This document shows, piece by piece, positions 1 to 64,000 of a DNA stretch of 64,000 nucleotides; positions within the stretch are counted from its first letter, which is position 1, and each line of letters starts with the position of its first letter. This stretch comes from Patescibacteria group bacterium (GTDB lineage: Bacteria; Patescibacteriota; Minisyncoccia; JAHIHE01; JAGLIN01), in assembly GCA_041670805.1 (NCBI GenBank), contig JBAXYM010000003.1, positions 16,406 through 80,405 of the forward strand, given 5' to 3'. The position numbers and the translations under genes are program-made. The notes below the pieces were generated by a model. That model had not been told where the DNA came from, did not search any database, and saw only the letters and a program-made list of their open reading frames with translations.

Positions 1-70
1 AAATGGTGTGGTCCATGGTCCGTAATTCATAATTCAAAACACGCCGAGTGTGTTAGGGCTGTCTGCTCGG
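1..70. repeat. Partial copy (end fragment) of the ~100-nt inverted-repeat element family (IRE) also present at 7.1-7.4, 56.1-56.3, 58.3-58.4 and 62.0-62.35 kb
   Basis: aaatggtgtggtcc...taattcataattcaaaacacgccgagtgtgttag matches ccatttctggtgtggtccg / ccataattcaaaatacgccgggtgtgttaaag of the other copies. Confidence 0.6.
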
Positions 71-144
71 TTAAGACGTATGGATCGGGATCCTTCGGAG
101 TACCTCAGGATGACACAAAAAAATCAAAAATAACTTTCAATCAT

Positions 145-600
145 ATGCAATTCAGCGTTCCGCAATTTATTGACGTAGAAGACAAAATCGTTGGGCCTTT
201 GACCGGCAAGCAGACTATTTATCTGATTTTGGGAGGGGGAATTCTGCTCTTGGCTTTCACTTTTTTTAATATTATATTCGCTATAGTCATTTCCATAATT
301 GTCGCTCCTCTGACGTTGGCGTTCGCTTTTTATCGTCCGAAAGGCATAAGTCTTTCCAGCTATGCGGGAAATGTTTTGGAATATTTTACGACCAACCATC
401 TTTATCTTTGGAGGAGAGACCCCACGATGACGATGTATAAGATGGTGCAGAAAAAACATATTGTTGTTGCGGAAGAGCCTGCCAAACATGTTCCTCGCAG
501 CAGAATTCGCGATCTTGCCAATCTTTTGGATACCAGCGCCGCTGTCAGTATGCCGTACGAAGCGCAGACGAGGCCGGACGAGAATATTTTCAGGAGATAA
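145..600 (+). CDS. Small two-TM membrane protein, PrgI/VirB3-like position in the T4SS-like cluster
   Basis: 151 aa; hydrophobic stretch LTGKQTIYLILGGGILLLAFTFFNIIFAIVISIIVAPLTLAFAFY; immediately upstream of the VirB4-like ATPase. Confidence 0.4.
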   Translation: MQFSVPQFIDVEDKIVGPLTGKQTIYLILGGGILLLAFTFFNIIFAIVISIIVAPLTLAFAFYRPKGISLSSYAGNVLEYFTTNHLYLWRRDPTMTMYKMVQKKHIVVAEEPAKHVPRSRIRDLANLLDTSAAVSMPYEAQTRPDENIFRR

Positions 601-796
601 ATGGGGTGTGCTATTCCGAAGAATTTTGCAATAAAAAGATTTGTGCGGAATAGTTTCGGGATCCTTCGGAGTATCTCAGGATGACAAAGGCGGCGGGCAA
701 TGCATGGAATTAGAAAAGAAGAAAGAGAGAAAGTTGCAGTTTTGAGAGAGGAAGACTTCAACTTTAGATTTTTCTTAAATTCTAACAGCTTTTATT

Positions 797-1477
797 ATGT
801 CAATGTCCACTCCGGAGAAGCAGGACCAAAAAGGGCAAAGCTCGCAAAAATATCTTGAGATCAGCGAAATTAAAGATAATGTGGTCGTTATGAAAAACGG
901 CAGTTTGCGGGGGGTGTTGATGGTCTCTTCCATAAATTTCGCGCTTAAGTCTATCGACGAACAGGACGGTATAATCTACCGCTATCAGAGTTTTCTCAAC
1001 TCTTTGGATTTCTCGGTTCAAATTGTCATTAATTCCCGGCGCCTCAATATTGACACTTATCTTGATGCCTTGCGCGAGGAAGAAAAGAAACAAGCCAATG
1101 ATCTTTTGCGTATGCAGATTTCGAGCTATATCGAGTATATCAACGGGTTGGTGAAAATGGCTAATATCGTGGCCAAGACTTTTTATATCGTCGTTCCCTT
1201 TTCTCTGGCGGAATCCAAGGATGGGAATATTGCGGCGAAAGTTTCTTCCGTCGCCAACGCGCCGCAAATTATGGCTAATCGAAAGAATTTTGAGAAGTAT
1301 CGCGATCAGCTTTTCCAGAGAGTTGATCACGTCGTGGAAAATTTAAGCGGGGCGGGGTTGCGGATGACGATGCTTAATACTCAGGAATTGATCGAGCTTT
1401 ATTACAATTTATATAATCCGGAATCTGTTGAGAAAAAAGGGCTGCCGGATATCGGGGATCTTGATCTGGCCCAGTAG
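797..1477 (+). CDS. Hypothetical protein in the T4SS-like cluster (weak resemblance to a VirB4 N-terminal domain)
   Basis: 226-aa ORF between the PrgI-like gene and the VirB4-like gene; no catalytic motif recognised. Confidence 0.3.
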   Translation: MSMSTPEKQDQKGQSSQKYLEISEIKDNVVVMKNGSLRGVLMVSSINFALKSIDEQDGIIYRYQSFLNSLDFSVQIVINSRRLNIDTYLDALREEEKKQANDLLRMQISSYIEYINGLVKMANIVAKTFYIVVPFSLAESKDGNIAAKVSSVANAPQIMANRKNFEKYRDQLFQRVDHVVENLSGAGLRMTMLNTQELIELYYNLYNPESVEKKGLPDIGDLDLAQ

Positions 1478-1870
1478 TAAAATTCATTTGTCGCGATGCA
1501 GTTTAGATGTTCTGCCTGTCATTGCGAGAAGACATTCCCTTTAGAAAAAACAATCAATACTTGTCATTTCGAAATGAGGTACTCCGATTGAGAAATCCGG
1601 GAATAACACTATGCAAATATAATTTTATTGTAAAAATAACATCAGCACAGCTTCGTGCATTTCCCAGATCTCTCAGTCGAGTACTCCTTCGACAAATAAT
1701 AGAGTCAGTCAAGCTCCGGTATCGGGATTGCCACGTCGCCCGGAGTACCGGCTCCTTGCAATGACAAACGGTATCAATCGCACAAGTCCTTAAGATAGGC
1801 AGCAGCAGGATGGCTATGGCATTGATTTAGCTGATTTGATATAATTCATAATAGATAAAACAAAAATAAT

Positions 1871-3718
1871 ATGGGAATTTTAGATGCAATAAAACCGGCG
1901 AAGAAGCTGCTGGGCGCTCCTAAGGCGCAGACCAGTGAGGAAAAAACGGACCTCTTGGAGTCGGAAAAACTTTATCAGCGCGGGCTGGCGACCTTTAAGG
2001 ACATTATCGCGCCGTCCGTCTTTCAAATTACGCCGTCTTATGTGAGGATCAACAACAAGTTGGCTTCCACTCTTTTTGTTTACGCTTATCCTCGTTATTT
2101 GCAGACCAGCTGGTTCTCGCCTATTATCAATTTGGATTCCACTTTCGATGTGGCGATGTTCATTCATCCGCAAAATACCGTCGACGTTTTGAAGCAACTG
2201 CGCAAGGTGGTAACCCGCATACAGTCGCAGATTTCCATCAATGAAGACAAAGGAATGGTGCGCGACCCGGTACTGGAAACCGCTTATCAGGATGTGGAAA
2301 ATTTGCGAGACGATCTGCAGCAGGGCATAGAACATTTTTTTCAATTCGGGCTGTACATCACTCTTTATGGAGACACCGAGGAAGAAGTGCACAAAGCGGA
2401 GTTGCAAGTCGAGGCGATTTTGGAGGCCAAGTTGGTATATATGAAAGATGCGACGATGCAAATGGAGAAAGCTTTTAATTCCACCTTGCCGCTTGCCAAC
2501 GACAAGCTGATGATCGGGAACAATATGAATACCTCTCCCCTTTCCACGACGTTTCCTTTTGTTTCGAGCGATCTTACTTCCAATCAGGGTATTCTGTATG
2601 GCATCAACCGCCATAACAACAGTTTGATACTCTTCGACCGCTTCTCGATGGAAAATGCCAATATGGTGATTTTTGCTAAATCCGGCGCCGGAAAAAGTTA
2701 TATGGTAAAATTGGAAATACTGAGAAGTTTGATGCTCGGCACCGAAGTCATCGCGATTGATCCGGAAAACGAATACAAGCATCTATGCGAAATGACCGGA
2801 GGAACTTTTATGAAAATCTCGCTTTCTTCCAAAAATCACATCAATCCTTTTGACTTGCCGACCGCGCTGGAAGACGAGGATCCGGGAGACGTTCTTCGTT
2901 CGGCCATCGTGAACGTGTCGGGACTGCTGAAGGTGATGCTGGGAGAAATCACTCCGGAAGAGGATTCCATTTTGGACAAAGCAATCACTGAGAGTTATGC
3001 CATTAAAGACATTACCGTCGAATCTGATTTTACAAAGATGGAGCCGCCGACGATGACTGAGCTGCAAATGGTGCTGGAAAATATGGTGGGAGCGGAGAGC
3101 TTGGCTGCGCGGGTCAAAAAATATACGGAAGGAACTTTTGCGGGATTCTTGAATCACAAAACCAACATTGATCCGGATAATAAATTTGTTGTTTTCAATA
3201 TCCGCGACATGGAAGACGATTTGCGGCCGGTGGCGATGTATCTTGTGCTCCACTTTATCTGGAATATGATCCGGTCCGAGAGGAAGAAGCGGATTTTGGT
3301 GGTGGACGAGGCGTGGTGGATGATGCAGCATGAGGATGCCGCCTCTTTCCTCTTCGGAATTGCCAAGCGGTGCCGGAAATATTTTTTGGGACTTACCACT
3401 ATTACGCAGGATGTTACCGATTTTATGGGTTCCAAATACGGCAAACCGATTGTGACCAACTCTTCCATTCAGCTTTTGCTCAAACAATCCCCTGCGGGCA
3501 TCAAAGTGATCGTGGATACGTTCTTCCTGACGGACGAGGAAAAGTTTTTGCTCTTGGAGAGTAATGTCGGAGAAGGGATTTTCTTCGCCGGTCCCAAGCG
3601 TGCGGCAATCAAAATCGTAGCCTCTTATTCCGAGGATCAGATCATCACTTCCGATCCGGCACAGCTCTTGGAAATCGAAAAGGCCAAACAGGAGCTGTCG
3701 GGAGTGGCTGATATGTAA
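1871..3718 (+). CDS. virB4: VirB4/TrbE/TraC-family type IV secretion (conjugation-like) ATPase
   Basis: 615 aa; Walker A MVIFAKSGAGKSYMVK; Walker B RILVVDEAWWMM; N-terminal CagE/TrbE/VirB-type region (FVYAYPRYLQTSWFSPIINLDSTFDVAMFIHPQ). Confidence 0.8.
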   Translation: MGILDAIKPAKKLLGAPKAQTSEEKTDLLESEKLYQRGLATFKDIIAPSVFQITPSYVRINNKLASTLFVYAYPRYLQTSWFSPIINLDSTFDVAMFIHPQNTVDVLKQLRKVVTRIQSQISINEDKGMVRDPVLETAYQDVENLRDDLQQGIEHFFQFGLYITLYGDTEEEVHKAELQVEAILEAKLVYMKDATMQMEKAFNSTLPLANDKLMIGNNMNTSPLSTTFPFVSSDLTSNQGILYGINRHNNSLILFDRFSMENANMVIFAKSGAGKSYMVKLEILRSLMLGTEVIAIDPENEYKHLCEMTGGTFMKISLSSKNHINPFDLPTALEDEDPGDVLRSAIVNVSGLLKVMLGEITPEEDSILDKAITESYAIKDITVESDFTKMEPPTMTELQMVLENMVGAESLAARVKKYTEGTFAGFLNHKTNIDPDNKFVVFNIRDMEDDLRPVAMYLVLHFIWNMIRSERKKRILVVDEAWWMMQHEDAASFLFGIAKRCRKYFLGLTTITQDVTDFMGSKYGKPIVTNSSIQLLLKQSPAGIKVIVDTFFLTDEEKFLLLESNVGEGIFFAGPKRAAIKIVASYSEDQIITSDPAQLLEIEKAKQELSGVADM

Positions 3719-3738
3719 TCTATAGTTTTTGAAATATT

Positions 3739-4809
3739 ATGCCAGAAGGCGAAGAAAAACAACAACAAACAGGAGCAAACAAGACGGCGAAAACATTCGG
3801 GTCGCCTTTTGGTGCGCTTTCGGGCAGTGACAACAGACAGCCGGACCTGAGTTCGGAAGATAAAAATAAAATCGAAGCGAAAGTTTCGGCAAGGACTCTG
3901 GAGAAAAAGGGGGCGTCAAAAAGAGGAGGGGCTTTAGGCGAAACACCCGGGGGCTTTAGGGCGAATGAAGATTTGTCGGACAAGATAAGAACCGACTCAG
4001 CGAGAAGAGGAAACTCCGAAAAAGAGGATGGTATAGCGCAATCGGATACTCAATCAAATTCCACGAATCCGATTTCGGAGGAGCAGTACAACAAAAACCA
4101 AGCGGAAGGAATAATGAATAAACCTCAAAGCGTCAGAAGTGTGCGTGAAGAAATGCAAAAAAGAAATATGCAATCCAATCCGCATCTTTTTCAGCGCCGT
4201 GGGAAAAATGGCGAGGTCGGAATGGGAAGACCGGTGTCTTTTTCCAATTCCAAGGGCATTGGCCCTAATGCGGTTATCGGATCGGAGAATAGGAGGTTGC
4301 CGGAATCCGGAACGTCGAGGACAACATCAGGTGCCATTTCCGGCGGAGGAGCGCAGAGAGCGGAAAATTCCACTGAAAGACGGCGGAAGGAAATGGATCT
4401 CAAGGGGAGAAAAAGGCTGGCTGAAAAATTTAAGACTAGAATGGCATCTTTGCAAGGAGGCCATGAAGAAATCAGCAGCTTTGATTATTTTTTGCTTTTT
4501 ATGATTTTTGCAATTTCGGTGGCAGCGGATATTCTGGATCTGGTTATAGATCTAACCGGCGTAGGCGCTTTTTTTGCTCCCATTATGAGTCTGTTTACGA
4601 CGATTATTTTGGCCATTTTATGGTGGGTGGTTGGCGGAGAGTACCGGGCAAAAAATTTGAAGGGACTGGGTGTCGCGACTTTTGTAGAAGCCATACCTCT
4701 CGTAGATCTTTTGCCAACCAATACTTTCGAGTCCGTTAAAGCTCTCATGCTTATGATAAGCGGTAAAAAAGCAGGGAAAGCGGCAAGTAATGGAAATTCT
4801 TTCTTTTAA
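3739..4809 (+). CDS. Hypothetical protein: low-complexity G/R/S/E-rich N-terminal ~240 aa with a C-terminal multi-TM region
   Basis: 356-aa ORF directly after virB4; C-terminal hydrophobic helices (FLLFMIFAISVAADILDLVIDLTGVGAFFAPIMSLFTTIILAILWWVVGG). Confidence 0.4.
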   Translation: MPEGEEKQQQTGANKTAKTFGSPFGALSGSDNRQPDLSSEDKNKIEAKVSARTLEKKGASKRGGALGETPGGFRANEDLSDKIRTDSARRGNSEKEDGIAQSDTQSNSTNPISEEQYNKNQAEGIMNKPQSVRSVREEMQKRNMQSNPHLFQRRGKNGEVGMGRPVSFSNSKGIGPNAVIGSENRRLPESGTSRTTSGAISGGGAQRAENSTERRRKEMDLKGRKRLAEKFKTRMASLQGGHEEISSFDYFLLFMIFAISVAADILDLVIDLTGVGAFFAPIMSLFTTIILAILWWVVGGEYRAKNLKGLGVATFVEAIPLVDLLPTNTFESVKALMLMISGKKAGKAASNGNSFF

Positions 4810-4975
4810 TCCGCGTCTTTTATGGATGTATGATGGCTACTGGTCCTTATCTGTTTACCGTCGATTTCGCATTGATTTACCGTGTATGATGAACTCAATG
4901 ATGAAGTTAAGAAAAATTTTCTTGATTTCTCAGTGAAGTTATTAAACAGTCAGATTAAAATCTAATAATACGAAA

Positions 4976-6385
4976 ATGAAAAAGAATGCTCTTGCGGTCT
5001 TTTTGGCGATGTCCGTGTTTTGGGCGTCCGGGGTCTATGCCGCCGATACCCCTGCCCCTGTCCCTACCACTACGGGATACGAACCTTTAGTGAAAATTCC
5101 GGGAGTTCCCGATGGAGTCGTGGATATATCAAAATATATCATAGGAATATATGATTTTCTTTTGAGTATTGTCGGAATCGTGGCGGTGGCGATGTTGATT
5201 ATCGGGGGGATGAAATATATTACCGCGGCCGGAAGCGGCGGTGCAGTGTCCAGCGCCAAAGAAACTATCAAGGACGCTCTCTTGGGTCTTGTTTTGGCGC
5301 TGCTTTCCGCCGTAATTGTGAGCACTATCAACCCCGATGTACTTTATTTGCGCCAACCGGGGGCGGCCTTGACGAAGGATAATACAATTTCTTCCAGTGC
5401 CAGCGGGACTTTCACTACTAACCAGGATGGGACTGTCACCTACACCAGCCTTGAAGGGTATGAAAGAAAAATGAGCAAGGAGTCGGCGGATAAGGTGAGG
5501 TCAGGGGAAATAAAAGTTGAGTTTAACGCAAACGAGAAACTTGCGGCGATGAAGAAAAATTTGTCTTGTATCGCTCCCGGTTCTCCTTCCGGCAACAGTG
5601 ATCCCAGTTATAGGCAAAGCGGCGGAAAATGTACTTGTATAACCGGGTATGAGGCTATTTTGCCCGAGGGGCAGACCAACTGTAATGTGGTGTGTGAAAA
5701 TGCAAATGCGTGCGGATATAAATTCATTTCGATCAATCTTAACGCCAGACATGGTTATACCCAAAATGAGAGTTCTAAAGAGGCCGGCGATGCCGTTACC
5801 GACACCGACACCGCTGACAGTTCCGATACGGATACTGTTTCCAATCTTCCTGAATATGATCTGACTAATGATGCCCAAATACACTCCGATGAGTTATTGG
5901 AGATGGAGGGAACCAATGATTCGACTTGGGGGGATTTCAATATTGTTTATGATACAATCGAGAAGAGGCAAAATTTACAAACGGGAAAATGGGAAGAGAT
6001 AAAGCTTGATGCACCTAAGCGATACGTGGAGACCGGTACGGAAATTTATCCTTGCGCCATTTTGGTGACGAATGATAAAGAAAAAAGCAGTGATGATCAA
6101 CATTTTGTTTATTGGGTGCCACTGGGAACGACGGTGGGCGAAAATAACAATCTTTTTGCTGATATTAAGGGCGGATATAGAGGAGGGTGCGAAAAGGATA
6201 AGCCCGGGTATTATAATATCGTTGCAGGGTCTTGTGATCAAGCATGGACGGATCGTGTTATGCTGGCTAAATATTCAGATAAAGTGACGGACAAGTGTAC
6301 GTTTTGTGATTTGGCGGAAGGAGAAGACGAAAAGATTTATCGTTTCGAGAATACATATACTTGCAAAAGCGGTTATTGGCAATAA
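4976..6385 (+). CDS. Pilin-like (VirB2/TrbC-type N-terminal core) protein with a large Cys-rich extracellular C-terminal domain; candidate pilus tip or adhesin
   Basis: Signal peptide MKKNALAVFLAMSVFWASGVYA; pilin-like core IIGGMKYITAAGSGGAVSSAKETIKDALLGLVLALLSAV as in the four small paralogues at 56.6-58.3 kb; ~330-aa C-terminal domain with more than 20 Cys. Confidence 0.45.
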   Translation: MKKNALAVFLAMSVFWASGVYAADTPAPVPTTTGYEPLVKIPGVPDGVVDISKYIIGIYDFLLSIVGIVAVAMLIIGGMKYITAAGSGGAVSSAKETIKDALLGLVLALLSAVIVSTINPDVLYLRQPGAALTKDNTISSSASGTFTTNQDGTVTYTSLEGYERKMSKESADKVRSGEIKVEFNANEKLAAMKKNLSCIAPGSPSGNSDPSYRQSGGKCTCITGYEAILPEGQTNCNVVCENANACGYKFISINLNARHGYTQNESSKEAGDAVTDTDTADSSDTDTVSNLPEYDLTNDAQIHSDELLEMEGTNDSTWGDFNIVYDTIEKRQNLQTGKWEEIKLDAPKRYVETGTEIYPCAILVTNDKEKSSDDQHFVYWVPLGTTVGENNNLFADIKGGYRGGCEKDKPGYYNIVAGSCDQAWTDRVMLAKYSDKVTDKCTFCDLAEGEDEKIYRFENTYTCKSGYWQ

Positions 6386-6912
6386 TGTTTTAGAGTTCTA
6401 TGTGCAATAATTAAACCGACATTTGGATTACACCGGATAGCGCGAAATATGGAGTGGAATGTTTCTTATACGGTACTTATGCTATTTCCAGTGCGGTTCA
6501 CCTATGGTTTTTAACAGATACGGACAGGGCACTTCTTCCAGCCCGATTATCTTCAGAGCTATTTCATCAAACCTATCAAATAATATTTTTGTCATTCCAG
6601 TAGGAATCCCTTGAATGATATTTATTTGCATATGATACTATTTAGCTTATAATGTATGGATTAAGGGATCTTTACGTTGATCTCTCGCCTGTGCACCTCC
6701 CGACGCTTATATCTATTGCTTTCTAAAAAACCGTCATCCCGGAATTTGCGCAGCAAATATCCGGGATCCCGTTACCAAGTCGGTGGAAATGAAATACAAT
6801 ACTTGTCCTGCATAGCTACGGGATTCCGGATATTTCGGAGTACCGAAATTCCGGAATGACAGATATTTGACGGATGTCTATTCTTTGGTATAACTTGCTA
6901 GTTTAAGAAATC

Positions 6913-6950
6913 CAATCAATAAAAACTCAACCGTTCACGGTTGAGTTTTT
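6913..6950 (+). terminator. Rho-independent terminator-like hairpin
   Basis: aaaaactcaaccgttcacggttgagtttttatt: 10-bp stem flanked by A-run and T-run (could act bidirectionally). Confidence 0.5.
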
Positions 6951-7074
6951 ATTGAAGGTTAGGAACAGGGAAGATGGTCCCGAAAGACCGGTTTTGGTAG
7001 AAAATTTTTGCCCATCGAACGCTTGCGGAAGAGGAGGAGACTCACCTAGCTATTCGGCAATATATGATTTTCCA

Positions 7075-7380
7075 AATCACACAAACAGTGCTGCCTCGCT
7101 CTGACGTAGTTCGTTGTATTTTGAATTATGGATTTTGAATTTATGGACCACATCAGAAATGATGTGAACCAAGCAAGGCAAAACGTTCTTGCGTAACATT
7201 CCACACCATCTCTGGTGTGGTCCGGATGCAAGAATGCATTTCTGGATTTCGAATTGTGAATTTCCGTATTTCGGATCACATCAGAAATGATGTGAACCAC
7301 GCGGGAGAGAACGTTCTTGCGTAACACTTCACACCATTTCTGGTGTGATCCGAATGCAAAGATGGCGTCTATTGTAAACA
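7075..7380. repeat. Two tandem IRE units (~100-nt inverted-repeat element family) plus flanking att-remnant region
   Basis: Units at ~7146-7233 and ~7272-7360: ggaYcacatcagaaatgatgtgaacc-(loop with AGAACGTTCT palindrome)-cacaccatYtctggtgtgRtcc; ORF 7046..7384 is a translation of this repeat. Confidence 0.7.
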
Positions 7381-7496
7381 CCACATTTTGCGTATGAGCG
7401 ATTTACCCTGCCAAGCATAAACTTCTCATCCCTCCTAAATGCGGAAGAGGAGGGATTTACCCGGCAGCGGGCATAAACTTCTCATCCCTCCTAAAT

Positions 7497-7622
7497 GCGG
7501 TGTAATCGGGTTAAGTACCCGTAACTTACAGTCAGTATAAGGCTTTTTAGGCGGTTTGGCTAGAAGGGGTTTTGAGGTACTCGGGTCGGGGTCTGAAATG
7601 GCAAAATGAGACAAATGAGACA
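7497..7622. repeat. ~126-bp direct repeat X (copy 1), left end of island A; second copy at 27593-27718 (~88% identity)
   Basis: gcggtgtaatcgggttaagtacccgtaacttacagtcagtataaggc...ggtcggggtctgaaatggcaaaatgagacaaatgagaca; a tRNA-Ser 3' fragment gcggaagaggagggatt sits at 7441-7457 just outside it. Confidence 0.7.
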
Positions 7623-7974
7623 CTTTTAGTAGTTTTCAAATGTGTCCGATTAACCTATTTTTCCTCTATGATTAGCCGAAAAATTAGCGAGACACGATAA
7701 AAAACTGTGTCTCAATCATTATTGAATTTGCGTCTCCGAACAGAATCTGATAGTTAACTAAAAGTCCTAGCTTTAGTAAAAATTTCCGTTTCTTGACTAT
7801 TTTGCATTCTTGTTCTAAATTATAAGGATTATCTAATATTTAAAGTCTAGACTCATAGTTTTCGTATAACTAAGCCTATAGCCTGGACTTTATCCCCCAT
7901 GTTATTAAGATAAAGTCTAGGTATAAACAAAAAGGAGCTAGATAACCACGATACCCCCGAAAAATGTACTCGTA

Positions 7975-8667
7975 TTGTTTTCTGGAGGAAAAGATTCTTT
8001 TCTTGCAACATGCAACCTGGCAGAAAGAGGCTTTAAAGTATATATGGTTACATTTGAAAACGGAGCTGGGCTAGGATCAAACAATGTCGAACACGGTGCC
8101 AAAAGGATTATTGCGCATTATGGAAAAGATAAGGCTGAATTCCTCGGCGTACAATGTACCGCGGGAATATGGCGAGAGTTTTTCCTGCCATATCTAAATA
8201 TGAAGCCAAGCGAAGTAATCAAGGAATATGGCGAATTGACCGTCTCGCAATTTAACTGCCTAACATGCAGATCAGCAATGTATATCTGGTCTATTATTAA
8301 GGCAAAAGAAAAAGGAATAAATTACATTGCAGACGGGGCTCGAAAAGATCAGGGATTTGTGATAGAATTACCCTGTATGATAGAGAAATTCAAAGAACTC
8401 ATGTCCGAATTCTCTATTGAACTTTTACTGCCCGTATGGGATTTAAATTCCGGCTGGGAACAAAAAAATCTTTTATTGAGAAGAGGATTCATCCCAAAAA
8501 CGCTGGAATCACAGTGCTTGCTTGGAGCTCCGCTACCAGAGGACAAACAACCGGAAGAGGAAATACAACAAGCGGTAGCAAGATATTTTGAAAAAGTTAT
8601 CTTACCAAGAGCGAGGAATTTAATCTCTTCTGAGTTAGAAATCAGACTAGGAGGAAAAAATGAGTAA
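7975..8667 (+). CDS. PP-loop ATP pyrophosphatase family protein (TtcA/TtuA/Dph6/DndC/QueC-like N-type ATPase)
   Basis: 230 aa; N-terminal PP-loop VLFSGGKDSFLA (SGGKDS), downstream Cys pairs (NCLTCRS); first gene after the island-A boundary. Confidence 0.6.
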   Translation: MFSGGKDSFLATCNLAERGFKVYMVTFENGAGLGSNNVEHGAKRIIAHYGKDKAEFLGVQCTAGIWREFFLPYLNMKPSEVIKEYGELTVSQFNCLTCRSAMYIWSIIKAKEKGINYIADGARKDQGFVIELPCMIEKFKELMSEFSIELLLPVWDLNSGWEQKNLLLRRGFIPKTLESQCLLGAPLPEDKQPEEEIQQAVARYFEKVILPRARNLISSELEIRLGGKNE

Positions 8668-9244
8668 AACAAAAACACAGACACAGGACAAAAGGAGCAG
8701 GAAATTTATTTTTATTCCTTTCTGTGTACTTTGCCAAGCCTTTCAGGCTCAAGGTATTGTCAGATATGATTTTTCTTCCGTAATGACTGACATTATAGAA
8801 GAAATAATGAAGCACGATCTGAATATAATTCAAATGCCTTGCCCCGAAAGCAAGCTGGGGGGATATAAAAACGGGTTGCAAAGACTTCCGCAAAGCATTA
8901 AAAAATATGATACTCCTGAATTCAGAGAAATTTGTATGAACTGCGCATCGGAGGTTATGGAGCAGATTAAAGCAATCCTAGAAAATGGATATGAAATAGC
9001 AGGTATTTTGGGAATAGAAAACTCTCCTTCATGTTCAATAAAATTGCAATATTCTAACAATGGTGCGTATCGTCAGCCGGGTATTTTTATTGAGGAATTA
9101 AAGAAACAACTTGAGCGAGATGGCATAGAGATTCCCTTACTAGGCATAAACCGAAGAGGAGTAGAAATAACATTAGTCAGGCTGAAACAGATGCTCGATA
9201 CAGATCAGGTATCTGTACAGCAAAAGAATTTGAATGAATTTTAA
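8660..9244 (+). CDS. DUF523/TudS-like [4Fe-4S] protein (divergent paralogue)
   Basis: 194 aa; FCVLCQAF and IQMPCPESKLGG motifs paralogous to the CPE motif of the next gene; start overlaps the PP-loop gene stop. Confidence 0.4.
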   Translation: MSKTKTQTQDKRSRKFIFIPFCVLCQAFQAQGIVRYDFSSVMTDIIEEIMKHDLNIIQMPCPESKLGGYKNGLQRLPQSIKKYDTPEFREICMNCASEVMEQIKAILENGYEIAGILGIENSPSCSIKLQYSNNGAYRQPGIFIEELKKQLERDGIEIPLLGINRRGVEITLVRLKQMLDTDQVSVQQKNLNEF

Positions 9245-9295
9245 TTGCTAACATTATTTTTTGTTAGCTTTTTTATTTTATAATTTCCAACCAAT

Positions 9296-9745
9296 ATGAA
9301 ACTTATCAGCGCCTGCCTGTGCGGAATAAACTGCGCATGGAATGGAAAATCAAAAATTTCCCCAAAGATACTTGAACTTGTAAAATCCGGAGAATTTATT
9401 CCTGTATGTCCGGAACAGCTTGGCGGGCTAAGCACTCCCAGAATTCCGCAAGAAATACAAGGCGGATCGGGGGAAGATGTTTTGGCGGGGAAGTGCAAAG
9501 TTATAAACAAAGAAGGAAAAGACGTAACCGCCCAATTCGTGAGAGGGGCGGAGGAAACATTGAAAATCGCAAAGCTCACGGGAGCGAAAAAATTTATTGC
9601 CAAATCAAAAAGCCCTTCCTGCGGCTGCGGCTTCACTTATGACGGAACTTTTTCCGGCACGCTGATTGAAGGTGACGGCGTTACCACGGCGCTCTTGAAG
9701 CGGAATGGAATAAAGGTGATAAGCAGCGAAAATATCGAGGGATAA
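9296..9745 (+). CDS. DUF523 family protein (2-thiouracil desulfidase TudS-like, Cys-ligated Fe-S cluster)
   Basis: 149 aa; LISACLCGINCAWNG ... FIPVCPEQLGGLSTPRIP ... KSPSCGCG conserved Cys pattern typical of DUF523. Confidence 0.55.
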   Translation: MKLISACLCGINCAWNGKSKISPKILELVKSGEFIPVCPEQLGGLSTPRIPQEIQGGSGEDVLAGKCKVINKEGKDVTAQFVRGAEETLKIAKLTGAKKFIAKSKSPSCGCGFTYDGTFSGTLIEGDGVTTALLKRNGIKVISSENIEG

Positions 9746-10086
9746 TCTTATCATAAAAATTAGATCCCATACGATAAAATTTTTATATATTTATTTCTGA
9801 TACTTATAAAGCAATGAATATCTAAATCTGAATTGTTTTTTCTTAACACAGTTTTTTTACATTGTGAATTACCCTGTGTGTCCTATGGACAACACAGGGA
9901 GTTCTTACTTCTTAAAAACAAATCATAAGACTCGCGGATGCAGTTTCTTAGCTAAGCAGGATAAAATGTTGAGGGCTGTCTTTTGGATATGGATATGTTA
10001 ACATTTTTATAATCTGTTTATAATTTATACAAAGAGTTTATTTGGTAATCATAGTAAAATATTCGCAAATATGCTAAATTAATGGC

Positions 10087-10722
10087 ATGGAACAACAAAT
10101 ATCTAGACGAACAGTCAAACAATGCTTGCCAGTTATTAATGCAGTGTATGCCTTTTTCGAAGTGCAAATAGTGGCATATGAGAACTTGGAAAAGAAAGAT
10201 GAGCTGTGCTTTTTTCATTTGGAAAAAGATTTCGGCATTCCCAAGCTATTAAGCGTAGGATATATCTTCGGCGAATGGCTAGAAGGATCAGATTTTATCT
10301 GCAATAAACTCTGCATCGTTAAAACAAATAAAAAGGCTAAGTGGCTTGATTTTATCAGATTGCTTGATAAAAAGATTAATGGGTACAAAGTTGATACTAA
10401 CATTATAGAAATATCTCTTGCATCGAATGGGATGATTTTCAGAAATATCAATGGAATGCGATATAGTTACGATTTTAAAAACGACGGCTTGAAGAAAAGA
10501 ATAATTGCTTTCCTCGCCGAGCAGAATGATTTCGTGCAAACAGCAGCTATCCAAAAATATGTTAAATCTACAAATGTAAAATCTTTTTCAGATGCTGTCG
10601 GGCAGATTAATTCCATTATGGAACAGAAATTGAAGCTACCTAAGGCGCAGAATTTAATCAAAAGCAAACGTGGCTCTGGTTATAGAATTAACCCGCTATA
10701 CAATATCATTTTGACCGATTAA
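10087..10722 (+). CDS. Hypothetical protein with a C-terminal OmpR/PhoB-type winged-helix-like motif
   Basis: 211 aa; C-terminal KSKRGSGYRINPLY resembles the wing of Trans_reg_C domains; no receiver domain. Confidence 0.3.
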   Translation: MEQQISRRTVKQCLPVINAVYAFFEVQIVAYENLEKKDELCFFHLEKDFGIPKLLSVGYIFGEWLEGSDFICNKLCIVKTNKKAKWLDFIRLLDKKINGYKVDTNIIEISLASNGMIFRNINGMRYSYDFKNDGLKKRIIAFLAEQNDFVQTAAIQKYVKSTNVKSFSDAVGQINSIMEQKLKLPKAQNLIKSKRGSGYRINPLYNIILTD

Positions 10723-10865
10723 CCAACACCTTTGCATCTCCAGTGGATAAGTATAAAAAATACCTTTATTTAAGAGGTATTTTTTGATGGCTGATGGAGA
10801 TGTGATGGATATAAATTATTTAAAATATATCCCATAATTTTGATATAAGCCTAAGTATAATTTAT

Positions 10866-12146
10866 ATGTCTACAAAACAAAGGTTAGAATGGCACACTGA
10901 AAAATGTTCGGTGGCAGAACTTATCCCCAATGACGAAAATCCCCGTGTAATGAGCCAGAAACAAATCGAGGATTTGAAAAGGAGTCTGCAAAAATTTAAT
11001 TTGGTTGAGATTCCTGTTATAGATACCGACAAAAAGGTGCTGGCAGGCCATCAAAGATTGATGGTGCTCAAATTGTTAGGACGAGAAAACGAGGTCATTG
11101 AAGTTAGAGTGCCGAATCGTAAATTGAGCCAGAGAGAATACGACCAATATTTACTTACGAGCAATCGTGTCCACGGTGATTGGGATTGGGAGAAGTTGGT
11201 ACAAAACTTCGATCTTGACCTCTTGGCTATTAGCGGGTTCGATGAAAATGATTTATCGCATCTCTTTGAAGACTTAACAGTAGAAGATGATGAATTTGAT
11301 GTTGAAGTGGAACTGGAAAAGATTAAAAAACCGAAGGCCAGGCTAGGAGATATTTATTTGCTTGGCAATCATAAATTAATTTGCGCAGATAGCACCGATC
11401 CTGAAACAGTCAAAAAACTATTTGGCAAAAACAAAGCGGATATGATTTACCAGGATCCGCCATACAACATCGGCCTGAATTACAACAAAGGGATTGGCGG
11501 CAAACAGCATTACGGCGGCACGGTTAATGATTCTAAAAGTGAGACCGAGTATAAAGAGTTTCTTGGAAAATCTTTGCAAAACGGACTTTTAGTCTGCAAG
11601 CCCGATGTCCATATCTTTACTTATTGCGACCAATCATATATATGGCTGTTTCAAATTCTTTATCAAGAATTGGGTATTCAAAATAGAAGAGTCTGCTTGT
11701 GGGTAAAGAATAGTTCCACGCCTACACCGCAAATAGCCTTTAATAAGCAATACGAACCTTGTGTTTACGGCACAATCGGCAGTCCTTTTCTTGCCGATAA
11801 AGTACTCAACTTATCAGAGATTATGAATAAAGAAATTGGCACAGGCAATCGCACACTGGAGGACATATATGATATGATCGATATTTGGCTTGTCAGAAAA
11901 CTGAGTGGCTCTGACTATCAACACCCAACCGAGAAGCCACCTATGCTTCATGAAAAAGCTTTGCGAAGGTGTTCCAAACCGGGCGATATTATCCTTGATT
12001 TATTTGCTGGTTCTGGGAGCCTGTTGATAGCTTGCGAACAATTAAAACGGTCTGCGTACTTGGTCGAACGCGAACCAGTATTTGTTGATTTAATAATTCA
12101 AAGATATGAGAAACTCACAGGAAACAAATCCAGAAAAATCTCTTAA
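10866..12146 (+). CDS. ParB-like nuclease domain fused to a beta-class N6/N4 DNA methyltransferase (phage/ICE-type orphan MTase)
   Basis: 426 aa; N-terminal ParB-N fold (ELIPNDENPRV...LAGHQRL); MTase motif IV IYQDPPYNIG precedes motif I DLFAGSGSLLIA; ~50% identical paralogue at 29378-30646. Confidence 0.75.
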   Translation: MSTKQRLEWHTEKCSVAELIPNDENPRVMSQKQIEDLKRSLQKFNLVEIPVIDTDKKVLAGHQRLMVLKLLGRENEVIEVRVPNRKLSQREYDQYLLTSNRVHGDWDWEKLVQNFDLDLLAISGFDENDLSHLFEDLTVEDDEFDVEVELEKIKKPKARLGDIYLLGNHKLICADSTDPETVKKLFGKNKADMIYQDPPYNIGLNYNKGIGGKQHYGGTVNDSKSETEYKEFLGKSLQNGLLVCKPDVHIFTYCDQSYIWLFQILYQELGIQNRRVCLWVKNSSTPTPQIAFNKQYEPCVYGTIGSPFLADKVLNLSEIMNKEIGTGNRTLEDIYDMIDIWLVRKLSGSDYQHPTEKPPMLHEKALRRCSKPGDIILDLFAGSGSLLIACEQLKRSAYLVEREPVFVDLIIQRYEKLTGNKSRKIS

Positions 12147-12891
12147 ACACGGCCAGATTTGGCAACTAGGCGATCATAAGTTGCTCTGCGGCAGTTCGTT
12201 GGATTCCGAGCTGGTGCAAAAGCTCCTTGCGGGTTCAAAAATAAATTCCATTATCACTGATCCGCCTTATGGCATTAGCTTTGTCGAGAGCAAAAAAAAT
12301 TTTTCTAAGGTAAAAGTGAACAAGAGAATTCTCAACGATAATATTTCCTCAGAGAAAGAATACTGCGAATTTACAAAGCAGTGGCTAAAAATTCCCTTGC
12401 TTTACCTAGCCAAGAAAAATAGCATTTATATCTTCAACTGTGATAAAATGCTCTTTGCCTTAAAAAAGGCGCTTGACGAACTTGATGTTTATTTCTCGCA
12501 ATTAATTATTTGGGTAAAGAATCATGCCGTAATCGGGCGTAAAGACTATCTGCCTCAGCATGAATTGATTTTATTCGGTTGGTTTGGCGCTCATGCTTTT
12601 AAGCGAAGTAAGGACAAATCTGTTTTGTTTTATCCAAAACCGAATAAGAGCAGTTTGCATCCTACCACCAAACCCATGGAATTAATCAGTCATTTAATAT
12701 TAAATTCTACCGATATCGGCGATACTATCTATGATTGCTTTGGTGGTTCGGGCACTTGCCTAATATCAGCCGAACTAACTAAAAGGCGCTGTCTAATGGT
12801 CGAGTATGACTTAGAATATTGTGCAATTATTATGAAGCGCTGGGCACATATAACTAAACAAGAAATTAAATTAATTTATGAAGAAGAATGA
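12106..12891 (+). CDS. DNA methyltransferase (beta-class N6A/N4C), second MTase of the module
   Basis: 261 aa; ITDPPYGISF then DCFGGSGTCLISAE; start overlaps the upstream gene (translational coupling). Confidence 0.7.
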   Translation: MRNSQETNPEKSLKHGQIWQLGDHKLLCGSSLDSELVQKLLAGSKINSIITDPPYGISFVESKKNFSKVKVNKRILNDNISSEKEYCEFTKQWLKIPLLYLAKKNSIYIFNCDKMLFALKKALDELDVYFSQLIIWVKNHAVIGRKDYLPQHELILFGWFGAHAFKRSKDKSVLFYPKPNKSSLHPTTKPMELISHLILNSTDIGDTIYDCFGGSGTCLISAELTKRRCLMVEYDLEYCAIIMKRWAHITKQEIKLIYEEE

Positions 12892-13297
12892 TCAAAACAA
12901 AAAATTATTGCTTGAACAGCTGAGCAAAACACCAATTATTCAAATTGCTTGCGAAAAACTGGGGATTGCCCGTCCGACTTTTTATCGCTGGAAAGCGCAG
13001 GATAAGGAATTCGGTAGGCAGGTCGATGAAGCAATCAGAGGCGGTAGATTGCTGGTTAACGACTTAGCTGAAAGCCAATTAATTAGTGCCGTCAAAGACA
13101 GAAATATCCAGGCCGTTATGTACTGGCTTAAACATCATCACGTGGATTATAGGAATCGTCTGGAAATTGACGGAAACATAAATACCAGCCAAGAATTATC
13201 ACTTGAACAACAAACATTAATTAAGAAAGCCCTTGAGTTTGCTTCCTTTGACCTAGAGCAGAAACAAGATATTAAAACCAATGAAAACGATAGCTGA
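12878..13297 (+). CDS. HTH protein, terminase small subunit-like
   Basis: 139 aa; IACEKLGIARPTFYRWKAQDKEF HTH; directly upstream of and overlapping the TerL-like gene; paralogue at 31389-31898. Confidence 0.4.
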   Translation: MKKNDQNKKLLLEQLSKTPIIQIACEKLGIARPTFYRWKAQDKEFGRQVDEAIRGGRLLVNDLAESQLISAVKDRNIQAVMYWLKHHHVDYRNRLEIDGNINTSQELSLEQQTLIKKALEFASFDLEQKQDIKTNENDS

Positions 13298-14714
13298 ACA
13301 AACCTACGAGTTGATGTCCGATATTATTAGGGATAAAGATATTCGTACCAAAGTAGCCACCGAAAGCCACTATTGGTTTTTTCATATTTATTTTCATCAT
13401 TATGTTAAATATCCAACCGCTGATTTTCAGAGAGAACTATTTGCTATTACCCAAAGCGATAATATCAGCACGGCTGTCATTGTAAGTTTTCGCGGTTCGG
13501 CCAAATCAACTATCATGACTATGTCATATCCAATCTGGTCAATTCTAGGCAAACAACAGAAGAAGTTTGTTATAATTATCAGCCAAACCCAGTATCAGGC
13601 CAGGATGCATTTAAGCAATTTGAAGCGGGAGCTGGAAAGTAATCGACTATTGCGCTCCGAACTGGGGCCATTCGAAGAAAAGAATGAAGAATGGGGTTCT
13701 ACTTCGTTGGTAATTCCTAAATTCAATGCCCGTATTACCGCCGCTTCTTGTGAACAAAGTGTGAGAGGCCTGCGGCATGGAGCCAACCGTCCCGACCTTA
13801 TAGTCTGCGATGATGTCGAAGATTTAAATTCAGTTAAAACGCGGGAAGGGCGTGATAAAACTTATAATTGGCTGACGGGAGAAGTAATTCCTTCCGGTGA
13901 TCGGAGCACTAAAGTGGTTGTTGTCGGCAATTTATTACATGAAGACAGTTTGCTGATGCGGCTTAAGGCCAATATTGAAGAGAATAAATTAAATGGTATT
14001 TTTAGAGCTTATCCTCTGACTGATCATCGAGACCAAACAAATTGGCCTGGCAAATTTCCTACCAAGGAATTGATTGATTTGGAGAAAATGAAAGTAGGCA
14101 ATGAAATTTCTTGGCAAAGAGAATATTTATTGAGAATTGTACCTAATATCGGACAGGTCGTGCACAGGGAATGGATTCATTATTATGATGTGCTTCCACA
14201 ATCTTCTGAACATTATACATCCACGGTTAGTGGTGTTGATCTGGCTATCTCCAAAAAAGATACCGCGGATTGTACAGCCATTGTGTCAGCCAAAGTTTAT
14301 TCCATTGACGATAGTTTTAAACTTTATATCTTGCCTAATCCGATCAATGAAAAAATGGAATTTCCAGATATGATTAGAAAAATAAAGGCATTAGAAACTG
14401 TTCTTGGCTACAGTATGATATATGTTGAAGATGTCGCTTTTCAAGCTTCTTTGTATCAGCAATTAATTGAAAAAGGAATTCCTGCTGAAGGGGTAAAAAT
14501 ACATGGTCAGGATAAATTATCTCGATTGACGCTAACCACTGCTCTAATCCAATCCGGAAAAATTATTTTCCCTCGAAAGGGCACTGAAAGGCTAATTGAA
14601 CAAATGCTTAACTTTGGAATCGATAAGCACGATGATTTAGTCGATGCTTTCACTTTATTAGTACTAAAGGTTGCAAATAACAATTACAGTATGCCAAGAG
14701 TCGTTTTGCTTTAA
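13281..14714 (+). CDS. Phage terminase large subunit-like ATPase/nuclease
   Basis: 477 aa; Walker A SFRGSAKSTIM, Walker B LIVCDDVEDL, C-terminal RNaseH-like nuclease signature GVDLAISKKDTADCTAIV ... IDKHDDLVDAF. Confidence 0.55.
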   Translation: MKTIAEQTYELMSDIIRDKDIRTKVATESHYWFFHIYFHHYVKYPTADFQRELFAITQSDNISTAVIVSFRGSAKSTIMTMSYPIWSILGKQQKKFVIIISQTQYQARMHLSNLKRELESNRLLRSELGPFEEKNEEWGSTSLVIPKFNARITAASCEQSVRGLRHGANRPDLIVCDDVEDLNSVKTREGRDKTYNWLTGEVIPSGDRSTKVVVVGNLLHEDSLLMRLKANIEENKLNGIFRAYPLTDHRDQTNWPGKFPTKELIDLEKMKVGNEISWQREYLLRIVPNIGQVVHREWIHYYDVLPQSSEHYTSTVSGVDLAISKKDTADCTAIVSAKVYSIDDSFKLYILPNPINEKMEFPDMIRKIKALETVLGYSMIYVEDVAFQASLYQQLIEKGIPAEGVKIHGQDKLSRLTLTTALIQSGKIIFPRKGTERLIEQMLNFGIDKHDDLVDAFTLLVLKVANNNYSMPRVVLL

Positions 14715-14802
14715 GAGAATAGCTAATCCAATATTCTCAGTTCAATTTGATTTAAGCTATCTGATTTAGCATAGACAGCATGATGAGTTTTTGTCTATCT
14801 AA

Positions 14803-17430
14803 TTACAAAACTATTTCAGATATAGAAGCTGATTTACTTTTATCTAGAGAATTTGCTTTTATAAACAATTCTATGGCCTCTTTCTCGCTTTTGTCTGACC
14901 AAGCTTTATCTCCTAATTCAGCCAAACATACACTGAATTTATCTGGATTGTAGGCGATCTTAAAATCATTATACTGGAAATATTTTTCCTTTTTATAGTC
15001 TAGTCCTTCTTTCACAAAATGCTTCAAGAAGAAGCCAGTATCTCTCGGATTTTTTCTAAATGTTTTTATGAGGTAATCAGTTACTTCCTCATTACGATCT
15101 CTATCTTCGTCGCTCCAATCAACCGCCCATTGAAAGAGAATAATGGCGAACTCGTTATATTTTTTATACTGTGTAAAAACATTCCTATTTTCCTTAATAA
15201 AATATTTTTTTAATCGTTTTTTGATGATATTTTTTAGTTCTTCATGATTAATATTCTGATGAATTCTATATAAACTGCTGCTTCGACCCTCACTGCAAGA
15301 AAGAACTACCGTAGAAACAAAATCCAAACGTTCTGTTCGTTGAATAATTTCCTTTAAAATCCCTTGAATCTGGTTTTCTTCTATTTTCTTATTGTCTTCC
15401 AATAACCGAAAAATTAATCCGTATGCTTGATTATATTCGTTGTCCCACAAATCTCCACTTTGCATAAATCTGTTACAATTTTGATAAATAACTCTAATCA
15501 ATGTTAGGGCAATCTCTTTGTTAACCTCTTTTGCATACAACTTAAGAAGGTGCAAAAGATCAATTAGTTTTAATTCTTTTTGGTATTTTTCAAAAAACGA
15601 TATTTTGATGTCATTTTCTAAATTATCAGAAAGCTTCCATGCTTTGAGTATGTCATCAAATTCAGAATCAGATATTACGTTTTCACGCACTCCTAATGTA
15701 AAATATTTATAAAAACAATCCGGGTGAGCTATTCTCCTTTTAATTCTGTACTCTTCGACCAAACCTCCATAGCTGTTATTATCAAATGCATTTTTTATCT
15801 CTGGAAAAATATCCTCCAGCAAAGATATAATTATTTTATTATTTTGTGTAATTATTTCTATATGACTCTTTATAGTTTCTCTTTTTTCTCTATCATCATA
15901 TGGCAGGTAAGTATATGCTCTAAGCTCCAAAGACCAAGGAGAGACATAAAACCACCAGTTTTTTCTTATATCATTATATATATCTGGAAAGAAAGTATGA
16001 AAGATTTCTAAAATGAAAAAATCGTATAAGTGTATTTCACGTTCTATAAACGGCAACCTAAAGAAGATACTATTAAGATAACGTTTAGCGGCTCTATATG
16101 TGGGGAAAAATGGTTTTAAATTAGATTGATAAGTTTTTGTAAACTCTTCATCAAACTCCTTTCTTCTAATGCTATCGATCTTGATACCATCAAAAAATTT
16201 ATCAATTTCTGATATGCGTCCGGAATCTGGATATGAAAATAGTAGAAAGTCATCAATCTTTCTATGATCAGTCGATGGCAAATATATCGGCAATTGAATG
16301 ATTTTTTCAACATAATTCACAGGATCGCCTATCTCCTTGTTATTTTGTAAAATTGAAGATACTATCGAAGGGTCAAAACAAAGTAAAAAGACCATATTAT
16401 TCATACGGCTTGTTAGTTTTACAAGCCGGAATACAGCTAGAATCTCATTAGCCTGAAGACGATCAACATCGTCTATAATAACTAAAACTCTCTTGTCTAG
16501 TGAAGCTACAAATTTTTCAATTTTTTCCTTGAGCTTCAACGGTCGATCTTCGGTATTATTATGTAACTGTAAAGATAAATTTGCAAAACCCTTGATTAAT
16601 ACCTCTGGATAGAAATTAAGATAATTCTTCACTTTGTTAGGCACTAAATACTTTTCTTCTAACAACTTCTCTAATCCATGATAAAAGTTCACCGTTAAAG
16701 CATCTTTTTCTCCGAAGAACCAAGGATCAAATTCATAAACTAGCAGTTGTTGGTCATTTTCCAGCTCTCTCTTAAGTAAGTTTAAGACAGATGTTTTACC
16801 TTCCCCCCAACATCCATATAGACCCATGACGAATGATTCTTTAAAAGATAATTTATAAATGTTATCTTTTAATGCATCGGCGAATCTCTTTCTTCCAATT
16901 AGGTCATTGCCATTATCGTTTATCGGCTCATCTGTTAACAGCTTTGTTTGTTCGCCAAGACTATCTATCAATTGATTTTCTATTTTTTTCTCTTTGATTG
17001 TAGACAATAGAGCCTTCAGATATGTTGCTAAAGCAAAAAATATTATAGGGAATAAGACAACTCGAAAGCAAGGTAAATCTAGAAAATGTTTTGATAATAA
17101 CCACCATATGCCTAAAAAACTGACTAAAGACAAACTATCAACAGCAGAAAACTGTGGTTGTTTTATGAAATAAGATTCTCGGTATTTGCGCCAAATTGAA
17201 ATGCCTTTTTTCCAAACGGCTCCAAATATTACTAACTCAAATAATATAATATATTGTGGTGCAGGCAAAAATGGAATAATACTATCAAAAAAATCTTTTA
17301 TATTTGATTGAAAAATTCCAGCAATCCAAAAAAGAAACATACCTGCTGCCGATGAAAGCAGTAAGTCATTAAAATTTATTTGAATATAATTTAAGAGTGC
17401 TACAATTTCTTTGTTTAGGAAATATTTCAT
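14803..17430 (-). CDS. KAP-family P-loop NTPase with four N-terminal transmembrane helices
   Basis: 875 aa; P-loop GLYGCWGEGKTSVLNLL; Walker B-like VLVIIDDVDRL; N-terminal TM segments; adjacent to the type III R-M pair. Confidence 0.55.
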   Translation of the reverse strand: MKYFLNKEIVALLNYIQINFNDLLLSSAAGMFLFWIAGIFQSNIKDFFDSIIPFLPAPQYIILFELVIFGAVWKKGISIWRKYRESYFIKQPQFSAVDSLSLVSFLGIWWLLSKHFLDLPCFRVVLFPIIFFALATYLKALLSTIKEKKIENQLIDSLGEQTKLLTDEPINDNGNDLIGRKRFADALKDNIYKLSFKESFVMGLYGCWGEGKTSVLNLLKRELENDQQLLVYEFDPWFFGEKDALTVNFYHGLEKLLEEKYLVPNKVKNYLNFYPEVLIKGFANLSLQLHNNTEDRPLKLKEKIEKFVASLDKRVLVIIDDVDRLQANEILAVFRLVKLTSRMNNMVFLLCFDPSIVSSILQNNKEIGDPVNYVEKIIQLPIYLPSTDHRKIDDFLLFSYPDSGRISEIDKFFDGIKIDSIRRKEFDEEFTKTYQSNLKPFFPTYRAAKRYLNSIFFRLPFIEREIHLYDFFILEIFHTFFPDIYNDIRKNWWFYVSPWSLELRAYTYLPYDDREKRETIKSHIEIITQNNKIIISLLEDIFPEIKNAFDNNSYGGLVEEYRIKRRIAHPDCFYKYFTLGVRENVISDSEFDDILKAWKLSDNLENDIKISFFEKYQKELKLIDLLHLLKLYAKEVNKEIALTLIRVIYQNCNRFMQSGDLWDNEYNQAYGLIFRLLEDNKKIEENQIQGILKEIIQRTERLDFVSTVVLSCSEGRSSSLYRIHQNINHEELKNIIKKRLKKYFIKENRNVFTQYKKYNEFAIILFQWAVDWSDEDRDRNEEVTDYLIKTFRKNPRDTGFFLKHFVKEGLDYKKEKYFQYNDFKIAYNPDKFSVCLAELGDKAWSDKSEKEAIELFIKANSLDKSKSASISEIVL

Positions 17431-17434
17431 TTTA

Positions 17435-19840
17435 TTAGAATATAATACTATTCCATCCCTTCATCGTTGGAGTATATGAATAATTTTTATCCTGATTAAT
17501 TTTCCACCCGTTGGCATCCTTAACTGCAATTCCACCACAAAAATTCTTTTTTCCCGCTAACCATTCCTGCAAAGCTTCGGCTTTATATTTTGTATCATTT
17601 GATTCGGCAGTAAAGCCTGCTTTAGTATCAATTATCCAAATCTTGTTTTTGGTCTTTATAATCCAGTCAGGATAAAATAGTTTTTCTTTATTCTCGTCAG
17701 GGTTATAATAAGAGATTGAGAAATATTCACTACCAGAATCTCCATTTTTATACCACCATTCAATATCGTTGCTTTCTTCTAAGAATTTAATAAAGAATTT
17801 TTCATTTTCTACTACTTCCTTGCTAATATAGAACGGCTCCATAGCAGAATATTTAACTTTCATATCCTGATAACTATCAGTAAAAAATAAAGAAGGTCTA
17901 GGTATCTCTATAATCTCAATTCTCTTGGAACGAACAGCTTTCTTATTTACTTCCTGGTCGCGGATAGGCCTATAAGTCTCCAATGCCTCTCCGATAATAG
18001 GACGTAAAACTCCAGATTCCTTCAGAATGTCATTTAGTATTGCCTTGTAAGCATCATTACGATTATCACCAAGCATTGGAATTAGCCATACATTTAAAGC
18101 GGTTTTTAATTTTCCCCAAGAACGTTCTGGTGCAAATTTCTTATTCTCATCCGTCTGCTTGCTAATAATATTAAAGCAGACAAGGTTGTATAATCTCTCA
18201 ATATCGTTTTGAGACATTTCTTGATCATGATTTCCTCCCTCGGCTAATAATTCTTTAACGAAATTATCGTAATCATCAATTTCCACACCGACAATAATTC
18301 CGTTAGTTACGCTTGGTTTTATGTCAAAATCCTTGGCAATCAGCTTTTTTTTAGCATCTTTATCTCCGTCTTTAATCCCAAAATATTTATTAGCTATTTT
18401 TTTAAAAGTAGTCTGGAATGAATCGCCGAGATCGTTATAGTCCGAACGGCCCATAAATACTGATTCGATCTGGATTGGCTCAATATTCTTTTTGCGATAA
18501 CTGCCAAAAATTGCCGGTTTATTTTCAGATTTATTCTTGTCATATTCACTAATTACCTCATTGCGTTTATAATTAGTATACAAATAACCTAAATTTAGTT
18601 CTGGTTTGCCATAATGGGTGCCAGTTGGCATGCGAAGAATCCTACCTACAGTTTGAATGGCAAAGGTAGGATTTTTTATTTCCCTAAACATAACCAGCAC
18701 ACCAGCACGAGGACAATCCCAGCCAGTGGCTACGGCTTGTTTGAAGAGTAAAAATTCAATCGGAGAATCGTTCTTTTCAATGTCATCAAGATTAACTTTA
18801 TCTTCAGACAGCCAAATAGCGATGTTATTTTCTAAAACACCTTTCTTTTTTAAAAATTCTACAACTATATCTTGTTTGCTAGTACTGCTTGTTTCCGCCG
18901 AAGCTTTGTCATCATTCGGAAGTTGAATAAGTACCAGGGGATTAATATCTAAACCTAATTCCTTGTAGTATTTTACCAGCTCAATTCGTCTATTATATGC
19001 AAGCTCAAGAAGAATCTCATCTTGATCCATATGTTTGAATTGTTTTTGATTCAAATCTTCTTCGGTCTGAAAAATAATCTTTTCTTTTATTAGTCCTTCT
19101 CGCACAACATCTTCACGTTTCACTCGAACAAACCCAGCTTGATTGTCTTCTATGTCGCTAAGAGTCGGTTCGTATTTTGGAGTTGCAGAAGCACGGATGA
19201 TGATTTTAGGTTTAATTAAACCATCAATAAGTTCAAGAGCTTTGTCGGTGTCAGCTCCAAGATGTTCTTCATCAATAATCACTATGATTTCCCTTTTCTC
19301 TTCATGAGTAGCCTCAATCATTCCATCAAAAGAAACATCCTGTTCGTTTTCACGCCTAATTTTTAAAACTTCTTTCGATTGTCCTTTTAATTTTTCCCAA
19401 TTTATGAAAAAAACACTGTTGTGAGTAAGTACCTTGTGATTAAGATCATTTATATCCAAAAGCTCCAATTCCGAAGCGCCGCCATAATACTCAAAGAGCT
19501 TATTCTTGCTCTGCTCAACAAGAGTAGGGCCTTTGGACATCCATAAAAAAGCAGCGTCGTTACCAACAAAACGAGGATCAGAAACAATATCACGTAAAAA
19601 TTGTGCTAACATCACAGTTTTTCCTGACCCTGTTGGAGATTTGAAAACTAGAGGCAGTTGATTTTCAGAAGTTTTCCATAAATCTAAAAACTGATCTTTA
19701 AGTTTAGCTATGGCAGTTTCCTGAAATGGTTTTAGTGCAAACATATTATAGGCGATTAATTTCTTTATAAACTTCAAGAATTGGTTCTGGAATATCTTCA
19801 ACATGAATATTGTCAGAGCTATATTCGTTGGTATACTCAT
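17435..19840 (-). CDS. res: Type III restriction enzyme Res subunit (SF2 helicase-nuclease)
   Basis: 801 aa ORF; motif I FKSPTGSGKTVMLAQF, motif II IIDEEHL; a likelier start is the internal Met at 19744 (MFALKPFQETAI), which removes the 95-nt overlap with mod. Confidence 0.65.
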   Translation of the reverse strand: MSIPTNIALTIFMLKIFQNQFLKFIKKLIAYNMFALKPFQETAIAKLKDQFLDLWKTSENQLPLVFKSPTGSGKTVMLAQFLRDIVSDPRFVGNDAAFLWMSKGPTLVEQSKNKLFEYYGGASELELLDINDLNHKVLTHNSVFFINWEKLKGQSKEVLKIRRENEQDVSFDGMIEATHEEKREIIVIIDEEHLGADTDKALELIDGLIKPKIIIRASATPKYEPTLSDIEDNQAGFVRVKREDVVREGLIKEKIIFQTEEDLNQKQFKHMDQDEILLELAYNRRIELVKYYKELGLDINPLVLIQLPNDDKASAETSSTSKQDIVVEFLKKKGVLENNIAIWLSEDKVNLDDIEKNDSPIEFLLFKQAVATGWDCPRAGVLVMFREIKNPTFAIQTVGRILRMPTGTHYGKPELNLGYLYTNYKRNEVISEYDKNKSENKPAIFGSYRKKNIEPIQIESVFMGRSDYNDLGDSFQTTFKKIANKYFGIKDGDKDAKKKLIAKDFDIKPSVTNGIIVGVEIDDYDNFVKELLAEGGNHDQEMSQNDIERLYNLVCFNIISKQTDENKKFAPERSWGKLKTALNVWLIPMLGDNRNDAYKAILNDILKESGVLRPIIGEALETYRPIRDQEVNKKAVRSKRIEIIEIPRPSLFFTDSYQDMKVKYSAMEPFYISKEVVENEKFFIKFLEESNDIEWWYKNGDSGSEYFSISYYNPDENKEKLFYPDWIIKTKNKIWIIDTKAGFTAESNDTKYKAEALQEWLAGKKNFCGGIAVKDANGWKINQDKNYSYTPTMKGWNSIIF

Positions 19841-21470
19841 TCTTGCCCCAACTGAAAATATATAGGGCAGCAGGTTGCTTTCTTTTTTCTAATATACCAA
19901 CTAGGTTATGTAATTTCTCTTTGTCCTCCTTAAAGTAAATAGCTGTAATTTTTCCCAATCCTTCAAATATTTGCCACCAATTATTTTTCTCAACTTCATT
20001 TAATGTGCTTTCGCGCAAAGCAATCATTTCACCAGCCTGATAAGTTAACTTAATTTTTGCATTATCTGGTGTACCATGTAATTTTTCGATATCGACCAAA
20101 TCAGTTTTATAATAGCGAAGATTGCCACCTAAGCCTTCTACTTGCTCTCCTTTTTTATTTTTATACCCCTTCATTACACGCTTAATTCGTTCATATGTTA
20201 CTTCTTCACAGATGTTATTTTCGTTATTTGTGCATAGAATAAATTTGCGGTTCCCGCCATCTTGTTTATTTAATTCAAGAACAGCATGGCCGGTAGTACC
20301 TGAACCCGCAAAAAAATCAAGTACTTTAATGTTTTTTGTGATTGATCCCATTTCAATGATTCTCTTTATCATTTCTACTGGCTTTGGATATCCGAATATC
20401 TTTTTTTCAAGAATTTCCTTTAGCAGCAATGTTCCTTTTTCTGTATTTACATCTTTATCGTCCCAAATCGAGCGCACCATCTTTTCTTTCTTTCTATATT
20501 TTTCAACTATCTGATATCCGCCATCTTGCATCTTTTTCGCAGCTATTTCAATATTAAGATTTTCTAAGGATTTAGACTTACCCCATCTCCAGACTGTTTT
20601 TATGCCCTGTGACTCTTTAGGAAAAAGCTCAAACCAGCCAGGCTTTTTATCTAGGGATATTTCAAAAAAACCGTTGTCTAATTGTTTATTAGGATTGATA
20701 TAAAAGGGGTAATAAAGATTCGGTCTATTTTTATCATTAAAAGCAATGTTGCGATTCCTTAATTCTCTGGTTTCAAATCCGCCTAATGCATCCTGAAACG
20801 GAAATTCCTTATTCTCATCAGATATGCTGAATATTTCAGATTGATCAGTTGATGAATACACCAAAACATAGTCGTGCATTCTAGCAACGCCACCATAGTC
20901 ACGTCCTCGAGGGTTACCTTTAACGGTTATAGATGCTCGATAATTATTTTCTCCAAAAATAATATCACAGAGTGATTTTAAATTTGCATACTCATTGTCA
21001 TCTATGCTAATAAAAATTAGGCCTGTTTTCTTAAGTAAGTTTCTTGCTAAGGTTAGCCTATTATACATAAAAGAAACCCACTTGCTGTGACGAAAGTTAT
21101 CATCCAAATCCACAAATTTATCATTATAGGCAAAATCTTGATTGCCGGTGTTATAGGGCGGATCAATATATATGACATCAAAACTATTTTTATGGGTATA
21201 ATTCAGAACTGTTAAGGCATGATAATTATCCCCCTCAATCAAAATATTTTCATCCTTCGATTTGTCTGTGATAATCACAGGATCGATTTCCTTCCTTTTT
21301 TCTTTTAGTTGTAGGATAGGTATATTGCGTTTACAATCCATAACAATTTCTTCTGGTTTATCTTCCCAAACTAAACCATAAGTTTTTTGCTTCTTAATTT
21401 TCTTAAGCTCAGTTTCTAGCTCGGAAATTCTCTGCAATAGGGTTTTTTCTTTATTTTGATCCAACATCAT
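19746..21470 (-). CDS. mod: Type III-like DNA methyltransferase (Mod), beta-class N6-adenine MTase
   Basis: 574 aa; motif IV VIYIDPPYNTGN followed by motif I VLDFFAGSGTTGHAV; immediately upstream of res on the same strand. Confidence 0.7.
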   Translation of the reverse strand: MMLDQNKEKTLLQRISELETELKKIKKQKTYGLVWEDKPEEIVMDCKRNIPILQLKEKRKEIDPVIITDKSKDENILIEGDNYHALTVLNYTHKNSFDVIYIDPPYNTGNQDFAYNDKFVDLDDNFRHSKWVSFMYNRLTLARNLLKKTGLIFISIDDNEYANLKSLCDIIFGENNYRASITVKGNPRGRDYGGVARMHDYVLVYSSTDQSEIFSISDENKEFPFQDALGGFETRELRNRNIAFNDKNRPNLYYPFYINPNKQLDNGFFEISLDKKPGWFELFPKESQGIKTVWRWGKSKSLENLNIEIAAKKMQDGGYQIVEKYRKKEKMVRSIWDDKDVNTEKGTLLLKEILEKKIFGYPKPVEMIKRIIEMGSITKNIKVLDFFAGSGTTGHAVLELNKQDGGNRKFILCTNNENNICEEVTYERIKRVMKGYKNKKGEQVEGLGGNLRYYKTDLVDIEKLHGTPDNAKIKLTYQAGEMIALRESTLNEVEKNNWWQIFEGLGKITAIYFKEDKEKLHNLVGILEKRKQPAALYIFSWGKNEYTNEYSSDNIHVEDIPEPILEVYKEINRL

Positions 21471-21691
21471 ATATTTTAATTTTCATCATTGTTAATTTTT
21501 CAATAATAGTTTTTACAACCTATTAGAAATCGGTATTAAACTATCGTTACTTTACCTCTTTTTACGCTAAAAGTAAAGAAAAATTGGCAATTCCATATCG
21601 TTTAGAAGACTTAAGTTATCAACAGCTAGTAGTCTGGACGCCCCGCGTGCTATGTGTCATTCATTGTAGTGTAATAAATAAGGGAAAATGT

Positions 21692-23014
21692 ATGGAAATT
21701 AAGGAATTTCAGACTCCAAATCAAATAATCACTGCAAAAGAAGACATAAAATATTGTCTATATGCCCGTAAATCAACCGAATCGGAAGAAAGGCAGGTCC
21801 TTTCGATAGATAGTCAAGTCAAAGAAATGTTGGAGCTAGCAAATCGAGAGAACTTGAATGTTATCGAGATAAGGAGAGAATCCCACAGTGCCAAAGAAAC
21901 TGGCCAGCGAAAAATATTCAACGAACTTGTAGCAGATATTAGAACGGGTAAATTCAATGCTATCCTTACTTGGGCACCGGACAGAATATCCAGAAATGCC
22001 GGAGATCTGGGAGCGATAGTAGATCTGATGGATCAAGGAGTATTGAAAGAAATCAGAACTTATGGACAGAAATTCGGAAATAATCCTAATGAAAAATTTT
22101 TACTGATGATATTAGGATCCCAAGCTAAACTTGAGAATGATAATCGAGGAGTTAATGTCCGGCGTGGATTACGGACCAGAGCAGAGATGGGACTATGGGT
22201 AGGAGTGGCACCGCTGGGGTACTTAAACCAAAAAAGAATGGACAAGAAGTGCCAAGTTATCCAAGATCCATTAAGAGCTCCTGTGATTAAGCAGATATTT
22301 GAAAAAGTAGCTTATGAGAAATATAGCGGAAGACAAGTATATAACTGGCTAAAACATGACCTTAATTTCTACACTAGAGGTAACAAACCATTAACCTTAA
22401 GCGGAGTATATAGAGTTTTGGATAACCATTTCTATTATGGCATGTTTGAACGACCAGTCGGAAGTGGTAATTGGTACCACGGAAAACACAAAACCTTAAT
22501 TACACAAGAACTATTTGAAAAAGCCCAGGCACAATTAAAACGAGATAAGATTGTTAGGGAAAACAAAGAGTTTGCATTTACTAAGCTAATCACTTGCGGA
22601 TTATGTGGATCGGGAATATCAGCAGAAGAAAAATATAAAGAACTCAAAGACGGAACAACGGCTCATTACATTTATTATGGATGCAGTCGGGCCAGAGACA
22701 GGGATTGCAAGAATAAGTATATCCGAGAAGAGGAACTTATCGCGGAACTTTTAAAAATACTTGATAAGATAGATATAAATGAACTAGGAATGAGAACTAG
22801 ACTAGAGATGGAAGTTGATAGGTTTAACAAATTCCAAAACATGGTATTCGGAGAAAAATCTAGTATTAAAAAACAAAAGCCCGCAGTTGATTTGCGAGTT
22901 TATGCAAAATATGTGCTTAAAGAAGGAAGTGCTACGGAGAAGAGAGAATTACTGGCTAATTTGAGAAGCAGGATAGTGTTGAGAGAGAAGAGGTTAACGC
23001 TAATTAAAGAGTAA
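21692..23014 (+). CDS. Large serine recombinase (resolvase/invertase-type catalytic domain plus recombinase and zinc-ribbon domains)
   Basis: Catalytic CLYARKSTESEE (Ser nucleophile), C-terminal CGLCGS...YYGCSRAR zinc ribbon; ORF track begins at 21584 but the paralogue 42332-43651 and an RBS-like aagggaaaa support the Met at 21692. Confidence 0.8.
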   Translation: MEIKEFQTPNQIITAKEDIKYCLYARKSTESEERQVLSIDSQVKEMLELANRENLNVIEIRRESHSAKETGQRKIFNELVADIRTGKFNAILTWAPDRISRNAGDLGAIVDLMDQGVLKEIRTYGQKFGNNPNEKFLLMILGSQAKLENDNRGVNVRRGLRTRAEMGLWVGVAPLGYLNQKRMDKKCQVIQDPLRAPVIKQIFEKVAYEKYSGRQVYNWLKHDLNFYTRGNKPLTLSGVYRVLDNHFYYGMFERPVGSGNWYHGKHKTLITQELFEKAQAQLKRDKIVRENKEFAFTKLITCGLCGSGISAEEKYKELKDGTTAHYIYYGCSRARDRDCKNKYIREEELIAELLKILDKIDINELGMRTRLEMEVDRFNKFQNMVFGEKSSIKKQKPAVDLRVYAKYVLKEGSATEKRELLANLRSRIVLREKRLTLIKE

Positions 23015-24551
23015 AGTTTTCAGGAAATATTTTTTTAATATAATTATCATCAAATAATTCTTTGATTACCACTGAGTGTTCTTTACAATAATTATTAGTA
23101 TAGGAATAAAAGGGCCAAGTGCTTTTTTCTTTATCCAATATCTTGGTTTCAATAAAGGATTTAAATGAAGTCTGCTGCATAGCTTGAATGGCAATTTCAA
23201 ATTCTTCAATACACATTATCGAATATGGATATTTTTCCAAGAGTTCTAGTGACAGCTTATTTTCTCTAAACAGATTAATAACCTTTTCTTTTACTAAGTT
23301 ATTAACACCGATATCATTATGGCCCGACATAAACCAGTTCTCTAAAGTCAATATCAAAGGATATATTGATTGGTTATTATATTTGCAACTGGTATATAAG
23401 TTGTTTAAATAATCATCTAATGTTTTATAAAGTTGAAAAATACCTTCCGCTAAAATGCTATAATCTTTATCAGCTTTTTCATTAATATCTATCAATATTT
23501 GAGAGTCTATCGACAATCTTTTAGCTTTGCATTCGATGAATAATAGTTCTTTATTGTCGCTTACGATAAAATCAACTGTCTTTTTTGGAATTCCAGGTCT
23601 GGGATAATATTCTTCATCTCGATAAATTCTGAGATTTCGCAAATTAGTCTTTTCCAAAACTTCATTTATATAATTCTCGAAAGCTTTCCCATAAATATTA
23701 TCAAAGTCCTTTTCTTTTACGAGATCATAATATACACCTCCTGTTAACCTCCAAAATAAAAAGGTCGGTATAGGGCAAATCAATGCTTCCTTTCCCATAT
23801 TAGTGCATCGGATAATTGGGTAATATCTGAGCGGATTAAATTGATATAGAAAATTCTCATCTATTTTATTGGAATTGGCTATTATCTTTTTAAAATTTGA
23901 AATGTCTTCGGCAAAATATTTGAGAAATTTATCAAGCTTTTCTTTATTAATTTCTTCTACCTCAATTTGTGGTGGATAATATATTATAAGATTGTTTATA
24001 TAAACTCTCAATAATAACATGCCTATTGTATATATATCTTTGATGGATAGACCATATTTATTTTGAACGATAAAATCAATATTTTCATCGCTATAGATCG
24101 AAAAATATCTAAACATCATGGAAGACTGCGGTTTTTGTATTTGCCAGGGTGATTCTAGAAAAAATATCCTGCGCAACTCACTAAGTATATTGGTTTGATT
24201 TAAATATAGCTGAGATATCTTCCCTTCCAGTGTCTTTAATTTATTAATTGAATCAGCTAAATAATCCCATTTTTTTAAAGATGATAGGAATTGATTTGGT
24301 TCGATATCTTGGGCATTTAAAATTATTTCTCTGGCCAATGTAGCAAGATTCCATTCAGCCATCCATCTTCTTTTTTCAATATCATTTGCTTGCAAATACT
24401 CCCTTATAACTTGGACGTCTTGTGGCAATGATTGGCTGAACTGAAGATATTGCATGTATGCCCTAATAACACCAAGAGATTCCCATAAAGGGACTTTTCT
24501 GAGTTTGTTCCTGAGTGGTTTATAATAGCTAAACAATGAATCTTCTAGCAT
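23004..24551 (-). CDS. Hypothetical protein with a possible PD-(D/E)xK nuclease core
   Basis: 515 aa; KTVDFIVSDNKELLFIECKAKR fits a D...ExK motif; co-oriented with and upstream of the helicase gene. Confidence 0.3.
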   Translation of the reverse strand: MLEDSLFSYYKPLRNKLRKVPLWESLGVIRAYMQYLQFSQSLPQDVQVIREYLQANDIEKRRWMAEWNLATLAREIILNAQDIEPNQFLSSLKKWDYLADSINKLKTLEGKISQLYLNQTNILSELRRIFFLESPWQIQKPQSSMMFRYFSIYSDENIDFIVQNKYGLSIKDIYTIGMLLLRVYINNLIIYYPPQIEVEEINKEKLDKFLKYFAEDISNFKKIIANSNKIDENFLYQFNPLRYYPIIRCTNMGKEALICPIPTFLFWRLTGGVYYDLVKEKDFDNIYGKAFENYINEVLEKTNLRNLRIYRDEEYYPRPGIPKKTVDFIVSDNKELLFIECKAKRLSIDSQILIDINEKADKDYSILAEGIFQLYKTLDDYLNNLYTSCKYNNQSIYPLILTLENWFMSGHNDIGVNNLVKEKVINLFRENKLSLELLEKYPYSIMCIEEFEIAIQAMQQTSFKSFIETKILDKEKSTWPFYSYTNNYCKEHSVVIKELFDDNYIKKIFPENFTL

Positions 24552-24621
24552 TTTTATATAAGATTAAACTCTAAATATCTTTATTATAATTATAAGGGCA
24601 GTAACTATTGAAAAATATGAC

Positions 24622-27330
24622 TTAGAGATTAAACTTTGATGACAACAACGCTGCATCTCTTCCATTGTTTCTTTTTTCTAATCCACTCAATACTTTATTT
24701 TCTGTTTCTGCCGTCCAATATATTTTTAATTTCTCCTTTGCACGTGTTATAGCCGTATAAAAAATATTATGCGAAATCATTTCCTCAATCTCGTCAGTAA
24801 TAACAATTTTAACCGAATTATATTCCAATCCTTGAGCCTTATGGATTGAAACGGCATAAGCAATTTGAAACGGAACTATAGTGTCTGAAGCAGAATCATC
24901 ATCTTCATCGGTACTTCTGTGTTTGTTAACAAAAAAACGAATTACTGATTTGCTCTTATCGGAATTTGGCATCAATTGAAAATCATATCTCTCTGCATCA
25001 AGCTGATTTATTACCTTATCATCAAGCTCAATATCGAATTGAATTTTATCATTAAAAATTTCTATACCAACTATTTTGCCTTTTAAGTTGTTATAAATCA
25101 AAGGCGCGAATCTTTCTGATTCATTAAACAAAATAGGGTCGTTAACTTTATAAGTGTGAACGCCCCATTGCATAGGAGCATTTTCATTATTCCCTTGCAA
25201 AAATCTGTTGATATTATTTATTCCGTAAAGTCCGTCATAGTTTAAACATAAAATTATTTCATCCTCTTCGGAGTGTTCAAAAATTGATTCGTCTAAGACA
25301 ATTGAATACTTATTTTTCGTAATGTGCTCCAAAATATCTTCATCTATATTTCTAACCCTATTCCACAATGTAAGCAAATGGGGATTATTACTACGATAAG
25401 GTTTAATCAATTCAAATATAGAAGTTTTTGGAACAAAAGACTTCGCTATATTAAACCAGTTTCCAAAAAGTATTGATTCTATCTGAAAATCATCGCCTAC
25501 CAAGACTAATAATTTAAAGGATGCTTTCTCTAAAACTTTACGCATATCAGAATTGCTAACCGTACTACACTCATCAATAATTAATAAATCAAATTCAGTA
25601 TCAGAATTTTTCTCAGATAAAAATTTAGCTATTGTTTTAAAGGTGCCATTAGCAGCATTCACTCTTCTTCTTAAATTATCAACTGCCGGATTAGTATTCG
25701 CCAAATAGAGCTTGCTTTCATTATTAAAGAAGTTCGATATATAGTTTATCATGGTAGATTTCCCTGTTCCGGCAGAGCCATATATAAGAGCCACCATTGA
25801 ATTCTCAAACATCTTTCTCAAAGCTTCTTTCTTTTCGGGACAATCAATGTGATAAGTTAGCGACTGCAACCATGCATTAACAGAGTTTGAGTAGTTTTTT
25901 ACACCACTCAAGGATAGATCTTTAAGTTTTTGAATAATTTGGAGAGTATCTTTTTCGTAGCCTCTTATATAGATATAATCTTTATAACTTTCTAATCTGC
26001 GATCTGTATGTTTATAGTACAGGGCCTTATTATACAATTGTATGAGACTATCAATATTTTCAAAGCCGGTTATATCTTTTTTGGAAATGTAAAGCTGTCC
26101 TTTTATTTCGGTATTGTTTCTTATAAATCTTGCGAATATCTCATGTGTTCGATTTGTTGAATCTATACAATCAAATAAATCTGAGCTTTTTGGATTATGA
26201 TCTATTAATGAAGTATTAAGCGGCATTTGATCAAATGGGATGCATCCGTATTTAAGATTTAAATTTGATAATTTTTCACATTCCTCATTCTCATATTGTT
26301 GTTTAATAATTTTATTGTTTAGCTTATAAAGCAAATATCTAATAACATTACTTCCCTGGCTATTGTTTTTTATTAGTTCACGACTTTTATCTAAAGCATC
26401 CAAGAAATGAGTCGTCTTCGCTTTTTGAGTGATCTGGCTTTTAATACTCTGATAATAATTATCTGCAAAATCAATAGTTTCAACGAGATTCAGATTATAT
26501 GCTGTTAAAAATTTCATTAATTCACGATATTCAATATTTCCACTTTGTATCTTGGAGTGACTGCCAAATATATCAGCAAAATGATCAAGTTCACACGGAC
26601 GAATTGATACTTTCCAACCATCAATAATTTGAATAGGCATTTCTTTACCCAAAATTTGTATATTATCGTTGCTTATTAATAGCTTTACAGCATAATTTTG
26701 AGATATATCAAGTTTTGTAAACGCAATAATCCTATCGAATTTGCTTGCTTTGTCGTTAGCTGTTGTAAAAGTCACCTCGTAATAGACTTCACAACTGATA
26801 AAAAACGGTTTTATTTTCTGAATATAATATCGATCGTCATAGGTGTTTTTTATCCTCGTTGATTCTGGCTGGTTAATTTTTTCAACTATTTTCTCATAAT
26901 AGTCTTGAAGGGCAGGATCGGTCTTTATGGGAAATTTACTTATATTATCAAGAACATCAAGATCGTAAGTGTTTTTTAAAAACGTTTTTATTCTTAGCAA
27001 GTATTCATAATATTTTAGCATTAATCTTACTGAATTATCTTCATCAGGGGTATAATGAGAAGCAGTAATTTGCAAGAGTTTATGAAGTTTTCTTAAAAAA
27101 GTTAAATCTCCTCTAGTTTTTATATAAGCATTTGCTTTTACAATATTATCATAAGTATTTTCAATATCCTGCCCGTTGCTATATATTTTCAGTGAAATAT
27201 GCTCAACGAAATTTCTAAGTTGTGATAAGATATTCTGCGATAACAAGTCTCTGTCACAGGGATCAAACTTTTCAATATTATTACAAATAACTTTATCAAT
27301 TCCTAGAATTTCATCATCAATTTTATTCAT
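24622..27330 (-). CDS. SF1 (RecD/Pif1/UvrD_C-like) helicase with an unrecognised ~500-aa N-terminal region
   Basis: 902 aa; Walker A ALIYGSAGTGKST, Walker B LLIIDECSTV, C-terminal AVSIHKAQGLEYNSVKIV ... FYTAITRAKEKL. Confidence 0.6.
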   Translation of the reverse strand: MNKIDDEILGIDKVICNNIEKFDPCDRDLLSQNILSQLRNFVEHISLKIYSNGQDIENTYDNIVKANAYIKTRGDLTFLRKLHKLLQITASHYTPDEDNSVRLMLKYYEYLLRIKTFLKNTYDLDVLDNISKFPIKTDPALQDYYEKIVEKINQPESTRIKNTYDDRYYIQKIKPFFISCEVYYEVTFTTANDKASKFDRIIAFTKLDISQNYAVKLLISNDNIQILGKEMPIQIIDGWKVSIRPCELDHFADIFGSHSKIQSGNIEYRELMKFLTAYNLNLVETIDFADNYYQSIKSQITQKAKTTHFLDALDKSRELIKNNSQGSNVIRYLLYKLNNKIIKQQYENEECEKLSNLNLKYGCIPFDQMPLNTSLIDHNPKSSDLFDCIDSTNRTHEIFARFIRNNTEIKGQLYISKKDITGFENIDSLIQLYNKALYYKHTDRRLESYKDYIYIRGYEKDTLQIIQKLKDLSLSGVKNYSNSVNAWLQSLTYHIDCPEKKEALRKMFENSMVALIYGSAGTGKSTMINYISNFFNNESKLYLANTNPAVDNLRRRVNAANGTFKTIAKFLSEKNSDTEFDLLIIDECSTVSNSDMRKVLEKASFKLLVLVGDDFQIESILFGNWFNIAKSFVPKTSIFELIKPYRSNNPHLLTLWNRVRNIDEDILEHITKNKYSIVLDESIFEHSEEDEIILCLNYDGLYGINNINRFLQGNNENAPMQWGVHTYKVNDPILFNESERFAPLIYNNLKGKIVGIEIFNDKIQFDIELDDKVINQLDAERYDFQLMPNSDKSKSVIRFFVNKHRSTDEDDDSASDTIVPFQIAYAVSIHKAQGLEYNSVKIVITDEIEEMISHNIFYTAITRAKEKLKIYWTAETENKVLSGLEKRNNGRDAALLSSKFNL

Positions 27331-27543
27331 ATTTTTACCTTCATTTATATGTTGAAAAGATAGACACCTGATCTGCTTTCATATTTATAATATGCCTTAA
27401 AAAGACCGAAAAGTAAAGAATAAAATGAACTTACTATCAGTCAAACGGTAGTGGTTTTTGCTTATAACAAAAACCAGATCCAATTGGATCTGGTTTCACG
27501 CAGGGGGTATGTTTGGTTTGTCCTTGTAGTTTAACATAGAAAA

Positions 27544-27718
27544 CACCCAACAAAATCTGGGTATTCGGGTCTATCCGATACTAAATTGTCTTGGCGGTGT
27601 AAGTGGGTTAAGTACCCATAGCTTACAATCAGTGTAAGGCTTTTCAGGCAGTTTGACTAGAAGCGGTTTTGAGGTACTTGGGTCGGGGTCTAAAATGCAG
27701 AATGAGACAAATGAGACA
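27544..27718. repeat. Junction of islands A and B: ~54-bp repeat Y (duplicate of the tRNA-Ser 3' end plus downstream flank and dyad hairpin) directly followed by repeat X copy 2
   Basis: 27553-27596 ctgggtattcgggtctatccgatactaaattgtcttggcgg matches 47869-47912; 27593-27718 matches 7497-7622. Confidence 0.7.
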
Positions 27719-27748
27719 GTATAAAAATAAATATGTTCTTGTCTCATT

Positions 27749-28807
27749 TTAGACAGTTTGACTAGAGCTGCCTGTTTTATCAGACGAAAAAATTCTAAGA
27801 TAGTGTTCATTAAGAAGTGGTAGTGAAGCGGAAAGGAAAGATCTTTGTATTGCGGTTGTTAGAGCAAAGGCTAACTCTGTTTTTCCTTCCTTTATCAGAG
27901 CGTGTACCTCTTCTCTTTGTTCAGGAAAACTGTCAAGGGTTTTTTCGAGACTTTGCATTGTTTCTTCTTGGCTTAAGTTTGACATGGATAATACCCAATC
28001 AATATGAAATTTAACCTTGTCATTATTATCACTCATATTTTTAAGAATTTTTCTATATCTAGCAGGAAATATTTTATTTACGTGCTCAACTTGAAATTCA
28101 TCAAGAAAATCACCTGCAGGAGGGCTAAAGGCAAATTTTTCGAATAATGGAAGTGGCTGAAGCGCCATTGGAAAATTAGCGACAAAGGCTTCGCTAACTA
28201 GCTGTATTGCTTCAATGATTGATTTTATTCCTAATTCTAATCCTCGTTGACTGAATGTAATCGTATTGCTATTTCTCAAGGAACGAAACGATCCGGAAGA
28301 TCCTTGTGTGTGAACATATACCGATAATGAGTTGTAAAATTCTCCAATTCTCTGACTCCATAGAAGTTGAGATTCAAGTAAAGCAATTTTAGGATTATTC
28401 TTCAAGAGGTAGTCTACTAAAAATTTTCTTGTAGGAGTCCTCTCGTCTCCAGAAATCCAGCGGAGAAAGCTCTCGATATCTTCATTGGTAAAATAATAAA
28501 TACTCATTAGATTAAGCTCGACAAAGCTTCGTAAGGATCGGAAGCTTTCCTTGTACATGCCAGAAAGAACAAGTGTTATTGCTGAATTAAGCTCTTGTCC
28601 TGCTTCATGTAGACAATAACTCCAAGGTGGTAAGAAACCATATTTATTATCCAATATGAGAGGAACGACAAATTGCTCTTCAGAAAATCCTAAAAGCGAA
28701 CTATTTAATTTATTATGAAGATCTTTATGTGTGCTCAGCCATTTTGAACTTTCTTTAGCGCAAGAACTTAATGCCTTAGTGTTGTAAGTGAAATTTGAGT
28801 CAATCAT
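27749..28807 (-). CDS. Hypothetical protein
   Basis: 352-aa ORF at the left end of island B; no motif recognised. Confidence 0.3.
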   Translation of the reverse strand: MIDSNFTYNTKALSSCAKESSKWLSTHKDLHNKLNSSLLGFSEEQFVVPLILDNKYGFLPPWSYCLHEAGQELNSAITLVLSGMYKESFRSLRSFVELNLMSIYYFTNEDIESFLRWISGDERTPTRKFLVDYLLKNNPKIALLESQLLWSQRIGEFYNSLSVYVHTQGSSGSFRSLRNSNTITFSQRGLELGIKSIIEAIQLVSEAFVANFPMALQPLPLFEKFAFSPPAGDFLDEFQVEHVNKIFPARYRKILKNMSDNNDKVKFHIDWVLSMSNLSQEETMQSLEKTLDSFPEQREEVHALIKEGKTELAFALTTAIQRSFLSASLPLLNEHYLRIFSSDKTGSSSQTV

Positions 28808-29377
28808 ATAAAAATAAGATTATTTTAAATATTTTATCATATAACTGATTATAAAGAAATAATCAGTCGTATAGCTGATTTTAGGTGCTTATATGAGAAG
28901 CAAGACGAGGCAAAGAAGACATAATATATTGTAAGGATTGCAAACATATGTTTCGTCTCATTTGACACAATATTTCCATATGTGATATATTATTAATACA
29001 ATTTAATAAACCTGTATCTCTCTAAGACAAAAGAGGGCGAATAAAATTTATGTTAGAACCTTGTTCAAAAAACTACATAAATAATATTCATTGTTCTATT
29101 TTGTTTGAGATAGAATTTCATTTCAGTTTTGAGGCAGTGCCACAAAAATCAAAACAAGGATGATTATTCGGATGGATTTCTAATGCTCTATATGTTCTTA
29201 TCGGGTCCTTTGACCAAAAAGGATAAGACATATATCAAGGTTATAAATCGAAGGAAATAAACAAGCTTATGCTGTTTGTTGCTTTTGATTCATAACCTTT
29301 TTTGATTAAGCAATACCCAGCTAACTTGCAGCTGGGTATTTTATTGTCCAGCAAAACTAATAAAATAATCAATACTT

Positions 29378-30646
29378 ATGAACAAAGAACACATTAAAAT
29401 TGAGATGGTTCCTATTGACCAGCTAAGGCTGTGCGAATACAATCCTCGGAACTTAAGCGAAAAAAGGGAGAAAGACCTAACCGAAAGCATTAAGAGATTC
29501 GGTCTAGTAGATGCCTTGATTGTGAATAAAAACATAAGCAGAAAGAATGTATTGATTGGCGGACACCAACGTTATGCCATCGCTAAAAAGCTGGGATATA
29601 CAGAAATGCCGGTGGTATTTGTAGATTTACCGCTAGAAAAAGAAAAAGAACTCAATTTGCGTTTAAATCGCAATACTGGGGAATGGAATCTGGATCTGCT
29701 GCGAGAGTTTGATATTGATTTACTCTTGGATATAGGCTTTGATGATAACGACCTAGCAGGTATCTGGGATGAGAATCTGGAGATAGAAGATGATAATTTT
29801 GACTCTGAAAAAGAATTAGAAAAAGCAAAAGAAACAGACATAAAGGTTGGAGACTATTTCGCCCTTGGAAATCATCGCCTCATTTGCGGAGACTCCACTG
29901 ATCTTGGCGTTGTTGAGAAATTGATGGATGGAAGTAAAGCAAACATGATATATTCAGATCCCCCTTTTAATATCGGGCTAGACTATGCCAAAGGCTTAGG
30001 AGGAAAGAGAAACTACGGAGGGAAAGTTAATGATAGTAAGAGCGACAGCGAGTATAAAGATTTTTTGAAAAAGACTATTTTAAATGCAATAACAGTGAGT
30101 AAAGAAGATTTGCATATTTTCTATTACTGCGATCAAAAATTTATCGGCATCCTTCAAGAACTGTATAGAGAGATCGGAATTGATAATAAGAGAGTGTGTT
30201 TGTGGGTGAAAAATGGGATCAATCCCACACCTGATATTGCTTTCAATAAATGCTATGAGCCTTGCGTCTATGGTATAAAAGGGAAACCATACTTGTCGGA
30301 TATCAAAAACCTAAACGAGATCCTAAACCATGAAGTCGGTACTGGGAATAGAACCATTGACGATATTCTAGATATGCTCGATATCTGGCTGGTTAAACGA
30401 TTGCCCGGCCAAGATTATGAACATCCTACAGAGAAAAGTCCCACTCTGCACGAAAAGGCGCTACGCAGATGCACGAAAGTGAATGATATTATTCTCGATC
30501 TTTTCGGGGGTTCCGGATCAACAATGTGCGCATGCCACCAGCTTAAAAGAAGATGTTTTACAGCAGAAATAAATCCTCTCTTTTGCCAACTAATTATTAA
30601 TCGCTTTGAAAAATATGCAAACACAAAAGCAAGAAAGCTCAATTAA
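29378..30646 (+). CDS. ParB-like nuclease domain::DNA methyltransferase fusion (island B paralogue)
   Basis: 422 aa; GGHQRY ParB-N motif; IYSDPPFNIG then DLFGGSGSTMCA; collinear with 10866-12146. Confidence 0.75.
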   Translation: MNKEHIKIEMVPIDQLRLCEYNPRNLSEKREKDLTESIKRFGLVDALIVNKNISRKNVLIGGHQRYAIAKKLGYTEMPVVFVDLPLEKEKELNLRLNRNTGEWNLDLLREFDIDLLLDIGFDDNDLAGIWDENLEIEDDNFDSEKELEKAKETDIKVGDYFALGNHRLICGDSTDLGVVEKLMDGSKANMIYSDPPFNIGLDYAKGLGGKRNYGGKVNDSKSDSEYKDFLKKTILNAITVSKEDLHIFYYCDQKFIGILQELYREIGIDNKRVCLWVKNGINPTPDIAFNKCYEPCVYGIKGKPYLSDIKNLNEILNHEVGTGNRTIDDILDMLDIWLVKRLPGQDYEHPTEKSPTLHEKALRRCTKVNDIILDLFGGSGSTMCACHQLKRRCFTAEINPLFCQLIINRFEKYANTKARKLN

Positions 30647-31370
30647 ATATGGGGAGATAATAAAACTGGGAGAACACAGATTATTATTTGGCGATGCCCG
30701 AGATGAAGAAAGTGTAAAGAAACTGATTGAAAATGATAAAATCAGAACAATTTTAACGGACATTCCGTATGGCATAGATTATGTGCAATCCAAGTCGGGG
30801 TTTAAACAGAATATTGCTAAGCCTAAAGAGATTGAAAATGATCAGACGCAAAGCGAAGCGGAATATATAGAATTTAATGAAAAATGGCTAAAGGCCATTA
30901 TTCCCTTCTTGGAGAAAAAGAACTCGATTTACATCTTCAATTCCGATAGGATGGTTTTTGCCTTAAGACAAGCGATGCTAAATAGCGGAATATATTTCTC
31001 TCAGCTTCTGGTTTGGGTAAAAAATAATGCTGTGATGGGAAGACTCAATTACCTTCCCATGCATGAGCTTATTGCCGTCGGATGGTACGGTACTCATCTC
31101 TTTAAAAAGAGCCAAGATAAAAGCATTCTTTTTTGTCCTAAACCCAATAAGAGCAAACTGCATCCTACCATGAAACCCGTGTCGCTTCTTCGCAGACTTA
31201 TTCTAAACAGCTCTAATATAGGCGATGTGATATATGATCCTTTCGGCGGATCAGGCTCACTTCTTATTGCCTGCGAACAAACAAAAAGAAAATGTTTAAT
31301 GGTAGAAATCGACGCGGAGTATTGCCAGACCATAATCGAGAGATATGACAGATTACCTAAGCGGAGATAA
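30606..31370 (+). CDS. DNA methyltransferase paralogue with atypical motif IV
   Basis: 254 aa; homologous to 12106-12891, but motif IV reads LTDIPYGI (DIPY instead of DPPY); motif I DPFGGSGSLLIA intact. Confidence 0.65.
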   Translation: MKNMQTQKQESSIKYGEIIKLGEHRLLFGDARDEESVKKLIENDKIRTILTDIPYGIDYVQSKSGFKQNIAKPKEIENDQTQSEAEYIEFNEKWLKAIIPFLEKKNSIYIFNSDRMVFALRQAMLNSGIYFSQLLVWVKNNAVMGRLNYLPMHELIAVGWYGTHLFKKSQDKSILFCPKPNKSKLHPTMKPVSLLRRLILNSSNIGDVIYDPFGGSGSLLIACEQTKRKCLMVEIDAEYCQTIIERYDRLPKRR

Positions 31371-31388
31371 CATGTTAACCGAAATTTT

Positions 31389-31898
31389 ATGAACTCAGAT
31401 AAAACTAAGATTACATCGCTGAAGGATCTTAAGGAGAAACAAAAAAAGGAAATAGTGGAAGAGCTTAGAAAGACGCCCATCGTACAATATGCTTGTCAAA
31501 AATATAATGTTCCCAGATCCACCTTCTACAGATGGATGAAGAGCAGCAAGAAATTCAAGAAAGAAGTAAAGGCTGCTTTAACCGATGGATGTGATTTGAT
31601 TAATGACCTAGCAATATCTCAGCTCATTGGCAAGATAAAGAATGGTGACAATACAATGATAATCTTCTGGCTCAAATGTAAGCATCCTGACTTCCTCGAT
31701 GTAAGGCGCATTAATCATGTGATTACAGAAAGAAAAGAAAATCCAATGACCCCGGAGAAAAAGGCGCAAATTGCAAAAGCATTAAGGGGATGGCAATTGG
31801 GCAGAGAAGAGTTAAAATATCTAGCTCATAAATATGCTACGTTGCCCTCAGAGAAATCAGGGGAAAAAGAATCACGGGATAAAGATGAACAGTGTTAA
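31389..31898 (+). CDS. HTH protein, terminase small subunit-like (island B paralogue)
   Basis: 169 aa; YACQKYNVPRSTFYRWMKSSKKF; homologous to 12878-13297; no TerL follows. Confidence 0.4.
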   Translation: MNSDKTKITSLKDLKEKQKKEIVEELRKTPIVQYACQKYNVPRSTFYRWMKSSKKFKKEVKAALTDGCDLINDLAISQLIGKIKNGDNTMIIFWLKCKHPDFLDVRRINHVITERKENPMTPEKKAQIAKALRGWQLGREELKYLAHKYATLPSEKSGEKESRDKDEQC

Positions 31899-31906
31899 GC
31901 GGATTA

Positions 31907-32806
31907 CTAATCCAATGGCCAACCTTCTTTCAGTCCCTCATTGGTTATCGACTTTTCTTGATCTGTATTAATATTATATTTTGTCCTTATCGCCGAAACG
32001 TATTTTTCCCTTAATTCGCTAAATTTCGCATCATTACTTTCATAATTTGTTGGAAATAATCTATTCGCTTCTTGTCGTGCTTTGTCTTCTGCCGCTACAA
32101 TCTCTTTATAAAGCTGTCTTCTTTGTTGCTCAGTCAATCCATAAAGAGTTTCCTCTTTCCCTCTCTGACTAAGATATTCGTCCAGATCATCTCTCTTATC
32201 AACTGTAATTGTATAGGATGTCCTGTCATTGCCTACTGCAATGACAGGAGTAACATTGCCCAAATCGCCTAAAGGAGCCCAGACGGCAGTTGCTACGTCA
32301 TACGCTCCGTCACTAATAGCTAATTCTTTATCGCTATATAGAAATAAAATAATCTCATCAATACCGCTATCTTTTGAGATTATATCGCTTATGATCTTGT
32401 TGACAGTTGAATCGACTTGATTTTCTTTTATCGTCGAAGGAACAACGATCTGATACTTTATTTTCTTATTAGTAGGCAGAGCCGCTAATTCGCTCGCGCT
32501 AAAATCTGATAAATTCTTATCGCCCATGGCTTTTCTGCTCAAATCTTCTTCTTTGACAATTTCATAATTTGTCGAGATACCCACAGCTGAAGTACTAATA
32601 GTCGATTGAGTTTGGTTAGAATTAATATCTTCGGAAGATACAGATTCGAGTACGGAGAATAAGAAAAGGATGAAGATAAAAGCCAGAAATATTTTTGGTC
32701 TAGTAGCTCCATGCTTAAACGACTTTTCAAAAATGGACGGCCTAATCAAACCGATTATCATTGTTACGAATACCAAAAATTCCAAGAACGCATACACGCT
32801 TAACAT
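31907..32806 (-). CDS. Membrane-anchored exported hypothetical protein
   Basis: 299 aa; two N-terminal hydrophobic helices, then a hydrophilic domain. Confidence 0.3.
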   Translation of the reverse strand: MLSVYAFLEFLVFVTMIIGLIRPSIFEKSFKHGATRPKIFLAFIFILFLFSVLESVSSEDINSNQTQSTISTSAVGISTNYEIVKEEDLSRKAMGDKNLSDFSASELAALPTNKKIKYQIVVPSTIKENQVDSTVNKIISDIISKDSGIDEIILFLYSDKELAISDGAYDVATAVWAPLGDLGNVTPVIAVGNDRTSYTITVDKRDDLDEYLSQRGKEETLYGLTEQQRRQLYKEIVAAEDKARQEANRLFPTNYESNDAKFSELREKYVSAIRTKYNINTDQEKSITNEGLKEGWPLD

Positions 32807-33067
32807 AGTTTTGTAGGATAGGTTTTTTAAATTGTTTCTGGCTCAGAATACAAAAAGGGTCTTCCGAACCAGCTGGTGAATCCTTCCGGAGACACCACTA
32901 CCTCCTTTCGAAGATAGACCTATCCTACAAGTACTAGTCAGAAGACCGTTGCTATGTAGGATAGGATTTGATTACCATGCCCTGACCGAAGCCAGAGTTT
33001 AGGCAATTTATGAGTATATAGTAGCACAAATATAGAAAATGGGAAGTCTTAGTTACCTACAGTTTAT

Positions 33068-34171
33068 CTACTTACCTTTAGTCTTTTTCTTGAAGTCATT
33101 TTCGACTAGTTTCAAGAGATTTTCTTCGCCTTCTACGCCTTTTAGCCTTCCTTGAAGAAAACCAAGGCGATAGTCAATTCCGCTACTCATTAATCTCCAG
33201 TTTGTTGGCGCGAGAGTTTCCTTTATAAGTCTTTGCAGATTATGAACGCTGTCATATTTTTCTCGAACCGGTTTATTATCTTGTAAAGTAAAACCTAAAA
33301 TAATATCCTTTTTAAACTCAGGCTTTTCAAACTCAAGTTTAATATAACTATTATTTTCAACTACAGGATTAAGAAGATTTTGCAGTTCTGCTATAGTAAG
33401 CTTCTTTATTCTGCTAACAGCATCATAAACATCTTTGTTCTCTTTTTCGTCTTTATATTTCTCAACAAGTTTTCCCATCTGTTCTGCTCGGCTTATAATT
33501 TCATATCCTTCTTGTTCGGAAATGCAATATTTCTTTCGGTTGGCTTCAAAATTGGGATCTATCTTTTCCTCTTTTCTCTCATTTAAATCCCATGTGTCGG
33601 TTTCCACATGACCACAATGTGAACAAGAGTATGCGTGAGCAATAATATCTTTCTCTCTTTTACTTTCTGTTTGCACTTCAAAATTACATTTTATACAAGT
33701 TGGCTTATGTTCCCATTCTGTTCTATCTTCCCAATAACCCCGGCGTTTTCCGCACTTAGCACATTCAAACATAAATAGCACCTCTTCTTTTCCCTTATGA
33801 TTATTCAAAAGATCTCGTGATATGCAGTTTTCCAAAAGTGAGCTACAGCCTAAGCATCGAACGCCTTGTGGTTCTTTGGCATTAATAATTTTCTCGTCTT
33901 TCTCTTTGTCTCGTTTCATCCATTCTTGAATTGTTTCAGATTTTTTAGAGGCACGCTCTGCTTTAATGAAATATAGGGCGATAGGTATGACTGAGTTGTA
34001 AAAACATCTTTCCTTAGCTTCTTCGATTTCCTTTTCTTTGCCTTCTAGTTTAGAAATGTCTTTAGAATATTGGCGCTTCTCCCACCACTGGCATTTTTCG
34101 ATAGTAAACTTATCGTAAAGTTCACTGTAATAAAGTTGATCCTTTAAGTGGATATATGGTCTATCGTTCAT
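33068..34171 (-). CDS. Hypothetical protein with multiple CxxC zinc-ribbon motifs
   Basis: 367 aa; CLGCSS, CAKCGK, CIKCNF, CSHCGH pairs. Confidence 0.35.
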   Translation of the reverse strand: MNDRPYIHLKDQLYYSELYDKFTIEKCQWWEKRQYSKDISKLEGKEKEIEEAKERCFYNSVIPIALYFIKAERASKKSETIQEWMKRDKEKDEKIINAKEPQGVRCLGCSSLLENCISRDLLNNHKGKEEVLFMFECAKCGKRRGYWEDRTEWEHKPTCIKCNFEVQTESKREKDIIAHAYSCSHCGHVETDTWDLNERKEEKIDPNFEANRKKYCISEQEGYEIISRAEQMGKLVEKYKDEKENKDVYDAVSRIKKLTIAELQNLLNPVVENNSYIKLEFEKPEFKKDIILGFTLQDNKPVREKYDSVHNLQRLIKETLAPTNWRLMSSGIDYRLGFLQGRLKGVEGEENLLKLVENDFKKKTKGK

Positions 34172-34293
34172 ATAATTATATTATTGTGTTACCTAAACAC
34201 ATTATTTTATCTGATATTGGCTAGGATGGCTAGCCATTTTAACAATAATAACCACTTATAAGTGGTTACTTTAACTGTTTGGAGTATTATAAT

Positions 34294-34722
34294 CTAACGA
34301 TAATATCTCTTTTTGTGATATCGTCGTCCGCTTGGTTCCCAAAGATAAGGCCAGAATCCAGATAGATGTAACAACAATCCCGATGAAATAAATACAACAA
34401 GATGGATTTCGTATGGCCATACCATGCAATATACAGAATCACCAAATAATTTCTCAAAGGATAAAAGTAGTAATGCTTGCAAACCTGTGTAAGTACCACT
34501 GCCAACAAAACGATTGAAGGACGGAGAAAAACCATTTTTAGAATTGTAGTGAAACGTACCATTTCGGGTTAATATTTCCCAAGCGATCCATATAAAGAGA
34601 AATATAAGTATAACAAGCCAATACCATGGCCATAGTGTATAGATTATCTGCCATAAAAATGAAGATGCGGATGAAGCAAATGGAATAGAAACTATGGAAC
34701 AAATATCACCTACTGAAAACAT
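34294..34722 (-). CDS. Small multi-pass membrane protein
   Basis: 142 aa; W/L/I-rich hydrophobic helices; upstream of and co-oriented with the ABC-ATPase gene. Confidence 0.3.
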   Translation of the reverse strand: MFSVGDICSIVSIPFASSASSFLWQIIYTLWPWYWLVILIFLFIWIAWEILTRNGTFHYNSKNGFSPSFNRFVGSGTYTGLQALLLLSFEKLFGDSVYCMVWPYEIHLVVFISSGLLLHLSGFWPYLWEPSGRRYHKKRYYR

Positions 34723-34765
34723 CCTCTTAGTATTAATTTATTATTTTGAATTGTTAATTATATAT

Positions 34766-37174
34766 CTATAACCCTAATTTTATGTATCTATCAATCTGAC
34801 CCTTAAGTTCATGCCATGAAGTTTGACCGTCTTTCGGAAAATGTGCCAACCCTCCAGTATTACAGTAAGAATATATTTCTCTAATATCCTCTATTTTACT
34901 AACAACATCTTTTACTCTACCACTTTGTATAGCATCAAGTATATATTCAAATTTATCTTCAGAATAACCCAAATGACGATCCTTGATTTCCTCTAAGCAG
35001 TAACGGAGTTTTTGTCCATAAATTACTATCATATCATCAGTTCCAGAAACAGAATTAACATTTCGAAAGTCATTTCTAAATGTTGAATAAATCGTATACA
35101 ATTCTTTAGGCCTAAAATGTATTGATGAGGAAGCTGATTTTAATATATAATAGAAGTTTCTAGATTGTCCTAGTGCTTTATTGCAAAATTTTAGACAATA
35201 GCACCTAAAAAGCGAATCGCATGTAAAAATGAATGATTGATTATAATTTATAGCTTCTTTATATATTTGTTCAGCGGCCTGTTTTCTTTTACCTGCATCA
35301 AAACAGTTGATCGGATCATCAAATACAACAATCTTTTTATTTTTATTTTGTTGCTTGTTAAGATCAGCAAGAAAATAACTGATTGCAATGGCTTGTTTTT
35401 CCCCTTCACTTAACTCATTTAATCTGTCTTTACTATTATACACAACCTCCAAACCACAAGTAACATCACCAATACGAAGGTCGTATTTCGGGTGGGATCC
35501 TATTATCTTCAACTTCAATTCAGGACAGAAGATATTAAGATTCTTCTCTATTTCACCAAAATGTATGTCCACAAAAGTTTTAAAACTATATTCGACTTTT
35601 TTTCTAAGGGAATCAAATATTTGCCTAAGCTGTCTTATTACTTCCTTATTATCAGCTATTTTTGCTTCACATTTAAAAATATTTATTAAAGCTAAATAAT
35701 TTTTGCAAACAAATATCTCATAATTATTCTTTTCTAATTCAGAGGCTAAGTCGTTCTTTTGTTTTTCTAAAGCGCCGGAATCAATATCCAATTTTATCTT
35801 CAGTAATTTCGATTTAACTTCTTCAATAACTAGGTTGTATGCCTGAATTTTTCCATTAACATCATTTATAGCTTCCGTTATTGACGTAATATCAGCAGTA
35901 GCCTTAATCGTAATATTCCTAAGTTTACTATCAGTATTAGCAATCTCTTTTTTAAATATTTCCACTTGCGCATCAGTCAAGGAAAGATCGGGTAAAATGA
36001 ATTCTGTTCCAATAAGCTTATTAACGCATGTTATTACGTCTAAGTTATTATTTGGATTTTTAGTACCCAATATGTTCAATATGTGTGTTTTATATGCTTC
36101 AAGTGTTCTTATGGTCTTATCTTGGTTTTTTATAAATTCAGCATCAAAGATCTTTTCATACTCGCTGATTGGATCAATATATCCATTCTTATCTTTAATT
36201 CCTTGCTTGCAGAAAGGACAAATATCAAGTTTTTCTTTATTTATGATATCCGCACCTTCTCTGATAAAATTTTCCTTTTTGTTTATTTCTACAATTGTTC
36301 TAGCCGCAGACAATCCAATGGTAAAATTAAAGGCAGATTCTACTTTATTTTTATCAGGATGTACCAAAGTATTAAAAGTATCCGGTTCTACTATTTTTTT
36401 AATTTCTTCCGATTGAGATAAACTTTTCACTATTTTCTGTATGTCGCTTGATAAAATGAGTGACTGTTTTTCTATATCATCGATTTGATCTTGTAATTTG
36501 TCGGGACTCCCTTCAGTTATATTCAAAACAGCTTTTTTGACTTCATCTTGTCCATAAACAGATGTAATCGAAGAATAACTAGTGTCGTTTTTTATCCCTA
36601 GACCACGATTAACCTTTTCTAATTTATCAATCAGCTGAGATAGATTATCAAGTTGGACTTTATATTGAAAGAAATCACCTAGATATAGCATCAATTTACC
36701 TGTGTTTTTATTATGATTTGCATCCCTGCCAGTTCGAGAAGAATGTATGAAATTTTCTATAAAATCTCTATCGAAAAATAAAATCTTATCTTTGAGAGAA
36801 TCATTTTGTATGCCGTTTACGTCATCATAATTAATTGCACCAGAATCAGTTTCAATAACAAAAGAACTTGTATCACCTTCATGATCCCAATGTTTCTTTA
36901 AAGATTCCCCTGAATCAGTATTTAAGCTTTTAAAAATTTTTACAATAGTGGTCTTGCCAGCACCATTTTCTCCAAAAAATACGTTATGTTTATTAAATTC
37001 ATTTTTTATTACCTTAGGATTCCCGTTTTTGTTTGATATAGGTTGTCCGTGTGCATCAAAAACTAGTGAGGGATTTGAAGAGTCCCAATCAAAGAGGAAA
37101 AACGAACCAATATTGCTAATCGTCGTTAGTTTACTTATCATTTTCTTTTTGTTGCTCGACCCAGAAATGGCCAT
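34766..37174 (-). CDS. ABC/SMC-like ATPase with a coiled-coil insert carrying a Rad50-like CxxC zinc hook (RloC-like architecture); C-terminal domain of unknown function
   Basis: 802 aa; Walker A FFGENGAGKTTIVKIF, signature-like LSEGEKQAIAISYFLA, Walker B IVVFDDPINCFD, central LDICPFCKQG between heptad-rich segments. Confidence 0.5.
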   Translation of the reverse strand: MAISGSSNKKKMISKLTTISNIGSFFLFDWDSSNPSLVFDAHGQPISNKNGNPKVIKNEFNKHNVFFGENGAGKTTIVKIFKSLNTDSGESLKKHWDHEGDTSSFVIETDSGAINYDDVNGIQNDSLKDKILFFDRDFIENFIHSSRTGRDANHNKNTGKLMLYLGDFFQYKVQLDNLSQLIDKLEKVNRGLGIKNDTSYSSITSVYGQDEVKKAVLNITEGSPDKLQDQIDDIEKQSLILSSDIQKIVKSLSQSEEIKKIVEPDTFNTLVHPDKNKVESAFNFTIGLSAARTIVEINKKENFIREGADIINKEKLDICPFCKQGIKDKNGYIDPISEYEKIFDAEFIKNQDKTIRTLEAYKTHILNILGTKNPNNNLDVITCVNKLIGTEFILPDLSLTDAQVEIFKKEIANTDSKLRNITIKATADITSITEAINDVNGKIQAYNLVIEEVKSKLLKIKLDIDSGALEKQKNDLASELEKNNYEIFVCKNYLALINIFKCEAKIADNKEVIRQLRQIFDSLRKKVEYSFKTFVDIHFGEIEKNLNIFCPELKLKIIGSHPKYDLRIGDVTCGLEVVYNSKDRLNELSEGEKQAIAISYFLADLNKQQNKNKKIVVFDDPINCFDAGKRKQAAEQIYKEAINYNQSFIFTCDSLFRCYCLKFCNKALGQSRNFYYILKSASSSIHFRPKELYTIYSTFRNDFRNVNSVSGTDDMIVIYGQKLRYCLEEIKDRHLGYSEDKFEYILDAIQSGRVKDVVSKIEDIREIYSYCNTGGLAHFPKDGQTSWHELKGQIDRYIKLGL

Positions 37175-37375
37175 CAGAGATTAACCTTTTTTCTAATTCT
37201 TCTGAGGTATCCTCTAAGCTGATAAGGCTTTCAGCTAGAGATTTTAAGCCATTATCCTGAGTTTCGGATATAAAATTTATTAATAGATCGTCCATGTAGT
37301 TAAGAATCTAGTTTATTTAATTACTCAATTAATGGGGCATATAACATTTTTACTTTGATCAATATTCGCCCCATT

Positions 37376-40300
37376 TTATTTTTCCAATGATTCTACAAAT
37401 CTTAATAATTTTTTAATCTCTCCTTCTTTATCTTGGAACCAATTCGTTGACCAAATACGATAAACAATGAAGCCCATATTTTCCAGTTCTTTCTGTCTAT
37501 ACATATCATAAGCATAGGCTTCTTCTGAAGAATGGTATGCTTTTCCGTCACACTCTAAAACTACGTCCTTAGACCCTGTCTTAATCACAAAATCTAATCG
37601 AAAGCCGCCAACCTTATATTGTTGAATGATATTGTCTTTTTCAAAATGATCTAATAATAATTCATAAACTTCTTCTTCAAATGGAGATTCAGATAAACCA
37701 TCTGTGCTAGAGATGATTCTAGGTTTTTCGAAACTTTGTGTTTTTAACAGTTTCAATATATTATCAGCACATTCATTGTCATGATTCGAGATTGCTTCGG
37801 CATAAGCCAAATACGCGTACAAAATGCCTTTCTTGTTATTGCCTTCGTTTTTTATTATTTCAGAATAGGCAAGGTATTTATCCTTTGGAATAGAAGTACA
37901 TACATAAAGCTTATGCTTTGCTCTCGTAATCAAAACATTCAATAATTTATACCCCTCGATCCTATTCAATCGCGCAAAATTCTGAGAAAACGTTCCATCT
38001 GGTTTAATTCCATAAGTAGTTGAAATGATTATAATGTCTTTTTCGTCACCCTGGATATTTTCCAGATTTTTAACAAATAAGCCTCTCTCCCTTAACTCCT
38101 GAAGTTTTATTGCAAACTCAGAATCATTTTCAGCCACCTCGTTTAAAGCTTCCGTTATCAAATTTCTTTGATTTATATTGAAAGTCGCTATTCCCACGGA
38201 TGGATATTTGCCTTTTTGGTCAGGATGGATCTCATCTCGGATAATTTTCAGGATTTCGGCTATTTCGGCAGGATTAGTTCTTGTTTCATACCTACCATTT
38301 ACAGCTCTGAATTCAATGGGTTTATAAACTTCTTGAGCAGGAAAAGAAATCAAGTTGCCTCCATAAAATGCGCTATTGGAAAATTCGATAAGGGCCGGAT
38401 GGTTTGATCTATAATGAAAGTCCAAATATGACTTATTGATATTTTGTAGATCCGTCGCATATTGGAGCAAAGACTCACTCTCAGCAAGAACATTCTGTTC
38501 ATCCTCTTCGTTAAAAACATCATCGTTATCTTCTTTTTCTTCAAGATCAAGCGCTTCAATCGTACTTTGAAAATAATTTGATGGTGGCATTTGATGTTCA
38601 TCTCCGGCAATAATTTTATATTGTCCCCGAATTAAACTTGTGAAAGTATCAGGTATTCTAAGCTGACTTGCCTCATCAAAGATAACAATATTAAAAAGTC
38701 CCTGTTTGAGAGGCAAAATCGCATTTGCGGCGGCAGGATTTGTTAAGATTACTGGAAATAATGTTGTAAACAAATCGAAATCTTTTTCAATTATATTTCT
38801 TAACGAATTCTTCGGACCAGCATTGTTTCTTCTTAAGTTATAGAGAGTATTAAAATTAAAAGTAATTTCAGACAGCTTGTGATTTCTATTATCGTTCCAA
38901 ACGGATTTGATTTGCTTAATTTGTTGCTTTTCTAGCTCTTTGTATAGAACAGTTAATTGTTGTAATTTGGAATCAGATTTGTGGAAACCTATACCTGTAT
39001 TAGATTCATAATTCAAAAGTGCCCCTCGATAATACCAAGCATTGAAGATGTTTTTCCAATTTTCTACTGGGAATCTCTTAAAAGCTGATAAGATTTGCAA
39101 TTCAAATTCATTCTTATTACTGCAAAAATATTTCCAATTATGAAAACTTTCGTACGAATCCAGGTAACTTTTTATTTTCTCAATCTTATTTTTAAGTTCT
39201 AAATAATATTTGCATACCGATTCATGACTTCCTAAATCGCCATAATTTATCAATTCAAAATCAAAGATTTCATCTTTCTTAATTTTAGCTAAATTCGTCT
39301 CTGCTTGTTTCAGTTTAATTTCGATAGCTTGTATCATTTTGATTTTGGATTCAGCACTCCTAACTTTAGATAAGACCTCAGATACATTACTTTTCAACTG
39401 CTCATATGAATTATATTCTTTGAAATCTGGCATTTTCCGTATTTCAAAATTAAACTTTTCCATTTCCAAAATAGATTTCGATACAGAATCATACAATACA
39501 GAAATTTTCTTTCTGATAGTGAAAATTTTTCTATTTTCAGCATTGGCAATAGATGAAAGACTAAGCAATAGATCCTGCCAATAACCTTTACTATTAAAAC
39601 TGCTACGATTTAAAGCAATACCTTGCTCATATAAATTAATAATTTCTTCTAGATTTTCTATAGCATTTAGTACGACAGCGCCACTTTCCTCTACAGTTTT
39701 TGGCACAAATAGAGAAACATTCTTTTCTTCACAGTCATTCTGCTCCTTGTTCGATAAGAATAAATATATGTTTTCTATAATTTCTAGGAATTTACTTGTC
39801 TCATCTTTTATTTTTTCCTGCGTTGCCCATTTATATCCTATTGAAAATAGACGATGATCTAGCATTTGAAAAATTCCTTCCGCATTGTTTTCTAAATCGC
39901 CAAAGAGAAAACTGCCTTCTTCCACTAGTGATAAATAAGTTGAATACTCTTTATGGCTAAATTCTAACTTTCTATAATCTAATATTGAATTTATCTGATC
40001 TATATCTCCAGATTTTGAAAATCTCAGATATAATCCTATCAACTGTTTCCACGAAAAATCACCGAAAACTTTTTTTAGTGATTCGGCATGCTTTGAATTT
40101 ATTTCTCCTTTAAGCTGACAGAATTTATTATATTTATCATTAAATTCTGATTCGGAAAATAAAGTATTATGTGAGCATTCTTTAATATTTCTAGCCCTTT
40201 CGATAGTCTTTTTTCTGTCTTTATTCACATCGTCGATAACCATTGAAAAATCTTCTAGTCCTATCTTTTCTAAATTTGCATGGATAACATCAAGAGCAGT

Positions 40301-41566
40301 CTTTTTCTCACAAACGATTAAGCATGTAGCATTATTTGCCAAAGCATTAGAAACAATTGCGGTAATGCTTTGACTTTTGCCAGTACCAGGAGGACCTTGA
40401 ATCAGTTTAATTTCATCTTTTGTTAAAGTGTTCACGATCTCTTCCTTGCTTGGATCAGTCTCAACTGCAGAAATAGTAGATGTCTGAAATTTTTCTAAGA
40501 CTAATTTTTCACTTTCGAATTCTTCAAATCTCTCAAGTAGCTCTTCCGTGGAATGAATAATAGTTTCGTTCTGTGATCTATAAAGGCCAAAGACCCCACT
40601 CCATTGTATCCAAGGTTTAGAATTAGCAATCGCCTCAACCTGTTTTGCATCGGGACATTTCTCAATCTTTATTTCTAAATTGTCTACCTGAGAATTTAAC
40701 TGGGATAAAATATTTTTACTCAATGCTATAAGTTCGTTTTGGTCTAATATTCCATCTTCCAGTATCTTTTCTGATATCTTTTCAATCTGAACAGATTCAT
40801 CTTTCGATAAATGAGAAACCAGTAGTTCGTTTATCTTAATTGGCGAATCCTCCTCTTTTTTGATTGTCCAAGTATTCTTATTCTGATAAGAACGCTGAAT
40901 ATCTAATTGCCAAATAAAAAGAGGAGCTTTTATAATCTTCGTAGGATCATTTCGATCACGCTTTATTAATATAGGATATCCAAAACCAAAATTTTTAAGC
41001 CCAAACTCCAAGAAATTGTCTTCATTCTCTATTACGATAGCATTTAATCTCTTCGATATAAGTGCAAGTCTTTTCTTTTCCTCCTCATCTATTTTTCCTA
41101 AATCAATTTTGTCATAGGAAATTGAAAATGAAAAAGACTCATTGTTAAGAATCGTTTCGATAAAATCAAACGGCATTTTTTGATCCACACTCATTAATTG
41201 GCATAAATCGAGACGGATCGCAGAACGTCCCGGAATTACATTCAGATGAATAGAACGAGCATTCCCAACCTTTAGTTTATCGAGCAATCTCTTTACGAAA
41301 TTTTTATCAAATTTTATTTGCGATATTTTTTGCTGAGCTTCTTGATTGCTTACATTAGAGTGCATTTTAGTTGTTTTGTCAGTGAAAACAGCAGTGGAAT
41401 TATCTTCTGTTTTTGTGGTTGTCGATATTTTTTTGTCCTGCTTCATTACTTCTTGCTTACAATAGGAACAAACTGTTCCACTTTTTACTTTATGATTTTT
41501 GCATACAATGCATAGGGGCTTATTTGCCCAATATGCTTGTGCGTCAAACTTGCGATAAGATTTCAT
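37376..41566 (-). CDS. Giant Upf1/DNA2-like SF1 helicase with an N-terminal zinc ribbon and a C-terminal Vsr/DUF559-type PD-(D/E)xK endonuclease domain
   Basis: 1396 aa; N-terminal CIVCKNHKVKSGTVCSYCKQ; Walker A LIQGPPGTGKSQSITAIV; motif II IFDEASQ; C-terminal GFRLDFVIKTGSKDVVLECDGKAYHSSEEAYAYDMYRQKELENMGFIVYRIW. Confidence 0.65.
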   Translation of the reverse strand: MKSYRKFDAQAYWANKPLCIVCKNHKVKSGTVCSYCKQEVMKQDKKISTTTKTEDNSTAVFTDKTTKMHSNVSNQEAQQKISQIKFDKNFVKRLLDKLKVGNARSIHLNVIPGRSAIRLDLCQLMSVDQKMPFDFIETILNNESFSFSISYDKIDLGKIDEEEKKRLALISKRLNAIVIENEDNFLEFGLKNFGFGYPILIKRDRNDPTKIIKAPLFIWQLDIQRSYQNKNTWTIKKEEDSPIKINELLVSHLSKDESVQIEKISEKILEDGILDQNELIALSKNILSQLNSQVDNLEIKIEKCPDAKQVEAIANSKPWIQWSGVFGLYRSQNETIIHSTEELLERFEEFESEKLVLEKFQTSTISAVETDPSKEEIVNTLTKDEIKLIQGPPGTGKSQSITAIVSNALANNATCLIVCEKKTALDVIHANLEKIGLEDFSMVIDDVNKDRKKTIERARNIKECSHNTLFSESEFNDKYNKFCQLKGEINSKHAESLKKVFGDFSWKQLIGLYLRFSKSGDIDQINSILDYRKLEFSHKEYSTYLSLVEEGSFLFGDLENNAEGIFQMLDHRLFSIGYKWATQEKIKDETSKFLEIIENIYLFLSNKEQNDCEEKNVSLFVPKTVEESGAVVLNAIENLEEIINLYEQGIALNRSSFNSKGYWQDLLLSLSSIANAENRKIFTIRKKISVLYDSVSKSILEMEKFNFEIRKMPDFKEYNSYEQLKSNVSEVLSKVRSAESKIKMIQAIEIKLKQAETNLAKIKKDEIFDFELINYGDLGSHESVCKYYLELKNKIEKIKSYLDSYESFHNWKYFCSNKNEFELQILSAFKRFPVENWKNIFNAWYYRGALLNYESNTGIGFHKSDSKLQQLTVLYKELEKQQIKQIKSVWNDNRNHKLSEITFNFNTLYNLRRNNAGPKNSLRNIIEKDFDLFTTLFPVILTNPAAANAILPLKQGLFNIVIFDEASQLRIPDTFTSLIRGQYKIIAGDEHQMPPSNYFQSTIEALDLEEKEDNDDVFNEEDEQNVLAESESLLQYATDLQNINKSYLDFHYRSNHPALIEFSNSAFYGGNLISFPAQEVYKPIEFRAVNGRYETRTNPAEIAEILKIIRDEIHPDQKGKYPSVGIATFNINQRNLITEALNEVAENDSEFAIKLQELRERGLFVKNLENIQGDEKDIIIISTTYGIKPDGTFSQNFARLNRIEGYKLLNVLITRAKHKLYVCTSIPKDKYLAYSEIIKNEGNNKKGILYAYLAYAEAISNHDNECADNILKLLKTQSFEKPRIISSTDGLSESPFEEEVYELLLDHFEKDNIIQQYKVGGFRLDFVIKTGSKDVVLECDGKAYHSSEEAYAYDMYRQKELENMGFIVYRIWSTNWFQDKEGEIKKLLRFVESLEK

Positions 41567-41576
41567 ATTTAATAAG

Positions 41577-42122
41577 TTATTTATACCAAATCATATAATC
41601 TACCCTTTTTCCTATTATATGTACGAGTACTTGAACGTCACCATCAGGATTTAGTATCTGAATAGTACTTTCTTTTTTTCTAGAGTCGATATATTTCGTA
41701 ATCGCCGGTGATAAAATATCATTATATGATTTTTTAGAAGGATACGAATATAAAGACCAATCTATGCCATTGCCGCTACCATCAGAATACTCTTCTCTTC
41801 CGACTTCTATCCTTGCATCATCATACCAATATTCATAATATTGATTATGCTCATCATTTCGAATATTATTAGGATTTCCGTACAAACCCTTTGCATTTTC
41901 AAAATTTAAACCCGGCAAAAAGGTGTGAAAAAGTGTAGTGTCTACTAGATCTGATAATTTAGCTCCTTCAACTGGTTTTATGGTAAGCCAGTGCTGATAA
42001 AACTCAATACTTTTCACTGGCGGTTCTCCAGCAATTTCATTTCGGCTTGACTGAACATAAAAAATTCTACCCAAAAGTAATAAAGATATTATAGCGACCG
42101 CTATTAGTACGTTTTTATTCAT
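41577..42122 (-). CDS. Secreted hypothetical protein
   Basis: 181 aa; signal peptide MNKNVLIAVAIISLLLLG. Confidence 0.35.
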   Translation of the reverse strand: MNKNVLIAVAIISLLLLGRIFYVQSSRNEIAGEPPVKSIEFYQHWLTIKPVEGAKLSDLVDTTLFHTFLPGLNFENAKGLYGNPNNIRNDEHNQYYEYWYDDARIEVGREEYSDGSGNGIDWSLYSYPSKKSYNDILSPAITKYIDSRKKESTIQILNPDGDVQVLVHIIGKRVDYMIWYK

Positions 42123-42331
42123 AGTAAATATTTATCATATTTCCTTCTTTTTGTAGAAATTGTCTTCATGAATCACAATAAATCACCATTACTTTACATC
42201 ATTTTTCGCTAAAAGTAAAGAAAAATCGGCAATTTTATACAATTTTATAGCATTAGTTATCAACAGCTGGTAGTCTGGACGCCCCACGTTCTATGTGTCA
42301 TCCATTGTAGTGTAATAACTAAGAACAATAT

Positions 42332-43651
42332 ATGGAAATAAACGGACTTCAGACCGCAAACCAGACAATCATAGCGAAGGAAGAAATAAAGTATTGCCTC
42401 TATGCCCGCAAATCAACCGAATCAGAGGAACGGCAAATCCTCTCAATTGATAGCCAAGTCAAAGAGATGCTGGATCTGGCAAACCGGGAAGATCTGAATG
42501 TTATAGAAATAAGGCGAGAATCACATAGCGCTAAAGAAACCGGACAGCGCAAGGTGTTTAATGAGCTTGTAACAGATATTAGGGCAGGTAAATTCAATGC
42601 CCTCCTCACTTGGGCCCCGGACAGAATATCACGAAATGCTGGAGATTTAGGAGCGATCGTAGATCTGATGGATCAAGGAATATTAAAAGAGATCAGAACT
42701 TACGGTCAGAAATTTAGCAATAACCCAAATGAAAAATTTTTGCTTATGATTCTAGGATCGCAGGCGAAACTGGAAAATGACAACCGAGGAGTCAATGTCC
42801 GGCGAGGATTAAGGACAAGAGCAGAGATGGGATTATGGGTAGGATTGGCACCTCTCGGATATTTGAATCAAAAACGAATGGATAAGAAATGTCAGGTTAT
42901 TCCAGACCCATTAAGATCTCCAGCTATTAAACAGATATTTGAAAAAGTGGCGTATGAGAAATATAGCGGACGACAAATACATAACTGGCTCAAGCATGAT
43001 CTTAACTTTTATACCAGAGGAAACAAGCCGCTAACTTTAAGTGGAGTTTATAGAGTCTTAGACAATCACTTTTACTATGGCATGTTTGAAAGGCCAGTTG
43101 GAAGCGGAAATTGGTATCATGGAAAACATAAAACACTTATTACCCAAGAACTTTTTGAGAAAGCGCAAGCACAACTTAAAAGAGATAAGATTGTCAGAGA
43201 AAATAAGGAATTTGCATTCACCAAACTAATTACCTGCGGGCTATGTGGTTCAGGAATATCAGCCGAAGAAAAATATAAAGAATTGAAGGATGGAACCACA
43301 GCTCATTATATTTATTATGGATGTAGTCGAGCAAGAGACAGATTTTGTAAGAACAAATATATTAGAGAAGAAGAACTCGTTGTTGAACTTCTTAAGATAA
43401 TTGATAAGGTAGATATAAACGAACTTGGAATGCTGACAAGACTTGAGATGGAAGTTGATAGATTCAATAAATTCCAAAACATGGTCTTTGGAGAAAAACT
43501 TAATAATAAAAAACAAAAGCCCGCAGTTGATATGCGGGTTTATGCAAAATATGTGCTTAAAGAAGGAAGTGTGACAGAGAAGCGAGAGTTATTAGCTAAT
43601 CTGAGGAGTAGAATAATATTGAGAAATAAAAAGCTAATATTAAATGATTGA
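42332..43651 (+). CDS. Large serine recombinase (paralogue of 21692-23014)
   Basis: 439 aa; same catalytic and zinc-ribbon motifs; near-identical over most of its length; preceded by a ~120-bp leader conserved with 21560-21690. Confidence 0.8.
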   Translation: MEINGLQTANQTIIAKEEIKYCLYARKSTESEERQILSIDSQVKEMLDLANREDLNVIEIRRESHSAKETGQRKVFNELVTDIRAGKFNALLTWAPDRISRNAGDLGAIVDLMDQGILKEIRTYGQKFSNNPNEKFLLMILGSQAKLENDNRGVNVRRGLRTRAEMGLWVGLAPLGYLNQKRMDKKCQVIPDPLRSPAIKQIFEKVAYEKYSGRQIHNWLKHDLNFYTRGNKPLTLSGVYRVLDNHFYYGMFERPVGSGNWYHGKHKTLITQELFEKAQAQLKRDKIVRENKEFAFTKLITCGLCGSGISAEEKYKELKDGTTAHYIYYGCSRARDRFCKNKYIREEELVVELLKIIDKVDINELGMLTRLEMEVDRFNKFQNMVFGEKLNNKKQKPAVDMRVYAKYVLKEGSVTEKRELLANLRSRIILRNKKLILND

Positions 43652-43661
43652 TTTTAGAAGA

Positions 43662-45152
43662 TTATTTATCTTGCTTCTCGTGTTTAATGATATCCCAATA
43701 TGGTTTTGCATAATCTTCTCCCTCTATGTCTTTAAGGAGCTTAATTTGCTTTTCTGGAATTTCAGCTATTAAGTGATCAAGATAATCTAAAAATTCATTT
43801 TTATTGTTAAGTGAAAAAACTTGTGATTTAAATTCTTTTAGCCTGAGATACCCCGGAGTGCCTTTGGGGAATTCTTTTAAAAGCAAAGCCGATTCCTTAT
43901 CTACAAAAAGAGCATCACAATAAGGTAAATAGCTTGAGATAAATTGAACATCTACTGTTGATTTCGGAGCATCTTTTTTCCCATTAGCAGCTCTATAAGC
44001 TAGCCCTGCAAACATAACAGAATTGATTTTAATAGCTGGGATTTCAAGTAATGAATCAATATCGCAAAGATATTTGGCAATTGTTGGTAGTATCTGAGTA
44101 TCTGGTAAATTGTTTACTTTTGTATATTCCCTGGTAATTTTAAATAATGTTTCCCATATATCACATGAAAGTGGTGGTAGTATATCATCCATTTCAAAGT
44201 TATAAAATTCTCCTGCTGCAATTTTTTTAGCAGCTATCTCCCTTCTTTTAGCAAATTGCTGTACGGCACCGCATATACCTTTTCCAAAACCTAAAGTTTC
44301 TTCCTTTACTCTATCAATAAAATTTGCTCCTTCGTCTTGCCATCTAGTCCATATTTCCTGAAGCTGTTCCTTAGTTAAAGCATTAATTTTATTAAGACCT
44401 TCAATTTCTCCAGGATAAGGATTAGCATTGACAGACACTCTTAGCCCTAATGACCAAGTATGTAAATTCTTAAAAGATATACCCTCTGGAAAATAATCAA
44501 ATTTAACTTTCTCATTATTCAGCCATCCCTTAAAATGAGTTTCAACTTGCATCCTTTCAATAATAGCACTTGGATATAGTGTTTTACCACATGAAAAATG
44601 CTCATATAATCTTCTCATTAATTTGAAATCTATTTTTCCGGTTAGCGATTCATTCAAATGATAAAAACTATCCGGACAGACGATTGCCTGAGATTTAGAG
44701 GCAGCTTCAAGTTTTGTAAATAGAGATTCCCAAAAGGGATCTGACATTATTTTTTGATGGCTTGGGTGCGTATTATCTAGTAGTTTGATTAAATTACTAA
44801 TGACAAACTGATCCAAATAGATAACTTTCTTATTGATTGGCGGCAAATCGTACACTTCTTGATAGCCGCATTCGGTACATTCTCTCGTGTAGGAAGACAT
44901 GCCTTCTATGCATGTTAGCACCCCAAAAGAATCCTGGACTTGACATTCTGGGTTGGGGCATTGTTTATATGGACCAGAAATAAAATCACGGCGCGTTATC
45001 CTCATACTTTTTTTCTCATTTACAACAGTTTCTTGATTTATTCTGTCCATACAGCACTTTTTATATTTTTTACCACTTCCGCAAGGACATGGATCATTTC
45101 TTCCAACTTTATCCATTTTGGTTAGGCTAAGGAAATTAATAAATTCCGACAC
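43662..45152 (-). CDS. SEC-C motif (SecA C-terminal-type metal-binding) protein with an additional zinc ribbon
   Basis: 496 aa; N-terminal [18 protein letters not shown]; later CPNPECQ...CTECG. Confidence 0.4.
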
Positions 45153-45228
45153 CTGTATTGGTTAATGCTTGCAATATAATTAAATACCCAGCAATACTGG
45201 GTATTTAATTATACAGTTCTATAAAATC

Positions 45229-45834
45229 TTACTTGGTGTAAGAGATAATGCCCTTTACAATTCCTTCGATTCTAAAATTGTTTTTATTGGCCAAAAAAGG
45301 CTCGAAGGATGGGTTTAAAGAAACAAGGATAATATCGTTTCCAGTTTTTTGAATTTTCTTAATCAACGCTTCGTCATTATTCACGCATACTACCATATCT
45401 CCATTATCTGCTTTATTATTTTTTTGGACGATTACCAAATCGCCACTTTTTATTTTAGGTTCCATAGAGTTGCCTTTAGCTCTAACCAAAAAAGCATCCG
45501 AAGAAGAAAATCCCAGTATCTTTGTTGATATAGGTACCCTTTCTATTGGATTACCATCCAAAATTGATCCATTTGGGCCGCATTGCGCCATTCCGTATAA
45601 GTTTAAAAATGCAATTCTCTTATCCGGAGAATCAATCAAGATTTGATAATCCTGTGGATTCCTGGGATTTCTCCTTAGATATCCTTTTATTTCAAGTTGT
45701 CGGACATGATGATGAATTATGCTTGTCGATGATATATCTAATTCATCTTTTAGCTCTCTAACGGTCAAAGGATCTTCGATATTATCCTTTAGTAAAGCAA
45801 GTAATTTTTGCTGTGTAGGATGCAGTTTCTTCAT
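45229..45834 (-). CDS. LexA-like repressor (N-terminal wHTH plus C-terminal S24 peptidase, Ser/Lys dyad)
   Basis: 201 aa; AKGNSMEPKIKSGDLVIV (Ser nucleophile) ... MVVCVNNDEALIKKI (Lys); divergent from the Ubl/E2-E1 operon. Confidence 0.6.
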   Translation of the reverse strand: MKKLHPTQQKLLALLKDNIEDPLTVRELKDELDISSTSIIHHHVRQLEIKGYLRRNPRNPQDYQILIDSPDKRIAFLNLYGMAQCGPNGSILDGNPIERVPISTKILGFSSSDAFLVRAKGNSMEPKIKSGDLVIVQKNNKADNGDMVVCVNNDEALIKKIQKTGNDIILVSLNPSFEPFLANKNNFRIEGIVKGIISYTK

Positions 45835-45956
45835 AAAATTACTTATATTTATTATTTATTATACCATGTGGATAATATGTGTGCAAGAACTTATTGACCT
45901 GTTCTAGTATTTGTTCTATACTGAATTTAAATTAAATAATCATAAGTAACAAAACT

Positions 45957-46235
45957 ATGAGCAACTCAGAAGAACACAAGGGCGAAGCGCCTGGTCAGAA
46001 CAAAGAATCTACGATAATTGTAAATGGCAGGGAAAAAATTGTAACTGGAAAAGAGTTAACCTTTACTCAAATTGTCGAATTAGCTTTTGGTCCTTCAACA
46101 AATCCAAACACTATTTATACGGTAATCTATAAGAAAGGTGATAATGACAAGCCTGAAGGTACTATGGTAAATGGTGATAAGGTTAAAATTAAGAATAAGA
46201 TGATATTCAATGTCACAGCAACTGATAAATCATAG
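45957..46235 (+). CDS. Small beta-grasp ubiquitin-like candidate protein
   Basis: 92 aa; first gene of a three-gene overlapping operon with the E2::E1 fusion; mixed K/G beta-strand pattern (GDKVKIKNKMIF); C-terminus is not Gly-Gly. Confidence 0.35.
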   Translation: MSNSEEHKGEAPGQNKESTIIVNGREKIVTGKELTFTQIVELAFGPSTNPNTIYTVIYKKGDNDKPEGTMVNGDKVKIKNKMIFNVTATDKS

Positions 46236-47385
46236 CCCTGATCTAAAAAGATTAAGGGATGACGGTTTTGAAATAGAAATTGTATCAGGTTACCTTTTGA
46301 TTAACAATGTGCCCTATTTTGATTCAGATAAAAAGCCTGTATACGGTACTCTTATTTCAGAGCTTACTTTGGCTGGAAATAGAACGACAAAACCCAATAC
46401 TCATGTTGTTCATTTTAAAGGTGTGTATCCTTGCAATAAGGATGGATCGGAGATAGAACAAATCAGGCATAATAGCAACTTGCAAACGCTTGCCGATGGA
46501 TTAGTGGTCGACCATTCATTTTCCAATAAACCGCCCGAAGGATACAATGACTATCATGAGAAGATGACAAGATATATAGATATTATTTCTGCCCCGATCC
46601 AATCAATGGATGGTTCTATTACAGCAAAGACATTTAAGCCTGTCGAATCTGAGGATGAGGATTCCGTATTCCATTATATTGATACAAATTCTAGCAGAGC
46701 AGAAATCAACCTAATTTCCGACAAATTAAAATATCATAAAATAGGAATCATCGGATTAGGAGGTACTGGTTCTTATATTTTAGATCTTATCTCTAAAACG
46801 CCGGTAAAAGAAATTCATCTTTTCGATGGAGATAAATTTTTGCAACACAATGCGTTCAGAACGCCAGGAGCAGCATCAATTGAAAAACTGAAAAAATGCC
46901 CGACCAAAATCGAATATCTTAAAGAGATATATTCGAACATGCATAAGAATATTTGCCTGCATCCCGGCTTTCTTGATTCCTCAAACATTGAACAATTGTT
47001 TGGCATGGATTTTATCTTTATTTGCATAGATAAAGGCGAAGTAAAAAAACTAATATTTAAATATCTTGAGGAGAAAAATATTCCCTTTATTGATGTAGGT
47101 ATGGGAGTATCTATCGTAGATAATAAATTATTTGGAAATATCAGGACTACTTCCAGCAAGGAAAACAAACGAGATCATATAAAAACGAGGGTCCCTCTTG
47201 TAAGCTTGGAAGATGATGAATATTCAACTAATATTCAAATTGCCGAACTTAATGCACTCAATGCGGCATTTGCTGTAATAAAGTGGAAAAAAATATGCGG
47301 ATTTTACCTCGATCAAGAAAATGAGAATAATAGCACATTCGCAATCAATTTAAATACATTAATAAGCGATGATCATGATTCATAA
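46210..47385 (+). CDS. E2-like domain fused to an E1-like (ThiF/MoeB-family) adenylation domain
   Basis: 391 aa; C-terminal Rossmann [17 protein letters not shown] plus downstream Asp (LFDGD); N-terminal ~150 aa with an [15 protein letters not shown] Cys-containing motif; overlaps both neighbouring genes. Confidence 0.55.
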
Positions 47386-47791
47386 ATTTGTCGAAAATAT
47401 TCCAGACAATCTAGAAGAAGGAACTATCTATATTTCTATTGAATATGGAACTGTTGTGCATAAATGCTGTTGCGGATGTGGAAACGAAGTGGTTACACCG
47501 CTTTCACCAACAGATTGGCAATTGATATTTGATGGTGAAACTATTTCACTTTACCCTTCAATCGGAAATTGGAATTTTGATTGCAAATCACACTATTGGA
47601 TAATTAATGATAGGATTAAGTGGGCAAGAAAATGGTCTAAGCAGGAAATTGATGGTAATAGGCAAAAAGATAGTTTAGATAAAAAGAAATATTATAGTCC
47701 TAAAGATTCGTTTTATAACAAAGAAATACACAGTGAAAATAATAAAGGATTAAAAAACCTATTGAATATGATTTCTCGTTTCTACAGGTAG
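47369..47791 (+). CDS. Small protein with a Cys-cluster (zinc-binding) motif, third gene of the Ubl/E2-E1 operon
   Basis: 140 aa; [11 protein letters not shown] ... FDCKSH. Confidence 0.3.
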
Positions 47792-47857
47792 TATGAAATT
47801 AGTCTTTAGTCATAAAGGTCGAAAAATAATACAACTTCAAATTTTATTAGCATGAAA

Positions 47858-47912
47858 ATACCCAGCAAAAGCTGGGTATTCGGGTCTATCCGATACTTTG
47901 TTGTCTTGGCGG
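47858..47912. repeat. ~54-bp repeat Y copy 2 (dyad hairpin, tRNA downstream flank and last 6 nt of tRNA-Ser); right end of island B
   Basis: atacccagcaaaagctgggtattcgggtctatccgatactttgttgtcttggcgg; duplicated at 27544-27596. Confidence 0.7.
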
Positions 47913-47996
47913 AAGAGGAGGGATTCGAACCCTCGAGACCCGTTAAGGTCTACTGCTTTTCGAGAGCAGCGCTTTCAACCACTCAGCCACCCTTCC
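47907..47996 (-). tRNA. tRNA-Ser (anticodon CGA), type II with long variable arm, CCA encoded
   Basis: rc reads GGAAGGGTGGCTGAGTGGTTGAAAGCGCTGCTCTCGAAAAGCAGTAGACCTTAACGGGTCTCGAGGGTTCGAATCCCTCCTCTTCCGCCA; anticodon loop CUCGAAA with U33 and A37; T-arm GGTTCGAATCC. Confidence 0.85.
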
Positions 47997-48157
47997 AAAC
48001 GGTTGATGCCGTATCAACCACTTTGCTATTTATTTTCGTCTATGCGTAATCGCTTTGTCTTTAACCTTCTTATTTTAACACTATTTTTGAAAAAAGAAAG
48101 AGCGCGAACAAACAGGCAAACAAAAAATCGGCTTGCGCCGATCTTTTTTCGTCTGCT

Positions 48158-51100
48158 CTATTTCTTTAGCAGGTCTATCATTTGGAAGGTGTGATCTTTG
48201 GAGCTGGTGAAAATTATATAACCTTCGTATAAGAAGTAATCCATCGAGGTGTCCGAATCCGGCAAGTTGACGAATTTTAGTTCGACTCCATTGTACATGG
48301 CCGGCTGGAAAGTGGTCGTGCCTTGTTCGATTATGCGGGAGTTGACGAAGATGCTTTTCATAACGGCGTAGATTTTTTTGTTCTGGGTATTGGTTCCCGC
48401 CCAGCTCGACATAATGTCTTTGAATTCTTCCTCTTTGGATGCGCTATATTTGAACACCAATCCGAGCCGCAAATAGCCGTTATCTTTGAATACCAATATG
48501 TTGTATTCGGGAGAAATGGCATTTATAAAATCATCGGGAACGTTCGAGGCGTTACTTTCGCCGAGAACGGTTTTGAGCGCTTCTTCCCGTGAAAGCATAA
48601 CGTCTTGATTGTCATAGGTAATATTTAATCTGACAACGTCTCCGTCACTGAAAGATTTCCAAGGGTCCAAATTGGCATCGAAATAATTCAGGGTCATGAC
48701 TTGGCTTTGCTTGGCGGAAGAGGCGGCCGTAATCTTTTTGTCTATGTCGGCAATGCTTTCGCCTGCGACTATTGTTGTTGACTTTTCCGTGGTAGCGGTG
48801 TTTTTGGCTGATTTCAATTTTGGCAGGACCATGGTCAAGAATCCGCCGAGAATTGCTAAAAATACGATTCCTATAACAGCAACTTTTATTCGCGAGGAGG
48901 CGGAATTTTGGGTGCCGTATTTTTTGGCGATATCCCGTTTAAATCTCTTCCCCTTTTCTTCTTCACTCAGTTCTATCTCCCTCTCTTTTAAAACGTCATC
49001 CAGACCGTCAAGATTTTCCGCCTCGGTCCTGGGCTTGATGGCTTTGTGCATTGTGCTGTAAAATTCCTGTTTTCCATGAATCAATCTGTTCTCGGGGTCC
49101 ACATAAGAAGAATTTTCTTGTTTTCTCTCTCGAATTCTTTGCTGCGCAGTTCTTACATTATTTGGCATAACCAGCCCGGTCTCTTCGGGTCGCGCTGTGT
49201 ATGCGGTAGGTTTGTCATAAGGAGACGTGTCAATCTTCGCCGTTCCTACTGCTCTTTGCTGCGGATTTACCGCGGGTTCTTTTATGGTGTTCTGGATTTT
49301 TTCCCAATAGAATTTGTCTGCGTTTATTTTCTCCAAAAGTCCGGTACTTTCATTGTCTGTTTTTGTATTGTTTTGCTCGGCCGGTAAGGTCTCTTTTGGA
49401 TATTCCTCTGCAGTGGACTTTTCTTTTTGCAGACTGCTTGACATTCGGGCAAGCAGATCTTTGAGATCCTTATCTTTGTCAGGCTTGGTGATTGTTTGGG
49501 GTTGATCGGAATAATTTTTTGCTGATGTCTCCATCGAGTTCGAGACTCTTTTGATTAGATTTTTCATTTCTTCGTCTTGCACGCTTGGCGCTATAGTCTC
49601 CTTGGCGGCTAGTTCTATCGCAGCTTTTTCCTCTGAAGGAGGAGTGTCTGCAGTTGCTTTGAGATCACTCAAAATGGAGTCATCTGCTTGTGACGGTTCT
49701 TTTACTTCTGCCAAATCGCTCCTCTTGCTTTTTCGAAGTGCATTCCAAAATGCCTCGCTCGAATCCGTTTTTTCTTCTGTGCCTGCGTCAATATCACTAT
49801 CCGGTTGGATTTCCGATGCATTCTCTTCCGGCTTTTCTTCGAATAGTGCTTCTTTTTTTACCCGCTCTTCCTCTTCCGCCTTTTGTGCGGCTTCCCGTCT
49901 CTTGTTCGTTTCTTCTTCTTCGGCTGCTTGTGTTTTTATGGCTTCCTGTCTTTTTTCTTCCAACTCTTTTTGCCTCAGCCGCTCTTCTTCTTTAATTCTA
50001 TTTTCTTCTTCCTGTCTTGATCTTATTTCCTCATCTGCCCGTTCTTCCGCCTCCGCTTGCTCTTTTTCTTCTCGGATTGTGCGTTCATTTTCTTCTTCCA
50101 ATCTTTTCTGCTCCTCTTGTTTCAATCCCTTGCCTCCTATCTGTTTTGCCGTCTCTTCTTGTTGCTCGTCTTCCTCCTCTTTGATTTGATTTAAAGTGTC
50201 TAACTCCCGTTTCTTTGCTTCTTCCAATTCAATGATTTTTGCCTTCATTTCCGCGATGAGTCTTTCTTCGGCCTCTCCTCTTTCGGTTCCTTCCTGCATG
50301 GAATCCGATATGCCTTTTGTCAGATTGGCTATTTGCGCGTCTTTTGCCCGGATTGTTTCTTGAAGTTTCCCGATCTCTTCTTCTCTATGGACATTTTGCT
50401 CCTTGAATTGTGCAAGAATACCCTCCCTATTTTTCCGTTCCTCCTCTCTTATTTTAGTGATAATTTCTTGCTCAATTTCTTCTTTTTTGGGAGTGTCTTT
50501 TCGCAGCGTAGCGGAAATTTCTTTCATAAAATCGGAGAGTTGTACTTCCTGCACCTTCATCTGCGCAAGAATGTCCTCTTTATTTCTCTTCTCTTCCTCC
50601 AAAATTTTTACTCGCATTTCCTCAACAAGAGCTTCTTTTGTCAGAGGATTAGAAGTGAGCTTGATCAAATTCGCGATATCCGCTTCTTGCGATTTAATAG
50701 CTTCCCTAAGTCGTGTCGCTTCCTCGGCGCGCTTGGTATCTTCTTCCCGCAGTGCTTGCTGTGCCATTTTTGCTTCCTGTAATCTCAGAGACTCTTGCCT
50801 TTTTAATTCTTCTTGCGCTTTCTGCACTTCCTGCATCCGCATCTCTTCCCGCTTTTGGATTTGTGCCAGAATAGCCTCTTTGTTTTTCTTTTCCTCTTCC
50901 AGCACCTTTGTTCTCATTTCCTCGATGATCGCTTTTTTGGATTCTTCCGCCTTGACTTCTCCTTGGATCAGAGAGCTTGATACTTCCTTGAGTATGTTGG
51001 AGATTCTGGCTTCCTGGGCTTTGAGTGCTTCTGATGCCTTGTTTTCTTCTTGTTTGCGCAGCTCTTCCTGTTTTTTTACATCTTCCATCGCCTTCCATAT

Positions 51101-51799
51101 TTCCCGCCTCCGCGCTTCTTCCTGCTTTTGTATTTGTGAAAGAAGATCTTCTTTGATTTTTTCATCTCCTCTTCTGACTTCTTCCAGAATTTCTTTTTTT
51201 ATTCCGGCATCTTCAGAGTCTGTCGTATCTCGTATCTCGTATCTCGTATCTTTAATCTTTTCAAGCTCTGCAAACTTTCTGATTTCCTCAATTTTTTTCC
51301 GCTCTTCCGCATTTTGCTTAGTGGCTTCCGCCGCTTTAAGCTTTTCAATTTCTCCGGGCTTTACAATCCGTTCGGTTTTTCTGACCTCTTCTATTATGGG
51401 CTTTTCAGTTCTCTTCCCAGCTTGAACCGGAGGTTCCGCGAGTGGAACCTCTTTTCTTTCGGTTATTTTTTTTTGCAGCCTTGCAAAAAAATTATCCTCC
51501 TTTTTGTCTTTCTTTTTTTCTTGCAGGGTCGGAGGCAGAGAGACGCCGAGGCCCTTTTTCTCAAGATCGCCTCTTATGTCCGCGAAGTTCCCTCTCTCGG
51601 TTTTTGCAGGAATATTGCGAGCCGGTGTCTTTGTCTGAGATATGGCGGTGGCGATATTAGCCTGCTGTTGCGGTAACGGCTTTTGCGTCAAATCGGTTTT
51701 TCTCTCCGGTTCGGGTTTTTTAAAAATCTTTCTTCCTGTCTTTGTATCTTGGATTTCCGTGAGATCGTCCTGCATTGTTCTAAGAATTTTCTGGCTCAT
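48158..51799 (-). CDS. Giant E/K/R-rich coiled-coil protein with a single TM helix and a ~230-aa C-terminal extracytoplasmic domain
   Basis: 1213 aa; ~950 aa of low-complexity charged heptads, TM VAVIGIVFLAILGGFLTMVL, then a globular C-terminal domain; contains a 7-nt x4 repeat at ~51216-51245. Confidence 0.5.
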   Translation of the reverse strand: MSQKILRTMQDDLTEIQDTKTGRKIFKKPEPERKTDLTQKPLPQQQANIATAISQTKTPARNIPAKTERGNFADIRGDLEKKGLGVSLPPTLQEKKKDKKEDNFFARLQKKITERKEVPLAEPPVQAGKRTEKPIIEEVRKTERIVKPGEIEKLKAAEATKQNAEERKKIEEIRKFAELEKIKDTRYEIRDTTDSEDAGIKKEILEEVRRGDEKIKEDLLSQIQKQEEARRREIWKAMEDVKKQEELRKQEENKASEALKAQEARISNILKEVSSSLIQGEVKAEESKKAIIEEMRTKVLEEEKKNKEAILAQIQKREEMRMQEVQKAQEELKRQESLRLQEAKMAQQALREEDTKRAEEATRLREAIKSQEADIANLIKLTSNPLTKEALVEEMRVKILEEEKRNKEDILAQMKVQEVQLSDFMKEISATLRKDTPKKEEIEQEIITKIREEERKNREGILAQFKEQNVHREEEIGKLQETIRAKDAQIANLTKGISDSMQEGTERGEAEERLIAEMKAKIIELEEAKKRELDTLNQIKEEEDEQQEETAKQIGGKGLKQEEQKRLEEENERTIREEKEQAEAEERADEEIRSRQEEENRIKEEERLRQKELEEKRQEAIKTQAAEEEETNKRREAAQKAEEEERVKKEALFEEKPEENASEIQPDSDIDAGTEEKTDSSEAFWNALRKSKRSDLAEVKEPSQADDSILSDLKATADTPPSEEKAAIELAAKETIAPSVQDEEMKNLIKRVSNSMETSAKNYSDQPQTITKPDKDKDLKDLLARMSSSLQKEKSTAEEYPKETLPAEQNNTKTDNESTGLLEKINADKFYWEKIQNTIKEPAVNPQQRAVGTAKIDTSPYDKPTAYTARPEETGLVMPNNVRTAQQRIRERKQENSSYVDPENRLIHGKQEFYSTMHKAIKPRTEAENLDGLDDVLKEREIELSEEEKGKRFKRDIAKKYGTQNSASSRIKVAVIGIVFLAILGGFLTMVLPKLKSAKNTATTEKSTTIVAGESIADIDKKITAASSAKQSQVMTLNYFDANLDPWKSFSDGDVVRLNITYDNQDVMLSREEALKTVLGESNASNVPDDFINAISPEYNILVFKDNGYLRLGLVFKYSASKEEEFKDIMSSWAGTNTQNKKIYAVMKSIFVNSRIIEQGTTTFQPAMYNGVELKFVNLPDSDTSMDYFLYEGYIIFTSSKDHTFQMIDLLKK

Positions 51800-51804
51800 A
51801 GAAA

Positions 51805-53886
51805 TTAGATTCCTTTATGAGTTAAATTTATTCTTCCTTGATCGTCAATGCCTTTGACTTTGACTGCGATAGTGTCACCCACTTTGACAACGTCTTCCAC
51901 TTTTTCTATTCGCGTCGGAGCGAGTTCGGAGATATGCACCAGTCCTTCCTGCCCCGGCAGGATTTCCACAAATGCGCCGAAGGTCATAATCTTTACCACT
52001 TTTCCTTGAAAAATTTCCCCCGGGATAACTTCGCGCGTAATGTCTTTGATCCAGGCAGTGGCTTTCTGTGCGGCCTCGGCGTCTTTTGAAGTGATAAGCA
52101 CCGTGCCGTCGTCTTCTATGTCGATAGTAACGCCGGTAGCGGCGATAATCTCGTTGATTTTCTTCCCGCCCGGACCGATAACGTCGCGGATCTTGTCGGG
52201 ATTGATACGGAAACTGGTAATGCGCGGCGCGTAGGGTGACATTTCGGCTCTTGGTTCGGCAATGGCGGAACTCATTATACCGATAATGTGCACGCGTGCT
52301 TCTCTCGCTTTCATAACGGCTTCTTCCAAAACGTCTATGGAGATGCCTCCGATTTTAACGTCCATCTGTATGGCGGTGATGCCTTCTGTGGTTCCTGCGA
52401 CTTTGAAATCCATATCGCCGTAATGATCTTCCGGTCCCTGAATGTCGGTCAGGACTTTATAATTTCCTTCCCGATCGGACATAAGCCCCATGGCGATTCC
52501 GGCAGCCAGACGGGGAATCGGTACTCCGCCGTCCATCAGTGCGAGCGCGCTGCCGCAGATGCTGGCCTGGGAAGACGAACCGTTGGATCCCAACACCTCG
52601 GAAACGAGTCGGATGGTGTAGGGAAAAATTTCGCGGGAAGGGATCAAAGGCTCAATGGCTTTCTCGGCCAAAGCGCCGTGTCCGATTTCTCTTCGTCCCG
52701 GTCCGCGCATCGGCTTCACTTCTCCCACGGAATAGGGCGGGAAAGAATAGTGGTGCATAAAAGTCTTGGTGGTTTCTTCTTTCATTCCATCGATAGTCTG
52801 CTCGTCGCCCGGCGCGCCCAAAGTAAGGACGGTAAGGGCTTGAGTCTCTCCGCGCTGAAAGAGTCCCGAGCCGTGGGTGCGGGGAAGTATGTTGACTTCC
52901 GCGCTGATCAGACGGACCTCGTCCATTCTTCTGCCGTCCGGTCTTTCGCCGCGACGAATGGCGGCTGTGTGGACGAAAGCGTCAATCTCTTCATCCAGCA
53001 CCAGTTTGGCGATCTCGATATATTCTTTGCCTAAATTTTCCGCGACAAAATCCAGCAAGCTTTTCTTGAGCGCGCTCATATTTTCATTGCGGGTCTGTTT
53101 GTCTTTTTCCATCACCGCGCCCTCGATTTTGCCTTCCGTGAATTTTTTCATCTGCTCCTCTATCTCTTCCGGCGCTTGCATCAGTTTTGCTTCTTTTTTC
53201 GTCTTGCCGAGTTCCGCAATGATTGCCTTCTGAAAATCTTCCAATTTTGCGATATACTGCTGTCCGAAGCGCATGGCTTCCACAATTTCCACTTCCGGAA
53301 CTTCCTTGGCTCCCGCTTCAATCATATTTATTTTGCCGTCTTTGCCGGTCAGGAAAATCTCAAAAGCGCTTCTATCTCGCTGTTCGTAAGTGGGATTGAC
53401 GACAAGCTGTCCATCAACTTTGGCAACGCGAATGGCTCCCACCGGTCCGTCCCAAGGTATGTCGGAAATGCCCAGCGCGATTGATGCGCCAATCACCGAG
53501 ATAACGTCCGGGTCGTTTTCTTGGTCGACGGATAAAATAGTCAGTATAACCTGCACGTCGTTGCGCATTCGACCGTTAAAAAGCGGCCTGATTGTCCGGT
53601 CGACGATTCTTCCGGAAAGAATGGCTTCGTCGGTCGGCTTTCCTTCCCTTTTCATAAAACGGCTGCCTTTGATTTTTCCGGCCGCGTAGAGCCTTTCTTC
53701 ATAGTCCACCATCAGCGGGAAAAAGTCCACGCCTTCGCGCGCGCCGTCGTTCATTGTGGCAGTCGCCAAAACAACCGTTCCTCCGTACTGAACGGTCACC
53801 GAACCGTTTGCCTGCAAAGCAAGCTTGCCGGTTTCGATAATCAGATTTCCTCCGTTTATCCGACTCTCAAATTTCTTTACTTCCAT
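51805..53886 (-). CDS. pnp: Polyribonucleotide nucleotidyltransferase (PNPase)
   Basis: 693 aa; two RNase PH-like domains, KH and C-terminal S1 (GKVVKIMTFGAFVEILPGQEGLVHISE). Confidence 0.9.
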   Translation of the reverse strand: MEVKKFESRINGGNLIIETGKLALQANGSVTVQYGGTVVLATATMNDGAREGVDFFPLMVDYEERLYAAGKIKGSRFMKREGKPTDEAILSGRIVDRTIRPLFNGRMRNDVQVILTILSVDQENDPDVISVIGASIALGISDIPWDGPVGAIRVAKVDGQLVVNPTYEQRDRSAFEIFLTGKDGKINMIEAGAKEVPEVEIVEAMRFGQQYIAKLEDFQKAIIAELGKTKKEAKLMQAPEEIEEQMKKFTEGKIEGAVMEKDKQTRNENMSALKKSLLDFVAENLGKEYIEIAKLVLDEEIDAFVHTAAIRRGERPDGRRMDEVRLISAEVNILPRTHGSGLFQRGETQALTVLTLGAPGDEQTIDGMKEETTKTFMHHYSFPPYSVGEVKPMRGPGRREIGHGALAEKAIEPLIPSREIFPYTIRLVSEVLGSNGSSSQASICGSALALMDGGVPIPRLAAGIAMGLMSDREGNYKVLTDIQGPEDHYGDMDFKVAGTTEGITAIQMDVKIGGISIDVLEEAVMKAREARVHIIGIMSSAIAEPRAEMSPYAPRITSFRINPDKIRDVIGPGGKKINEIIAATGVTIDIEDDGTVLITSKDAEAAQKATAWIKDITREVIPGEIFQGKVVKIMTFGAFVEILPGQEGLVHISELAPTRIEKVEDVVKVGDTIAVKVKGIDDQGRINLTHKGI

Positions 53887-54070
53887 TTTTTAGATCCTTT
53901 CTTTGTCGAACTGATCTGCAAACTCTAGATTATCATCCCTATTTTTGCACAAGATGATCGCATCTAACTGTCCGCAGGTCAATTCTTAAAATTTTGATAA
54001 AATTAAAACAGGCTAAGAAAAGTTTTTAATCTTTTATTAGTTTCTCCATAGGCGAATATATTAAAAAAGT

Positions 54071-54616
54071 TTATTTGATCAAGAATCTTTTTTTGTCTTG
54101 GCTCAGATCAGTGAATTCGTCTGCGGCTTCGACAAGCTTGGAAGAAGTGCTTTCTCCGAAAGCGATGATTTCCACCCGGCAACCTTTGTTGATTTTTAGA
54201 TATTCTACCAAAGGTACATAGTCGCCGTCGCCGGAAATTATGGCGATGACATCCAATTTGTCCGCCAGCTTGATCGCATCTACCGCCAGTCCCACATCCC
54301 AGTCCGCTTTCTTCATTCCGCCGGGAAAGATTTGCAGGTCTTTTTCTTTGATCTCGAAGCCCAGCTTTTCCATCGCGTCGAAAAAGGATTTCTCCACTCC
54401 GCCTTCCGTACTGATGACGTAGGTGATAGCCCGGATAAGCACCCTGCCCGCCACCGTTTCTTCCAGCACCTCTTTGAAATTCACCCGCGCCTTGTAGAGG
54501 CTGCGCGCGCTGTGATACATATTTTGCGCGTCCACAAAAATACCAATCCGCTGGTCTTTGTGCCGTATGGACTTATTTTTGCTCTTCGGATTTTGAATCG
54601 GTGTCCTGATCGCCAT
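54071..54616 (-). CDS. NYN-domain (LabA/PIN-like) putative RNase
   Basis: 181 aa; [13 protein letters not shown] ... [17 protein letters not shown] acidic motifs typical of NYN; between rpsO and pnp. Confidence 0.55.
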
Positions 54617-54899
54617 CGTCTTTGATTAGTTTAGCTTCTTTTAATTTGAGGGCTTTTACGATTTTGGCAAATCTCTCTTCGCTGTTCGCTTTGATGTCCC
54701 GCAAAAGTTTCTTTCTCTTGGCTACCATTTTGAGCAATCCCCGGCGCGAATGATTGTCTTTCTTGTTGACCTTCAAGTGCTCGGTAAGCTCTTTGATTCT
54801 TTCAGTGAGGATTGCCACCTGGACTTCCGAGGAGCCGGTATCTTCCTTGTGAATTTTGAACTTTTTAATAATCTTCTCTTTCTTTTCTTTTTTGATCAT
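54573..54899 (-). CDS. rpsO: 30S ribosomal protein S15 with an acidic C-terminal extension
   Basis: 108 aa; [48 protein letters not shown]-type S15 core; classic rpsO-pnp linkage. Confidence 0.8.
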
Positions 54900-55073
54900 T
54901 TTCTTCTTTAAGTGCTTATTAGGGTTGATGATTTTCTTCTCGCTATAAAATTTTCCATAGCTTAAACTGAGACAATATATCTCTCCTATCAGTCTATCAC
55001 ATTAATTTTAGATAGACAAGTTCTTGGATATGTCGTAAAATATAAAGATAAACAGGGTAAAATTTGTCGAAAT

Positions 55074-55979
55074 ATGCCTCAAGCTAATTTGCAAGAACTG
55101 AAAAGGGAATTTCTGGAATATTTGGAGATTGAAAGGGACCGCTCTCCTTTGACGGTGAGAAATTACGACCATTATTTGGGGAAATTTTTGTACTGGTCGA
55201 AAGCGGAAATGCCCGACGATATCACTGCGGAGGCGGTGCGGGGTTTTCGGCTTTACCTCAATCGTTACGAGGACGAAAAGGGTCGCAAGCTGAAGAGAAT
55301 TACGCAGGATTATTACATTATCGCCATCCGCGGCTTCCTCAAATTTTTGGCAAAAAGAGATGTCAGGGCTTTGAGCAGTGAAAAGATCGAGCTGGGCAAG
55401 ACAAAAGACCGGCAGGTGGAGTTTTTGGAGCTTGAGGAAGTGGAAAGGCTGATAAATTCCACCCGCGGGAAAAAACCGGAAAATCTGCGCAATGTCGCCA
55501 TTTTGGAGATGCTTTTTTCCACAGGGCTGCGTGTTTCCGAGTTGGTGAGCCTTAATATCGAAAATGTGAATCTCAAAACGGGCGAATTTTCCGTGCGCGG
55601 GAAAGGTGATAAAATCCGGCTGGTTTTTCTTTCAACTTCGGCCAAAATCGCGCTCAATGACTATCTGCTGCGCCGCAAAGATCTTTCTCCGGCACTTTTT
55701 GTGAGCCTTAAAGAAGGAGGCAACCCTTCGCGGTTGACTTCTCGAACTATGGAAAGGATTGTAAAAAAATGCGCCGTCGCGGCGGGAATTGTCAAGAAAA
55801 TCACTCCGCATACTCTCCGGCACAGTTTCGCCACGGATCTTTTGCGCAACGGTGCGGACTTGCGCAGCGTGCAGGAAATGCTCGGGCATTCCAGTATAAC
55901 CACCACGCAGATTTACACGCACGTTACCAATAAGCGCCTCAAGGAGATTCACAATAAATTTCATTCGGATAAGAAGTAA
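55074..55979 (+). CDS. xerC: Tyrosine site-specific recombinase XerC/XerD family
   Basis: 301 aa; C-terminal LRHSFATDLLRNGADLRSVQEMLGHSSITTTQIYTHV (R-H-R-Y catalytic set). Confidence 0.8.
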   Translation: MPQANLQELKREFLEYLEIERDRSPLTVRNYDHYLGKFLYWSKAEMPDDITAEAVRGFRLYLNRYEDEKGRKLKRITQDYYIIAIRGFLKFLAKRDVRALSSEKIELGKTKDRQVEFLELEEVERLINSTRGKKPENLRNVAILEMLFSTGLRVSELVSLNIENVNLKTGEFSVRGKGDKIRLVFLSTSAKIALNDYLLRRKDLSPALFVSLKEGGNPSRLTSRTMERIVKKCAVAAGIVKKITPHTLRHSFATDLLRNGADLRSVQEMLGHSSITTTQIYTHVTNKRLKEIHNKFHSDKK

Positions 55980-56099
55980 GGCTGTTGTTGTGTTGCCAGT
56001 TCTTGCGAAGAGTATTTTTTCGCACAAATAAACATGGTCTTATAAAAAATCATAAGTTGTGTCCGTTGGGGTCATACGCAAAATATGGTTTTATAACAG

Positions 56100-56290
56100 A
56101 CACCGGTTTTGCATTCGGATCACACTAGAAATGGTGTGAAATTCTACACAAGAACGTTCTGTCCCGCATGGTTCACATCATTTCTGATGTGATCCGAAAT
56201 ACGGAAATTCACAATTCGAAATTCATAAATCCATAATTCAAAATACGCCGGGTGTGTTAAAGATTGTCTACCGGATCATAACCATGTATT
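56100..56290. repeat. IRE copy (reverse orientation) with flanking ataattcaaaatacgccgggtgtgtta segment
   Basis: ggatcacactagaaatggtgtgaa...ggttcacatcatttctgatgtgatccg; matches the other IRE copies and the window start. Confidence 0.7.
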
Positions 56291-56363
56291 GCGTATGACC
56301 CGTCCGTTGTTTTGTCCCTTGCTTTTTAACTCAATTTGTCTATACTTAGTAAGTATTTTATCG

Positions 56364-56443
56364 GCAGGCGTGGCGGAATTGGCATACGCGCATGGCTTAG
56401 GACCATGTTCTTCGGAGTGTGGGTTCGACTCCCACCGCCTGCA
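56364..56443 (+). tRNA. tRNA-Leu (anticodon TAG), type II
   Basis: GCAGGCGTGGCGGAATTGGCATACGCGCATGGCTTAGGACCATG...GGGTTCGACTCCCACCGCCTGCA; anticodon loop CUUAGGA (U33, G37); T-arm GGTTCGACTCC; CCA not encoded. Confidence 0.8.
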
Positions 56444-56502
56444 CGAAATAACTTATAACTGAAACTTTATAACGGATAACAGACAGCATTTTCTTCCGTT
56501 GT

Positions 56503-56537
56503 CAGAAACAAAAACCGCCTTTTATGAGGCGGTTTTT
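56503..56537 (+). terminator. Rho-independent terminator hairpin (bidirectional position: after tRNA-Leu and after the convergent pilin array)
   Basis: aaaaccgccttttatgaggcggtttttgattttt. Confidence 0.55.
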
Positions 56538-56593
56538 GATTTTTATTTAGCAGAGCGCTCTACTTTTAAAATTTTTTGTTTTGCAAGGTTAGT

Positions 56594-56968
56594 TTATGCG
56601 TTTGCTATAAACAGACCGCTAATAACTTTGACCAGAGCGTATGCCAGTGCGCAAATAACCATACCGATAATACCATTGAGGATAGTTTTCTTCGCTCTAT
56701 CTACCATGTCTTGGTTACCGGCGGAGGTCAGATAGAGAAGGCCACCGTAGAGTACGATCAAAACAGCAATCAGGAAAACGAATCCCAGAATGAAGTTAGT
56801 AATATCTTTGATAGTAGCATCAAGATTCGTTGGAACACCTCCCGGGTTTGCAGAATCAACTTTTGAGTTCCATCCGGGGACTGCCGCGCTGACCTCGGAA
56901 GCGAAAACTACGCAGGAAGCGAACAATCCCGATGTCGTTAATTTGGTTAAATTTTTCATTCTTTTCAC
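56594..56968 (-). CDS. VirB2/TrbC-like pilin paralogue 1
   Basis: 124 aa; signal peptide then ITNFILGFVFLIAVLIVLYGGLLYLTSAGNQDMVDRAKKTILNGIIGMVICALAYALV. Confidence 0.55.
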   Translation of the reverse strand: MKRMKNLTKLTTSGLFASCVVFASEVSAAVPGWNSKVDSANPGGVPTNLDATIKDITNFILGFVFLIAVLIVLYGGLLYLTSAGNQDMVDRAKKTILNGIIGMVICALAYALVKVISGLFIANA

Positions 56969-57062
56969 CTCCTTTCAGATGTTCAGGTTAATTTGATTTA
57001 AATAAATGTTGTCGATTTTTTTTGGATATATTTCTTTGCGTTTTTATGCTGTAACACAATTG

Positions 57063-57431
57063 CTATGTAGCGGGGCTACTGCTGCTGGATTCAACCAAAA
57101 CTTTTGTAACAATGGTAAGCACTATCGCATAAGCCAGCCCGGCGATTACCAAACCTATTATTGCATTTTTTATTGTGGCTTTTGCGTCTCTCACTTGATC
57201 TTCATTTCCGGCGGCGGTAAGATATTGAACTCCTCCGAATATAAGCGCCAATATGGCTACCAAGCCCACAAATCCCAGAATCCAGTTGGTGGTGTTGTTT
57301 ACCACCAGGTCAAAATCCTTGGGGGCGCCTGCGGGGTAATTGGAAGGGGCCGCCCAGCCTGCCGCCCATGCCGTTGATAATGGAAGCATCGCCAGCCCGG
57401 TCGATAGCAGAACTTTGTTGACTCTTTTCAT
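57063..57431 (-). CDS. VirB2/TrbC-like pilin paralogue 2
   Basis: 122 aa; TNWILGFVGLVAILALIFGGVQYLTAAGNEDQVRDAKATIKNAIIGLVIAGLAYAIV. Confidence 0.55.
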   Translation of the reverse strand: MKRVNKVLLSTGLAMLPLSTAWAAGWAAPSNYPAGAPKDFDLVVNNTTNWILGFVGLVAILALIFGGVQYLTAAGNEDQVRDAKATIKNAIIGLVIAGLAYAIVLTIVTKVLVESSSSSPAT

Positions 57432-57460
57432 CGCTACTGATTATTTGATTATTATAGAAA

Positions 57461-57859
57461 TTAGACCGTCGCGCCGACCAATATCTTGGTGATAACAAGG
57501 TTTACCACTGCATAGGCCAGTCCCGCCATGGCGACTCCTATTACGGCATATTTGATTGATTTTTTCGCCATAGTAATGCGGTCTTGATCTCCGGATGCCT
57601 CCACATAAACCAATCCTCCGTAAATCATAGCCAGCACGGTTACGACAATGGTAAATTCCAACAGCCATGTGGTTATATTGCCGATTGAACCCATAAAATC
57701 TTCCGGAAGGTTTCCGGGATTTGTGGGCAATTTCCACCCGGTGGCGCTGTCGTCGGCACGGACAATGGGTACACTCAAAGCGGAAATAATTGCAAACAAG
57801 CTTATTGTCTTTTTCGGTAATTTCATAGTGTTATTTGGTTGTAATAAGGACGCTGTCAA
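57461..57859 (-). CDS. VirB2/TrbC-like pilin paralogue 3
   Basis: 132 aa; TTWLLEFTIVVTVLAMIYGGLVYVEASGDQDRITMAKKSIKYAVIGVAMAGLAYAVV. Confidence 0.55.
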   Translation of the reverse strand: MTASLLQPNNTMKLPKKTISLFAIISALSVPIVRADDSATGWKLPTNPGNLPEDFMGSIGNITTWLLEFTIVVTVLAMIYGGLVYVEASGDQDRITMAKKSIKYAVIGVAMAGLAYAVVNLVITKILVGATV

Positions 57860-58262
57860 CGAGCTTTATCATGGCAAAAGAAAGCCCGATTATGGCGATG
57901 CCGTAAATGGCGTAGTGAATGGTCTTTTTTGATTTAACGATTCTTTCCTCGTCGCCGGTCGAAGCGACATAATTCAGACTACCCCAAATAATCAGGACGA
58001 CGCAAAGCGCCACTCCGAACTCCAACAGCCATGTGGTCAAGGCGGACAGAACTTCGGTCAAGGATTTGCTTGGCACTCCGTCTATTTTTTCCAATTTGGC
58101 CAGTGCCGAGAACGGAGCAAGCCAGGAAACGAGGCACGCGAATTTTACCAGATTTTTCTTTGCGGAATTCTTAATGCGCATATTTACGATATTATTCAAC
58201 TTTAACGGAATTTTAGCACCATTTGATTCGTTTGTAAAATCTTTTTTATAAATTCTTATCAA
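57831..58262 (-). CDS. VirB2/TrbC-like pilin paralogue 4
   Basis: ORF of 143 aa; the likely start is the internal Met at ~58181 (MRIKNSAKKNLVKFACLVSWLAPFSALA signal peptide); core TTWLLEFGVALCVVLIIWGSLNYVASTGDEERIVKSKKTIHYAIYGIAIIGLSFAMI. Confidence 0.5.
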   Translation of the reverse strand: MIRIYKKDFTNESNGAKIPLKLNNIVNMRIKNSAKKNLVKFACLVSWLAPFSALAKLEKIDGVPSKSLTEVLSALTTWLLEFGVALCVVLIIWGSLNYVASTGDEERIVKSKKTIHYAIYGIAIIGLSFAMIKLVDSVLITTK

Positions 58263-58319
58263 AAGGTAAAATCAATATGTATTTGTCATTCCGGAATTTC
58301 GGTACTCCGATTTTACGAG

Positions 58320-58440
58320 GCATTTTGACTTATGAATTTTCGGATCACACCAGAAATGGTGTGAACCAAGCAGGACAGAACGTTTTTGCGTAATATTTCG
58401 CACCATTTCCGGTGTGGTCCGGATGCAAAGTTGGATTTCC
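58320..58440. repeat. IRE copy
   Basis: ttcggatcacaccagaaatggtgtgaaccaagcaggacagaacgtttttgcgtaatatttcgcaccatttccggtgtggtccggatgcaaag. Confidence 0.7.
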
Positions 58441-58445
58441 GATTT

Positions 58446-60881
58446 CTATTTCCTAACGAGCGCCAGCGCGTAAATCATATCCTTGCTTAATTTTTCCGAT
58501 ACGCTGTTGTCTGCTTGCACTTTTTCCGTTTTCCAGACCGCTTTTAATTGTTCGGGAAGCTTGATGCTTGCTTTGAAATCGCTACCGACGGATCCCGATT
58601 GTTTTTGGATGATGGCGCTGTAGGCATCCACTTCTTGGTCGGACGATTTGAAGTCTATTTTAAAAGGCAGTTCGTATTTATAGACGACAGTTACTTCTTC
58701 TTGCGGACTGACGTAAACCCAATTGCCGAAGACCGTTTTGCCTGCTTCCTCAAAAACCTGTGTCCCTGATACGGAGTCAACTTTGATTGTTTTTTCGGCA
58801 GCCTCCACGTCAGCGTCGGTCTTGAAGTTGGCGTAGTCTATAGGGGGATTATATTCTTCCACGGTGTTGCCGGACGCTTCCAAAAGAATGCTCCCCTTCG
58901 GCACATAGACGCGCATATAATCGGCATTTACGCGATTGTACCAGTCGTATTCTTCGTTTCCGCCCAAGTGCTTGCGCTTTATGGTGACCGTGTTTACGAC
59001 TCTGCCGTCTTTTTGAATCTCGGTCTCCAGATTGATTTTTTCTTCGATGACCGCATCCGTTTTGTAGCCGTTGATGTTTGAATTGATTATGGAAAGATAG
59101 TCGCCTTTTTCATTTTGGATGACCTCTCCGCCCCAGCCTCGTTTCTTAATCATGCTTTCAATCGTTGCGTCGCGATGATATATGAGGATATGTTTTTCCT
59201 GGAGAGATTCTTCGCCGATTCGGACAATTTCCAATAATCTCGCAATTCCGTCTTTTGAATCGTTAGCATCGGACCGGAGGATTTTTTCAAGCAAGACAGG
59301 CGCCAAATCCGCCAAGATTTGCTTGGGGCGATTTTCTTTTTGGTCGTAGAGATTTTCCACTTGATCTTGAGTTTCGGCGACGAAATTATCCGCCGTTATG
59401 GTAATATTGTACGCCGGCATTTCAATAGGACCCGTGATGGCGAGGAGTTTTTTTACCGTTTCCGGAGTGATGGCAATCACGCCGTCCACGGTAGCGCCGC
59501 CGGTTTTTTCATATAAGAGAGCGATCTTTTTTGCGCTGGTCGGAAAATCCGCAAACCAGTTGGCGTCGTGCATGCTCCAACTGGAGCTGATTTTTTGGAC
59601 AGGCATCGGCGGCACAATTTTTTCCTGAAGCTGTCCGTCGGGATTGTAGATGCCATCAATGCTCAGGTTTTTGATCTTGCCATTTTCAATATCCAGAATG
59701 CCGTAGCTGCCGATAAATCCTCCAGTGGCGCGCATCTCGCTGTTGTTCTCAAAAAGCAGGAGATATTTTTGCGGCTGCTCGCTGCCCAGCATCTTGGAGA
59801 TGAGCGGATAGTCTTCGGCGAGCTTTTGGAAATTGGACGAGACGGGTGGCAGCGTGTTTTTTGCCAGCTCGATTTTTTCCCGCATATTCTGTGGAATATA
59901 TTTGACATCCACTTTGTCGAGGTTGTCGCTGGCGCTCTCGAGGTGCTCCGAAGCGCTTTTTATATTTTCCTCCAGCCCGCTTATTTTTTCCAGCAGTGTC
60001 TTGCTGTCGCTTTCGGAAGAGACTTTTTCCAGCATAGCGCTGAAGTCTTTTCCTGCCAGTGAAATATTTTCTCCCGCGGTGGTGAGATTTTGGGCGGTGG
60101 AAAGCGGGGTGTCGATGGGAAGCTCGGCGATGGTTTCTCCGATGCCCAGCCCGATGCCGTCAACCGTCTCGCGGGCTTTGGCGAAATTCAGATTCGCCGA
60201 CGCAAAATTTTCTCCGGTCATAATGAAGTCGGACGCGAGAGCGTAGCGCGCCGCGGATTTCAGGTCGTTATAGGCCGAGGTGCTGTCTCCCAAAACTTTT
60301 CCCTTTCGTTCAAATTGCGACTGCGTGAAAGAGAAAGTAAAAATGATGGCGGGTATCATAAAAGAAGAAACGGCGAAGCGCAGCAAAGATTTTTTGCGAC
60401 AGATGTTCACTCCGGACAATTCAGGCGACGAAAAACGCGCCGTGGATGTCGAAAGCGGCAGCAGCTCGGTTTTTGTTGCAACCAAAAACGCGCCGCGGTT
60501 TTTGCCAAGCCTTTTCTTCTCGGCGGCTCGCAGAAAATTGTGGCTGTTCGGCGCACTCCTCTTCTTTGCAAAAATCGGCGCACTCTCAACGTCCTTTCTG
60601 CCTGCAAAAATTTGGTTTGGCTTTTCGGCGAAAACCTCTCGTGTTTCTTCCGGGGTAAATACTTCCCGCTCCGACATTTTTTCTTCCCGGTAAAATCTTT
60701 CGTCTTGCGGTCTTACGTCAAAATATTTTTTTCCGCCGGGAACCACCTGAAAGACCTTCTTTTCTTTCGGCGCGCGAGAAGTCCGAACCGATCGCTCGTC
60801 TTTTGCCAAAGCGCGCAGGTCTACCACTCCTCTTGCTCCGGAGCCTTGCAGCTGATTTTTCTTCTTGTTATCAATATCCAT
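58446..60881 (-). CDS. Large membrane-anchored extracytoplasmic hypothetical protein
   Basis: 811 aa; basic N-terminal region, single TM LLRFAVSSFMIPAIIFTFSF, then ~630 aa hydrophilic domain. Confidence 0.4.
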   Translation of the reverse strand: MDIDNKKKNQLQGSGARGVVDLRALAKDERSVRTSRAPKEKKVFQVVPGGKKYFDVRPQDERFYREEKMSEREVFTPEETREVFAEKPNQIFAGRKDVESAPIFAKKRSAPNSHNFLRAAEKKRLGKNRGAFLVATKTELLPLSTSTARFSSPELSGVNICRKKSLLRFAVSSFMIPAIIFTFSFTQSQFERKGKVLGDSTSAYNDLKSAARYALASDFIMTGENFASANLNFAKARETVDGIGLGIGETIAELPIDTPLSTAQNLTTAGENISLAGKDFSAMLEKVSSESDSKTLLEKISGLEENIKSASEHLESASDNLDKVDVKYIPQNMREKIELAKNTLPPVSSNFQKLAEDYPLISKMLGSEQPQKYLLLFENNSEMRATGGFIGSYGILDIENGKIKNLSIDGIYNPDGQLQEKIVPPMPVQKISSSWSMHDANWFADFPTSAKKIALLYEKTGGATVDGVIAITPETVKKLLAITGPIEMPAYNITITADNFVAETQDQVENLYDQKENRPKQILADLAPVLLEKILRSDANDSKDGIARLLEIVRIGEESLQEKHILIYHRDATIESMIKKRGWGGEVIQNEKGDYLSIINSNINGYKTDAVIEEKINLETEIQKDGRVVNTVTIKRKHLGGNEEYDWYNRVNADYMRVYVPKGSILLEASGNTVEEYNPPIDYANFKTDADVEAAEKTIKVDSVSGTQVFEEAGKTVFGNWVYVSPQEEVTVVYKYELPFKIDFKSSDQEVDAYSAIIQKQSGSVGSDFKASIKLPEQLKAVWKTEKVQADNSVSEKLSKDMIYALALVRK

Positions 60882-60895
60882 TTTGCGTATGCTTT

Positions 60896-62146
60896 TTATA
60901 TTTTTTCATATAGCTCAAGAGTCTCCCTTCCCATCTTGTTCCATTCGTATTTTTTGATTTGTGCGAATCCGTTGCTCTTGAGTTCATTATACAGTTTTTT
61001 ATCGCTAAAAACCAGATGTATCTTTTCTGCCATATCTTTGGGGTTTTGCGGATCAAAATATATCGCGCCGTTTCCCAGTATTTCCGGCAAACTGGTGCGG
61101 TCGGAGGAGATGACAGGTGTGCCGCAGCTCATCGCTTCCAGCCCGATAAGTCCGAATCCTTCATAAAAAGACGGAATGATAAACGCGGCGGCGGCGTTAT
61201 AAAAAACGGGAAGCTCCTCTTGGCTGATGAAGCCGACAGGAATGACGTCTTGTTGCAGTCCGAGTTTTTCCCAAGCCTCGCGCACCTCCGGATAAAACGG
61301 GTCTTCTTTGCCTCCCAGCACCAAGCTGATGTCAAGGCGATATTTTTCTTTGGCGATTTTGAATGCTTCAATAAGCCCTACCAGATTTTTGTGGTTGCGC
61401 CAAACACCGGTGTAGAAAAGGAAAGGTTTTTTGAGCGCGTATTTTTTTCTCAGATTTTCCACGAGACTGCGGTCTTCAAGCGGGCGGAATTGTGCGTCCG
61501 CGCCTTCGTAGATCACTTGTATTTTTTTGTCTTTGACTTTGAAATATTTGACGATGTCGTTCTTGGTCGAGTTGGAAACGGCGATGATTTTTCGAGCCTT
61601 TTTGACGGAAAAATAAAAAACCAATCGGAAGCCCAAACGGCGCAAGGGCGATTTCATTTTGTGTCCGGGGAAGAAAAACGGCGTCACATCGTGGATGGTG
61701 GTGACGGATTTGCGAAGATACAAAATGGGAGAATTGAAATGCGTGAAATGCATCAGGTCGAGATTTTCTTTATAGAGCGTGAAAGGAAAAATAATTTGTT
61801 CTCTCCAACCGTACCATTTGCAGGAAGTTTTTACCTTGCGCACCCTCTCGTTCGGAATCGGAAAACTATCGAATTCTTCCGGCATCAAGAAAATAACGTA
61901 ATTGTTCACGCGGTCGTTTTCAAAAACATACTCAAGTAAGTGGCGGATGTAGTTGCCTATCCCCGTCTGGGCATAGCCGAACATCCGCGCATCAATGCCG
62001 ATGGTTTTGGGTTTTTGATTTTGCATAAAATTAGGAGTTACGGGGTTGGATTTTCGGATTGTGAATTTCCGGATTTCGGATTCCGGATTCCGGATCACAT
62101 CAGAAATGATGTGAACCACGCGGGACAAAACGTTCTCGCGAGACAT
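60896..62146 (-). CDS. GT4-family glycosyltransferase
   Basis: C-terminal EGFGLIGLEAMSCGTPVISSDRTSLPEI; the first ~40 codons of the ORF translate an IRE repeat (NVLSRVVHIISDVIRN), so the true start is probably the Met at ~62026 (MQNQKPKTIGIDARMF). Confidence 0.7.
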   Translation of the reverse strand: MSRENVLSRVVHIISDVIRNPESEIRKFTIRKSNPVTPNFMQNQKPKTIGIDARMFGYAQTGIGNYIRHLLEYVFENDRVNNYVIFLMPEEFDSFPIPNERVRKVKTSCKWYGWREQIIFPFTLYKENLDLMHFTHFNSPILYLRKSVTTIHDVTPFFFPGHKMKSPLRRLGFRLVFYFSVKKARKIIAVSNSTKNDIVKYFKVKDKKIQVIYEGADAQFRPLEDRSLVENLRKKYALKKPFLFYTGVWRNHKNLVGLIEAFKIAKEKYRLDISLVLGGKEDPFYPEVREAWEKLGLQQDVIPVGFISQEELPVFYNAAAAFIIPSFYEGFGLIGLEAMSCGTPVISSDRTSLPEILGNGAIYFDPQNPKDMAEKIHLVFSDKKLYNELKSNGFAQIKKYEWNKMGRETLELYEKI

Positions 62147-62350
62147 TTTTCACTATCTCTGGTGTGATCCGAATGCAAAAATGCATTTATGAATTTCGGA
62201 TTTTTGTATTATGGATTTTGAATTTATGAATTTCCGGATTCCGGATCACATCAGAAATGATGTGAACCACGCGAGATAGAACGTTTTTACGCAGCATTTC
62301 ACACCATTTCCGGTGTGATCCGAATGCAGTCAGGATGCAGTCGGAAATGC
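62040..62350. repeat. Two tandem IRE units between the two glycosyltransferase genes
   Basis: Units at ~62085-62175 and ~62240-62330 with flanking ttcggattccggattccggat and tatggattttgaatttatgaa motifs as at 7.1-7.4 kb. Confidence 0.7.
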
Positions 62351-62370
62351 AGTCTGAATGTACACTGCAT

Positions 62371-63531
62371 TTATTTCTCAATAAACCCCAGCGTCTCCTC
62401 GGCGCATTTGTTCCAGTCGAAAAGTTTTGCTCTCGCGCGTCCCCGGGCGGAGAGAAGATTGGCGAGCTTGGGATCGCTTAGTACTTCCTTTATAGCTTTG
62501 TAAAGTTCATCGGGATTCGCAGGACTGACGATCACGGCCGCGTCTCCCACCGCTTCCGGGATGGAAGAAATATTGGAAGTGATAACCGGCGCGCCTTGTG
62601 CCATCGCTTCAAGCGGCGGGAAACCGAAGCCTTCGTAGAAAGACGGATAGACAAAAAGTTTTGCCATACGGTAAAGGGCGGGTTTGAATTCGTCCTCCAC
62701 AAAACCGGTGAAAACGATGTCGCCACGCGCGGAAAATTTTTGCGCGGTCGTAAAAATGTCATCGTAGAGCCATCCTTTGGCGCCGGCGATTACCAGCTTA
62801 AGTCCGGAATTTTTGAAAGGCGCTTCTTGTTTCAGCCTGTCAAAAGCCTTGAGCAAACTCACGACATTTTTGCGCGGCTCCAGCGTACCGAGATAGAGGA
62901 TATAATCGTCGGGCAGATCATATTTTTTCCTTGCATAATTTTCCTCTTGCGACGAAATTTCTTTTTTAACTTTCTCGCTCAATCCCGAATATATGACTTT
63001 GATTTTTTCCGGCGCAATCCCATAAATTTCCACAAGGTCTTGCTTGGTGGATTCGGAGACTGTGATGATCTTGTCGGCGCGCTTTGCTTGTCGGCGCGGG
63101 TTCATCGAGAAGTGCCAGAAATTTTTCTGCGAAGAATAAAACTCGGGATATTTCTCGAAACTGAGGTCATGAAAAGTCACTGTTTTTTCGCAGCGGTTGC
63201 TGACGGAAGAAAGAAAAATGTGCGGCGAGAAAAACTTGTCTACGCCGCCCAAGAGTTTGTCCGCTTTGGGAAAATCAAGCAAGCGGAGAGTTCCGTCCAA
63301 GACGCGGTTGGGAATATGGAATTCCATAAGCTCGACATTGGGGAGCGCAAGCCAGTCGAAGTCCAATTTTTCTTTTTTCCAGCCATTGTAAAAAAGTTTG
63401 AAATGGACGTTTTTATCCAGCGGCAGCATATGCTTCAAAAGTTCGGAAGTATATTCTTCGATGCCTGTTTTGTTCGCGCGCGCGAGCATCCGGATGTCGA
63501 TGCCGATGGTTATACTCATAGCTTCAGGCAA
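62371..63531 (-). CDS. GT4-family glycosyltransferase
   Basis: 386 aa; [31 protein letters not shown]. Confidence 0.75.
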
Positions 63532-64000
63532 AATATTTTTTTAAAAAGGCGGCGAAAACGCCGAGAAAAGCTCCCGACAAAAGCCCGACCAAGAGATTTG
63601 TCGTCGCGTCGGGTTTGTCTTCGATGACGATCGGACGGTTATTCTCGACCGAAAAGGCGATTTCATTTTGACTCCGGTCGCCGGATTGCTTCAACTGTTC
63701 GTTGACGGTTTGGGTAAGGGCCGCGGCCAGTTTTTCCGCGTCTTGCCGGTTTGCGGTTCGGAAGCTGACTTCGACATAGGAGTTGGACATTTTTTTGGCG
63801 GTAAATTCTTTCTTGTAGCTTTTGATGTTTTTAAAATCCGAGTTCACTCCCGACGCGCTGTAAATCTCCTCGACCACCTGCGGGCTTTGCAGCATTTTTT
63901 CCACGTTGTCCGCCACGATCTCCCCCGATTGCAAAGCGTAGTAGCCGTCATATTTGAATTCGTCGGTGGTTTGCGCGCCGTTTTTGGCGATAAAAAGCGA
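63524..64000 (-). CDS. Partial gene (C-terminal part in window): Wzz/chain-length-determinant-like protein ending in a TM helix
   Basis: C-terminal [23 protein letters not shown] after a hydrophilic domain; the ORF continues past the window edge. Confidence 0.35.
   Translation of the reverse strand, partial: SLFIAKNGAQTTDEFKYDGYYALQSGEIVADNVEKMLQSPQVVEEIYSASGVNSDFKNIKSYKKEFTAKKMSNSYVEVSFRTANRQDAEKLAAALTQTVNEQLKQSGDRSQNEIAFSVENNRPIVIEDKPDATTNLLVGLLSGAFLGVFAAFLKKYFA

Follow-up and report, generated by a model that had tools for sequence, protein, structure and literature searches.

The non-coding leaders in front of two large serine recombinase (LSR) genes, carried by adjacent genomic islands (A and B), are probably dedicated cis-regulatory regions of the island integrases, conserved across a clade of LSRs that target tRNA genes. 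They were found in a 64,000-nt stretch of contig JBAXYM010000003.1, here called the window. The leader is not the site at which the recombinase cuts and joins DNA, which lies at a serine tRNA gene. Coordinates of the features discussed are collected in Table 1.

Table 1. Features of islands A and B, with positions in the window and the evidence for each.
Feature	Position	Strand	Evidence
Left-end arm, island A (P' arm)	7497..7625	+	88% identity to island B arm; also in L001, L008
Leader A, non-coding, between divergent type III Mod methylase gene and LSR A	21547..21691	+	Alignment limits; 86% identity
5' block of leader A (partner 42189-42239)	21547..21597	+	Kept solely in the two window copies, AAAGTAAAG excepted
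AGTTATCAAC repeat unit (b motif), 10 nt before box (partner 42255-42264)	21614..21623	+	GTTAYCWAC counts
Bipartite box CTGGAC-N14-GTGTCAT, leader A, 27 nt	21634..21660	+	95/103 upstream regions; weight-matrix specificity
Box-to-ATG segment (TCATTGTAGTGTAATAA...)	21661..21691	+	Where relatives have the 5' arm of the start-region hairpin
LSR gene A, integrase of island A, 440 aa	21692..23014	+	Pfam domains, PDB relatives, motif YCLYARKST
Left-end arm, island B (P' arm)	27594..27722	+	Repeat D3; sequence
LOOT RNA gene, island B	32875..33005	-	Rfam RF03000, 63.7 bits
Leader B	42189..42331	+	Alignment limits
Bipartite box, leader B	42275..42301	+	Sequence
LSR gene B, integrase of island B, 439 aa	42332..43651	+	Pfam; 91.5% identity to A
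Right-end att arm, island B (P arm; ...CGGGTCTATCCGATACTTTGTTGTCT); island A partner 27539-27592	47854..47906	+	Repeat D4
tRNA-Ser(CGA), attachment target, attR side	47907..47996	-	ARAGORN and Rfam

Both ORF products contain the Pfam domains Resolvase, Recombinase and Zn_ribbon_recom: the resolvase catalytic domain with its serine nucleophile (PF00239) was found with E = 1e-18 in LSR A and LSR B, and PF07508 and PF13408 (the zinc ribbon) scored above cut-off in each. The YCLYARKS-E motif and four Cys residues are invariant across 17 relatives, and the nearest PDB relatives of LSR A are structures of the SPbeta LSR. This shared architecture, together with a protein identity of 91.5%, bears out the first-pass annotation, which had described the genes as paralogous LSRs. 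At the nucleotide level they are about 82% identical, with 41% of third codon positions and 52% of four-fold sites different, and values of dN = 0.045 and dS = 2.14 show that synonymous sites are saturated.

The leader sequences quoted in the first-pass annotation are present where it had placed them, and local alignment confirmed that similarity stops at the recombinase stop codon; the aligned block, 21547/42189 to 23008/43644, begins about 145 nt before the ATG. Across the ~145-nt leaders 118/137 positions are identical (86%), the identity being 84% over 21537-21597 versus 42179-42239 and 93% over a 69-nt core (21614-21682 versus 42255-42323), within which all five differences fall at positions that are variable across the family as well. 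At the identity rate of four-fold sites, the probability of at least 64 identities in 69 positions is 1e-15. Since the leaders are 86-93% identical while dS is saturated, the leader is under selection, which supports its earlier description as a conserved regulatory element. The same saturation excludes a recent segmental duplication, as had been argued before. The leader had also been described as conserved at a level like the coding region; it is indeed conserved, but the core exceeds the coding DNA (93% against about 82%). It is scarcely credible that a functionless leader has been conserved passively, through recent duplication or gene conversion of the LSR cassette, even though the similarity is limited to a single block and the LSRs are 91.5% identical when other backbone genes common to both islands reach only 39-55%. 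That reading is refuted by the dS and by the divergence of half of the four-fold sites, and it also has against it the presence of the same motif in around 90 independent metagenomic loci and the family-variable positions of the five core differences. Within the 5' block, AAAGTAAAG is also present in L021, L027, L067 and L045. The block may possibly contain a local promoter (TTTACM-N17-TAAAGA); promoter scans found no sigma-70 match common to both window leaders.

The conservation extends well beyond the window. Around 100 related LSR loci from Patescibacteria-type and unclassified metagenome assemblies were compared, and a metagenome scan reported at least 576 relatives. A blastn search with the leader returned no match in the first 24 loci, the motif being both interrupted and too short for it; recovery succeeded only after the upstream regions had been anchored on the start codon. 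Among 103 upstream regions, taken from genes for LSRs with 57-84% identity to LSR A, 95 contain a bipartite box, CTGGAC-N14-GYGTCAT, with a span of 27 nt in 87 cases and 26 nt in eight; its first block reads CTGGAC, CTAGAC or CTTGAC. The box is highly specific to these genes: a weight-matrix scan of 1.08 Mb gave 88 matches before LSR genes, five before small LSR-adjacent genes and one elsewhere, and both matches of a motif-first scan of IMG/VR lie immediately 5' of an LSR homologue. Its geometry is fixed, with the ATG 10-13 nt 3' of the box in 69 of 91 loci. Preceding the box are one or two AGTTAYCWAC units in 11-bp phase, the last copy 9-10 or 19-20 nt 5' of the box, and of the 94 occurrences of GTTAYCWAC (the b motif) in 2 Mb, 54 fall in leaders, all on the + strand; AAGGGCTTT-type repeats are found farther 5' in the leaders of some relatives. 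The leaders are preceded by type III Mod methylase genes at 20 loci, by TerL-like genes at nine and otherwise by unrelated genes, and no regulator gene is conserved beside the leader among the related loci. Several other readings of the leader were rejected. As coding sequence, it offers an opposite-strand ORF from the ATG of GCGTCAT that spans 5-13 codons and is not conserved, and in most loci in-frame stops break any extension of the LSR at its N terminus. Nor is AGTTAYCAAC a DnaA box, there being no strict boxes in the leaders and position 6 being A rather than C. Searches of Rfam 15 at gathering score gave no leader match in the window or in 10 loci, and nothing credible was found at E <= 10 over 21480-21760.

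The att junctions are repeats of the tRNA-Ser 3' end at about 7.5, 27.6 and 47.9 kb, and do not support the suggestion that the leader could be the recombinase's own att site. As is typical of tRNA-targeting genomic islands, the tRNA gene and its 3'-end repeats bound the element and the integrase lies inside; the islands have a cargo of anti-phage defence. A downstream tRNA gene, where there is one, is always convergent on the LSR gene (61/61 loci), and besides Ser the relatives target tRNAs for Asp, Gln, Leu, Glu and Arg. The right arms share the family consensus CGGGTC-N3-CCGATA-N2-AAATTGTC-N3-GCGGAG, and the left arm of island B consists, in order, of a mimic of the tRNA 3' half, AAGGCTTTT-type repeats, ACTTGGGTCGGGGTCT and ATGAGACA repeats. 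Judging from these sequences, crossover by the LSR would occur within TTGTC-NNN-GCGG; the conserved half-site adjoining it is about 30 bp long, and the conserved arms reach about 55 bp (right) and 130 bp (left). The stop codons of LSR A and LSR B are 4.6 and 4.3 kb from the right junction of their respective islands, in agreement with the 4-5 kb given in the first-pass annotation, and the leaders lie 14 kb from one island end and 4.3-4.6 kb from the other. The description of the recombinases as internal, not terminal, is correct by coordinates but misleading: in 14 relatives the LSR gene is only 80-150 nt from the tRNA, and the LSR is therefore a terminal integration module behind which a cargo slot has opened. 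The earlier view of the LSR-distal segment as cargo agrees with its variability, the gap between LSR stop and tRNA ranging from 80 nt to 6 kb in relatives. Islands grow from a minimal cassette (left arm, leader, integrase, right arm) that gains defence genes in two slots flanking the integrase.

The box itself is probably DNA recognised by a protein, either a promoter or an operator. A sigma-70-like promoter (TTGACA-17 +/- 1-TATAAT, with A2 and T6 in the -10 element) was not found in 73 of 92 related upstream regions, and the -10-like element of the box differs from TAnnnT. The host does use promoters of the sigma-70 type (TTGCTT..TATACT before tRNA-Leu), and L082, which has no box, carries a TGgTATAAT promoter in its stead. 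A promoter role is also consistent with some loci in which no more than about 45 nt separate the box from the stop codon of the preceding gene. Promoters of the ECF class have a CGT(C/A) -10 element and 14-17-bp spacers (PMC5758882). Like them, the box has two short near-consensus blocks, with a -10-type CGTC placed 15 nt after GGAC (14 in eight cases) and so within the range of those spacers; unlike them, its upstream block (CTGGAC, CTAGAC or CTTGAC) ends in GAC rather than carrying the typical AAC signature, and a hairpin arm overlaps the expected start. A sigma-54 geometry was rejected, as the distance from GG to GC, read by eye from the motif alignments, is 18 and not 12.

A working model of the leader can be proposed from these features, in which the binding protein, the position of the transcription start and the action of the box as DNA are predictions. 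The AGTTAYCWAC units, joined in some relatives by the AAGGGCTTT-type repeats, look like candidate sites for a DNA-binding regulator. Ten bases further 3', the box would be a promoter, either activator-dependent or used by a non-housekeeping sigma factor, with TGGAC as the -35-like and CGTCAT as the -10-like element. Alternatively it may be an operator, a role that had been suggested for the leader before. Starting at the CAT of the box, or just after it, a hairpin would enclose or pair with the ribosome-binding region and start codon, and in RNA it could limit translation of the integrase, possibly on read-through transcripts alone, in the manner of the fold-back inhibition of IS10 and IS50. 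In those elements a hairpin sequesters the transposase start region, and because the promoter of the element coincides with the 5' arm of this hairpin or follows it, folding is confined to read-through transcripts.

A tendency to form such a hairpin is seen across the family, with a best-stem score for the start region of 6.7 versus 5.5 +/- 0.12 in shuffles and a mean MFE z of -1.0 (25% of regions below -2), although the kinship of the sequences means that the shuffle statistics overstate independence. Arms paired with their own partner scored 6.61, compared to 5.66 for swapped partners, and reached at least 7 in 42% versus 16% of cases. Only about 40-60% of loci have the hairpin, and it is weak in both window copies (z = +1.8 and -0.6), where pairing read from the sequence amounts to 8 bp with 21727-21734 in A and 7/8 in B. 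Its mismatches comprise 23 G-T and 18 A-C, against 232:417 expected (p = 0.012), and this excess of G-T favours pairing in sense-strand RNA. The 5' arm begins at box position 25-28 in 41 of 60 cases, an arrangement that fits fold-back inhibition and equally fits a transcript that starts upstream and includes the box; the start predicted about 7 nt after CGTC would cut the 5' arm. The stronger hairpins that fold-back predicts behind co-directional genes are absent (6.72 versus 6.83 for divergent genes). In this independence of upstream-gene orientation the system differs from IS10 and IS50, as it does in its enzyme, which is an island serine integrase and not a transposase.

As a dedicated control region of an integrase gene, the leader touches on a neglected subject. 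Large serine integrases are widely used genome-engineering tools, but to our knowledge little is known of the natural control of LSR genes, and almost nothing of gene regulation and mobile elements in Patescibacteria (candidate phyla radiation). The leader is a compact, highly specific module of about 90 nt, conserved over an integrase clade 57-91% identical in protein, and offers both a handle on whichever regulator or sigma factor controls the timing of movement of these defence-carrying islands and a marker for finding such islands in metagenomes. As far as the literature was searched, no counterpart of a family-wide integrase leader has been described. The phage LSRs (SPbeta SprA, phiC31, Bxb1 and the A118/LI type) have the same domain architecture and catalytic motif, and the ~30-bp half-site at the crossover is as expected of an attP half, but the ~55-bp and ~130-bp arms, the left one with its tRNA mimic, set the present islands apart. 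In KplE1, the control sites of intS reportedly overlap attL because the gene abuts attL. The leaders described here, in contrast, lie kilobases from both junctions and, in the window, bear no resemblance to them. Tight, dedicated control of the integrase from sites near its gene is nevertheless an idea shared with intS (PMC2951348). A close parallel in island organization is with the Dehalococcoides ssrA islands of the serine integrase DsiB, which likewise stand in tandem at the 3' terminus of a tRNA-like gene and are bounded by repeats of that terminus, with an LSR beside the junction, a conserved module with ParB-domain and DNA-modification genes, and variable cargo (PMC3146451). They differ in that the target here is tRNA-Ser, the assemblies are mostly labelled Patescibacteria, there is a single LSR with no small DsiA-type partner, and the cargo consists of anti-phage defence; the account of the DsiB islands mentions no conserved leader of the integrase gene (PMC3146451).

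Two other functions for the leader need to be weighed against control of the integrase gene at the DNA level. The box and its flanks could act as RNA, a 5'-UTR element heading the integrase mRNA that is read sequence-specifically by a protein (LSR, RDF or ribosomal factor) and directly adjoins the start-codon hairpin, and so control translation, which we consider unlikely without being far-fetched. The hairpin lies directly against the box, at its CAT; where leaders are of the long form, a hairpin is inserted and the box is still next to the AUG; mismatches show the G-T excess; and the spacer of the box is G+C-rich and somewhat self-complementary (z = -0.74), even inside an island of 33% G+C. 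Furthermore, a TATAAT lies 3 nt 5' of the box in L040, which would place the box within the transcript, and another lies upstream of the box in L010. Co-transcription is plausible at loci with a TerL-like gene whose end lies about 45 nt before the box. Against this, the named helices of the box are without covariation support (68.4% versus 67.3% paired, 5 versus 4.1 double changes, shuffled values being equal), RNAalifold gave 0 consensus pairs, no Rfam family matches, and a fixed span with two invariant blocks around a free spacer is more typical of protein-DNA recognition. A hairpin formed by the box itself (outer GACGC/GCGTC, inner GGACUCC/GGGGUC) gives attractive single-sequence folds and was rejected, spacer shuffles reaching only z = -0.33 and -0.74. 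It is improbable, too, that the leader serves the LSR or its directionality factor as a site of recombination or as an accessory site, whether of the pseudo-att, arm or cassette-exchange type. This idea descends from the att/operator proposal of the first-pass annotation, and a pseudo-att or arm-type site would couple recombination to integrase expression. CTCGGGWC is enriched in leaders (10) and att arms (7 + 4), compared to 27 in about 2 Mb, and ACTYGGGWC is confined in the window to the two left arms. A left-end arm of the window aligns with the L039 leader over 43 nt (score 33, the shuffled 99th percentile being 20) and with the L045 and L050 leaders at 16/18 positions, and the likeness of islands A and B is limited to leader and gene, with different cargo on either side. 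Yet an att half-site profile scored the leaders no higher than background (-19.2 versus -19.7, with 1% of leaders above the background 95th percentile), and the window leaders aligned with their own attL, attM and attR, on either strand, at p >= 0.08 throughout. Nor does the leader have inverted repeats arranged around a central dinucleotide. Moreover, the leader is 14 kb and 4.5 kb away from the island ends, and the box keeps a fixed distance to the start codon and also stands before non-recombinase genes.

The orphan LOOT RNA is linked family-wide to leader modules, which provide a genomic context for it. In the window, a b-type motif, GTTACCTAC, lies at 33052-33060 (+), 48 nt past the LOOT 5' end. 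LOOT was rejected as an antisense partner of the leader (mean z = +0.12; -40.6 kcal/mol with the leader of its own locus versus -40.8 with that of another). The upstream half of the leader, with its AGTTAYCWAC and AAGGGCTTT repeats, might belong to a divergent unit, notably LOOT, or to a shared island regulator, and not be integrase-specific, but we think this very unlikely. A GTTACCAAC-type motif does occur 80-119 nt past the LOOT 5' end in 14 of 20 opposite-strand LOOT matches, whether or not an LSR follows (48 nt in the window); in L057 the motif lies between LOOT and the promoter of a ParB-methylase operon, and at eight loci LOOT, b motif, box and LSR are in direct succession. However, most motif-bearing leaders have no LOOT nearby (54 motifs versus about 10 adjacent LOOTs), the distance from motif to box is fixed at 10 or 20 nt, and neither window leader adjoins a LOOT. 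There is also a slim chance that the integrase leader and LOOT belong to a single regulatory circuit in the mobile islands of Patescibacteria-type assemblies, with the box as an operator, in RNA or in DNA, for an island-encoded or LOOT-dependent factor. LOOT would then have a part in serine-integrase integration modules, perhaps as a riboregulator or as a cofactor of integration and excision; this would be the first functional context for a structured RNA of unknown function, and large serine recombinases would have their first case of RNA-linked control.

The two large serine recombinase (LSR) genes of the window, the integrases of islands A and B, begin with ATG codons at 21692 and 42332 and encode proteins of 440 and 439 aa, both carrying the Pfam Resolvase, Recombinase and zinc-ribbon recombinase domains; the nearest solved structures are of the SPbeta large serine recombinase. 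The first-pass annotation had described them as paralogues sharing a conserved leader, i.e., the non-coding stretch before the start codon, and the strings it quoted are present in both of the regions it named (21560-21690 and 42200-42330). Local alignment bears this out, running from 21547/42189 to 23008/43644 with no extension past either end. The proteins are 91.5% identical, third codon positions are 41% different, four-fold degenerate sites are 52% different, and synonymous sites are saturated (dN = 0.045, dS = 2.14). Set against this saturation, the leaders are identical at 118/137 positions, and identity rises to 93% in a 69-nt core (21614-21682 vs 42255-42323). At the four-fold-site rate, identity of this degree would have a probability of 1e-15 in the core and 4e-21 across the entire leader; the leader is under purifying selection. 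The five differences in the core all fall at positions that are variable in the family too. A recent segmental duplication, which had already been dismissed in the first-pass annotation, is excluded as the cause of the leader similarity by the saturated synonymous sites, and the similarity is bounded at both ends.

Blastn of the leader against relatives gave no similarity, and a common pattern was revealed by anchoring the upstream regions on the start codon. Pattern matching that allowed mismatches defined a box, CTGGAC followed by 13-14 free bases and G(C/T)G(T/G)CAT, which occurs in 95/103 upstream regions, a set whose metagenome loci share ancestry and represent the best 80 of at least 576 relatives. 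Over these sequences the statistics are shuffle-based throughout, not phylogeny-aware. The box is 27 nt long in 87 of these regions and 26 nt long in the other eight, and upstream of it lie one or two AGTTAYCWAC repeat units, the last of which ends 9-10 or 19-20 nt short of it. GTTAYCWAC occurs 94 times in 2 Mb (both strands), with 54 of these occurrences in leaders, all in a single orientation. The start codon comes 10-13 nt after the box in 69 of 91 sequences; the rest have a hairpin inserted between the two. Both window leaders conform to this module, with repeat unit and box at the coordinates given in the table. A weight matrix of the box placed, over 1.08 Mb, 88 sites before LSR genes, five before small genes preceding an LSR, and one elsewhere. 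Two loci emerged from a motif-first scan of IMG/VR, each with the box directly before an LSR homologue. No conserved regulator gene adjoining the leader was found among the neighbours in related loci; in 20 of them its divergent neighbour is a type III Mod methylase gene.

The boxes before small genes just upstream of the LSR are those of loci L045 (5297), L050 (5297), L056 (3700), L061 (844) and L086 (3256), and the repeat unit accompanies three of the five. The small gene encodes, in the first four loci, a 109-aa protein starting M-N/D-D-I-E-A-I-I-D-A-S-K-H-F and, in L086, a 222-aa membrane-like protein; these box-preceded proteins have no Pfam match. The 109-aa protein is a candidate integrase partner, e.g., a directionality factor or regulator.

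Features of the window and related loci, with coordinates
Feature	Coordinates	Strand	Remarks
Repeat unit, leader A	21614-21623		
Repeat unit, leader B	42255-42264		
Box, leader A	21634-21660		
Box, leader B	42275-42301		
LOOT RNA	32875-33005	-	Island B, Rfam RF03000
LOOT copies elsewhere	L005 9662-9782; L017 65-184; L057 2379-2504		And 22 further loci
Left-end arm, island A	7497-7625		tRNA 3'-half mimic, then conserved repeats; 88% identical to that of island B
Left-end arm, island B	27594-27722		As for island A
tRNA-Ser(CGA)	47907-47996	-	
Anti-phage cargo, both slots around each LSR	14803-21470; 23004-27330; 34766-42122; 43662-47791		

The reading we lean towards is that the leader is a control region dedicated to the integrase gene, combining a protein-recognised box with a translational hairpin. 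In the box, a free spacer of fixed length separates two invariant blocks, with phased direct repeats upstream, and this layout looks like a site of protein-DNA recognition. RNAalifold gave zero consensus pairs on the box; two helices taken from single-sequence folds were paired in 68.4 vs 67.3% (shuffled) with 5 vs 4.1 double changes, an alternative inner helix never varies, and the folding energy shifted only slightly when the spacer was permuted (z = -0.33 and -0.74). That the box acts in the RNA is an unlikely alternative to a DNA site. Sigma-70-type promoters are absent from 73/92 upstream regions and none common to both window leaders was found; the host does have them, e.g., before tRNA-Leu. 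The distance from the upstream stop codon to the box is only ~45 nt in some loci. Two loci point opposite ways on the box being itself the promoter: L082 is without the box and has instead a canonical extended -10 promoter, TCGGCA-N18-TGgTATAAT, ~60 nt before the LSR ATG, whereas L040 has TATAAT 3 nt upstream of its box. Compared to ECF-class promoters (PMC5758882), the box is alike in the CGTC block and 15-nt spacer but unlike in the GGAC block.

Downstream of the box, stem scores, better pairing of each arm with its own partner and an excess of G-T mismatches point to an RNA hairpin that covers the translation start. The hairpin begins at or just past the CAT of the box and either encloses the start region or pairs with it, and its arms differ by subfamily (CAUUAAUGUUG/CAACAUUAAUG, CCCUUGUAUU/AAUACAAGGG, CAUUGAU/AUCAAUG). 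The best-stem score of the start region is 6.7 vs 5.5 +/- 0.12 for shuffled sequences, and the folding z averages -1.0, falling below -2 in a quarter of sequences. The 5' arm scores 6.61 with its own downstream sequence vs 5.66 with that of a differently armed locus (scores >= 7 in 42% vs 16%), and G-T mismatches exceed A-C, contrary to expectation (p = 0.012). The two leaders of the window carry a weak version, and the stronger hairpins that fold-back control predicts behind co-directional genes were not seen (6.72 vs 6.83). Since the 5' arm starts at box position 25-28 in 41/60 cases, transcripts starting a few bases past CGTC would lack it, and read-through transcripts alone would be silenced by the fold-back. 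In the fold-back logic of IS10/IS50, silencing is limited to read-through transcripts, and loss of the 5' arm from a box-started transcript would match it; a transcript beginning upstream and containing the box would suit the arm position equally well.

It had also been proposed that the leader might be the recombinase's own att site. As the crossover site it is rejected: an att half-site profile scores leaders at background (-19.2 vs -19.7 for random 109-nt windows, with 1% of leaders exceeding the background 95th percentile), both window leaders aligned on both strands with attL, attM and attR (the junctions at ~7.5, 27.6 and 47.9 kb) at p 0.08-0.95, and the shared sequence is small. A role as an accessory or pseudo-att binding site is quite improbable. 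The 8-mer CTCGGGWC is enriched in both leaders and att arms, and a few leaders outside the window are similar to the window left arm (that of L039 over 43 nt, those of L045/L050 at 16/18), a small resemblance that leaves room for a common accessory protein.

In all 61 related loci having a downstream tRNA it is convergent with the LSR (48 Ser, 6 Asp, 3 Arg, 2 Gln, 1 Glu and 1 Leu). The tRNA 3' end lies 80-150 nt past the LSR stop in 14 loci and as much as 6 kb past it in the remainder. The DNA adjoining the tRNA end is conserved in the family, CGGGTC-N3-CCGATA-N2-AAATTGTC-N3-GCGGAG, and its length is that expected of one LSR half-site. The left-end arms combine a tRNA 3'-half mimic (GCGGTGTAA..GGGTTAAGTACCC) with AAGGCTTTT-type phased repeats, a GAGGTACTCGGGTCGGGGTCTGAAA stretch similar to the leader found at other loci, and ATGAGACA repeats (two in direct orientation plus an inverted partner deeper inside); their conservation over ~130 nt goes well beyond the usual half-site length. 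The arm also occurs in L001 (9680-9814), just ~190 nt upstream of the LSR start, and in L008 (266-347). Given these short gaps in relatives, the minimal element is left arm, leader, integrase and right arm, and cargo builds up in two slots, before the leader and after the LSR gene (~14 kb and 4.3-4.6 kb in the window). This supports the earlier suggestion that the segment distal to each LSR was acquired as cargo; the LSRs are 'internal', as was also stated, in that 4.3-4.6 kb follow the gene, but they form an ordinary integration module. Terminator-like hairpins, ATACCCAGC-loop-GCTGGGTAT, lie in the right-end att arms of both islands (47858-47879 and 27543-27564), and another of this type upstream of the island B ParB-methylase gene (29313-29345).

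LOOT RNA, for which no assigned function was found in the literature consulted, is recurrent in these islands, where it often sits immediately upstream of the LSR leader in divergent orientation. Its profile found 26 copies in the collected loci, 20 of them on the strand opposite to the LSR; 14 of these 20 have a GTTACCAAC-type unit 80-119 nt past the LOOT 5' end, and the window copy has such a motif 48 nt past it (33052-33060). The box and LSR directly follow LOOT in eight copies, and five more copies lie on the LSR strand, 40-60 nt past its stop. Base-pairing between LOOT and leader was not detectable. Position relative to LSR, box and repeat apparently ties the repeat unit and LOOT to the integration module.

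The tRNA-Ser gene, repeats of its 3'-end region at ~27.6 and ~7.5 kb, and a drop in G+C from ~45% to ~33% between 7.5 and 48 kb indicate two islands in tandem at the tRNA, similar to the Dehalococcoides ssrA islands, which likewise stand in tandem at a tRNA-like gene and carry a serine integrase (PMC3146451). Besides the LSR, the common backbone of islands A and B includes a ParB-methylase (53% protein identity), a methylase (55%) and a small-terminase-like protein (39%), beyond which the anti-phage genes flanking the LSR differ between islands. These specify a PifA-like KAP NTPase, type III restriction-modification, PDC-S53 helicase, PDC-S06 ATPase, PDC-S37/Hhe helicase-nuclease, and a multiubiquitin/E1/DUF6527 set with LexA-like and SEC-C proteins. 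Island A has at its left end (8660-9745) two adjoining paralogues of the 2-thiouracil desulfurase family, of which one matches Pfam strongly and the other weakly, an unusual cargo beside DNA methylases. Labelled LSR relatives come mostly from Patescibacteria assemblies (Paceibacterota, Parcubacteria, Saccharibacteria), and five MAGs are labelled uncultured Gammaproteobacteria. Paired LSR copies, each with its own leader, occur in L036/L038 (two genes 2.9 kb apart) and L019 (two paralogues), so that tandem or nested arrangements are common in this island family.

Just outside island A, an exact 30-nt duplication (7415-7444 = 7471-7500) flanks a degenerate tRNA-Ser 3' end (AATGCGGAAGAGGAGGGATTTACCC) and looks like the scar of another, lost insertion at the same site. 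A ~130-nt, MITE- or REP-like repeat family with internal TTCGGATCACACCAGAAATGGTGTGAA hairpins is present in both orientations in host intergenic DNA (7115-7404, 56090-56239, 58338-58473 and 62047-62374).

Follow-up and report, generated by a model that had tools for sequence, protein, structure and literature searches.

A putative RloC-type ATPase cassette beside a Hhe-like helicase-nuclease in a Patescibacteria integrative element

We analysed four co-oriented genes within a window of 64,000 nucleotides (the whole stretch of DNA considered here) and found that they are probably best described as three juxtaposed units: a helicase-nuclease, a two-gene cassette of the RloC type, and a membrane protein gene and a Zn-ribbon protein gene that belong to the element backbone. 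RloC and PrrC are classic second-line backups which disable translation and guard DNA restriction. By analogy with them, the best reading of the two enzymes would be a DNA-targeting first line of defence with an anticodon-nuclease backup.

Layout of the block and its host element

The four ORFs lie on the minus strand and are co-oriented, with the coordinates and lengths originally given (Table 1). The ATPase likely starts at M12, because NCBI annotates the identical protein in this way and the homologues start there; residue numbers below refer to the 802-aa ORF, which starts at the first ATG (nt 37174).

Table 1. Features of the block and its surroundings in the window
Feature	Position	Strand	Remarks
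LOOT RNA	32875-33005	(-)	absent from the original list
Zn-ribbon protein gene, 367 aa	33068-34171	(-)	ORF
Membrane protein gene, 142 aa	34294-34722	(-)	ORF
ATPase ORF, 802 aa from first ATG	34766-37174	(-)	ORF
ATPase gene from likely start M12 (nt 37141), 791 aa	34766-37141	(-)	
HEPN-fold nuclease domain (predicted), ATPase C-terminus	34769-35077	(-)	R724-x3-E728 + N772-x5-H778
N772-x5-H778 of ATPase	34841-34861	(-)	part of nuclease triad
R724-x3-E728 of ATPase	34991-35005	(-)	part of nuclease triad
FTCD, Cys652 at expected ABC H-loop (switch) His	35216-35227	(-)	alignment of 118
CPFC zinc hook, C319-C322	36209-36220	(-)	both Cys in 117/118 full-length family members
Small acidic ORF, 54 aa	37131-37295	(-)	between helicase and ATPase; absent from the original list
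Hairpin	37331-37375	(-)	in 80-nt gap 3' of helicase stop codon
Helicase-nuclease gene, 1396 aa	37376-41566	(-)	ORF
181-aa ORF	41577-42122	(-)	10 nt upstream of helicase; absent from the original list
Large serine recombinase	42332-43651	(+)	Resolvase, Recombinase, Zn_ribbon_recom domains

The host of the block is a phage-like serine-recombinase integrative element in the genome of an uncultured member of the Patescibacteria, and it occupies about 27.6-47.9 kb of the window beside a tRNA-Ser. The ATPase gene sits with the recombinase in a low-GC island, and defence cargo is positioned between the serine recombinase and the Zn-ribbon gene. In L029, L034, L058 and L063, too, cargo lies next to homologues of the recombinase (54-73% identity). 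The island is also crowded with unrelated defence candidates.

The 181-aa ORF encodes a single hydrophobic segment at its N-terminus. It had no match in Pfam, PADLOC, NCBIfam or PHROGs, and a homologue was found in none of the helicase or ATPase loci examined; that is, it is not conserved with the helicase. Searches of Pfam (E up to 5) and PHROGs returned no match for the 54-, 142-, 181- and 299-aa proteins. The hairpin between the helicase gene and the small ORF is marginal: its fold energy is −16.5 kcal/mol with a z-score of −2.1, and no U-tract follows its stem. It could act in weak termination or mark a site of processing. In a promoter and terminator scan of the locus, shuffled sequence scored as well.

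The ATPase and its small acidic partner

As judged from its motifs and a structural model, the ATPase appears to be an ABC protein of the RloC type that bears a zinc hook and ends in a HEPN anticodon-nuclease domain. It contains a Walker A motif (GENGAGKT, residues 68-75), a signature (LSEGE, 588-592) and a Walker B motif (IVVFDD, 615-620; IVVFDDP, 615-621) followed by D626. As first described, the CPFC motif lies in an insert between Walker A and the signature and Walker B, and a profile search matched the hook-flanking region to Rad50 coiled-coil/head constructs. The Walker A Lys and the DDP motif were kept in 118/118 family members. The best family was Pfam AAA_13 (1e-30), which we take to be the PrrC/RloC family, and PADLOC PDC-S06 was also matched (1e-24). 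Relatives of the ATPase carry the JGI name 'wobble nucleotide-excising tRNase'. PDB sequence and profile searches recovered no solved PrrC or RloC structure, only Rad50, SMC, AriA and ABC transporters, and tblastn searches with the ATPase as query found nothing in plasmids or GenBank phages.

It had been thought that the C-terminal ~200 aa are not obviously the PrrC/RloC nuclease. We found there, however, the RloC triad in the form R724-x3-E728-x49-H778, invariant in set A1. The predicted structure of this domain, modelled on a 7-sequence alignment with a pLDDT of 70, matches HEPN RNases and has an all-alpha fold with conserved catalytic residues. The triad Arg was kept in 118/118 family members and the Glu in 117/118, and a pattern search detected the His motif [CS][NK]x3-7H in 86/118. 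By analogy, the ATPase would cleave tRNA.

The H-loop of the ATPase differs from that of most of its family. The position is His in 102/118 sequences and Cys in 15/118. Cys or Ser occurs in all 11 members of the ATPase sub-clade in which the region is present, including the 5'-truncated L017 and L019, and the sister clade has FTHH. An ATPase with Cys in place of the H-loop His may have a cycle unlike that of RloC, or its role may be regulatory only.

The 54-aa ORF, previously unnoticed, appears from its conservation to be a partner gene of this sub-clade. The encoded protein is acidic (net charge −9), and the stop codon of its ORF overlaps the ATPase start (ATGATAAGTAA). Homologues of 50-62 aa, recognised by position and sequence, were found in all 10 sub-clade loci with visible upstream DNA (the window, L003, L004, L005, L016, L018, L020, L069, L071 and L072). 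The proteins of the window and L003 are 81% identical, and the codon changes between them are 11 synonymous and 10 non-synonymous. A 70-aa ORF upstream of the ATPase in L023 was rejected as a homologue, and proved to be an XRE-type HTH protein. We infer that the small acidic protein regulates the ATPase switch, because the clade that carries the small ORF is precisely the one without the H-loop His; it is most likely an inhibitor or an antitoxin-like factor.

The helicase-nuclease, gene neighbourhoods and alternative explanations

The helicase has the architecture first proposed for it, namely a Zn ribbon (CxxC-x10-CxxC, residues 19-36), an Upf1-like SF1 core (GPPGTGKS at 391, DEASQ at 964, GDEHQ at 988) and a Vsr/DUF559-type nuclease whose residues RLDF and ECDGK are intact. 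Its Pfam matches are AAA_11, AAA_12, MTES_1575 (6e-24) and DUF559 (6e-8), with a marginal match to DUF4011 (E=0.005, under the gathering score), and its PDB sequence matches are Sen1, IGHMBP2, DNA2 and Upf1. Among defence profiles, PADLOC PDC-S37, which has a single-gene organisation, matched in two stretches (2.3e-129, 431 bits), and PADLOC Hhe matched at 3e-68. The scores for NCBIfam ProA (NF058533; 2e-127, 426.7 bits, cut-off 1500) and NCBIfam Hhe (NF042953; 6e-88, 295.8 bits, cut-off 2000) fall far short of these thresholds, and the alignments cover only the C-terminal ~700-800 aa (residues ~580-1395). At least 994 homologues exist, mostly in Patescibacteria MAGs. We regard the helicase as a defence gene that stands alone and targets DNA, of the kind represented by PDC-S37, ProA and Hhe. 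PDC-S37 is a predicted candidate, and we know of no validated system for it; the literature covered here offered nothing usable on 'ProA', PDC-S37 or PDC-S06, and the name ProA comes from NCBIfam alone.

We then considered the genes beside the ATPase in 18 relatives with visible upstream context, a small and non-random sample of metagenome contigs. The immediate upstream co-oriented gene was a restriction-modification component in 11/18 (L003, L004, L016, L069, L006, L008, L021, L022, L024, L025 and L034) and an SF1 helicase-MTES_1575 nuclease in 2/18, namely the window and L029. An adjacent restriction gene was absent in L072, L027, L023, L026 and L033. The partners comprise type I, IIG, III, IV and C5-methylase-linked genes as well as the helicase-nuclease. 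In L004, whose ATPase is 34% identical, the order is HsdM, a Fic/RhuM gene, HsdS, HsdR and then the ATPase. From the original prediction, an ATPase-helicase relationship of a 'restriction-linked' kind survives.

That prediction had joined all four proteins in one multi-component nucleic-acid surveillance system. The genes are indeed co-oriented with short gaps, and a membrane protein homologue (79% identity) also lies 3' of the ATPase in L003, a 72%-identical relative. However, this homologue is missing from the other ATPase loci, and in L058 another (77% identity) stands between a KAP NTPase and a Zn-ribbon homologue, with neither the ATPase nor the helicase present. Homologues of the Zn-ribbon protein number at least 189, whereas a search of the same kind found 7 for the ATPase. 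The Zn-ribbon protein is found without either enzyme beside serine recombinase, ParB-methylase and terminase-like genes, and KAP NTPase, GmrSD/AbiU2, type I RM or FtsK replace the two enzymes next to it. Among the loci of helicase homologues no neighbour is conserved, and the ATPase, membrane and Zn-ribbon genes are all missing. The gene-neighbourhood data contradict a single system of four parts, which is very improbable. From these co-occurrences, the Zn-ribbon gene presumably belongs to the backbone of one family of phage-like integrative elements in Patescibacteria, and the membrane protein gene appears to be backbone paired with it, without the ATPase as a conserved partner; both accompany the serine recombinase, ParB-methylase and terminase-like genes. 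The 367-aa protein is a double Zn-ribbon protein with four CxxC pairs (C106/109, C137/140, C159/162 and C183/186), invariant or nearly so across 69 homologues; its confident AF2 model (pLDDT 86.6) gave only generic ferredoxin-like matches (PilO, GspL, tail terminators), and tblastn against GenBank phages gave zero matches. Two stretches of the membrane protein are hydrophobic (25-55 and 106-124).

Could the ATPase instead be a Rad50/SbcC/RecN-type repair or recombination protein of the element, with no RNase activity? The zinc hook, the coiled coil, the match of its family profile to Rad50 heads in the PDB (1.5e-9) and a weak RecF-like match in NCBIfam would agree with this. On the other side, SMC_N reached 23.8 bits where its cut-off is 40, an Mre11/SbcD-type nuclease partner is absent, the neighbours are restriction genes and no repair genes, and Rad50 and SbcC are without a C-terminal HEPN domain and the invariant R-x3-E...H triad. 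Chromosomal, non-island conservation as a canonical RecN/SbcC protein, which would have counted against the RloC-like assignment, was not found; relatives occur in islands or beside restriction genes, and the assignment is upheld by the hook and the AAA_13 match. We consider the repair reading extremely improbable and rejected it on the HEPN triad, the AAA_13 match and the restriction context. A more serious possibility, though we doubt it, is pure co-location: two fully independent units, the helicase-nuclease and the RloC-like cassette, would happen to share a cargo slot but no signal or regulation. An AAA_13 gene was found near none of the helicase relatives (0/5 genome loci and 0/34 viral loci; 0/39), the ATPase relatives have many different partners or none, a hairpin occupies the 80-nt gap between helicase and cassette, and the many unrelated defence candidates of the island also fit this explanation. 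Crowding of defence islands or a common promoter may be enough to explain why restriction genes are adjacent, without functional cross-talk. Against co-location, 13/18 relatives lie directly 3' of a co-oriented DNA-cleaving restriction module, often with gaps of only 0-40 nt, and PrrC offers a precedent for cross-talk with a linked restriction enzyme. The helicase-nuclease pairing was also seen again in L029, whose ATPase and helicase are only 23-25% identical to the pair in the window, whereas identity among the element backbone genes is 54-69%. This difference points to independent assembly of the pairing in the two loci.

Under the preferred division into three units, the SF1 motor of the helicase would deliver the Vsr-like PD-(D/E)xK nuclease to foreign DNA as a first-line defence. 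The small acidic protein, translationally coupled to the ABC ATPase, would form with it the two-gene RloC-type cassette, whose relatives mostly follow a DNA restriction enzyme on its 3' side; here the helicase-nuclease would fill that slot. By analogy with PrrC and RloC, the anticodon nuclease would at first be kept silent and then be switched on by perturbed DNA restriction, DNA ends or damage. Cutting of tRNA anticodon loops would stop translation and lead to abortive infection. The membrane and Zn-ribbon proteins, as element backbone, would have no defence role. What the data show directly are the domain identities, the conserved motifs, the neighbourhood counts, the modelled HEPN fold and the co-occurrence of backbone genes; tRNA cleavage, its trigger, any cross-talk with the helicase and the role of the small protein are inferences.

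A broader idea can be offered tentatively. The RloC sub-clade, with its His to Cys/Ser switch and a coupled acidic silencer or sensor of ~55 aa, might be a toxin-antitoxin-like 'guard' cassette, self-contained and able to follow an immune enzyme of any DNA-cleaving kind (type I, IIG and III RM and, first seen here, Hhe-type helicase-nucleases), and it would fire on phage anti-restriction factors or DNA ends. If this were true, the guard principle of PrrC-EcoprrI would reach beyond restriction-modification and into the mobile elements of Patescibacteria. That 11/18 relatives stand behind restriction genes and two behind a non-RM helicase-nuclease suggests that guard logic is generic for DNA-cleaving immunity. 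A clade in which a small partner accompanies a changed ATPase switch would provide a simple regulatory handle on how RloC-type enzymes are silenced and what they sense. Our results also indicate that Patescibacteria (CPR) carry phage-like serine-recombinase elements in which a defined cargo slot shuffles defence genes, and for annotation the backbone genes (Zn-ribbon, membrane) can now be told apart from true defence cargo.

Comparison with RloC, PrrC and Hhe

The RloC prototype is that of Geobacillus kaustophilus (COG4694, AAA_13), a wobble-nucleotide-excising anticodon nuclease. Davidov and Kaufmann (2008) defined RloC proteins by a length of 658-897 aa, ABC motifs, a coiled coil with a CX2C hook and the triad Arg-X3-Glu-X36-52-His. 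We compared the ATPase with RloC and PrrC by their published definitions. At 791 aa (802 from the first ATG) it falls within the RloC range; it has the Walker A, signature and Walker B/D-loop motifs, a predicted Rad50-like coiled-coil insert with a central CX2C hook (CPxC), and a triad spacing (x49) inside X36-52. It differs at the linchpin (H-loop/switch) position, where its sub-clade has Cys or Ser instead of His, and just before the catalytic His, where it has Ala and the usual residue is Ser. The translationally coupled acidic ORF of 50-62 aa has no mention in the RloC papers covered here. Linkage to restriction loci, a trait shared with RloC, is much commoner among the relatives sampled here (11/18) than the 8/72 reported for RloC. 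The host is a Patescibacteria mobile element, and the ATPase is only 26% identical to the JGI-named RloC relative P0006.

In the PrrC-EcoprrI system, the linked type Ic restriction enzyme keeps the anticodon nuclease silent, and T4 Stp frees it; this is our working model for a second line that fires once restriction has been compromised. Cross-talk of PrrC with its linked restriction enzyme has been established experimentally (Davidov and Kaufmann 2008). Like PrrC, the cassette would encode an ABC-HEPN anticodon nuclease whose gene lies within a DNA restriction operon or adjoins one. However, PrrC is about half the size of the ATPase (~341-416 aa), lacks a coiled coil and hook, and is invariably linked to a type Ic hsd locus, whereas the ATPase relatives have diverse partners and the upstream neighbour here is a helicase-nuclease. 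Anantharaman et al. (2013, PMC3710099), in the sections covered here, assigned PrrC and RloC to HEPN and proposed a 'multi-pronged defence' for ABC-HEPN proteins in RM neighbourhoods with Fic/Doc or RhuM. The context of L004 is exactly the arrangement described in those sections, which make no mention of a small acidic partner; the window differs from these systems in having a helicase-nuclease for RM and in lacking a Fic/Doc gene.

For E. coli Hhe, mutation of the nuclease active site abolishes defence (bioRxiv 10.1101/2022.06.16.496414). The helicase shares with Hhe, ProA and PDC-S37 the SF1 core, the C-terminal MTES_1575/DUF559 nuclease and a single-gene organisation. Compared with Hhe or ProA it is ~400-500 aa shorter, its N-terminus carries an additional Zn ribbon and its DUF4011 is only marginal; it falls outside the full-length Hhe/ProA equivalogs, which include DUF4011. 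By its HMM match and its single-gene organisation, the helicase is closest to the candidate PDC-S37.

Element setting and backbone genes

All four block ORFs were found exactly where the original prediction had placed them, co-oriented on the minus strand; it had overlooked the 54-aa ORF, the 181-aa ORF and the LOOT RNA. The parent metagenome contig of the window is 160 kb long, and identical proteins are placed by NCBI in a Patescibacteria MAG. The GC content of the block region is 0.29–0.39, compared with 0.40–0.55 in the flanks. Two serine recombinases, 92% identical, lie 20.6 kb apart, and a 79-nt repeat occurs in two copies (81% identical), the second overlapping the 3' end of tRNA-Ser(CGA). 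Based on the two recombinases and the repeat at tRNA-Ser, the window seems to hold a pair of integrative elements, inserted in tandem at a single tRNA gene. Defence cargo adjoins the recombinase in both: a type III RM system with a PifA-like KAP NTPase in element A, and the block studied here in element B. Outside the block, the defence-type genes of this low-GC region are the type III RM pair, the PifA-like KAP NTPase (5e-59), a LexA-like repressor, a full-length PDC-S53 helicase (E = 0) and a Multi_ubiq / DUF6791-ThiF (E1-like) / DUF6527 trio.

Coordinates of the features in the window and in comparison loci
Feature	Locus	Position	Strand
Element B cargo (block)	window	33068-41566	-
Zn-ribbon protein ORF, 367 aa	window	33068-34171	-
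Membrane protein ORF, 142 aa	window	34294-34722	-
ATPase ORF, 802 aa	window	34766-37174	-
H-loop Cys/Ser site	window	35216-35227	-
54-aa ORF, helicase-ATPase gap	window	37131-37295	-
Helicase-nuclease ORF, 1396 aa	window	37376-41566	-
181-aa ORF, 10 nt upstream of helicase	window	41577-42122	-
LOOT RNA	window	32875-33005	-
Serine recombinases	window	21584-23014, 42332-43651	
79-nt repeat	window	27539-27617, 47854-47932	
tRNA-Ser(CGA)	window	47907-47996	-
Backbone trio	window	29378-31898	+
Further defence-type genes	window	14803-17430, 17435-21470, 24622-27330, 45229-47791	
LOOT RNA, second copy	L063	1-100	-
1035-aa ABC/SMC-like ATPase	L063	6882-9989	+
DUF2130 gene	L009	7460-8737	
DUF2130 gene	L010	4579-5835	
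DUF2130 gene	L017	2068-3408	

For the Zn-ribbon protein, at least 189 full-length Patescibacteria homologues were found, against seven for the ATPase in the same kind of search. In comparison locus L058, a KAP NTPase is followed by homologues of the membrane protein (145 aa, 77% identical) and of the Zn-ribbon protein (74%), and then by a serine recombinase (60%). Elsewhere, the Zn-ribbon homologue comes after GmrSD, HEPN AbiU2 and DUF4238 cargo (L060/L061) or after an FtsK-like gene (L059). On three IMG/VR contigs (L062–L064) it occurs together with the ParB-methylase, and L063 and L064 also carry a serine recombinase and a TerS-like gene. The gene order of L063 (recombinase, type I RM, 1035-aa ABC ATPase, Zn-ribbon protein, TerL, TerS, ParB-methylase) is the same as that of the window, in which the 169-aa HTH protein is TerS-like; the cargo differs. 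The predicted structure of the Zn-ribbon protein was confident (pLDDT 86.6), and no informative structural resemblance was found for it. Both the Zn-ribbon protein and the membrane protein belong to the backbone of the element. The original interpretation was supported in part: it holds for the RloC likeness of the ATPase and for the architecture of the helicase, but a single surveillance system made of all four genes is not supported.

The window, L029, L063, L064 and L072 share a conserved backbone trio: a ParB-N6/N4 methylase, another methylase and the TerS-like HTH protein. A large terminase adjoins this trio in L063 and L072, so the elements may be Patescibacteria prophages or phage satellites.

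The LOOT RNA is a full-length match to Rfam RF03000 (63.7 bits against a gathering score of 46.4, E about 1e-9). It is located, on the same strand, in the 261 nt that separate the Zn-ribbon gene from a 299-aa ORF. A second copy, with its 3' end cut off, lies beside the serine recombinase of the related element L063. Given these two copies, LOOT may be a component of this Patescibacteria phage-like element family.

Identity of the two enzymes

The ATPase matches PADLOC PDC-S06 (1e-24) and Pfam AAA_13 (1e-30), which we take to be the family containing PrrC and RloC. Its ABC motifs are GENGAGKT (68-75), LSEGE (588-592) and IVVFDDP (615-621), and CPFC is at residues 319-322. The ATPase-family profile matched Rad50 heads in PDB at 1.5e-9, and no PrrC or RloC structure was found by PDB sequence and profile searches with the ATPase. 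Davidov and Kaufmann (PMC2610378) defined RloC by a length of 658–897 aa, the ABC motifs, a CX2C zinc hook in a coiled-coil insert and a C-terminal Arg-X3-Glu-X36-52-His triad, mutation of which abolishes anticodon-nuclease activity. The triad of the window protein is R724-x3-E728-x49-H778, invariant in its seven closest homologues.

An exhaustive profile search with the ATPase gave 9028 related cluster representatives, of which 559 reached E ≤ 1e-30. We aligned the window protein with the 117 full-length representatives among the best 150 of the 9028 (118 sequences). The Walker A Lys and R724 were found in 118/118, and both zinc-hook cysteines and E728 in 117/118; by pattern search, a downstream [C/S][N/K]x3-7H motif was present in 86. 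Two relatives carry the JGI name "wobble nucleotide-excising tRNase". The presence of the triad and the conservation of its Arg and Glu settle, in favour of a nuclease, the earlier doubt that the C-terminal region is that of RloC. By sequence and structural modelling, the ATPase is assigned as an RloC-type ABC-HEPN protein, and we count the predicted HEPN fold of its C-terminal domain among the shown results. Within the RloC family it is a divergent member, and of the motifs considered it lacks one, the H-loop His.

The helicase has an N-terminal Zn ribbon (residues 19-36), a marginal DUF4011 match (E = 0.005), the SF1 motifs GPPGTGKS (391), DEASQ (964) and GDEHQ (988), and an intact Vsr-like nuclease (RLDF at 1323, ECDGK at 1338). 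The domain content of the two block enzymes is established, and the catalytic motifs of both are intact. The best database matches of the helicase are PADLOC PDC-S37 (2e-129) and the NCBIfam models ProA (2e-127) and Hhe (6e-88). Because the two NCBIfam scores are far under their cut-offs and cover only the C-terminal ~700–800 aa, the helicase is a relative, not a member, of Hhe and ProA; it is likewise a relative of PDC-S37. Hhe works as a single gene, and its defence depends on the nuclease active site (bioRxiv 10.1101/2022.06.16.496414).

Small acidic ORF and altered H-loop

A mostly acidic ORF of 50–62 aa lies directly upstream of the ATPase gene in ten loci (window, L003, L004, L005, L016, L018, L020, L069, L071 and L072). 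The ATPase start adjoins or overlaps the stop codon of this ORF, the overlap in the window reading ATGATAAGTAA. The ORF is coupled to the ATPase gene. A recognisable pattern is common to all ten sequences, and no match to the small protein was found in Pfam or PHROGs.

The ten loci fall in one ATPase sub-clade. In all 11 members retaining the H-loop region (window, L003–L005, L016–L019, L069, L071 and L072, counting the 5'-truncated L017 and L019 and leaving out L020, of which only the N-terminus is available), Cys or Ser takes the place of the H-loop His (FT[C/S]D or FSCD), and CNTGGLAH is the form of the nuclease motif. The sister clade has FTHH and lacks the small ORF. Because the small protein tracks the ATPase clade rather than the restriction partner, we infer that it regulates the ATPase itself; most likely, it is an inhibitor compensating for, or exploiting, the lost His. 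This combination is not mentioned in the papers cited here, and we regard it as the most original result of the analysis.

Restriction linkage and proposed mechanism

The protein database, a scan of metagenomes and the search of cluster representatives supplied the ATPase relatives, and the upstream region was visible in 18 loci. The immediate upstream co-oriented gene was an RM component in 11 of them: type IIG (L003; L021, MmeI), type I (L004, L022, L034), an M-S fusion (L016), type III (L008, L025), GmrSD/HNH with an EcoRI-like methylase (L006), and a C5 methylase with a MutH-like nuclease (L024) or HATPase_c_3 (L069). In two others, the window and L029, it encoded a fusion of an SF1 helicase and an MTES_1575 nuclease, and five had no adjoining co-oriented restriction gene (L072, L027, L023, L026, L033). 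The ATPase gene occupies a restriction-linked position. In L063, the 1035-aa ATPase (AAA_21, SMC_N) adjoins type I RM and fills the slot directly before the Zn-ribbon gene, the same cargo position as in the window; tblastn showed no AAA_13 relationship.

From the PrrC/RloC literature (PMC2610378, PMC3458546, PMC3874168), we propose that the helicase-nuclease would attack incoming DNA, and that the RloC-type enzyme would be held silent, to be released by a perturbation of restriction or by DNA ends or damage. It would then cut tRNA anticodon loops and arrest translation. The main rival explanation, in which the two units simply share a cargo slot, is in our judgement less likely. Two observations bear on it. 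The helicase is a stand-alone gene. At least 994 homologues exist, many of them 60–76% identical and from Patescibacteria MAGs, and none of the helicase loci covered, five in genomes with flanking sequence and 34 on viral contigs, had an AAA_13 gene. The small ORF, membrane protein, Zn-ribbon protein and 181-aa ORF were all absent from the five genome loci, and no conserved neighbour was seen except a DUF2130 gene in two near-identical loci. On the other side is L029, which is a related element. Its backbone is 54–69% identical to that of the window (ParB-methylase 67%, methylase 69%, recombinase 54%), but the helicase and ATPase are only 25% and 23% identical, so the pairing was probably assembled twice.

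The DUF2130 gene lies directly 3' of the helicase homologue in L009 and L010, and 3' of an ATPase homologue (38% identical) in L017. This could be an accessory that recurs in such cassettes, or a coincidence.

Restriction linkage has been reported for 8/72 RloC (PMC2610378), and the linkage among the relatives of the window ATPase is much tighter. The type Ic enzyme linked to PrrC keeps it silent (PMC2610378), and the restriction-linked position of these ATPases resembles that of PrrC.

Follow-up and report, generated by a model that had tools for sequence, protein, structure and literature searches.

A Type II Bub operon facing a LexA-family repressor gene on a serine-recombinase island of a Patescibacteria genome

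Type II Bub (6E.2) has been defined by exactly the gene set BubA, BubBD, and BubE (Ye et al., bioRxiv 10.1101/2024.11.21.623953), with the BubA-BubBD-BubE operon of Escherichia coli ZDHYS365 as one example (Ye, Gong, Chambers, Corbett, bioRxiv 10.1101/2024.11.21.623953; Gong et al., 10.1101/2024.11.21.623966). The Bub family works through Ser/Tyr oxyesters. ATP-dependent conjugation of BubA via such esters, and cleavage of the conjugates by BubE, have been shown for the E. coli and Citrobacter homologs, and mutation of residues S106, R219, and Y342 in E. coli BubBD abolishes conjugation. Other Bub operons are placed under DNA-damage-responsive regulators, namely CapW, CapH+CapP, or CapK+CapS. 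No biological role has been demonstrated for Bub operons; protection against phage has not been shown, and heterologous tests in E. coli were negative. The end purpose of the family may be anti-phage defense or a general stress response.

Gene content and family assignment

The window analyzed here, a 64-kb stretch of DNA from a Patescibacteria metagenome-assembled genome (MAG), contains a three-gene operon, BubA-BubBD-BubE, that is canonical for Type II Bub (6E.2). The locus as a whole very probably represents such an operon with a divergent LexA gene, the cargo of a serine-recombinase island that has integrated next to tRNA-Ser. The features of the locus are as follows.

42332-43651, plus strand: large serine recombinase (Pfam), element core
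43662-45152, minus strand: SEC-C-motif protein, 496 aa (Pfam), element core, convergent with the serine recombinase
45229..45834, minus strand: lexA-family repressor, 201 aa, with an N-terminal LexA-type winged helix and a C-terminal S24 autoprotease (Pfam PF01726 and PF00717)
45835-45956: lexA/bubA intergenic region, 122 bp, with a conserved bidirectional control core at 45857..45920
45957..46235, plus strand: bubA, 92 aa, ubiquitin-like, single beta-grasp domain (Pfam Multi_ubiq)
46210..47385, plus strand: bubBD, 391 aa, E2-E1 fusion (DUF6791 and ThiF)
47369..47791, plus strand: bubE, 140 aa, DUF6527 peptidase (Pfam PF20137)
47854-47912: att-like right end of the island, with a hairpin inside; direct repeat with 27539-27617
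47907-47996, minus strand: tRNA-Ser(CGA) (ARAGORN and Rfam)

The initial annotation, made from the sequence alone, had described three overlapping plus-strand genes, a 122-bp divergent region, and an adjacent tRNA-Ser, and every coordinate is borne out. The overlaps measure 26 nt (bubA/bubBD) and 17 nt (bubBD/bubE), and 115 nt separate the last stop codon of the operon from tRNA-Ser(CGA). The order and content of the three genes recur across distant phyla, and the 26-nt overlap is identical wherever both gene ends are readable (all 10 genome loci as well as L050, L056, and L057). Because the same genes, order, and overlap recur in this way, the arrangement is not a product of chance. The domain content likewise agrees with the proposal of a ubiquitin-like (Ubl) conjugation operon built on a Ubl and an E2-E1 fusion.

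BubA matches Pfam Multi_ubiq (PF14452, 1.2e-16) and aligns to the solved E. coli BubA structure (PDB 9cd2, 1e-11), with which it shares the TDKS C-terminus. Its N-terminus is short and disordered, and the conserved C-terminal sequence, ...FNVTATDKS, is kept in the 10 genome loci and in L050. The initial annotation was right that the 92-aa protein lacks a terminal Gly-Gly, its last residues being ...TATDKS. Type II BubA ordinarily lacks a Gly-Gly and has TDKS as its conserved C-terminus; the absence does not signal a need for C-terminal processing, a question that had been raised.

BubBD matches the Pfam families DUF6791 (1.5e-57) and ThiF (6e-13), and NCBIfam PRK06153 (3e-179), which still carries the name "hypothetical protein." The E2-like domain (approximately residues 1-140) contains His65, Ser105, and Lys107, and the E1 adenylation domain (approximately residues 165-391) contains the motif G182-x-G184-G185-T186-G187, Arg217, and the crossover-loop Tyr338. 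Ser105, Arg217, Tyr338, and G182/G184/G185/T186/G187 are invariant in both alignments, as is His65, with Lys107 invariant or close to it. His65 and Lys107 match the "lysine+histidine" that accompany the E2 serine in Type II BubBD. The sequence context of the E. coli E2 serine, WFSNKP, is the same here. A cysteine, Cys75, had been flagged in the E2-like region; the predicted E2 nucleophile is Ser105, and Cys75 is replaced by His in a relative (L006). No Cys is present in the sequence of the E1 crossover loop.

The best Foldseek matches in the PDB are to Citrobacter BubCD (E 4e-12), and the N-terminal domain has a BubB/E2 fold; Foldseek on its own gives no significant E2 match. Searching PDB chains with the BubBD sequence returned generic E1 proteins only (MccB, TcdA, UBA5) and no Bub structures, so that structure comparison was needed for this protein. 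These E1 matches are the ground for considering a ThiS/MoaD plus ThiF/MoeB pathway for a sulfur carrier or cofactor, or an MccB-like peptide-adenylating system, since the E1 half does match ThiF, MoeB, TcdA, and MccB at low significance. However, the ThiF and MoeB models reach 18-39 bits against cut-offs of 159-275, the Ubl ends in TDKS rather than Gly-Gly, and the fold of the N-terminal domain is that of BubB/E2. Moreover, no thiazole, molybdopterin, or rhodanese genes lie nearby, and the context is one of mobile-element and defense genes. On the domain and residue evidence, we regard such a pathway as wholly implausible. The initial annotation had named a ThiS/MoaD carrier and a non-E2 N-terminal domain as findings that would overturn the Ubl-conjugation reading, and neither is found here.

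Likeness to Cap2-type fusions, also suggested at the outset, holds for the domain order (E2 then E1), but the PADLOC Cap2-type "E1-E2" models cover no more than the E1 half, aligning to approximately residues 136-316 of BubBD. Identity with Cap2/Type II CBASS was rejected on this coverage and on the missing CD-NTase and Cap3 (JAB) genes. The absence of CD-NTase and JAB genes from the operon was noted earlier, and a profile search finds neither; no JAB/JAMM domain occurs in the operon proteins or their neighbors. Identity with Bil (BilABCD) was likewise rejected: the present E2 and E1 form one protein, and JAB and CYS domains are both missing (Bil E1 is IAD-AAD-CYS).

The third protein matches Pfam PF20137 (DUF6527, 7.7e-26), a domain that has been shown to be a Ser-His peptidase (Ye et al., bioRxiv 10.1101/2024.11.21.623953). 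The putative Zn ligands Cys33/35/37/72 and the Ser64-His75 dyad are all conserved in a 10-sequence alignment, and their spacing is like that of Citrobacter C57/C59/C61/C99, S92, and H102. The C-terminal tail is amphipathic. A search of the PDB with the BubE sequence gave no match. As judged from these residues, BubE is the predicted Ser-His/Zn deconjugating peptidase of the system. The Cys-cluster protein, once described as an unusual third component, is therefore BubE/DUF6527, a regular part of Type II Bub, and the claim that the operon has no obvious deconjugating peptidase falls with it, the C4 site and Ser-His dyad being present.

The same evidence bears on whether this is a novel minimal Ubl-conjugation defense module that lacks a deconjugating peptidase and carries a new Zn-cluster effector. 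Neither the Ubl nor the DUF6527 protein is covered by a PADLOC 2023 model, and NCBIfam calls the E2-E1 fusion a hypothetical protein, both of which would fit novelty. Yet the architecture and the DUF6527 peptidase have already been described (Ye et al., bioRxiv 10.1101/2024.11.21.623953), every defining residue is found here, and BubBD has at least 7994 homologs. Novelty is therefore very improbable: the "possibly undescribed" module is the published Type II Bub (6E.2).

Two islands of approximately 20 kb stand in tandem, each having its own serine recombinase, and the Bub module, beside tRNA-Ser, belongs to one of them; this upholds the defense or mobile context that had been proposed. The serine recombinase at 42332-43651 is 92% identical to that at 21584-23014, and the att-like right end (47854-47912) forms a direct repeat of 81% identity with 27539-27617. 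The hairpin in the right end probably terminates the tRNA transcript. The convergent pair of serine recombinase and SEC-C protein is also found in L058 and L059. Membership of the SEC-C protein, which lies downstream of lexA, in a LexA unit was considered and rejected; relatives of this protein pair with the serine recombinase and not with LexA, and it is therefore counted with the element core. The 515-aa protein at the equivalent position in the sister island is unrelated to it.

The LexA-family repressor and the shared control region

The divergent gene had been called a LexA-type autoprotease repressor, and Pfam LexA_DNA_bind and Peptidase_S24, a cleavage site, and a Ser/Lys dyad all confirm this. 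The protein scores 116.1 bits against NCBIfam TIGR00498 (cut-off 110.95). Aligned to E. coli LexA structures, its putative cleavage site Cys85-Gly86 falls on A84-G85, and the catalytic residues Ser123 and Lys159 fall on S119 and K156, respectively. A C-G pair is the cleavage site of the UmuD type. Relatives number approximately 970 at E<=1e-10; the best 120 of these are 61-78% identical, and those with names among the best 120 belong to Patescibacteria, Parcubacteria, and Margulisbacteria. In IMG/VR, a search for close LexA relatives brought up nothing beyond CI-like S24 domains of 28-35% identity.

A look for LexA-box-like palindromes in 45835-45956 had been recommended, and both AGAAC-N10-GTTCT and two TAGAACA boxes are found there. 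The elements of the region are listed below.

45881-45886 and 45858-45863, minus strand: predicted LexA promoter, -35 TTGCAC and -10 TATAAT, respectively
45894-45899 and 45917-45922, plus strand: predicted Bub promoter, -35 TTGACC and -10 TATACT, respectively
45900-45906 and 45912-45918: TAGAACA boxes (candidate operator TAGAACA-N5-TAGAACA), filling the Bub promoter spacer
45886-45905: palindrome AGAAC-N10-GTTCT, bridging both -35 elements

The two promoters are the best promoter-like sites in the region, each matching at 10 of 12 positions, and each motif of the control core occurs only once within the 64 kb. The same architecture is found upstream of LexA genes in L050-L053, and in L055 the second box is degenerate. 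Among 108 loci, the exact motif occurs only upstream of LexA genes. The control core is identical to that of L050 at 58 of 64 positions (91%), and the flanking genes share 70-72% nucleotide identity. The TAGAACA motif is unlike the commonly known LexA boxes. The SOS network of Patescibacteria has reportedly been treated by Sanchez-Osuna et al. in 2017.

The uncommon feature of the locus is the LexA-type SOS repressor in place of the usual DNA-damage-sensing regulators. A search from the LexA side recovered the LexA-Bub cassette in one other, independent MAG (L050), whose proteins are 58-71% identical to those described here. None of the 45 other Bub loci (10 genome, 35 metagenome) has a LexA neighbor; where upstream sequence is available, most of these loci have CapH/CapP-like regulators, and the nearest BubBD relatives after L050 have an HTH-Peptidase_M78 regulator instead of LexA. 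In their searchable text, the Bub and CapK/CapS papers make no mention of LexA, and the two papers on the "Cap" regulators and the Bub supplement name neither LexA nor S24. A gene divergent from lexA and common to the loci, for instance an SOS division inhibitor, was sought, and the partners proved unrelated to one another.

This distribution raises the alternative that lexA is a mere neighbor of the Type II Bub operon, with LexA regulating itself (and possibly other genes), Bub expressed independently, and both carried as cargo in the same island slot. Close LexA relatives have the same promoter and operator even when the gene stands in a housekeeping context or faces an unrelated small gene, and the same promoter architecture exists where a divergent neighbor is absent, so that Bub may simply have landed beside a self-regulated lexA. 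The lack of LexA at the 45 other loci and the M78-type regulator of the nearest relatives point the same way. Against this, bubA is preceded by a single strong promoter-like site whose 17-nt spacer contains both TAGAACA boxes, the intergenic region is just 122 bp, and L050 keeps the cassette and operator though the proteins have diverged by approximately 30-40%. We consider chance adjacency unlikely. The reading that we favor, a Bub operon under LexA control, also sustains, as an interpretation, the parallel drawn earlier with CapH/CapP-like DNA-damage logic, given a LexA-type repressor divergent from the operon.

Proposed mechanism and implications

The conjugation and deconjugation steps for this locus are modeled on those of the homologous E. 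coli and Citrobacter systems. In a BubBD dimer, the E1 half would use Arg217 and the ATP site GxGGTG to adenylate BubA at its C-terminal carboxylate (Ser92). BubA would then pass as an oxyester to the crossover-loop Tyr338 and on to Ser105 of the E2-like half, helped by His65 and Lys107, before finally being joined to lysines of targets. BubE, stabilized by Zn and acting through Ser64-His75, would strip BubA from conjugates and thus serve as a negative regulator.

From the arrangement of motifs, the LexA-family repressor is predicted to bind the TAGAACA repeats in the spacer and -10 element of the Bub promoter. These repeats also abut the -35 element of lexA's own promoter, and bound repressor would silence both genes. 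When RecA filaments arise from phage replication, or upon DNA damage, the repressor may undergo self-cleavage at Cys85-Gly86 by Ser123/Lys159, after which both lexA and Bub would be de-repressed.

The call of a possibly new defense system resolves to a system published in 2024-2026 and should not be carried forward as novel. The remaining value lies in regulation, as the main clue to the role of Bub so far is the wiring of many operons to DNA-damage sensors. Bub under an apparent LexA operator in two diverged genomes would lend independent comparative support to this clue, and would suggest that DNA-damage induction is the selected feature of Bub operons, whichever sensor delivers it. LexA/RecA chemistry is well understood, which makes this a simple regulator for reporter work. 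The locus also illustrates that reduced CPR genomes can carry stacked defense cargo on tandem serine-recombinase islands.

A broader proposal, which we offer tentatively and with more doubt than conviction, is that lexA and its bidirectional operator-promoter form a portable SOS switch that travels with defense cargo in Patescibacteria, Margulisbacteria, and related uncultured lineages, LexA being a fourth, RecA-coupled controller class for Bub and other immune operons. If true, this would extend to restriction-modification systems downstream of lexA and to the variable cargo opposite it (Bub, an AGS-C/SMODS-type gene, small unrelated genes).

Comparison with known systems

The operon shares with E. 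coli Type II Bub its gene set and order, the lack of a JAB peptidase, and association with a mobile element at a tRNA gene. The Ser, Tyr, and Arg equivalents are 105/338/217 here and 106/342/219 in E. coli; BubA ends in TDKS in both, and BubE has the C4 Zn site and Ser-His dyad in both. In contrast, BubA has one beta-grasp domain here (92 aa) and three in E. coli, the single-domain form being the described Ubl1 class. The host also differs, being a Patescibacteria MAG, and CPR examples of Bub are already included in Table S1 of the Type II Bub publication. The regulator is a LexA/S24 repressor, whereas known Type II Bub operons have CapW, CapH+CapP, or CapK+CapS.

Cap2 and Bil are likewise prokaryotic ubiquitin-like conjugation machineries, and Cap2 is also arranged E2-then-E1. 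Those systems use catalytic cysteines and JAB peptidases, whereas here the predicted nucleophiles are Ser/Tyr and no JAB is present. Furthermore, Cap2 conjugates a CD-NTase and not a Ubl, and the E1 and E2 of Bil are separate rather than fused.

With CapH+CapP, CapW/BrxR, and CapK+CapS, the locus shares a repressor gene that adjoins the operon promoter and an expected de-repression on DNA damage; CapP, like the S24 domain of LexA, works by repressor proteolysis. The difference is that a single LexA-family polypeptide, combining a winged helix with an S24 Ser/Lys autoprotease and presumably triggered directly by RecA filaments, stands here in place of an HTH + M78 metallopeptidase pair, a WYL sensor, or a kinase/STAS pair. 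Chromosomal lexA genes are also found with a divergently transcribed SOS gene, as in B. subtilis lexA/yneA. Such pairs have the same short bidirectional control region with operators for both promoters, but lexA here is paired with a horizontally mobile Bub operon, the two being housed in an integrative island.

Identity and gene content of the operon

The operon has exactly the gene set published for Type II Bub operons. The system is thus already known, and is not the possibly undescribed module proposed in the initial annotation; the window locus adds a Type II Bub operon whose ubiquitin-like protein (Ubl) has a single domain. Bub (bacterial ubiquitination-like) operons, formerly called 6E or DUF6527, were defined in two papers, one by Ye, Gong, Chambers and Corbett (bioRxiv 10.1101/2024.11.21.623953) and its companion (10.1101/2024.11.21.623966).

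Features of the lexA-Bub locus (ORFs from the ORF map)
45229-45834, minus strand: LexA-like ORF, 201 aa
Between the 201-aa and 92-aa ORFs: intergenic gap of 122 bp
45957-46235, plus strand: bubA ORF, 92 aa
46210-47385, plus strand: bubBD ORF, 391 aa, overlapping bubA by 26 nt
47369-47791, plus strand: bubE ORF, 140 aa, overlapping bubBD by 17 nt
47907-47996, minus strand: tRNA-Ser(CGA), starting 115 nt past the bubE stop codon

The ORF coordinates are identical to those first assigned, and profile searches bear out the domain content guessed at that time. The 92-aa protein matches Multi_ubiq (PF14452, 1.2e-16), the 140-aa protein matches DUF6527 (PF20137, 7.7e-26), and the 391-aa protein contains DUF6791 (1.5e-57) followed by ThiF, with NCBIfam PRK06153 covering its whole length (3e-179). 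BubBD homologues number at least 7994 at E ≤ 1e-20. Our comparison set of 10 genome and 35 metagenome loci, with BubBD relatives at 43-62% identity, spans Pseudomonadota, Bacteroidota, Cyanobacteria, Chloroflexi and one archaeal MAG, and the order bubA-bubBD-bubE is kept in all 10 genome loci. The published Bub catalogue already has CPR members (Candidatus Yanofskybacteria).

Active sites and termini of the Bub proteins

In E. coli BubBD, the E2 serine is S106, the crossover loop carries tyrosine Y342, and adenylation needs R219 (10.1101/2024.11.21.623953; 10.1101/2024.11.21.623966). By alignment, these correspond to window residues Ser105, Tyr338 and Arg217, and the "lysine and histidine" companions of Type II Bub to Lys107 and His65. 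All five are among the invariant positions of a nine-sequence BubBD alignment; across 39 closer relatives, Ser105, His65, Arg217 and Tyr338 do not vary, and conservation of Lys107 is 90% or more. A catalytic role does not hold for Cys75, the cysteine originally pointed out in the E2-like region: the family uses Ser and Tyr, Cys75 is not the experimentally defined nucleophile, and one relative has His in its place. For an AlphaFold2 model of BubBD (pLDDT 84.7), the best PDB matches are structures of Citrobacter BubCD (E 4e-12 to 2e-11), with UBA5, MccB and MoeB behind; Foldseek returned no significant match for the model of residues 1-142 alone (pLDDT 93.1). We conclude that the N-terminal domain is a Bub-type E2.

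Published work describes BubE as a serine protease of a new type, with a Ser-His dyad and a zinc site of the C4 kind, that strips BubA from conjugates (10.1101/2024.11.21.623953; 10.1101/2024.11.21.623966). The window protein retains Cys33, Cys35, Cys37, Cys72, Ser64 and His75, spaced similarly to C57, C59, C61, C99, S92 and H102 of Citrobacter BubE, and ends in an amphipathic C-terminal tail, as do its relatives. The supposed lack of a peptidase was therefore mistaken, since the "unusual" zinc-cluster third component is the peptidase itself.

BubA ends in FNVTATDKS. As first noted, there is no terminal Gly-Gly; we see no sign of a need for C-terminal processing. The final TDKS is kept in every relative that we compared, and the crystallised E. 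coli BubA (PDB 9cd2, aligned at 1e-11) ends the same way, so the absence of Gly-Gly is the family norm. The distance from the bubBD start to the bubA stop is exactly 26 nt in 10 genome loci (L001-L010) and in three further comparison loci (L050, L056, L057). Because this overlap (46210-46235) is fixed, one stretch of nucleotides encodes, in two frames, both the conserved BubA C-terminus (NVTxTDKS) and the conserved BubBD N-terminus (MSQQLIN), and dual coding may contribute to their strong conservation.

The LexA repressor and its control region

The minus-strand protein, first described as LexA-like, is a complete LexA. It contains LexA_DNA_bind and Peptidase_S24, scoring 116.1 bits against the NCBIfam lexA equivalog (cut-off 110.95). 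In alignment with E. coli LexA structures, Cys85-Gly86 coincides with the cleavage site A84-G85, while Ser123 and Lys159 pair with S119 and K156, respectively; a C-G dipeptide is also the cleavage point in UmuD. Some 970 relatives are found at E ≤ 1e-10, and among the best 120 of these (61-78% identity) those with a name come mostly from Patescibacteria, Parcubacteria and Margulisbacteria. NCBI annotates an identical sequence, from a Patescibacteria-group MAG, as LexA. The ENA counterpart of the window is contig ERZ27249489:k141_614727.

Upstream regions of six lexA genes share the layout TAGAACA-N5-TAGAACA-(A/G)GTCAA-N3/4-GTTCTTGAC(A)-17 nt-TATAAT, with the second box degenerate in one locus (L055). 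The search for LexA-box-like elements proposed for 45835-45956 yielded TAGAACA boxes and an inverted copy.

Promoter and candidate operator elements
45894-45922, plus strand: best promoter-like site, TTGACC-17-TATACT
45900-45906 and 45912-45918: TAGAACA boxes, in the 17-nt spacer of that site

The second box extends 2 nt into the -10 element, and the inverted copy adjoins the -35 of the opposite-strand lexA promoter. Each motif occurs once in the 64-kb window, and across all 108 fetched loci the exact tandem TAGAACA motif lies solely upstream of lexA genes. It is reasonable to infer DNA-damage control of the Bub operon, an idea strengthened by the conserved putative operator inside its promoter.

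Another MAG (GCA_043820875.1, locus L050) encodes a LexA relative (71% identity) that likewise lies divergent to a Type II Bub operon, and the BubBD of that operon is the closest to ours (67%). The two cassettes are 58-71% identical in protein and 70-72% in coding DNA, and the 64-nt promoter/operator core matches at 58/64 positions; this greater conservation of the core indicates that the control region is under selection. None of the 45 other Bub loci has a LexA neighbour. Several of the genome loci have a small HTH gene and a ~305-aa gene upstream and divergent, read from sequence as a CapH/CapP-like pair, and the next-closest BubBD relatives are preceded by an HTH_3-Peptidase_M78 fusion. 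Regulators reported beside Bub operons are CapW (8%), CapH+CapP (31%) and CapK+CapS (59/544); as far as they are searchable, the texts of the Bub and CapK/CapS papers do not mention LexA. Given the recurrence in L050, the conserved core and the other damage regulators at other Bub loci, we read LexA here as a rare but real swap of one DNA-damage sensor for another.

The same LexA family has housekeeping surroundings in two loci (L052, L053). In other MAGs (L048, L051, L050 6001-10990 and L055 6001-10949), restriction-modification genes directly follow lexA on the same strand, and the genes on its divergent side are unrelated. The bidirectional promoter is therefore lexA's own, Bub being one among several cargos opposite it. 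A low-GC "bacterium" MAG and a Margulisiibacteriota MAG share synteny across a cluster of Eco57I-type, methylase, Alw26I-type and HTH genes (46-68% protein identity). This synteny of lexA with restriction-modification genes suggests joint movement of lexA and defence cargo.

Integrative elements and their surroundings

GC content is low (31-38%) across a block of the window that contains the Bub module (~8-48 kb) and higher, at 43-51%, in the flanks. Three junctions are marked by direct repeats, near 7.5, 27.6 and 47.9 kb; the one at 47.9 kb takes in the tRNA-Ser 3' end.

Element features and cargo
7497-7600, 27539-27697 and 47854-47932: element-end repeats, mutual identity 81-88%
21584-23014 and 42332-43651: large serine recombinases, 92% identical, 20.6 kb apart
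29378-31370: two DNA methylases (ParB-methylase and N6_N4 methylase genes)
14803-19840, 24622-27330 and 34766-41566: densely packed defence-like cargo, made up of the five entries that follow
Island cargo: PifA-like protein, 875 aa (PADLOC)
Island cargo: type III REase-like protein, 801 aa (PADLOC)
Island cargo: PDC-S53, 902 aa (PADLOC, 1355 bits)
Island cargo: PDC-S06 AAA_13 ATPase, 802 aa (PADLOC)
Island cargo: PDC-S37/Hhe-like helicase-nuclease, 1396 aa, with a REase_MTES_1575 nuclease domain

The arrangement suggests two sibling integrative elements in tandem, each of ~20 kb, beside tRNA-Ser. Each has its serine recombinase ~5.5 kb from the right end, and the slot from there to the end is variable: in the first element it holds PDC-S53, in the second LexA with Bub. 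In PADLOC, the cargo matches families that are candidates for a role in defence. Downstream of lexA, a 496-aa protein (43662-45152, minus strand) carries a SEC-C zinc motif at its N-terminus and no further recognisable domain; its family has ~130 proteins, the source-named members mostly from CPR. Because its relatives in other genomes lie at element ends, convergent with and often overlapping the gene for a large serine recombinase (L058, L059), we take it to belong to the element core and not to the LexA unit. It could serve these elements as an accessory factor.

Several further features were observed. A LOOT RNA (Rfam RF03000, 32875-33005, minus strand, 63.7 bits; gathering score 46.4) lies inside the second island, with one unannotated gene on either side. 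A 40-nt repeat occurs in the first island (18090-18129) and the host flank (56122-56161); the copies are 73% identical, end in a shared palindrome-containing string (CAAGAACGTTCTG) and have GAAC/GTTC half-sites in common with the LexA-promoter motif, without its spacer. Five copies of a 132-nt repeat, 64-79% identical to the reference copy (including 7145-7404, 58342-58473 and 62092-62374), lie outside the islands in the higher-GC host flanks. Directly beyond tRNA-Ser, the gene for a 1213-aa protein (48158-51799, minus strand) adjoins PNPase and S15 genes; the protein is repeat-like, rich in Glu and Lys, and matches no Pfam family.

The setting of the window operon is shared with the E. coli and Citrobacter Bub operons, for which a mobile element at a tRNA gene has likewise been reported.
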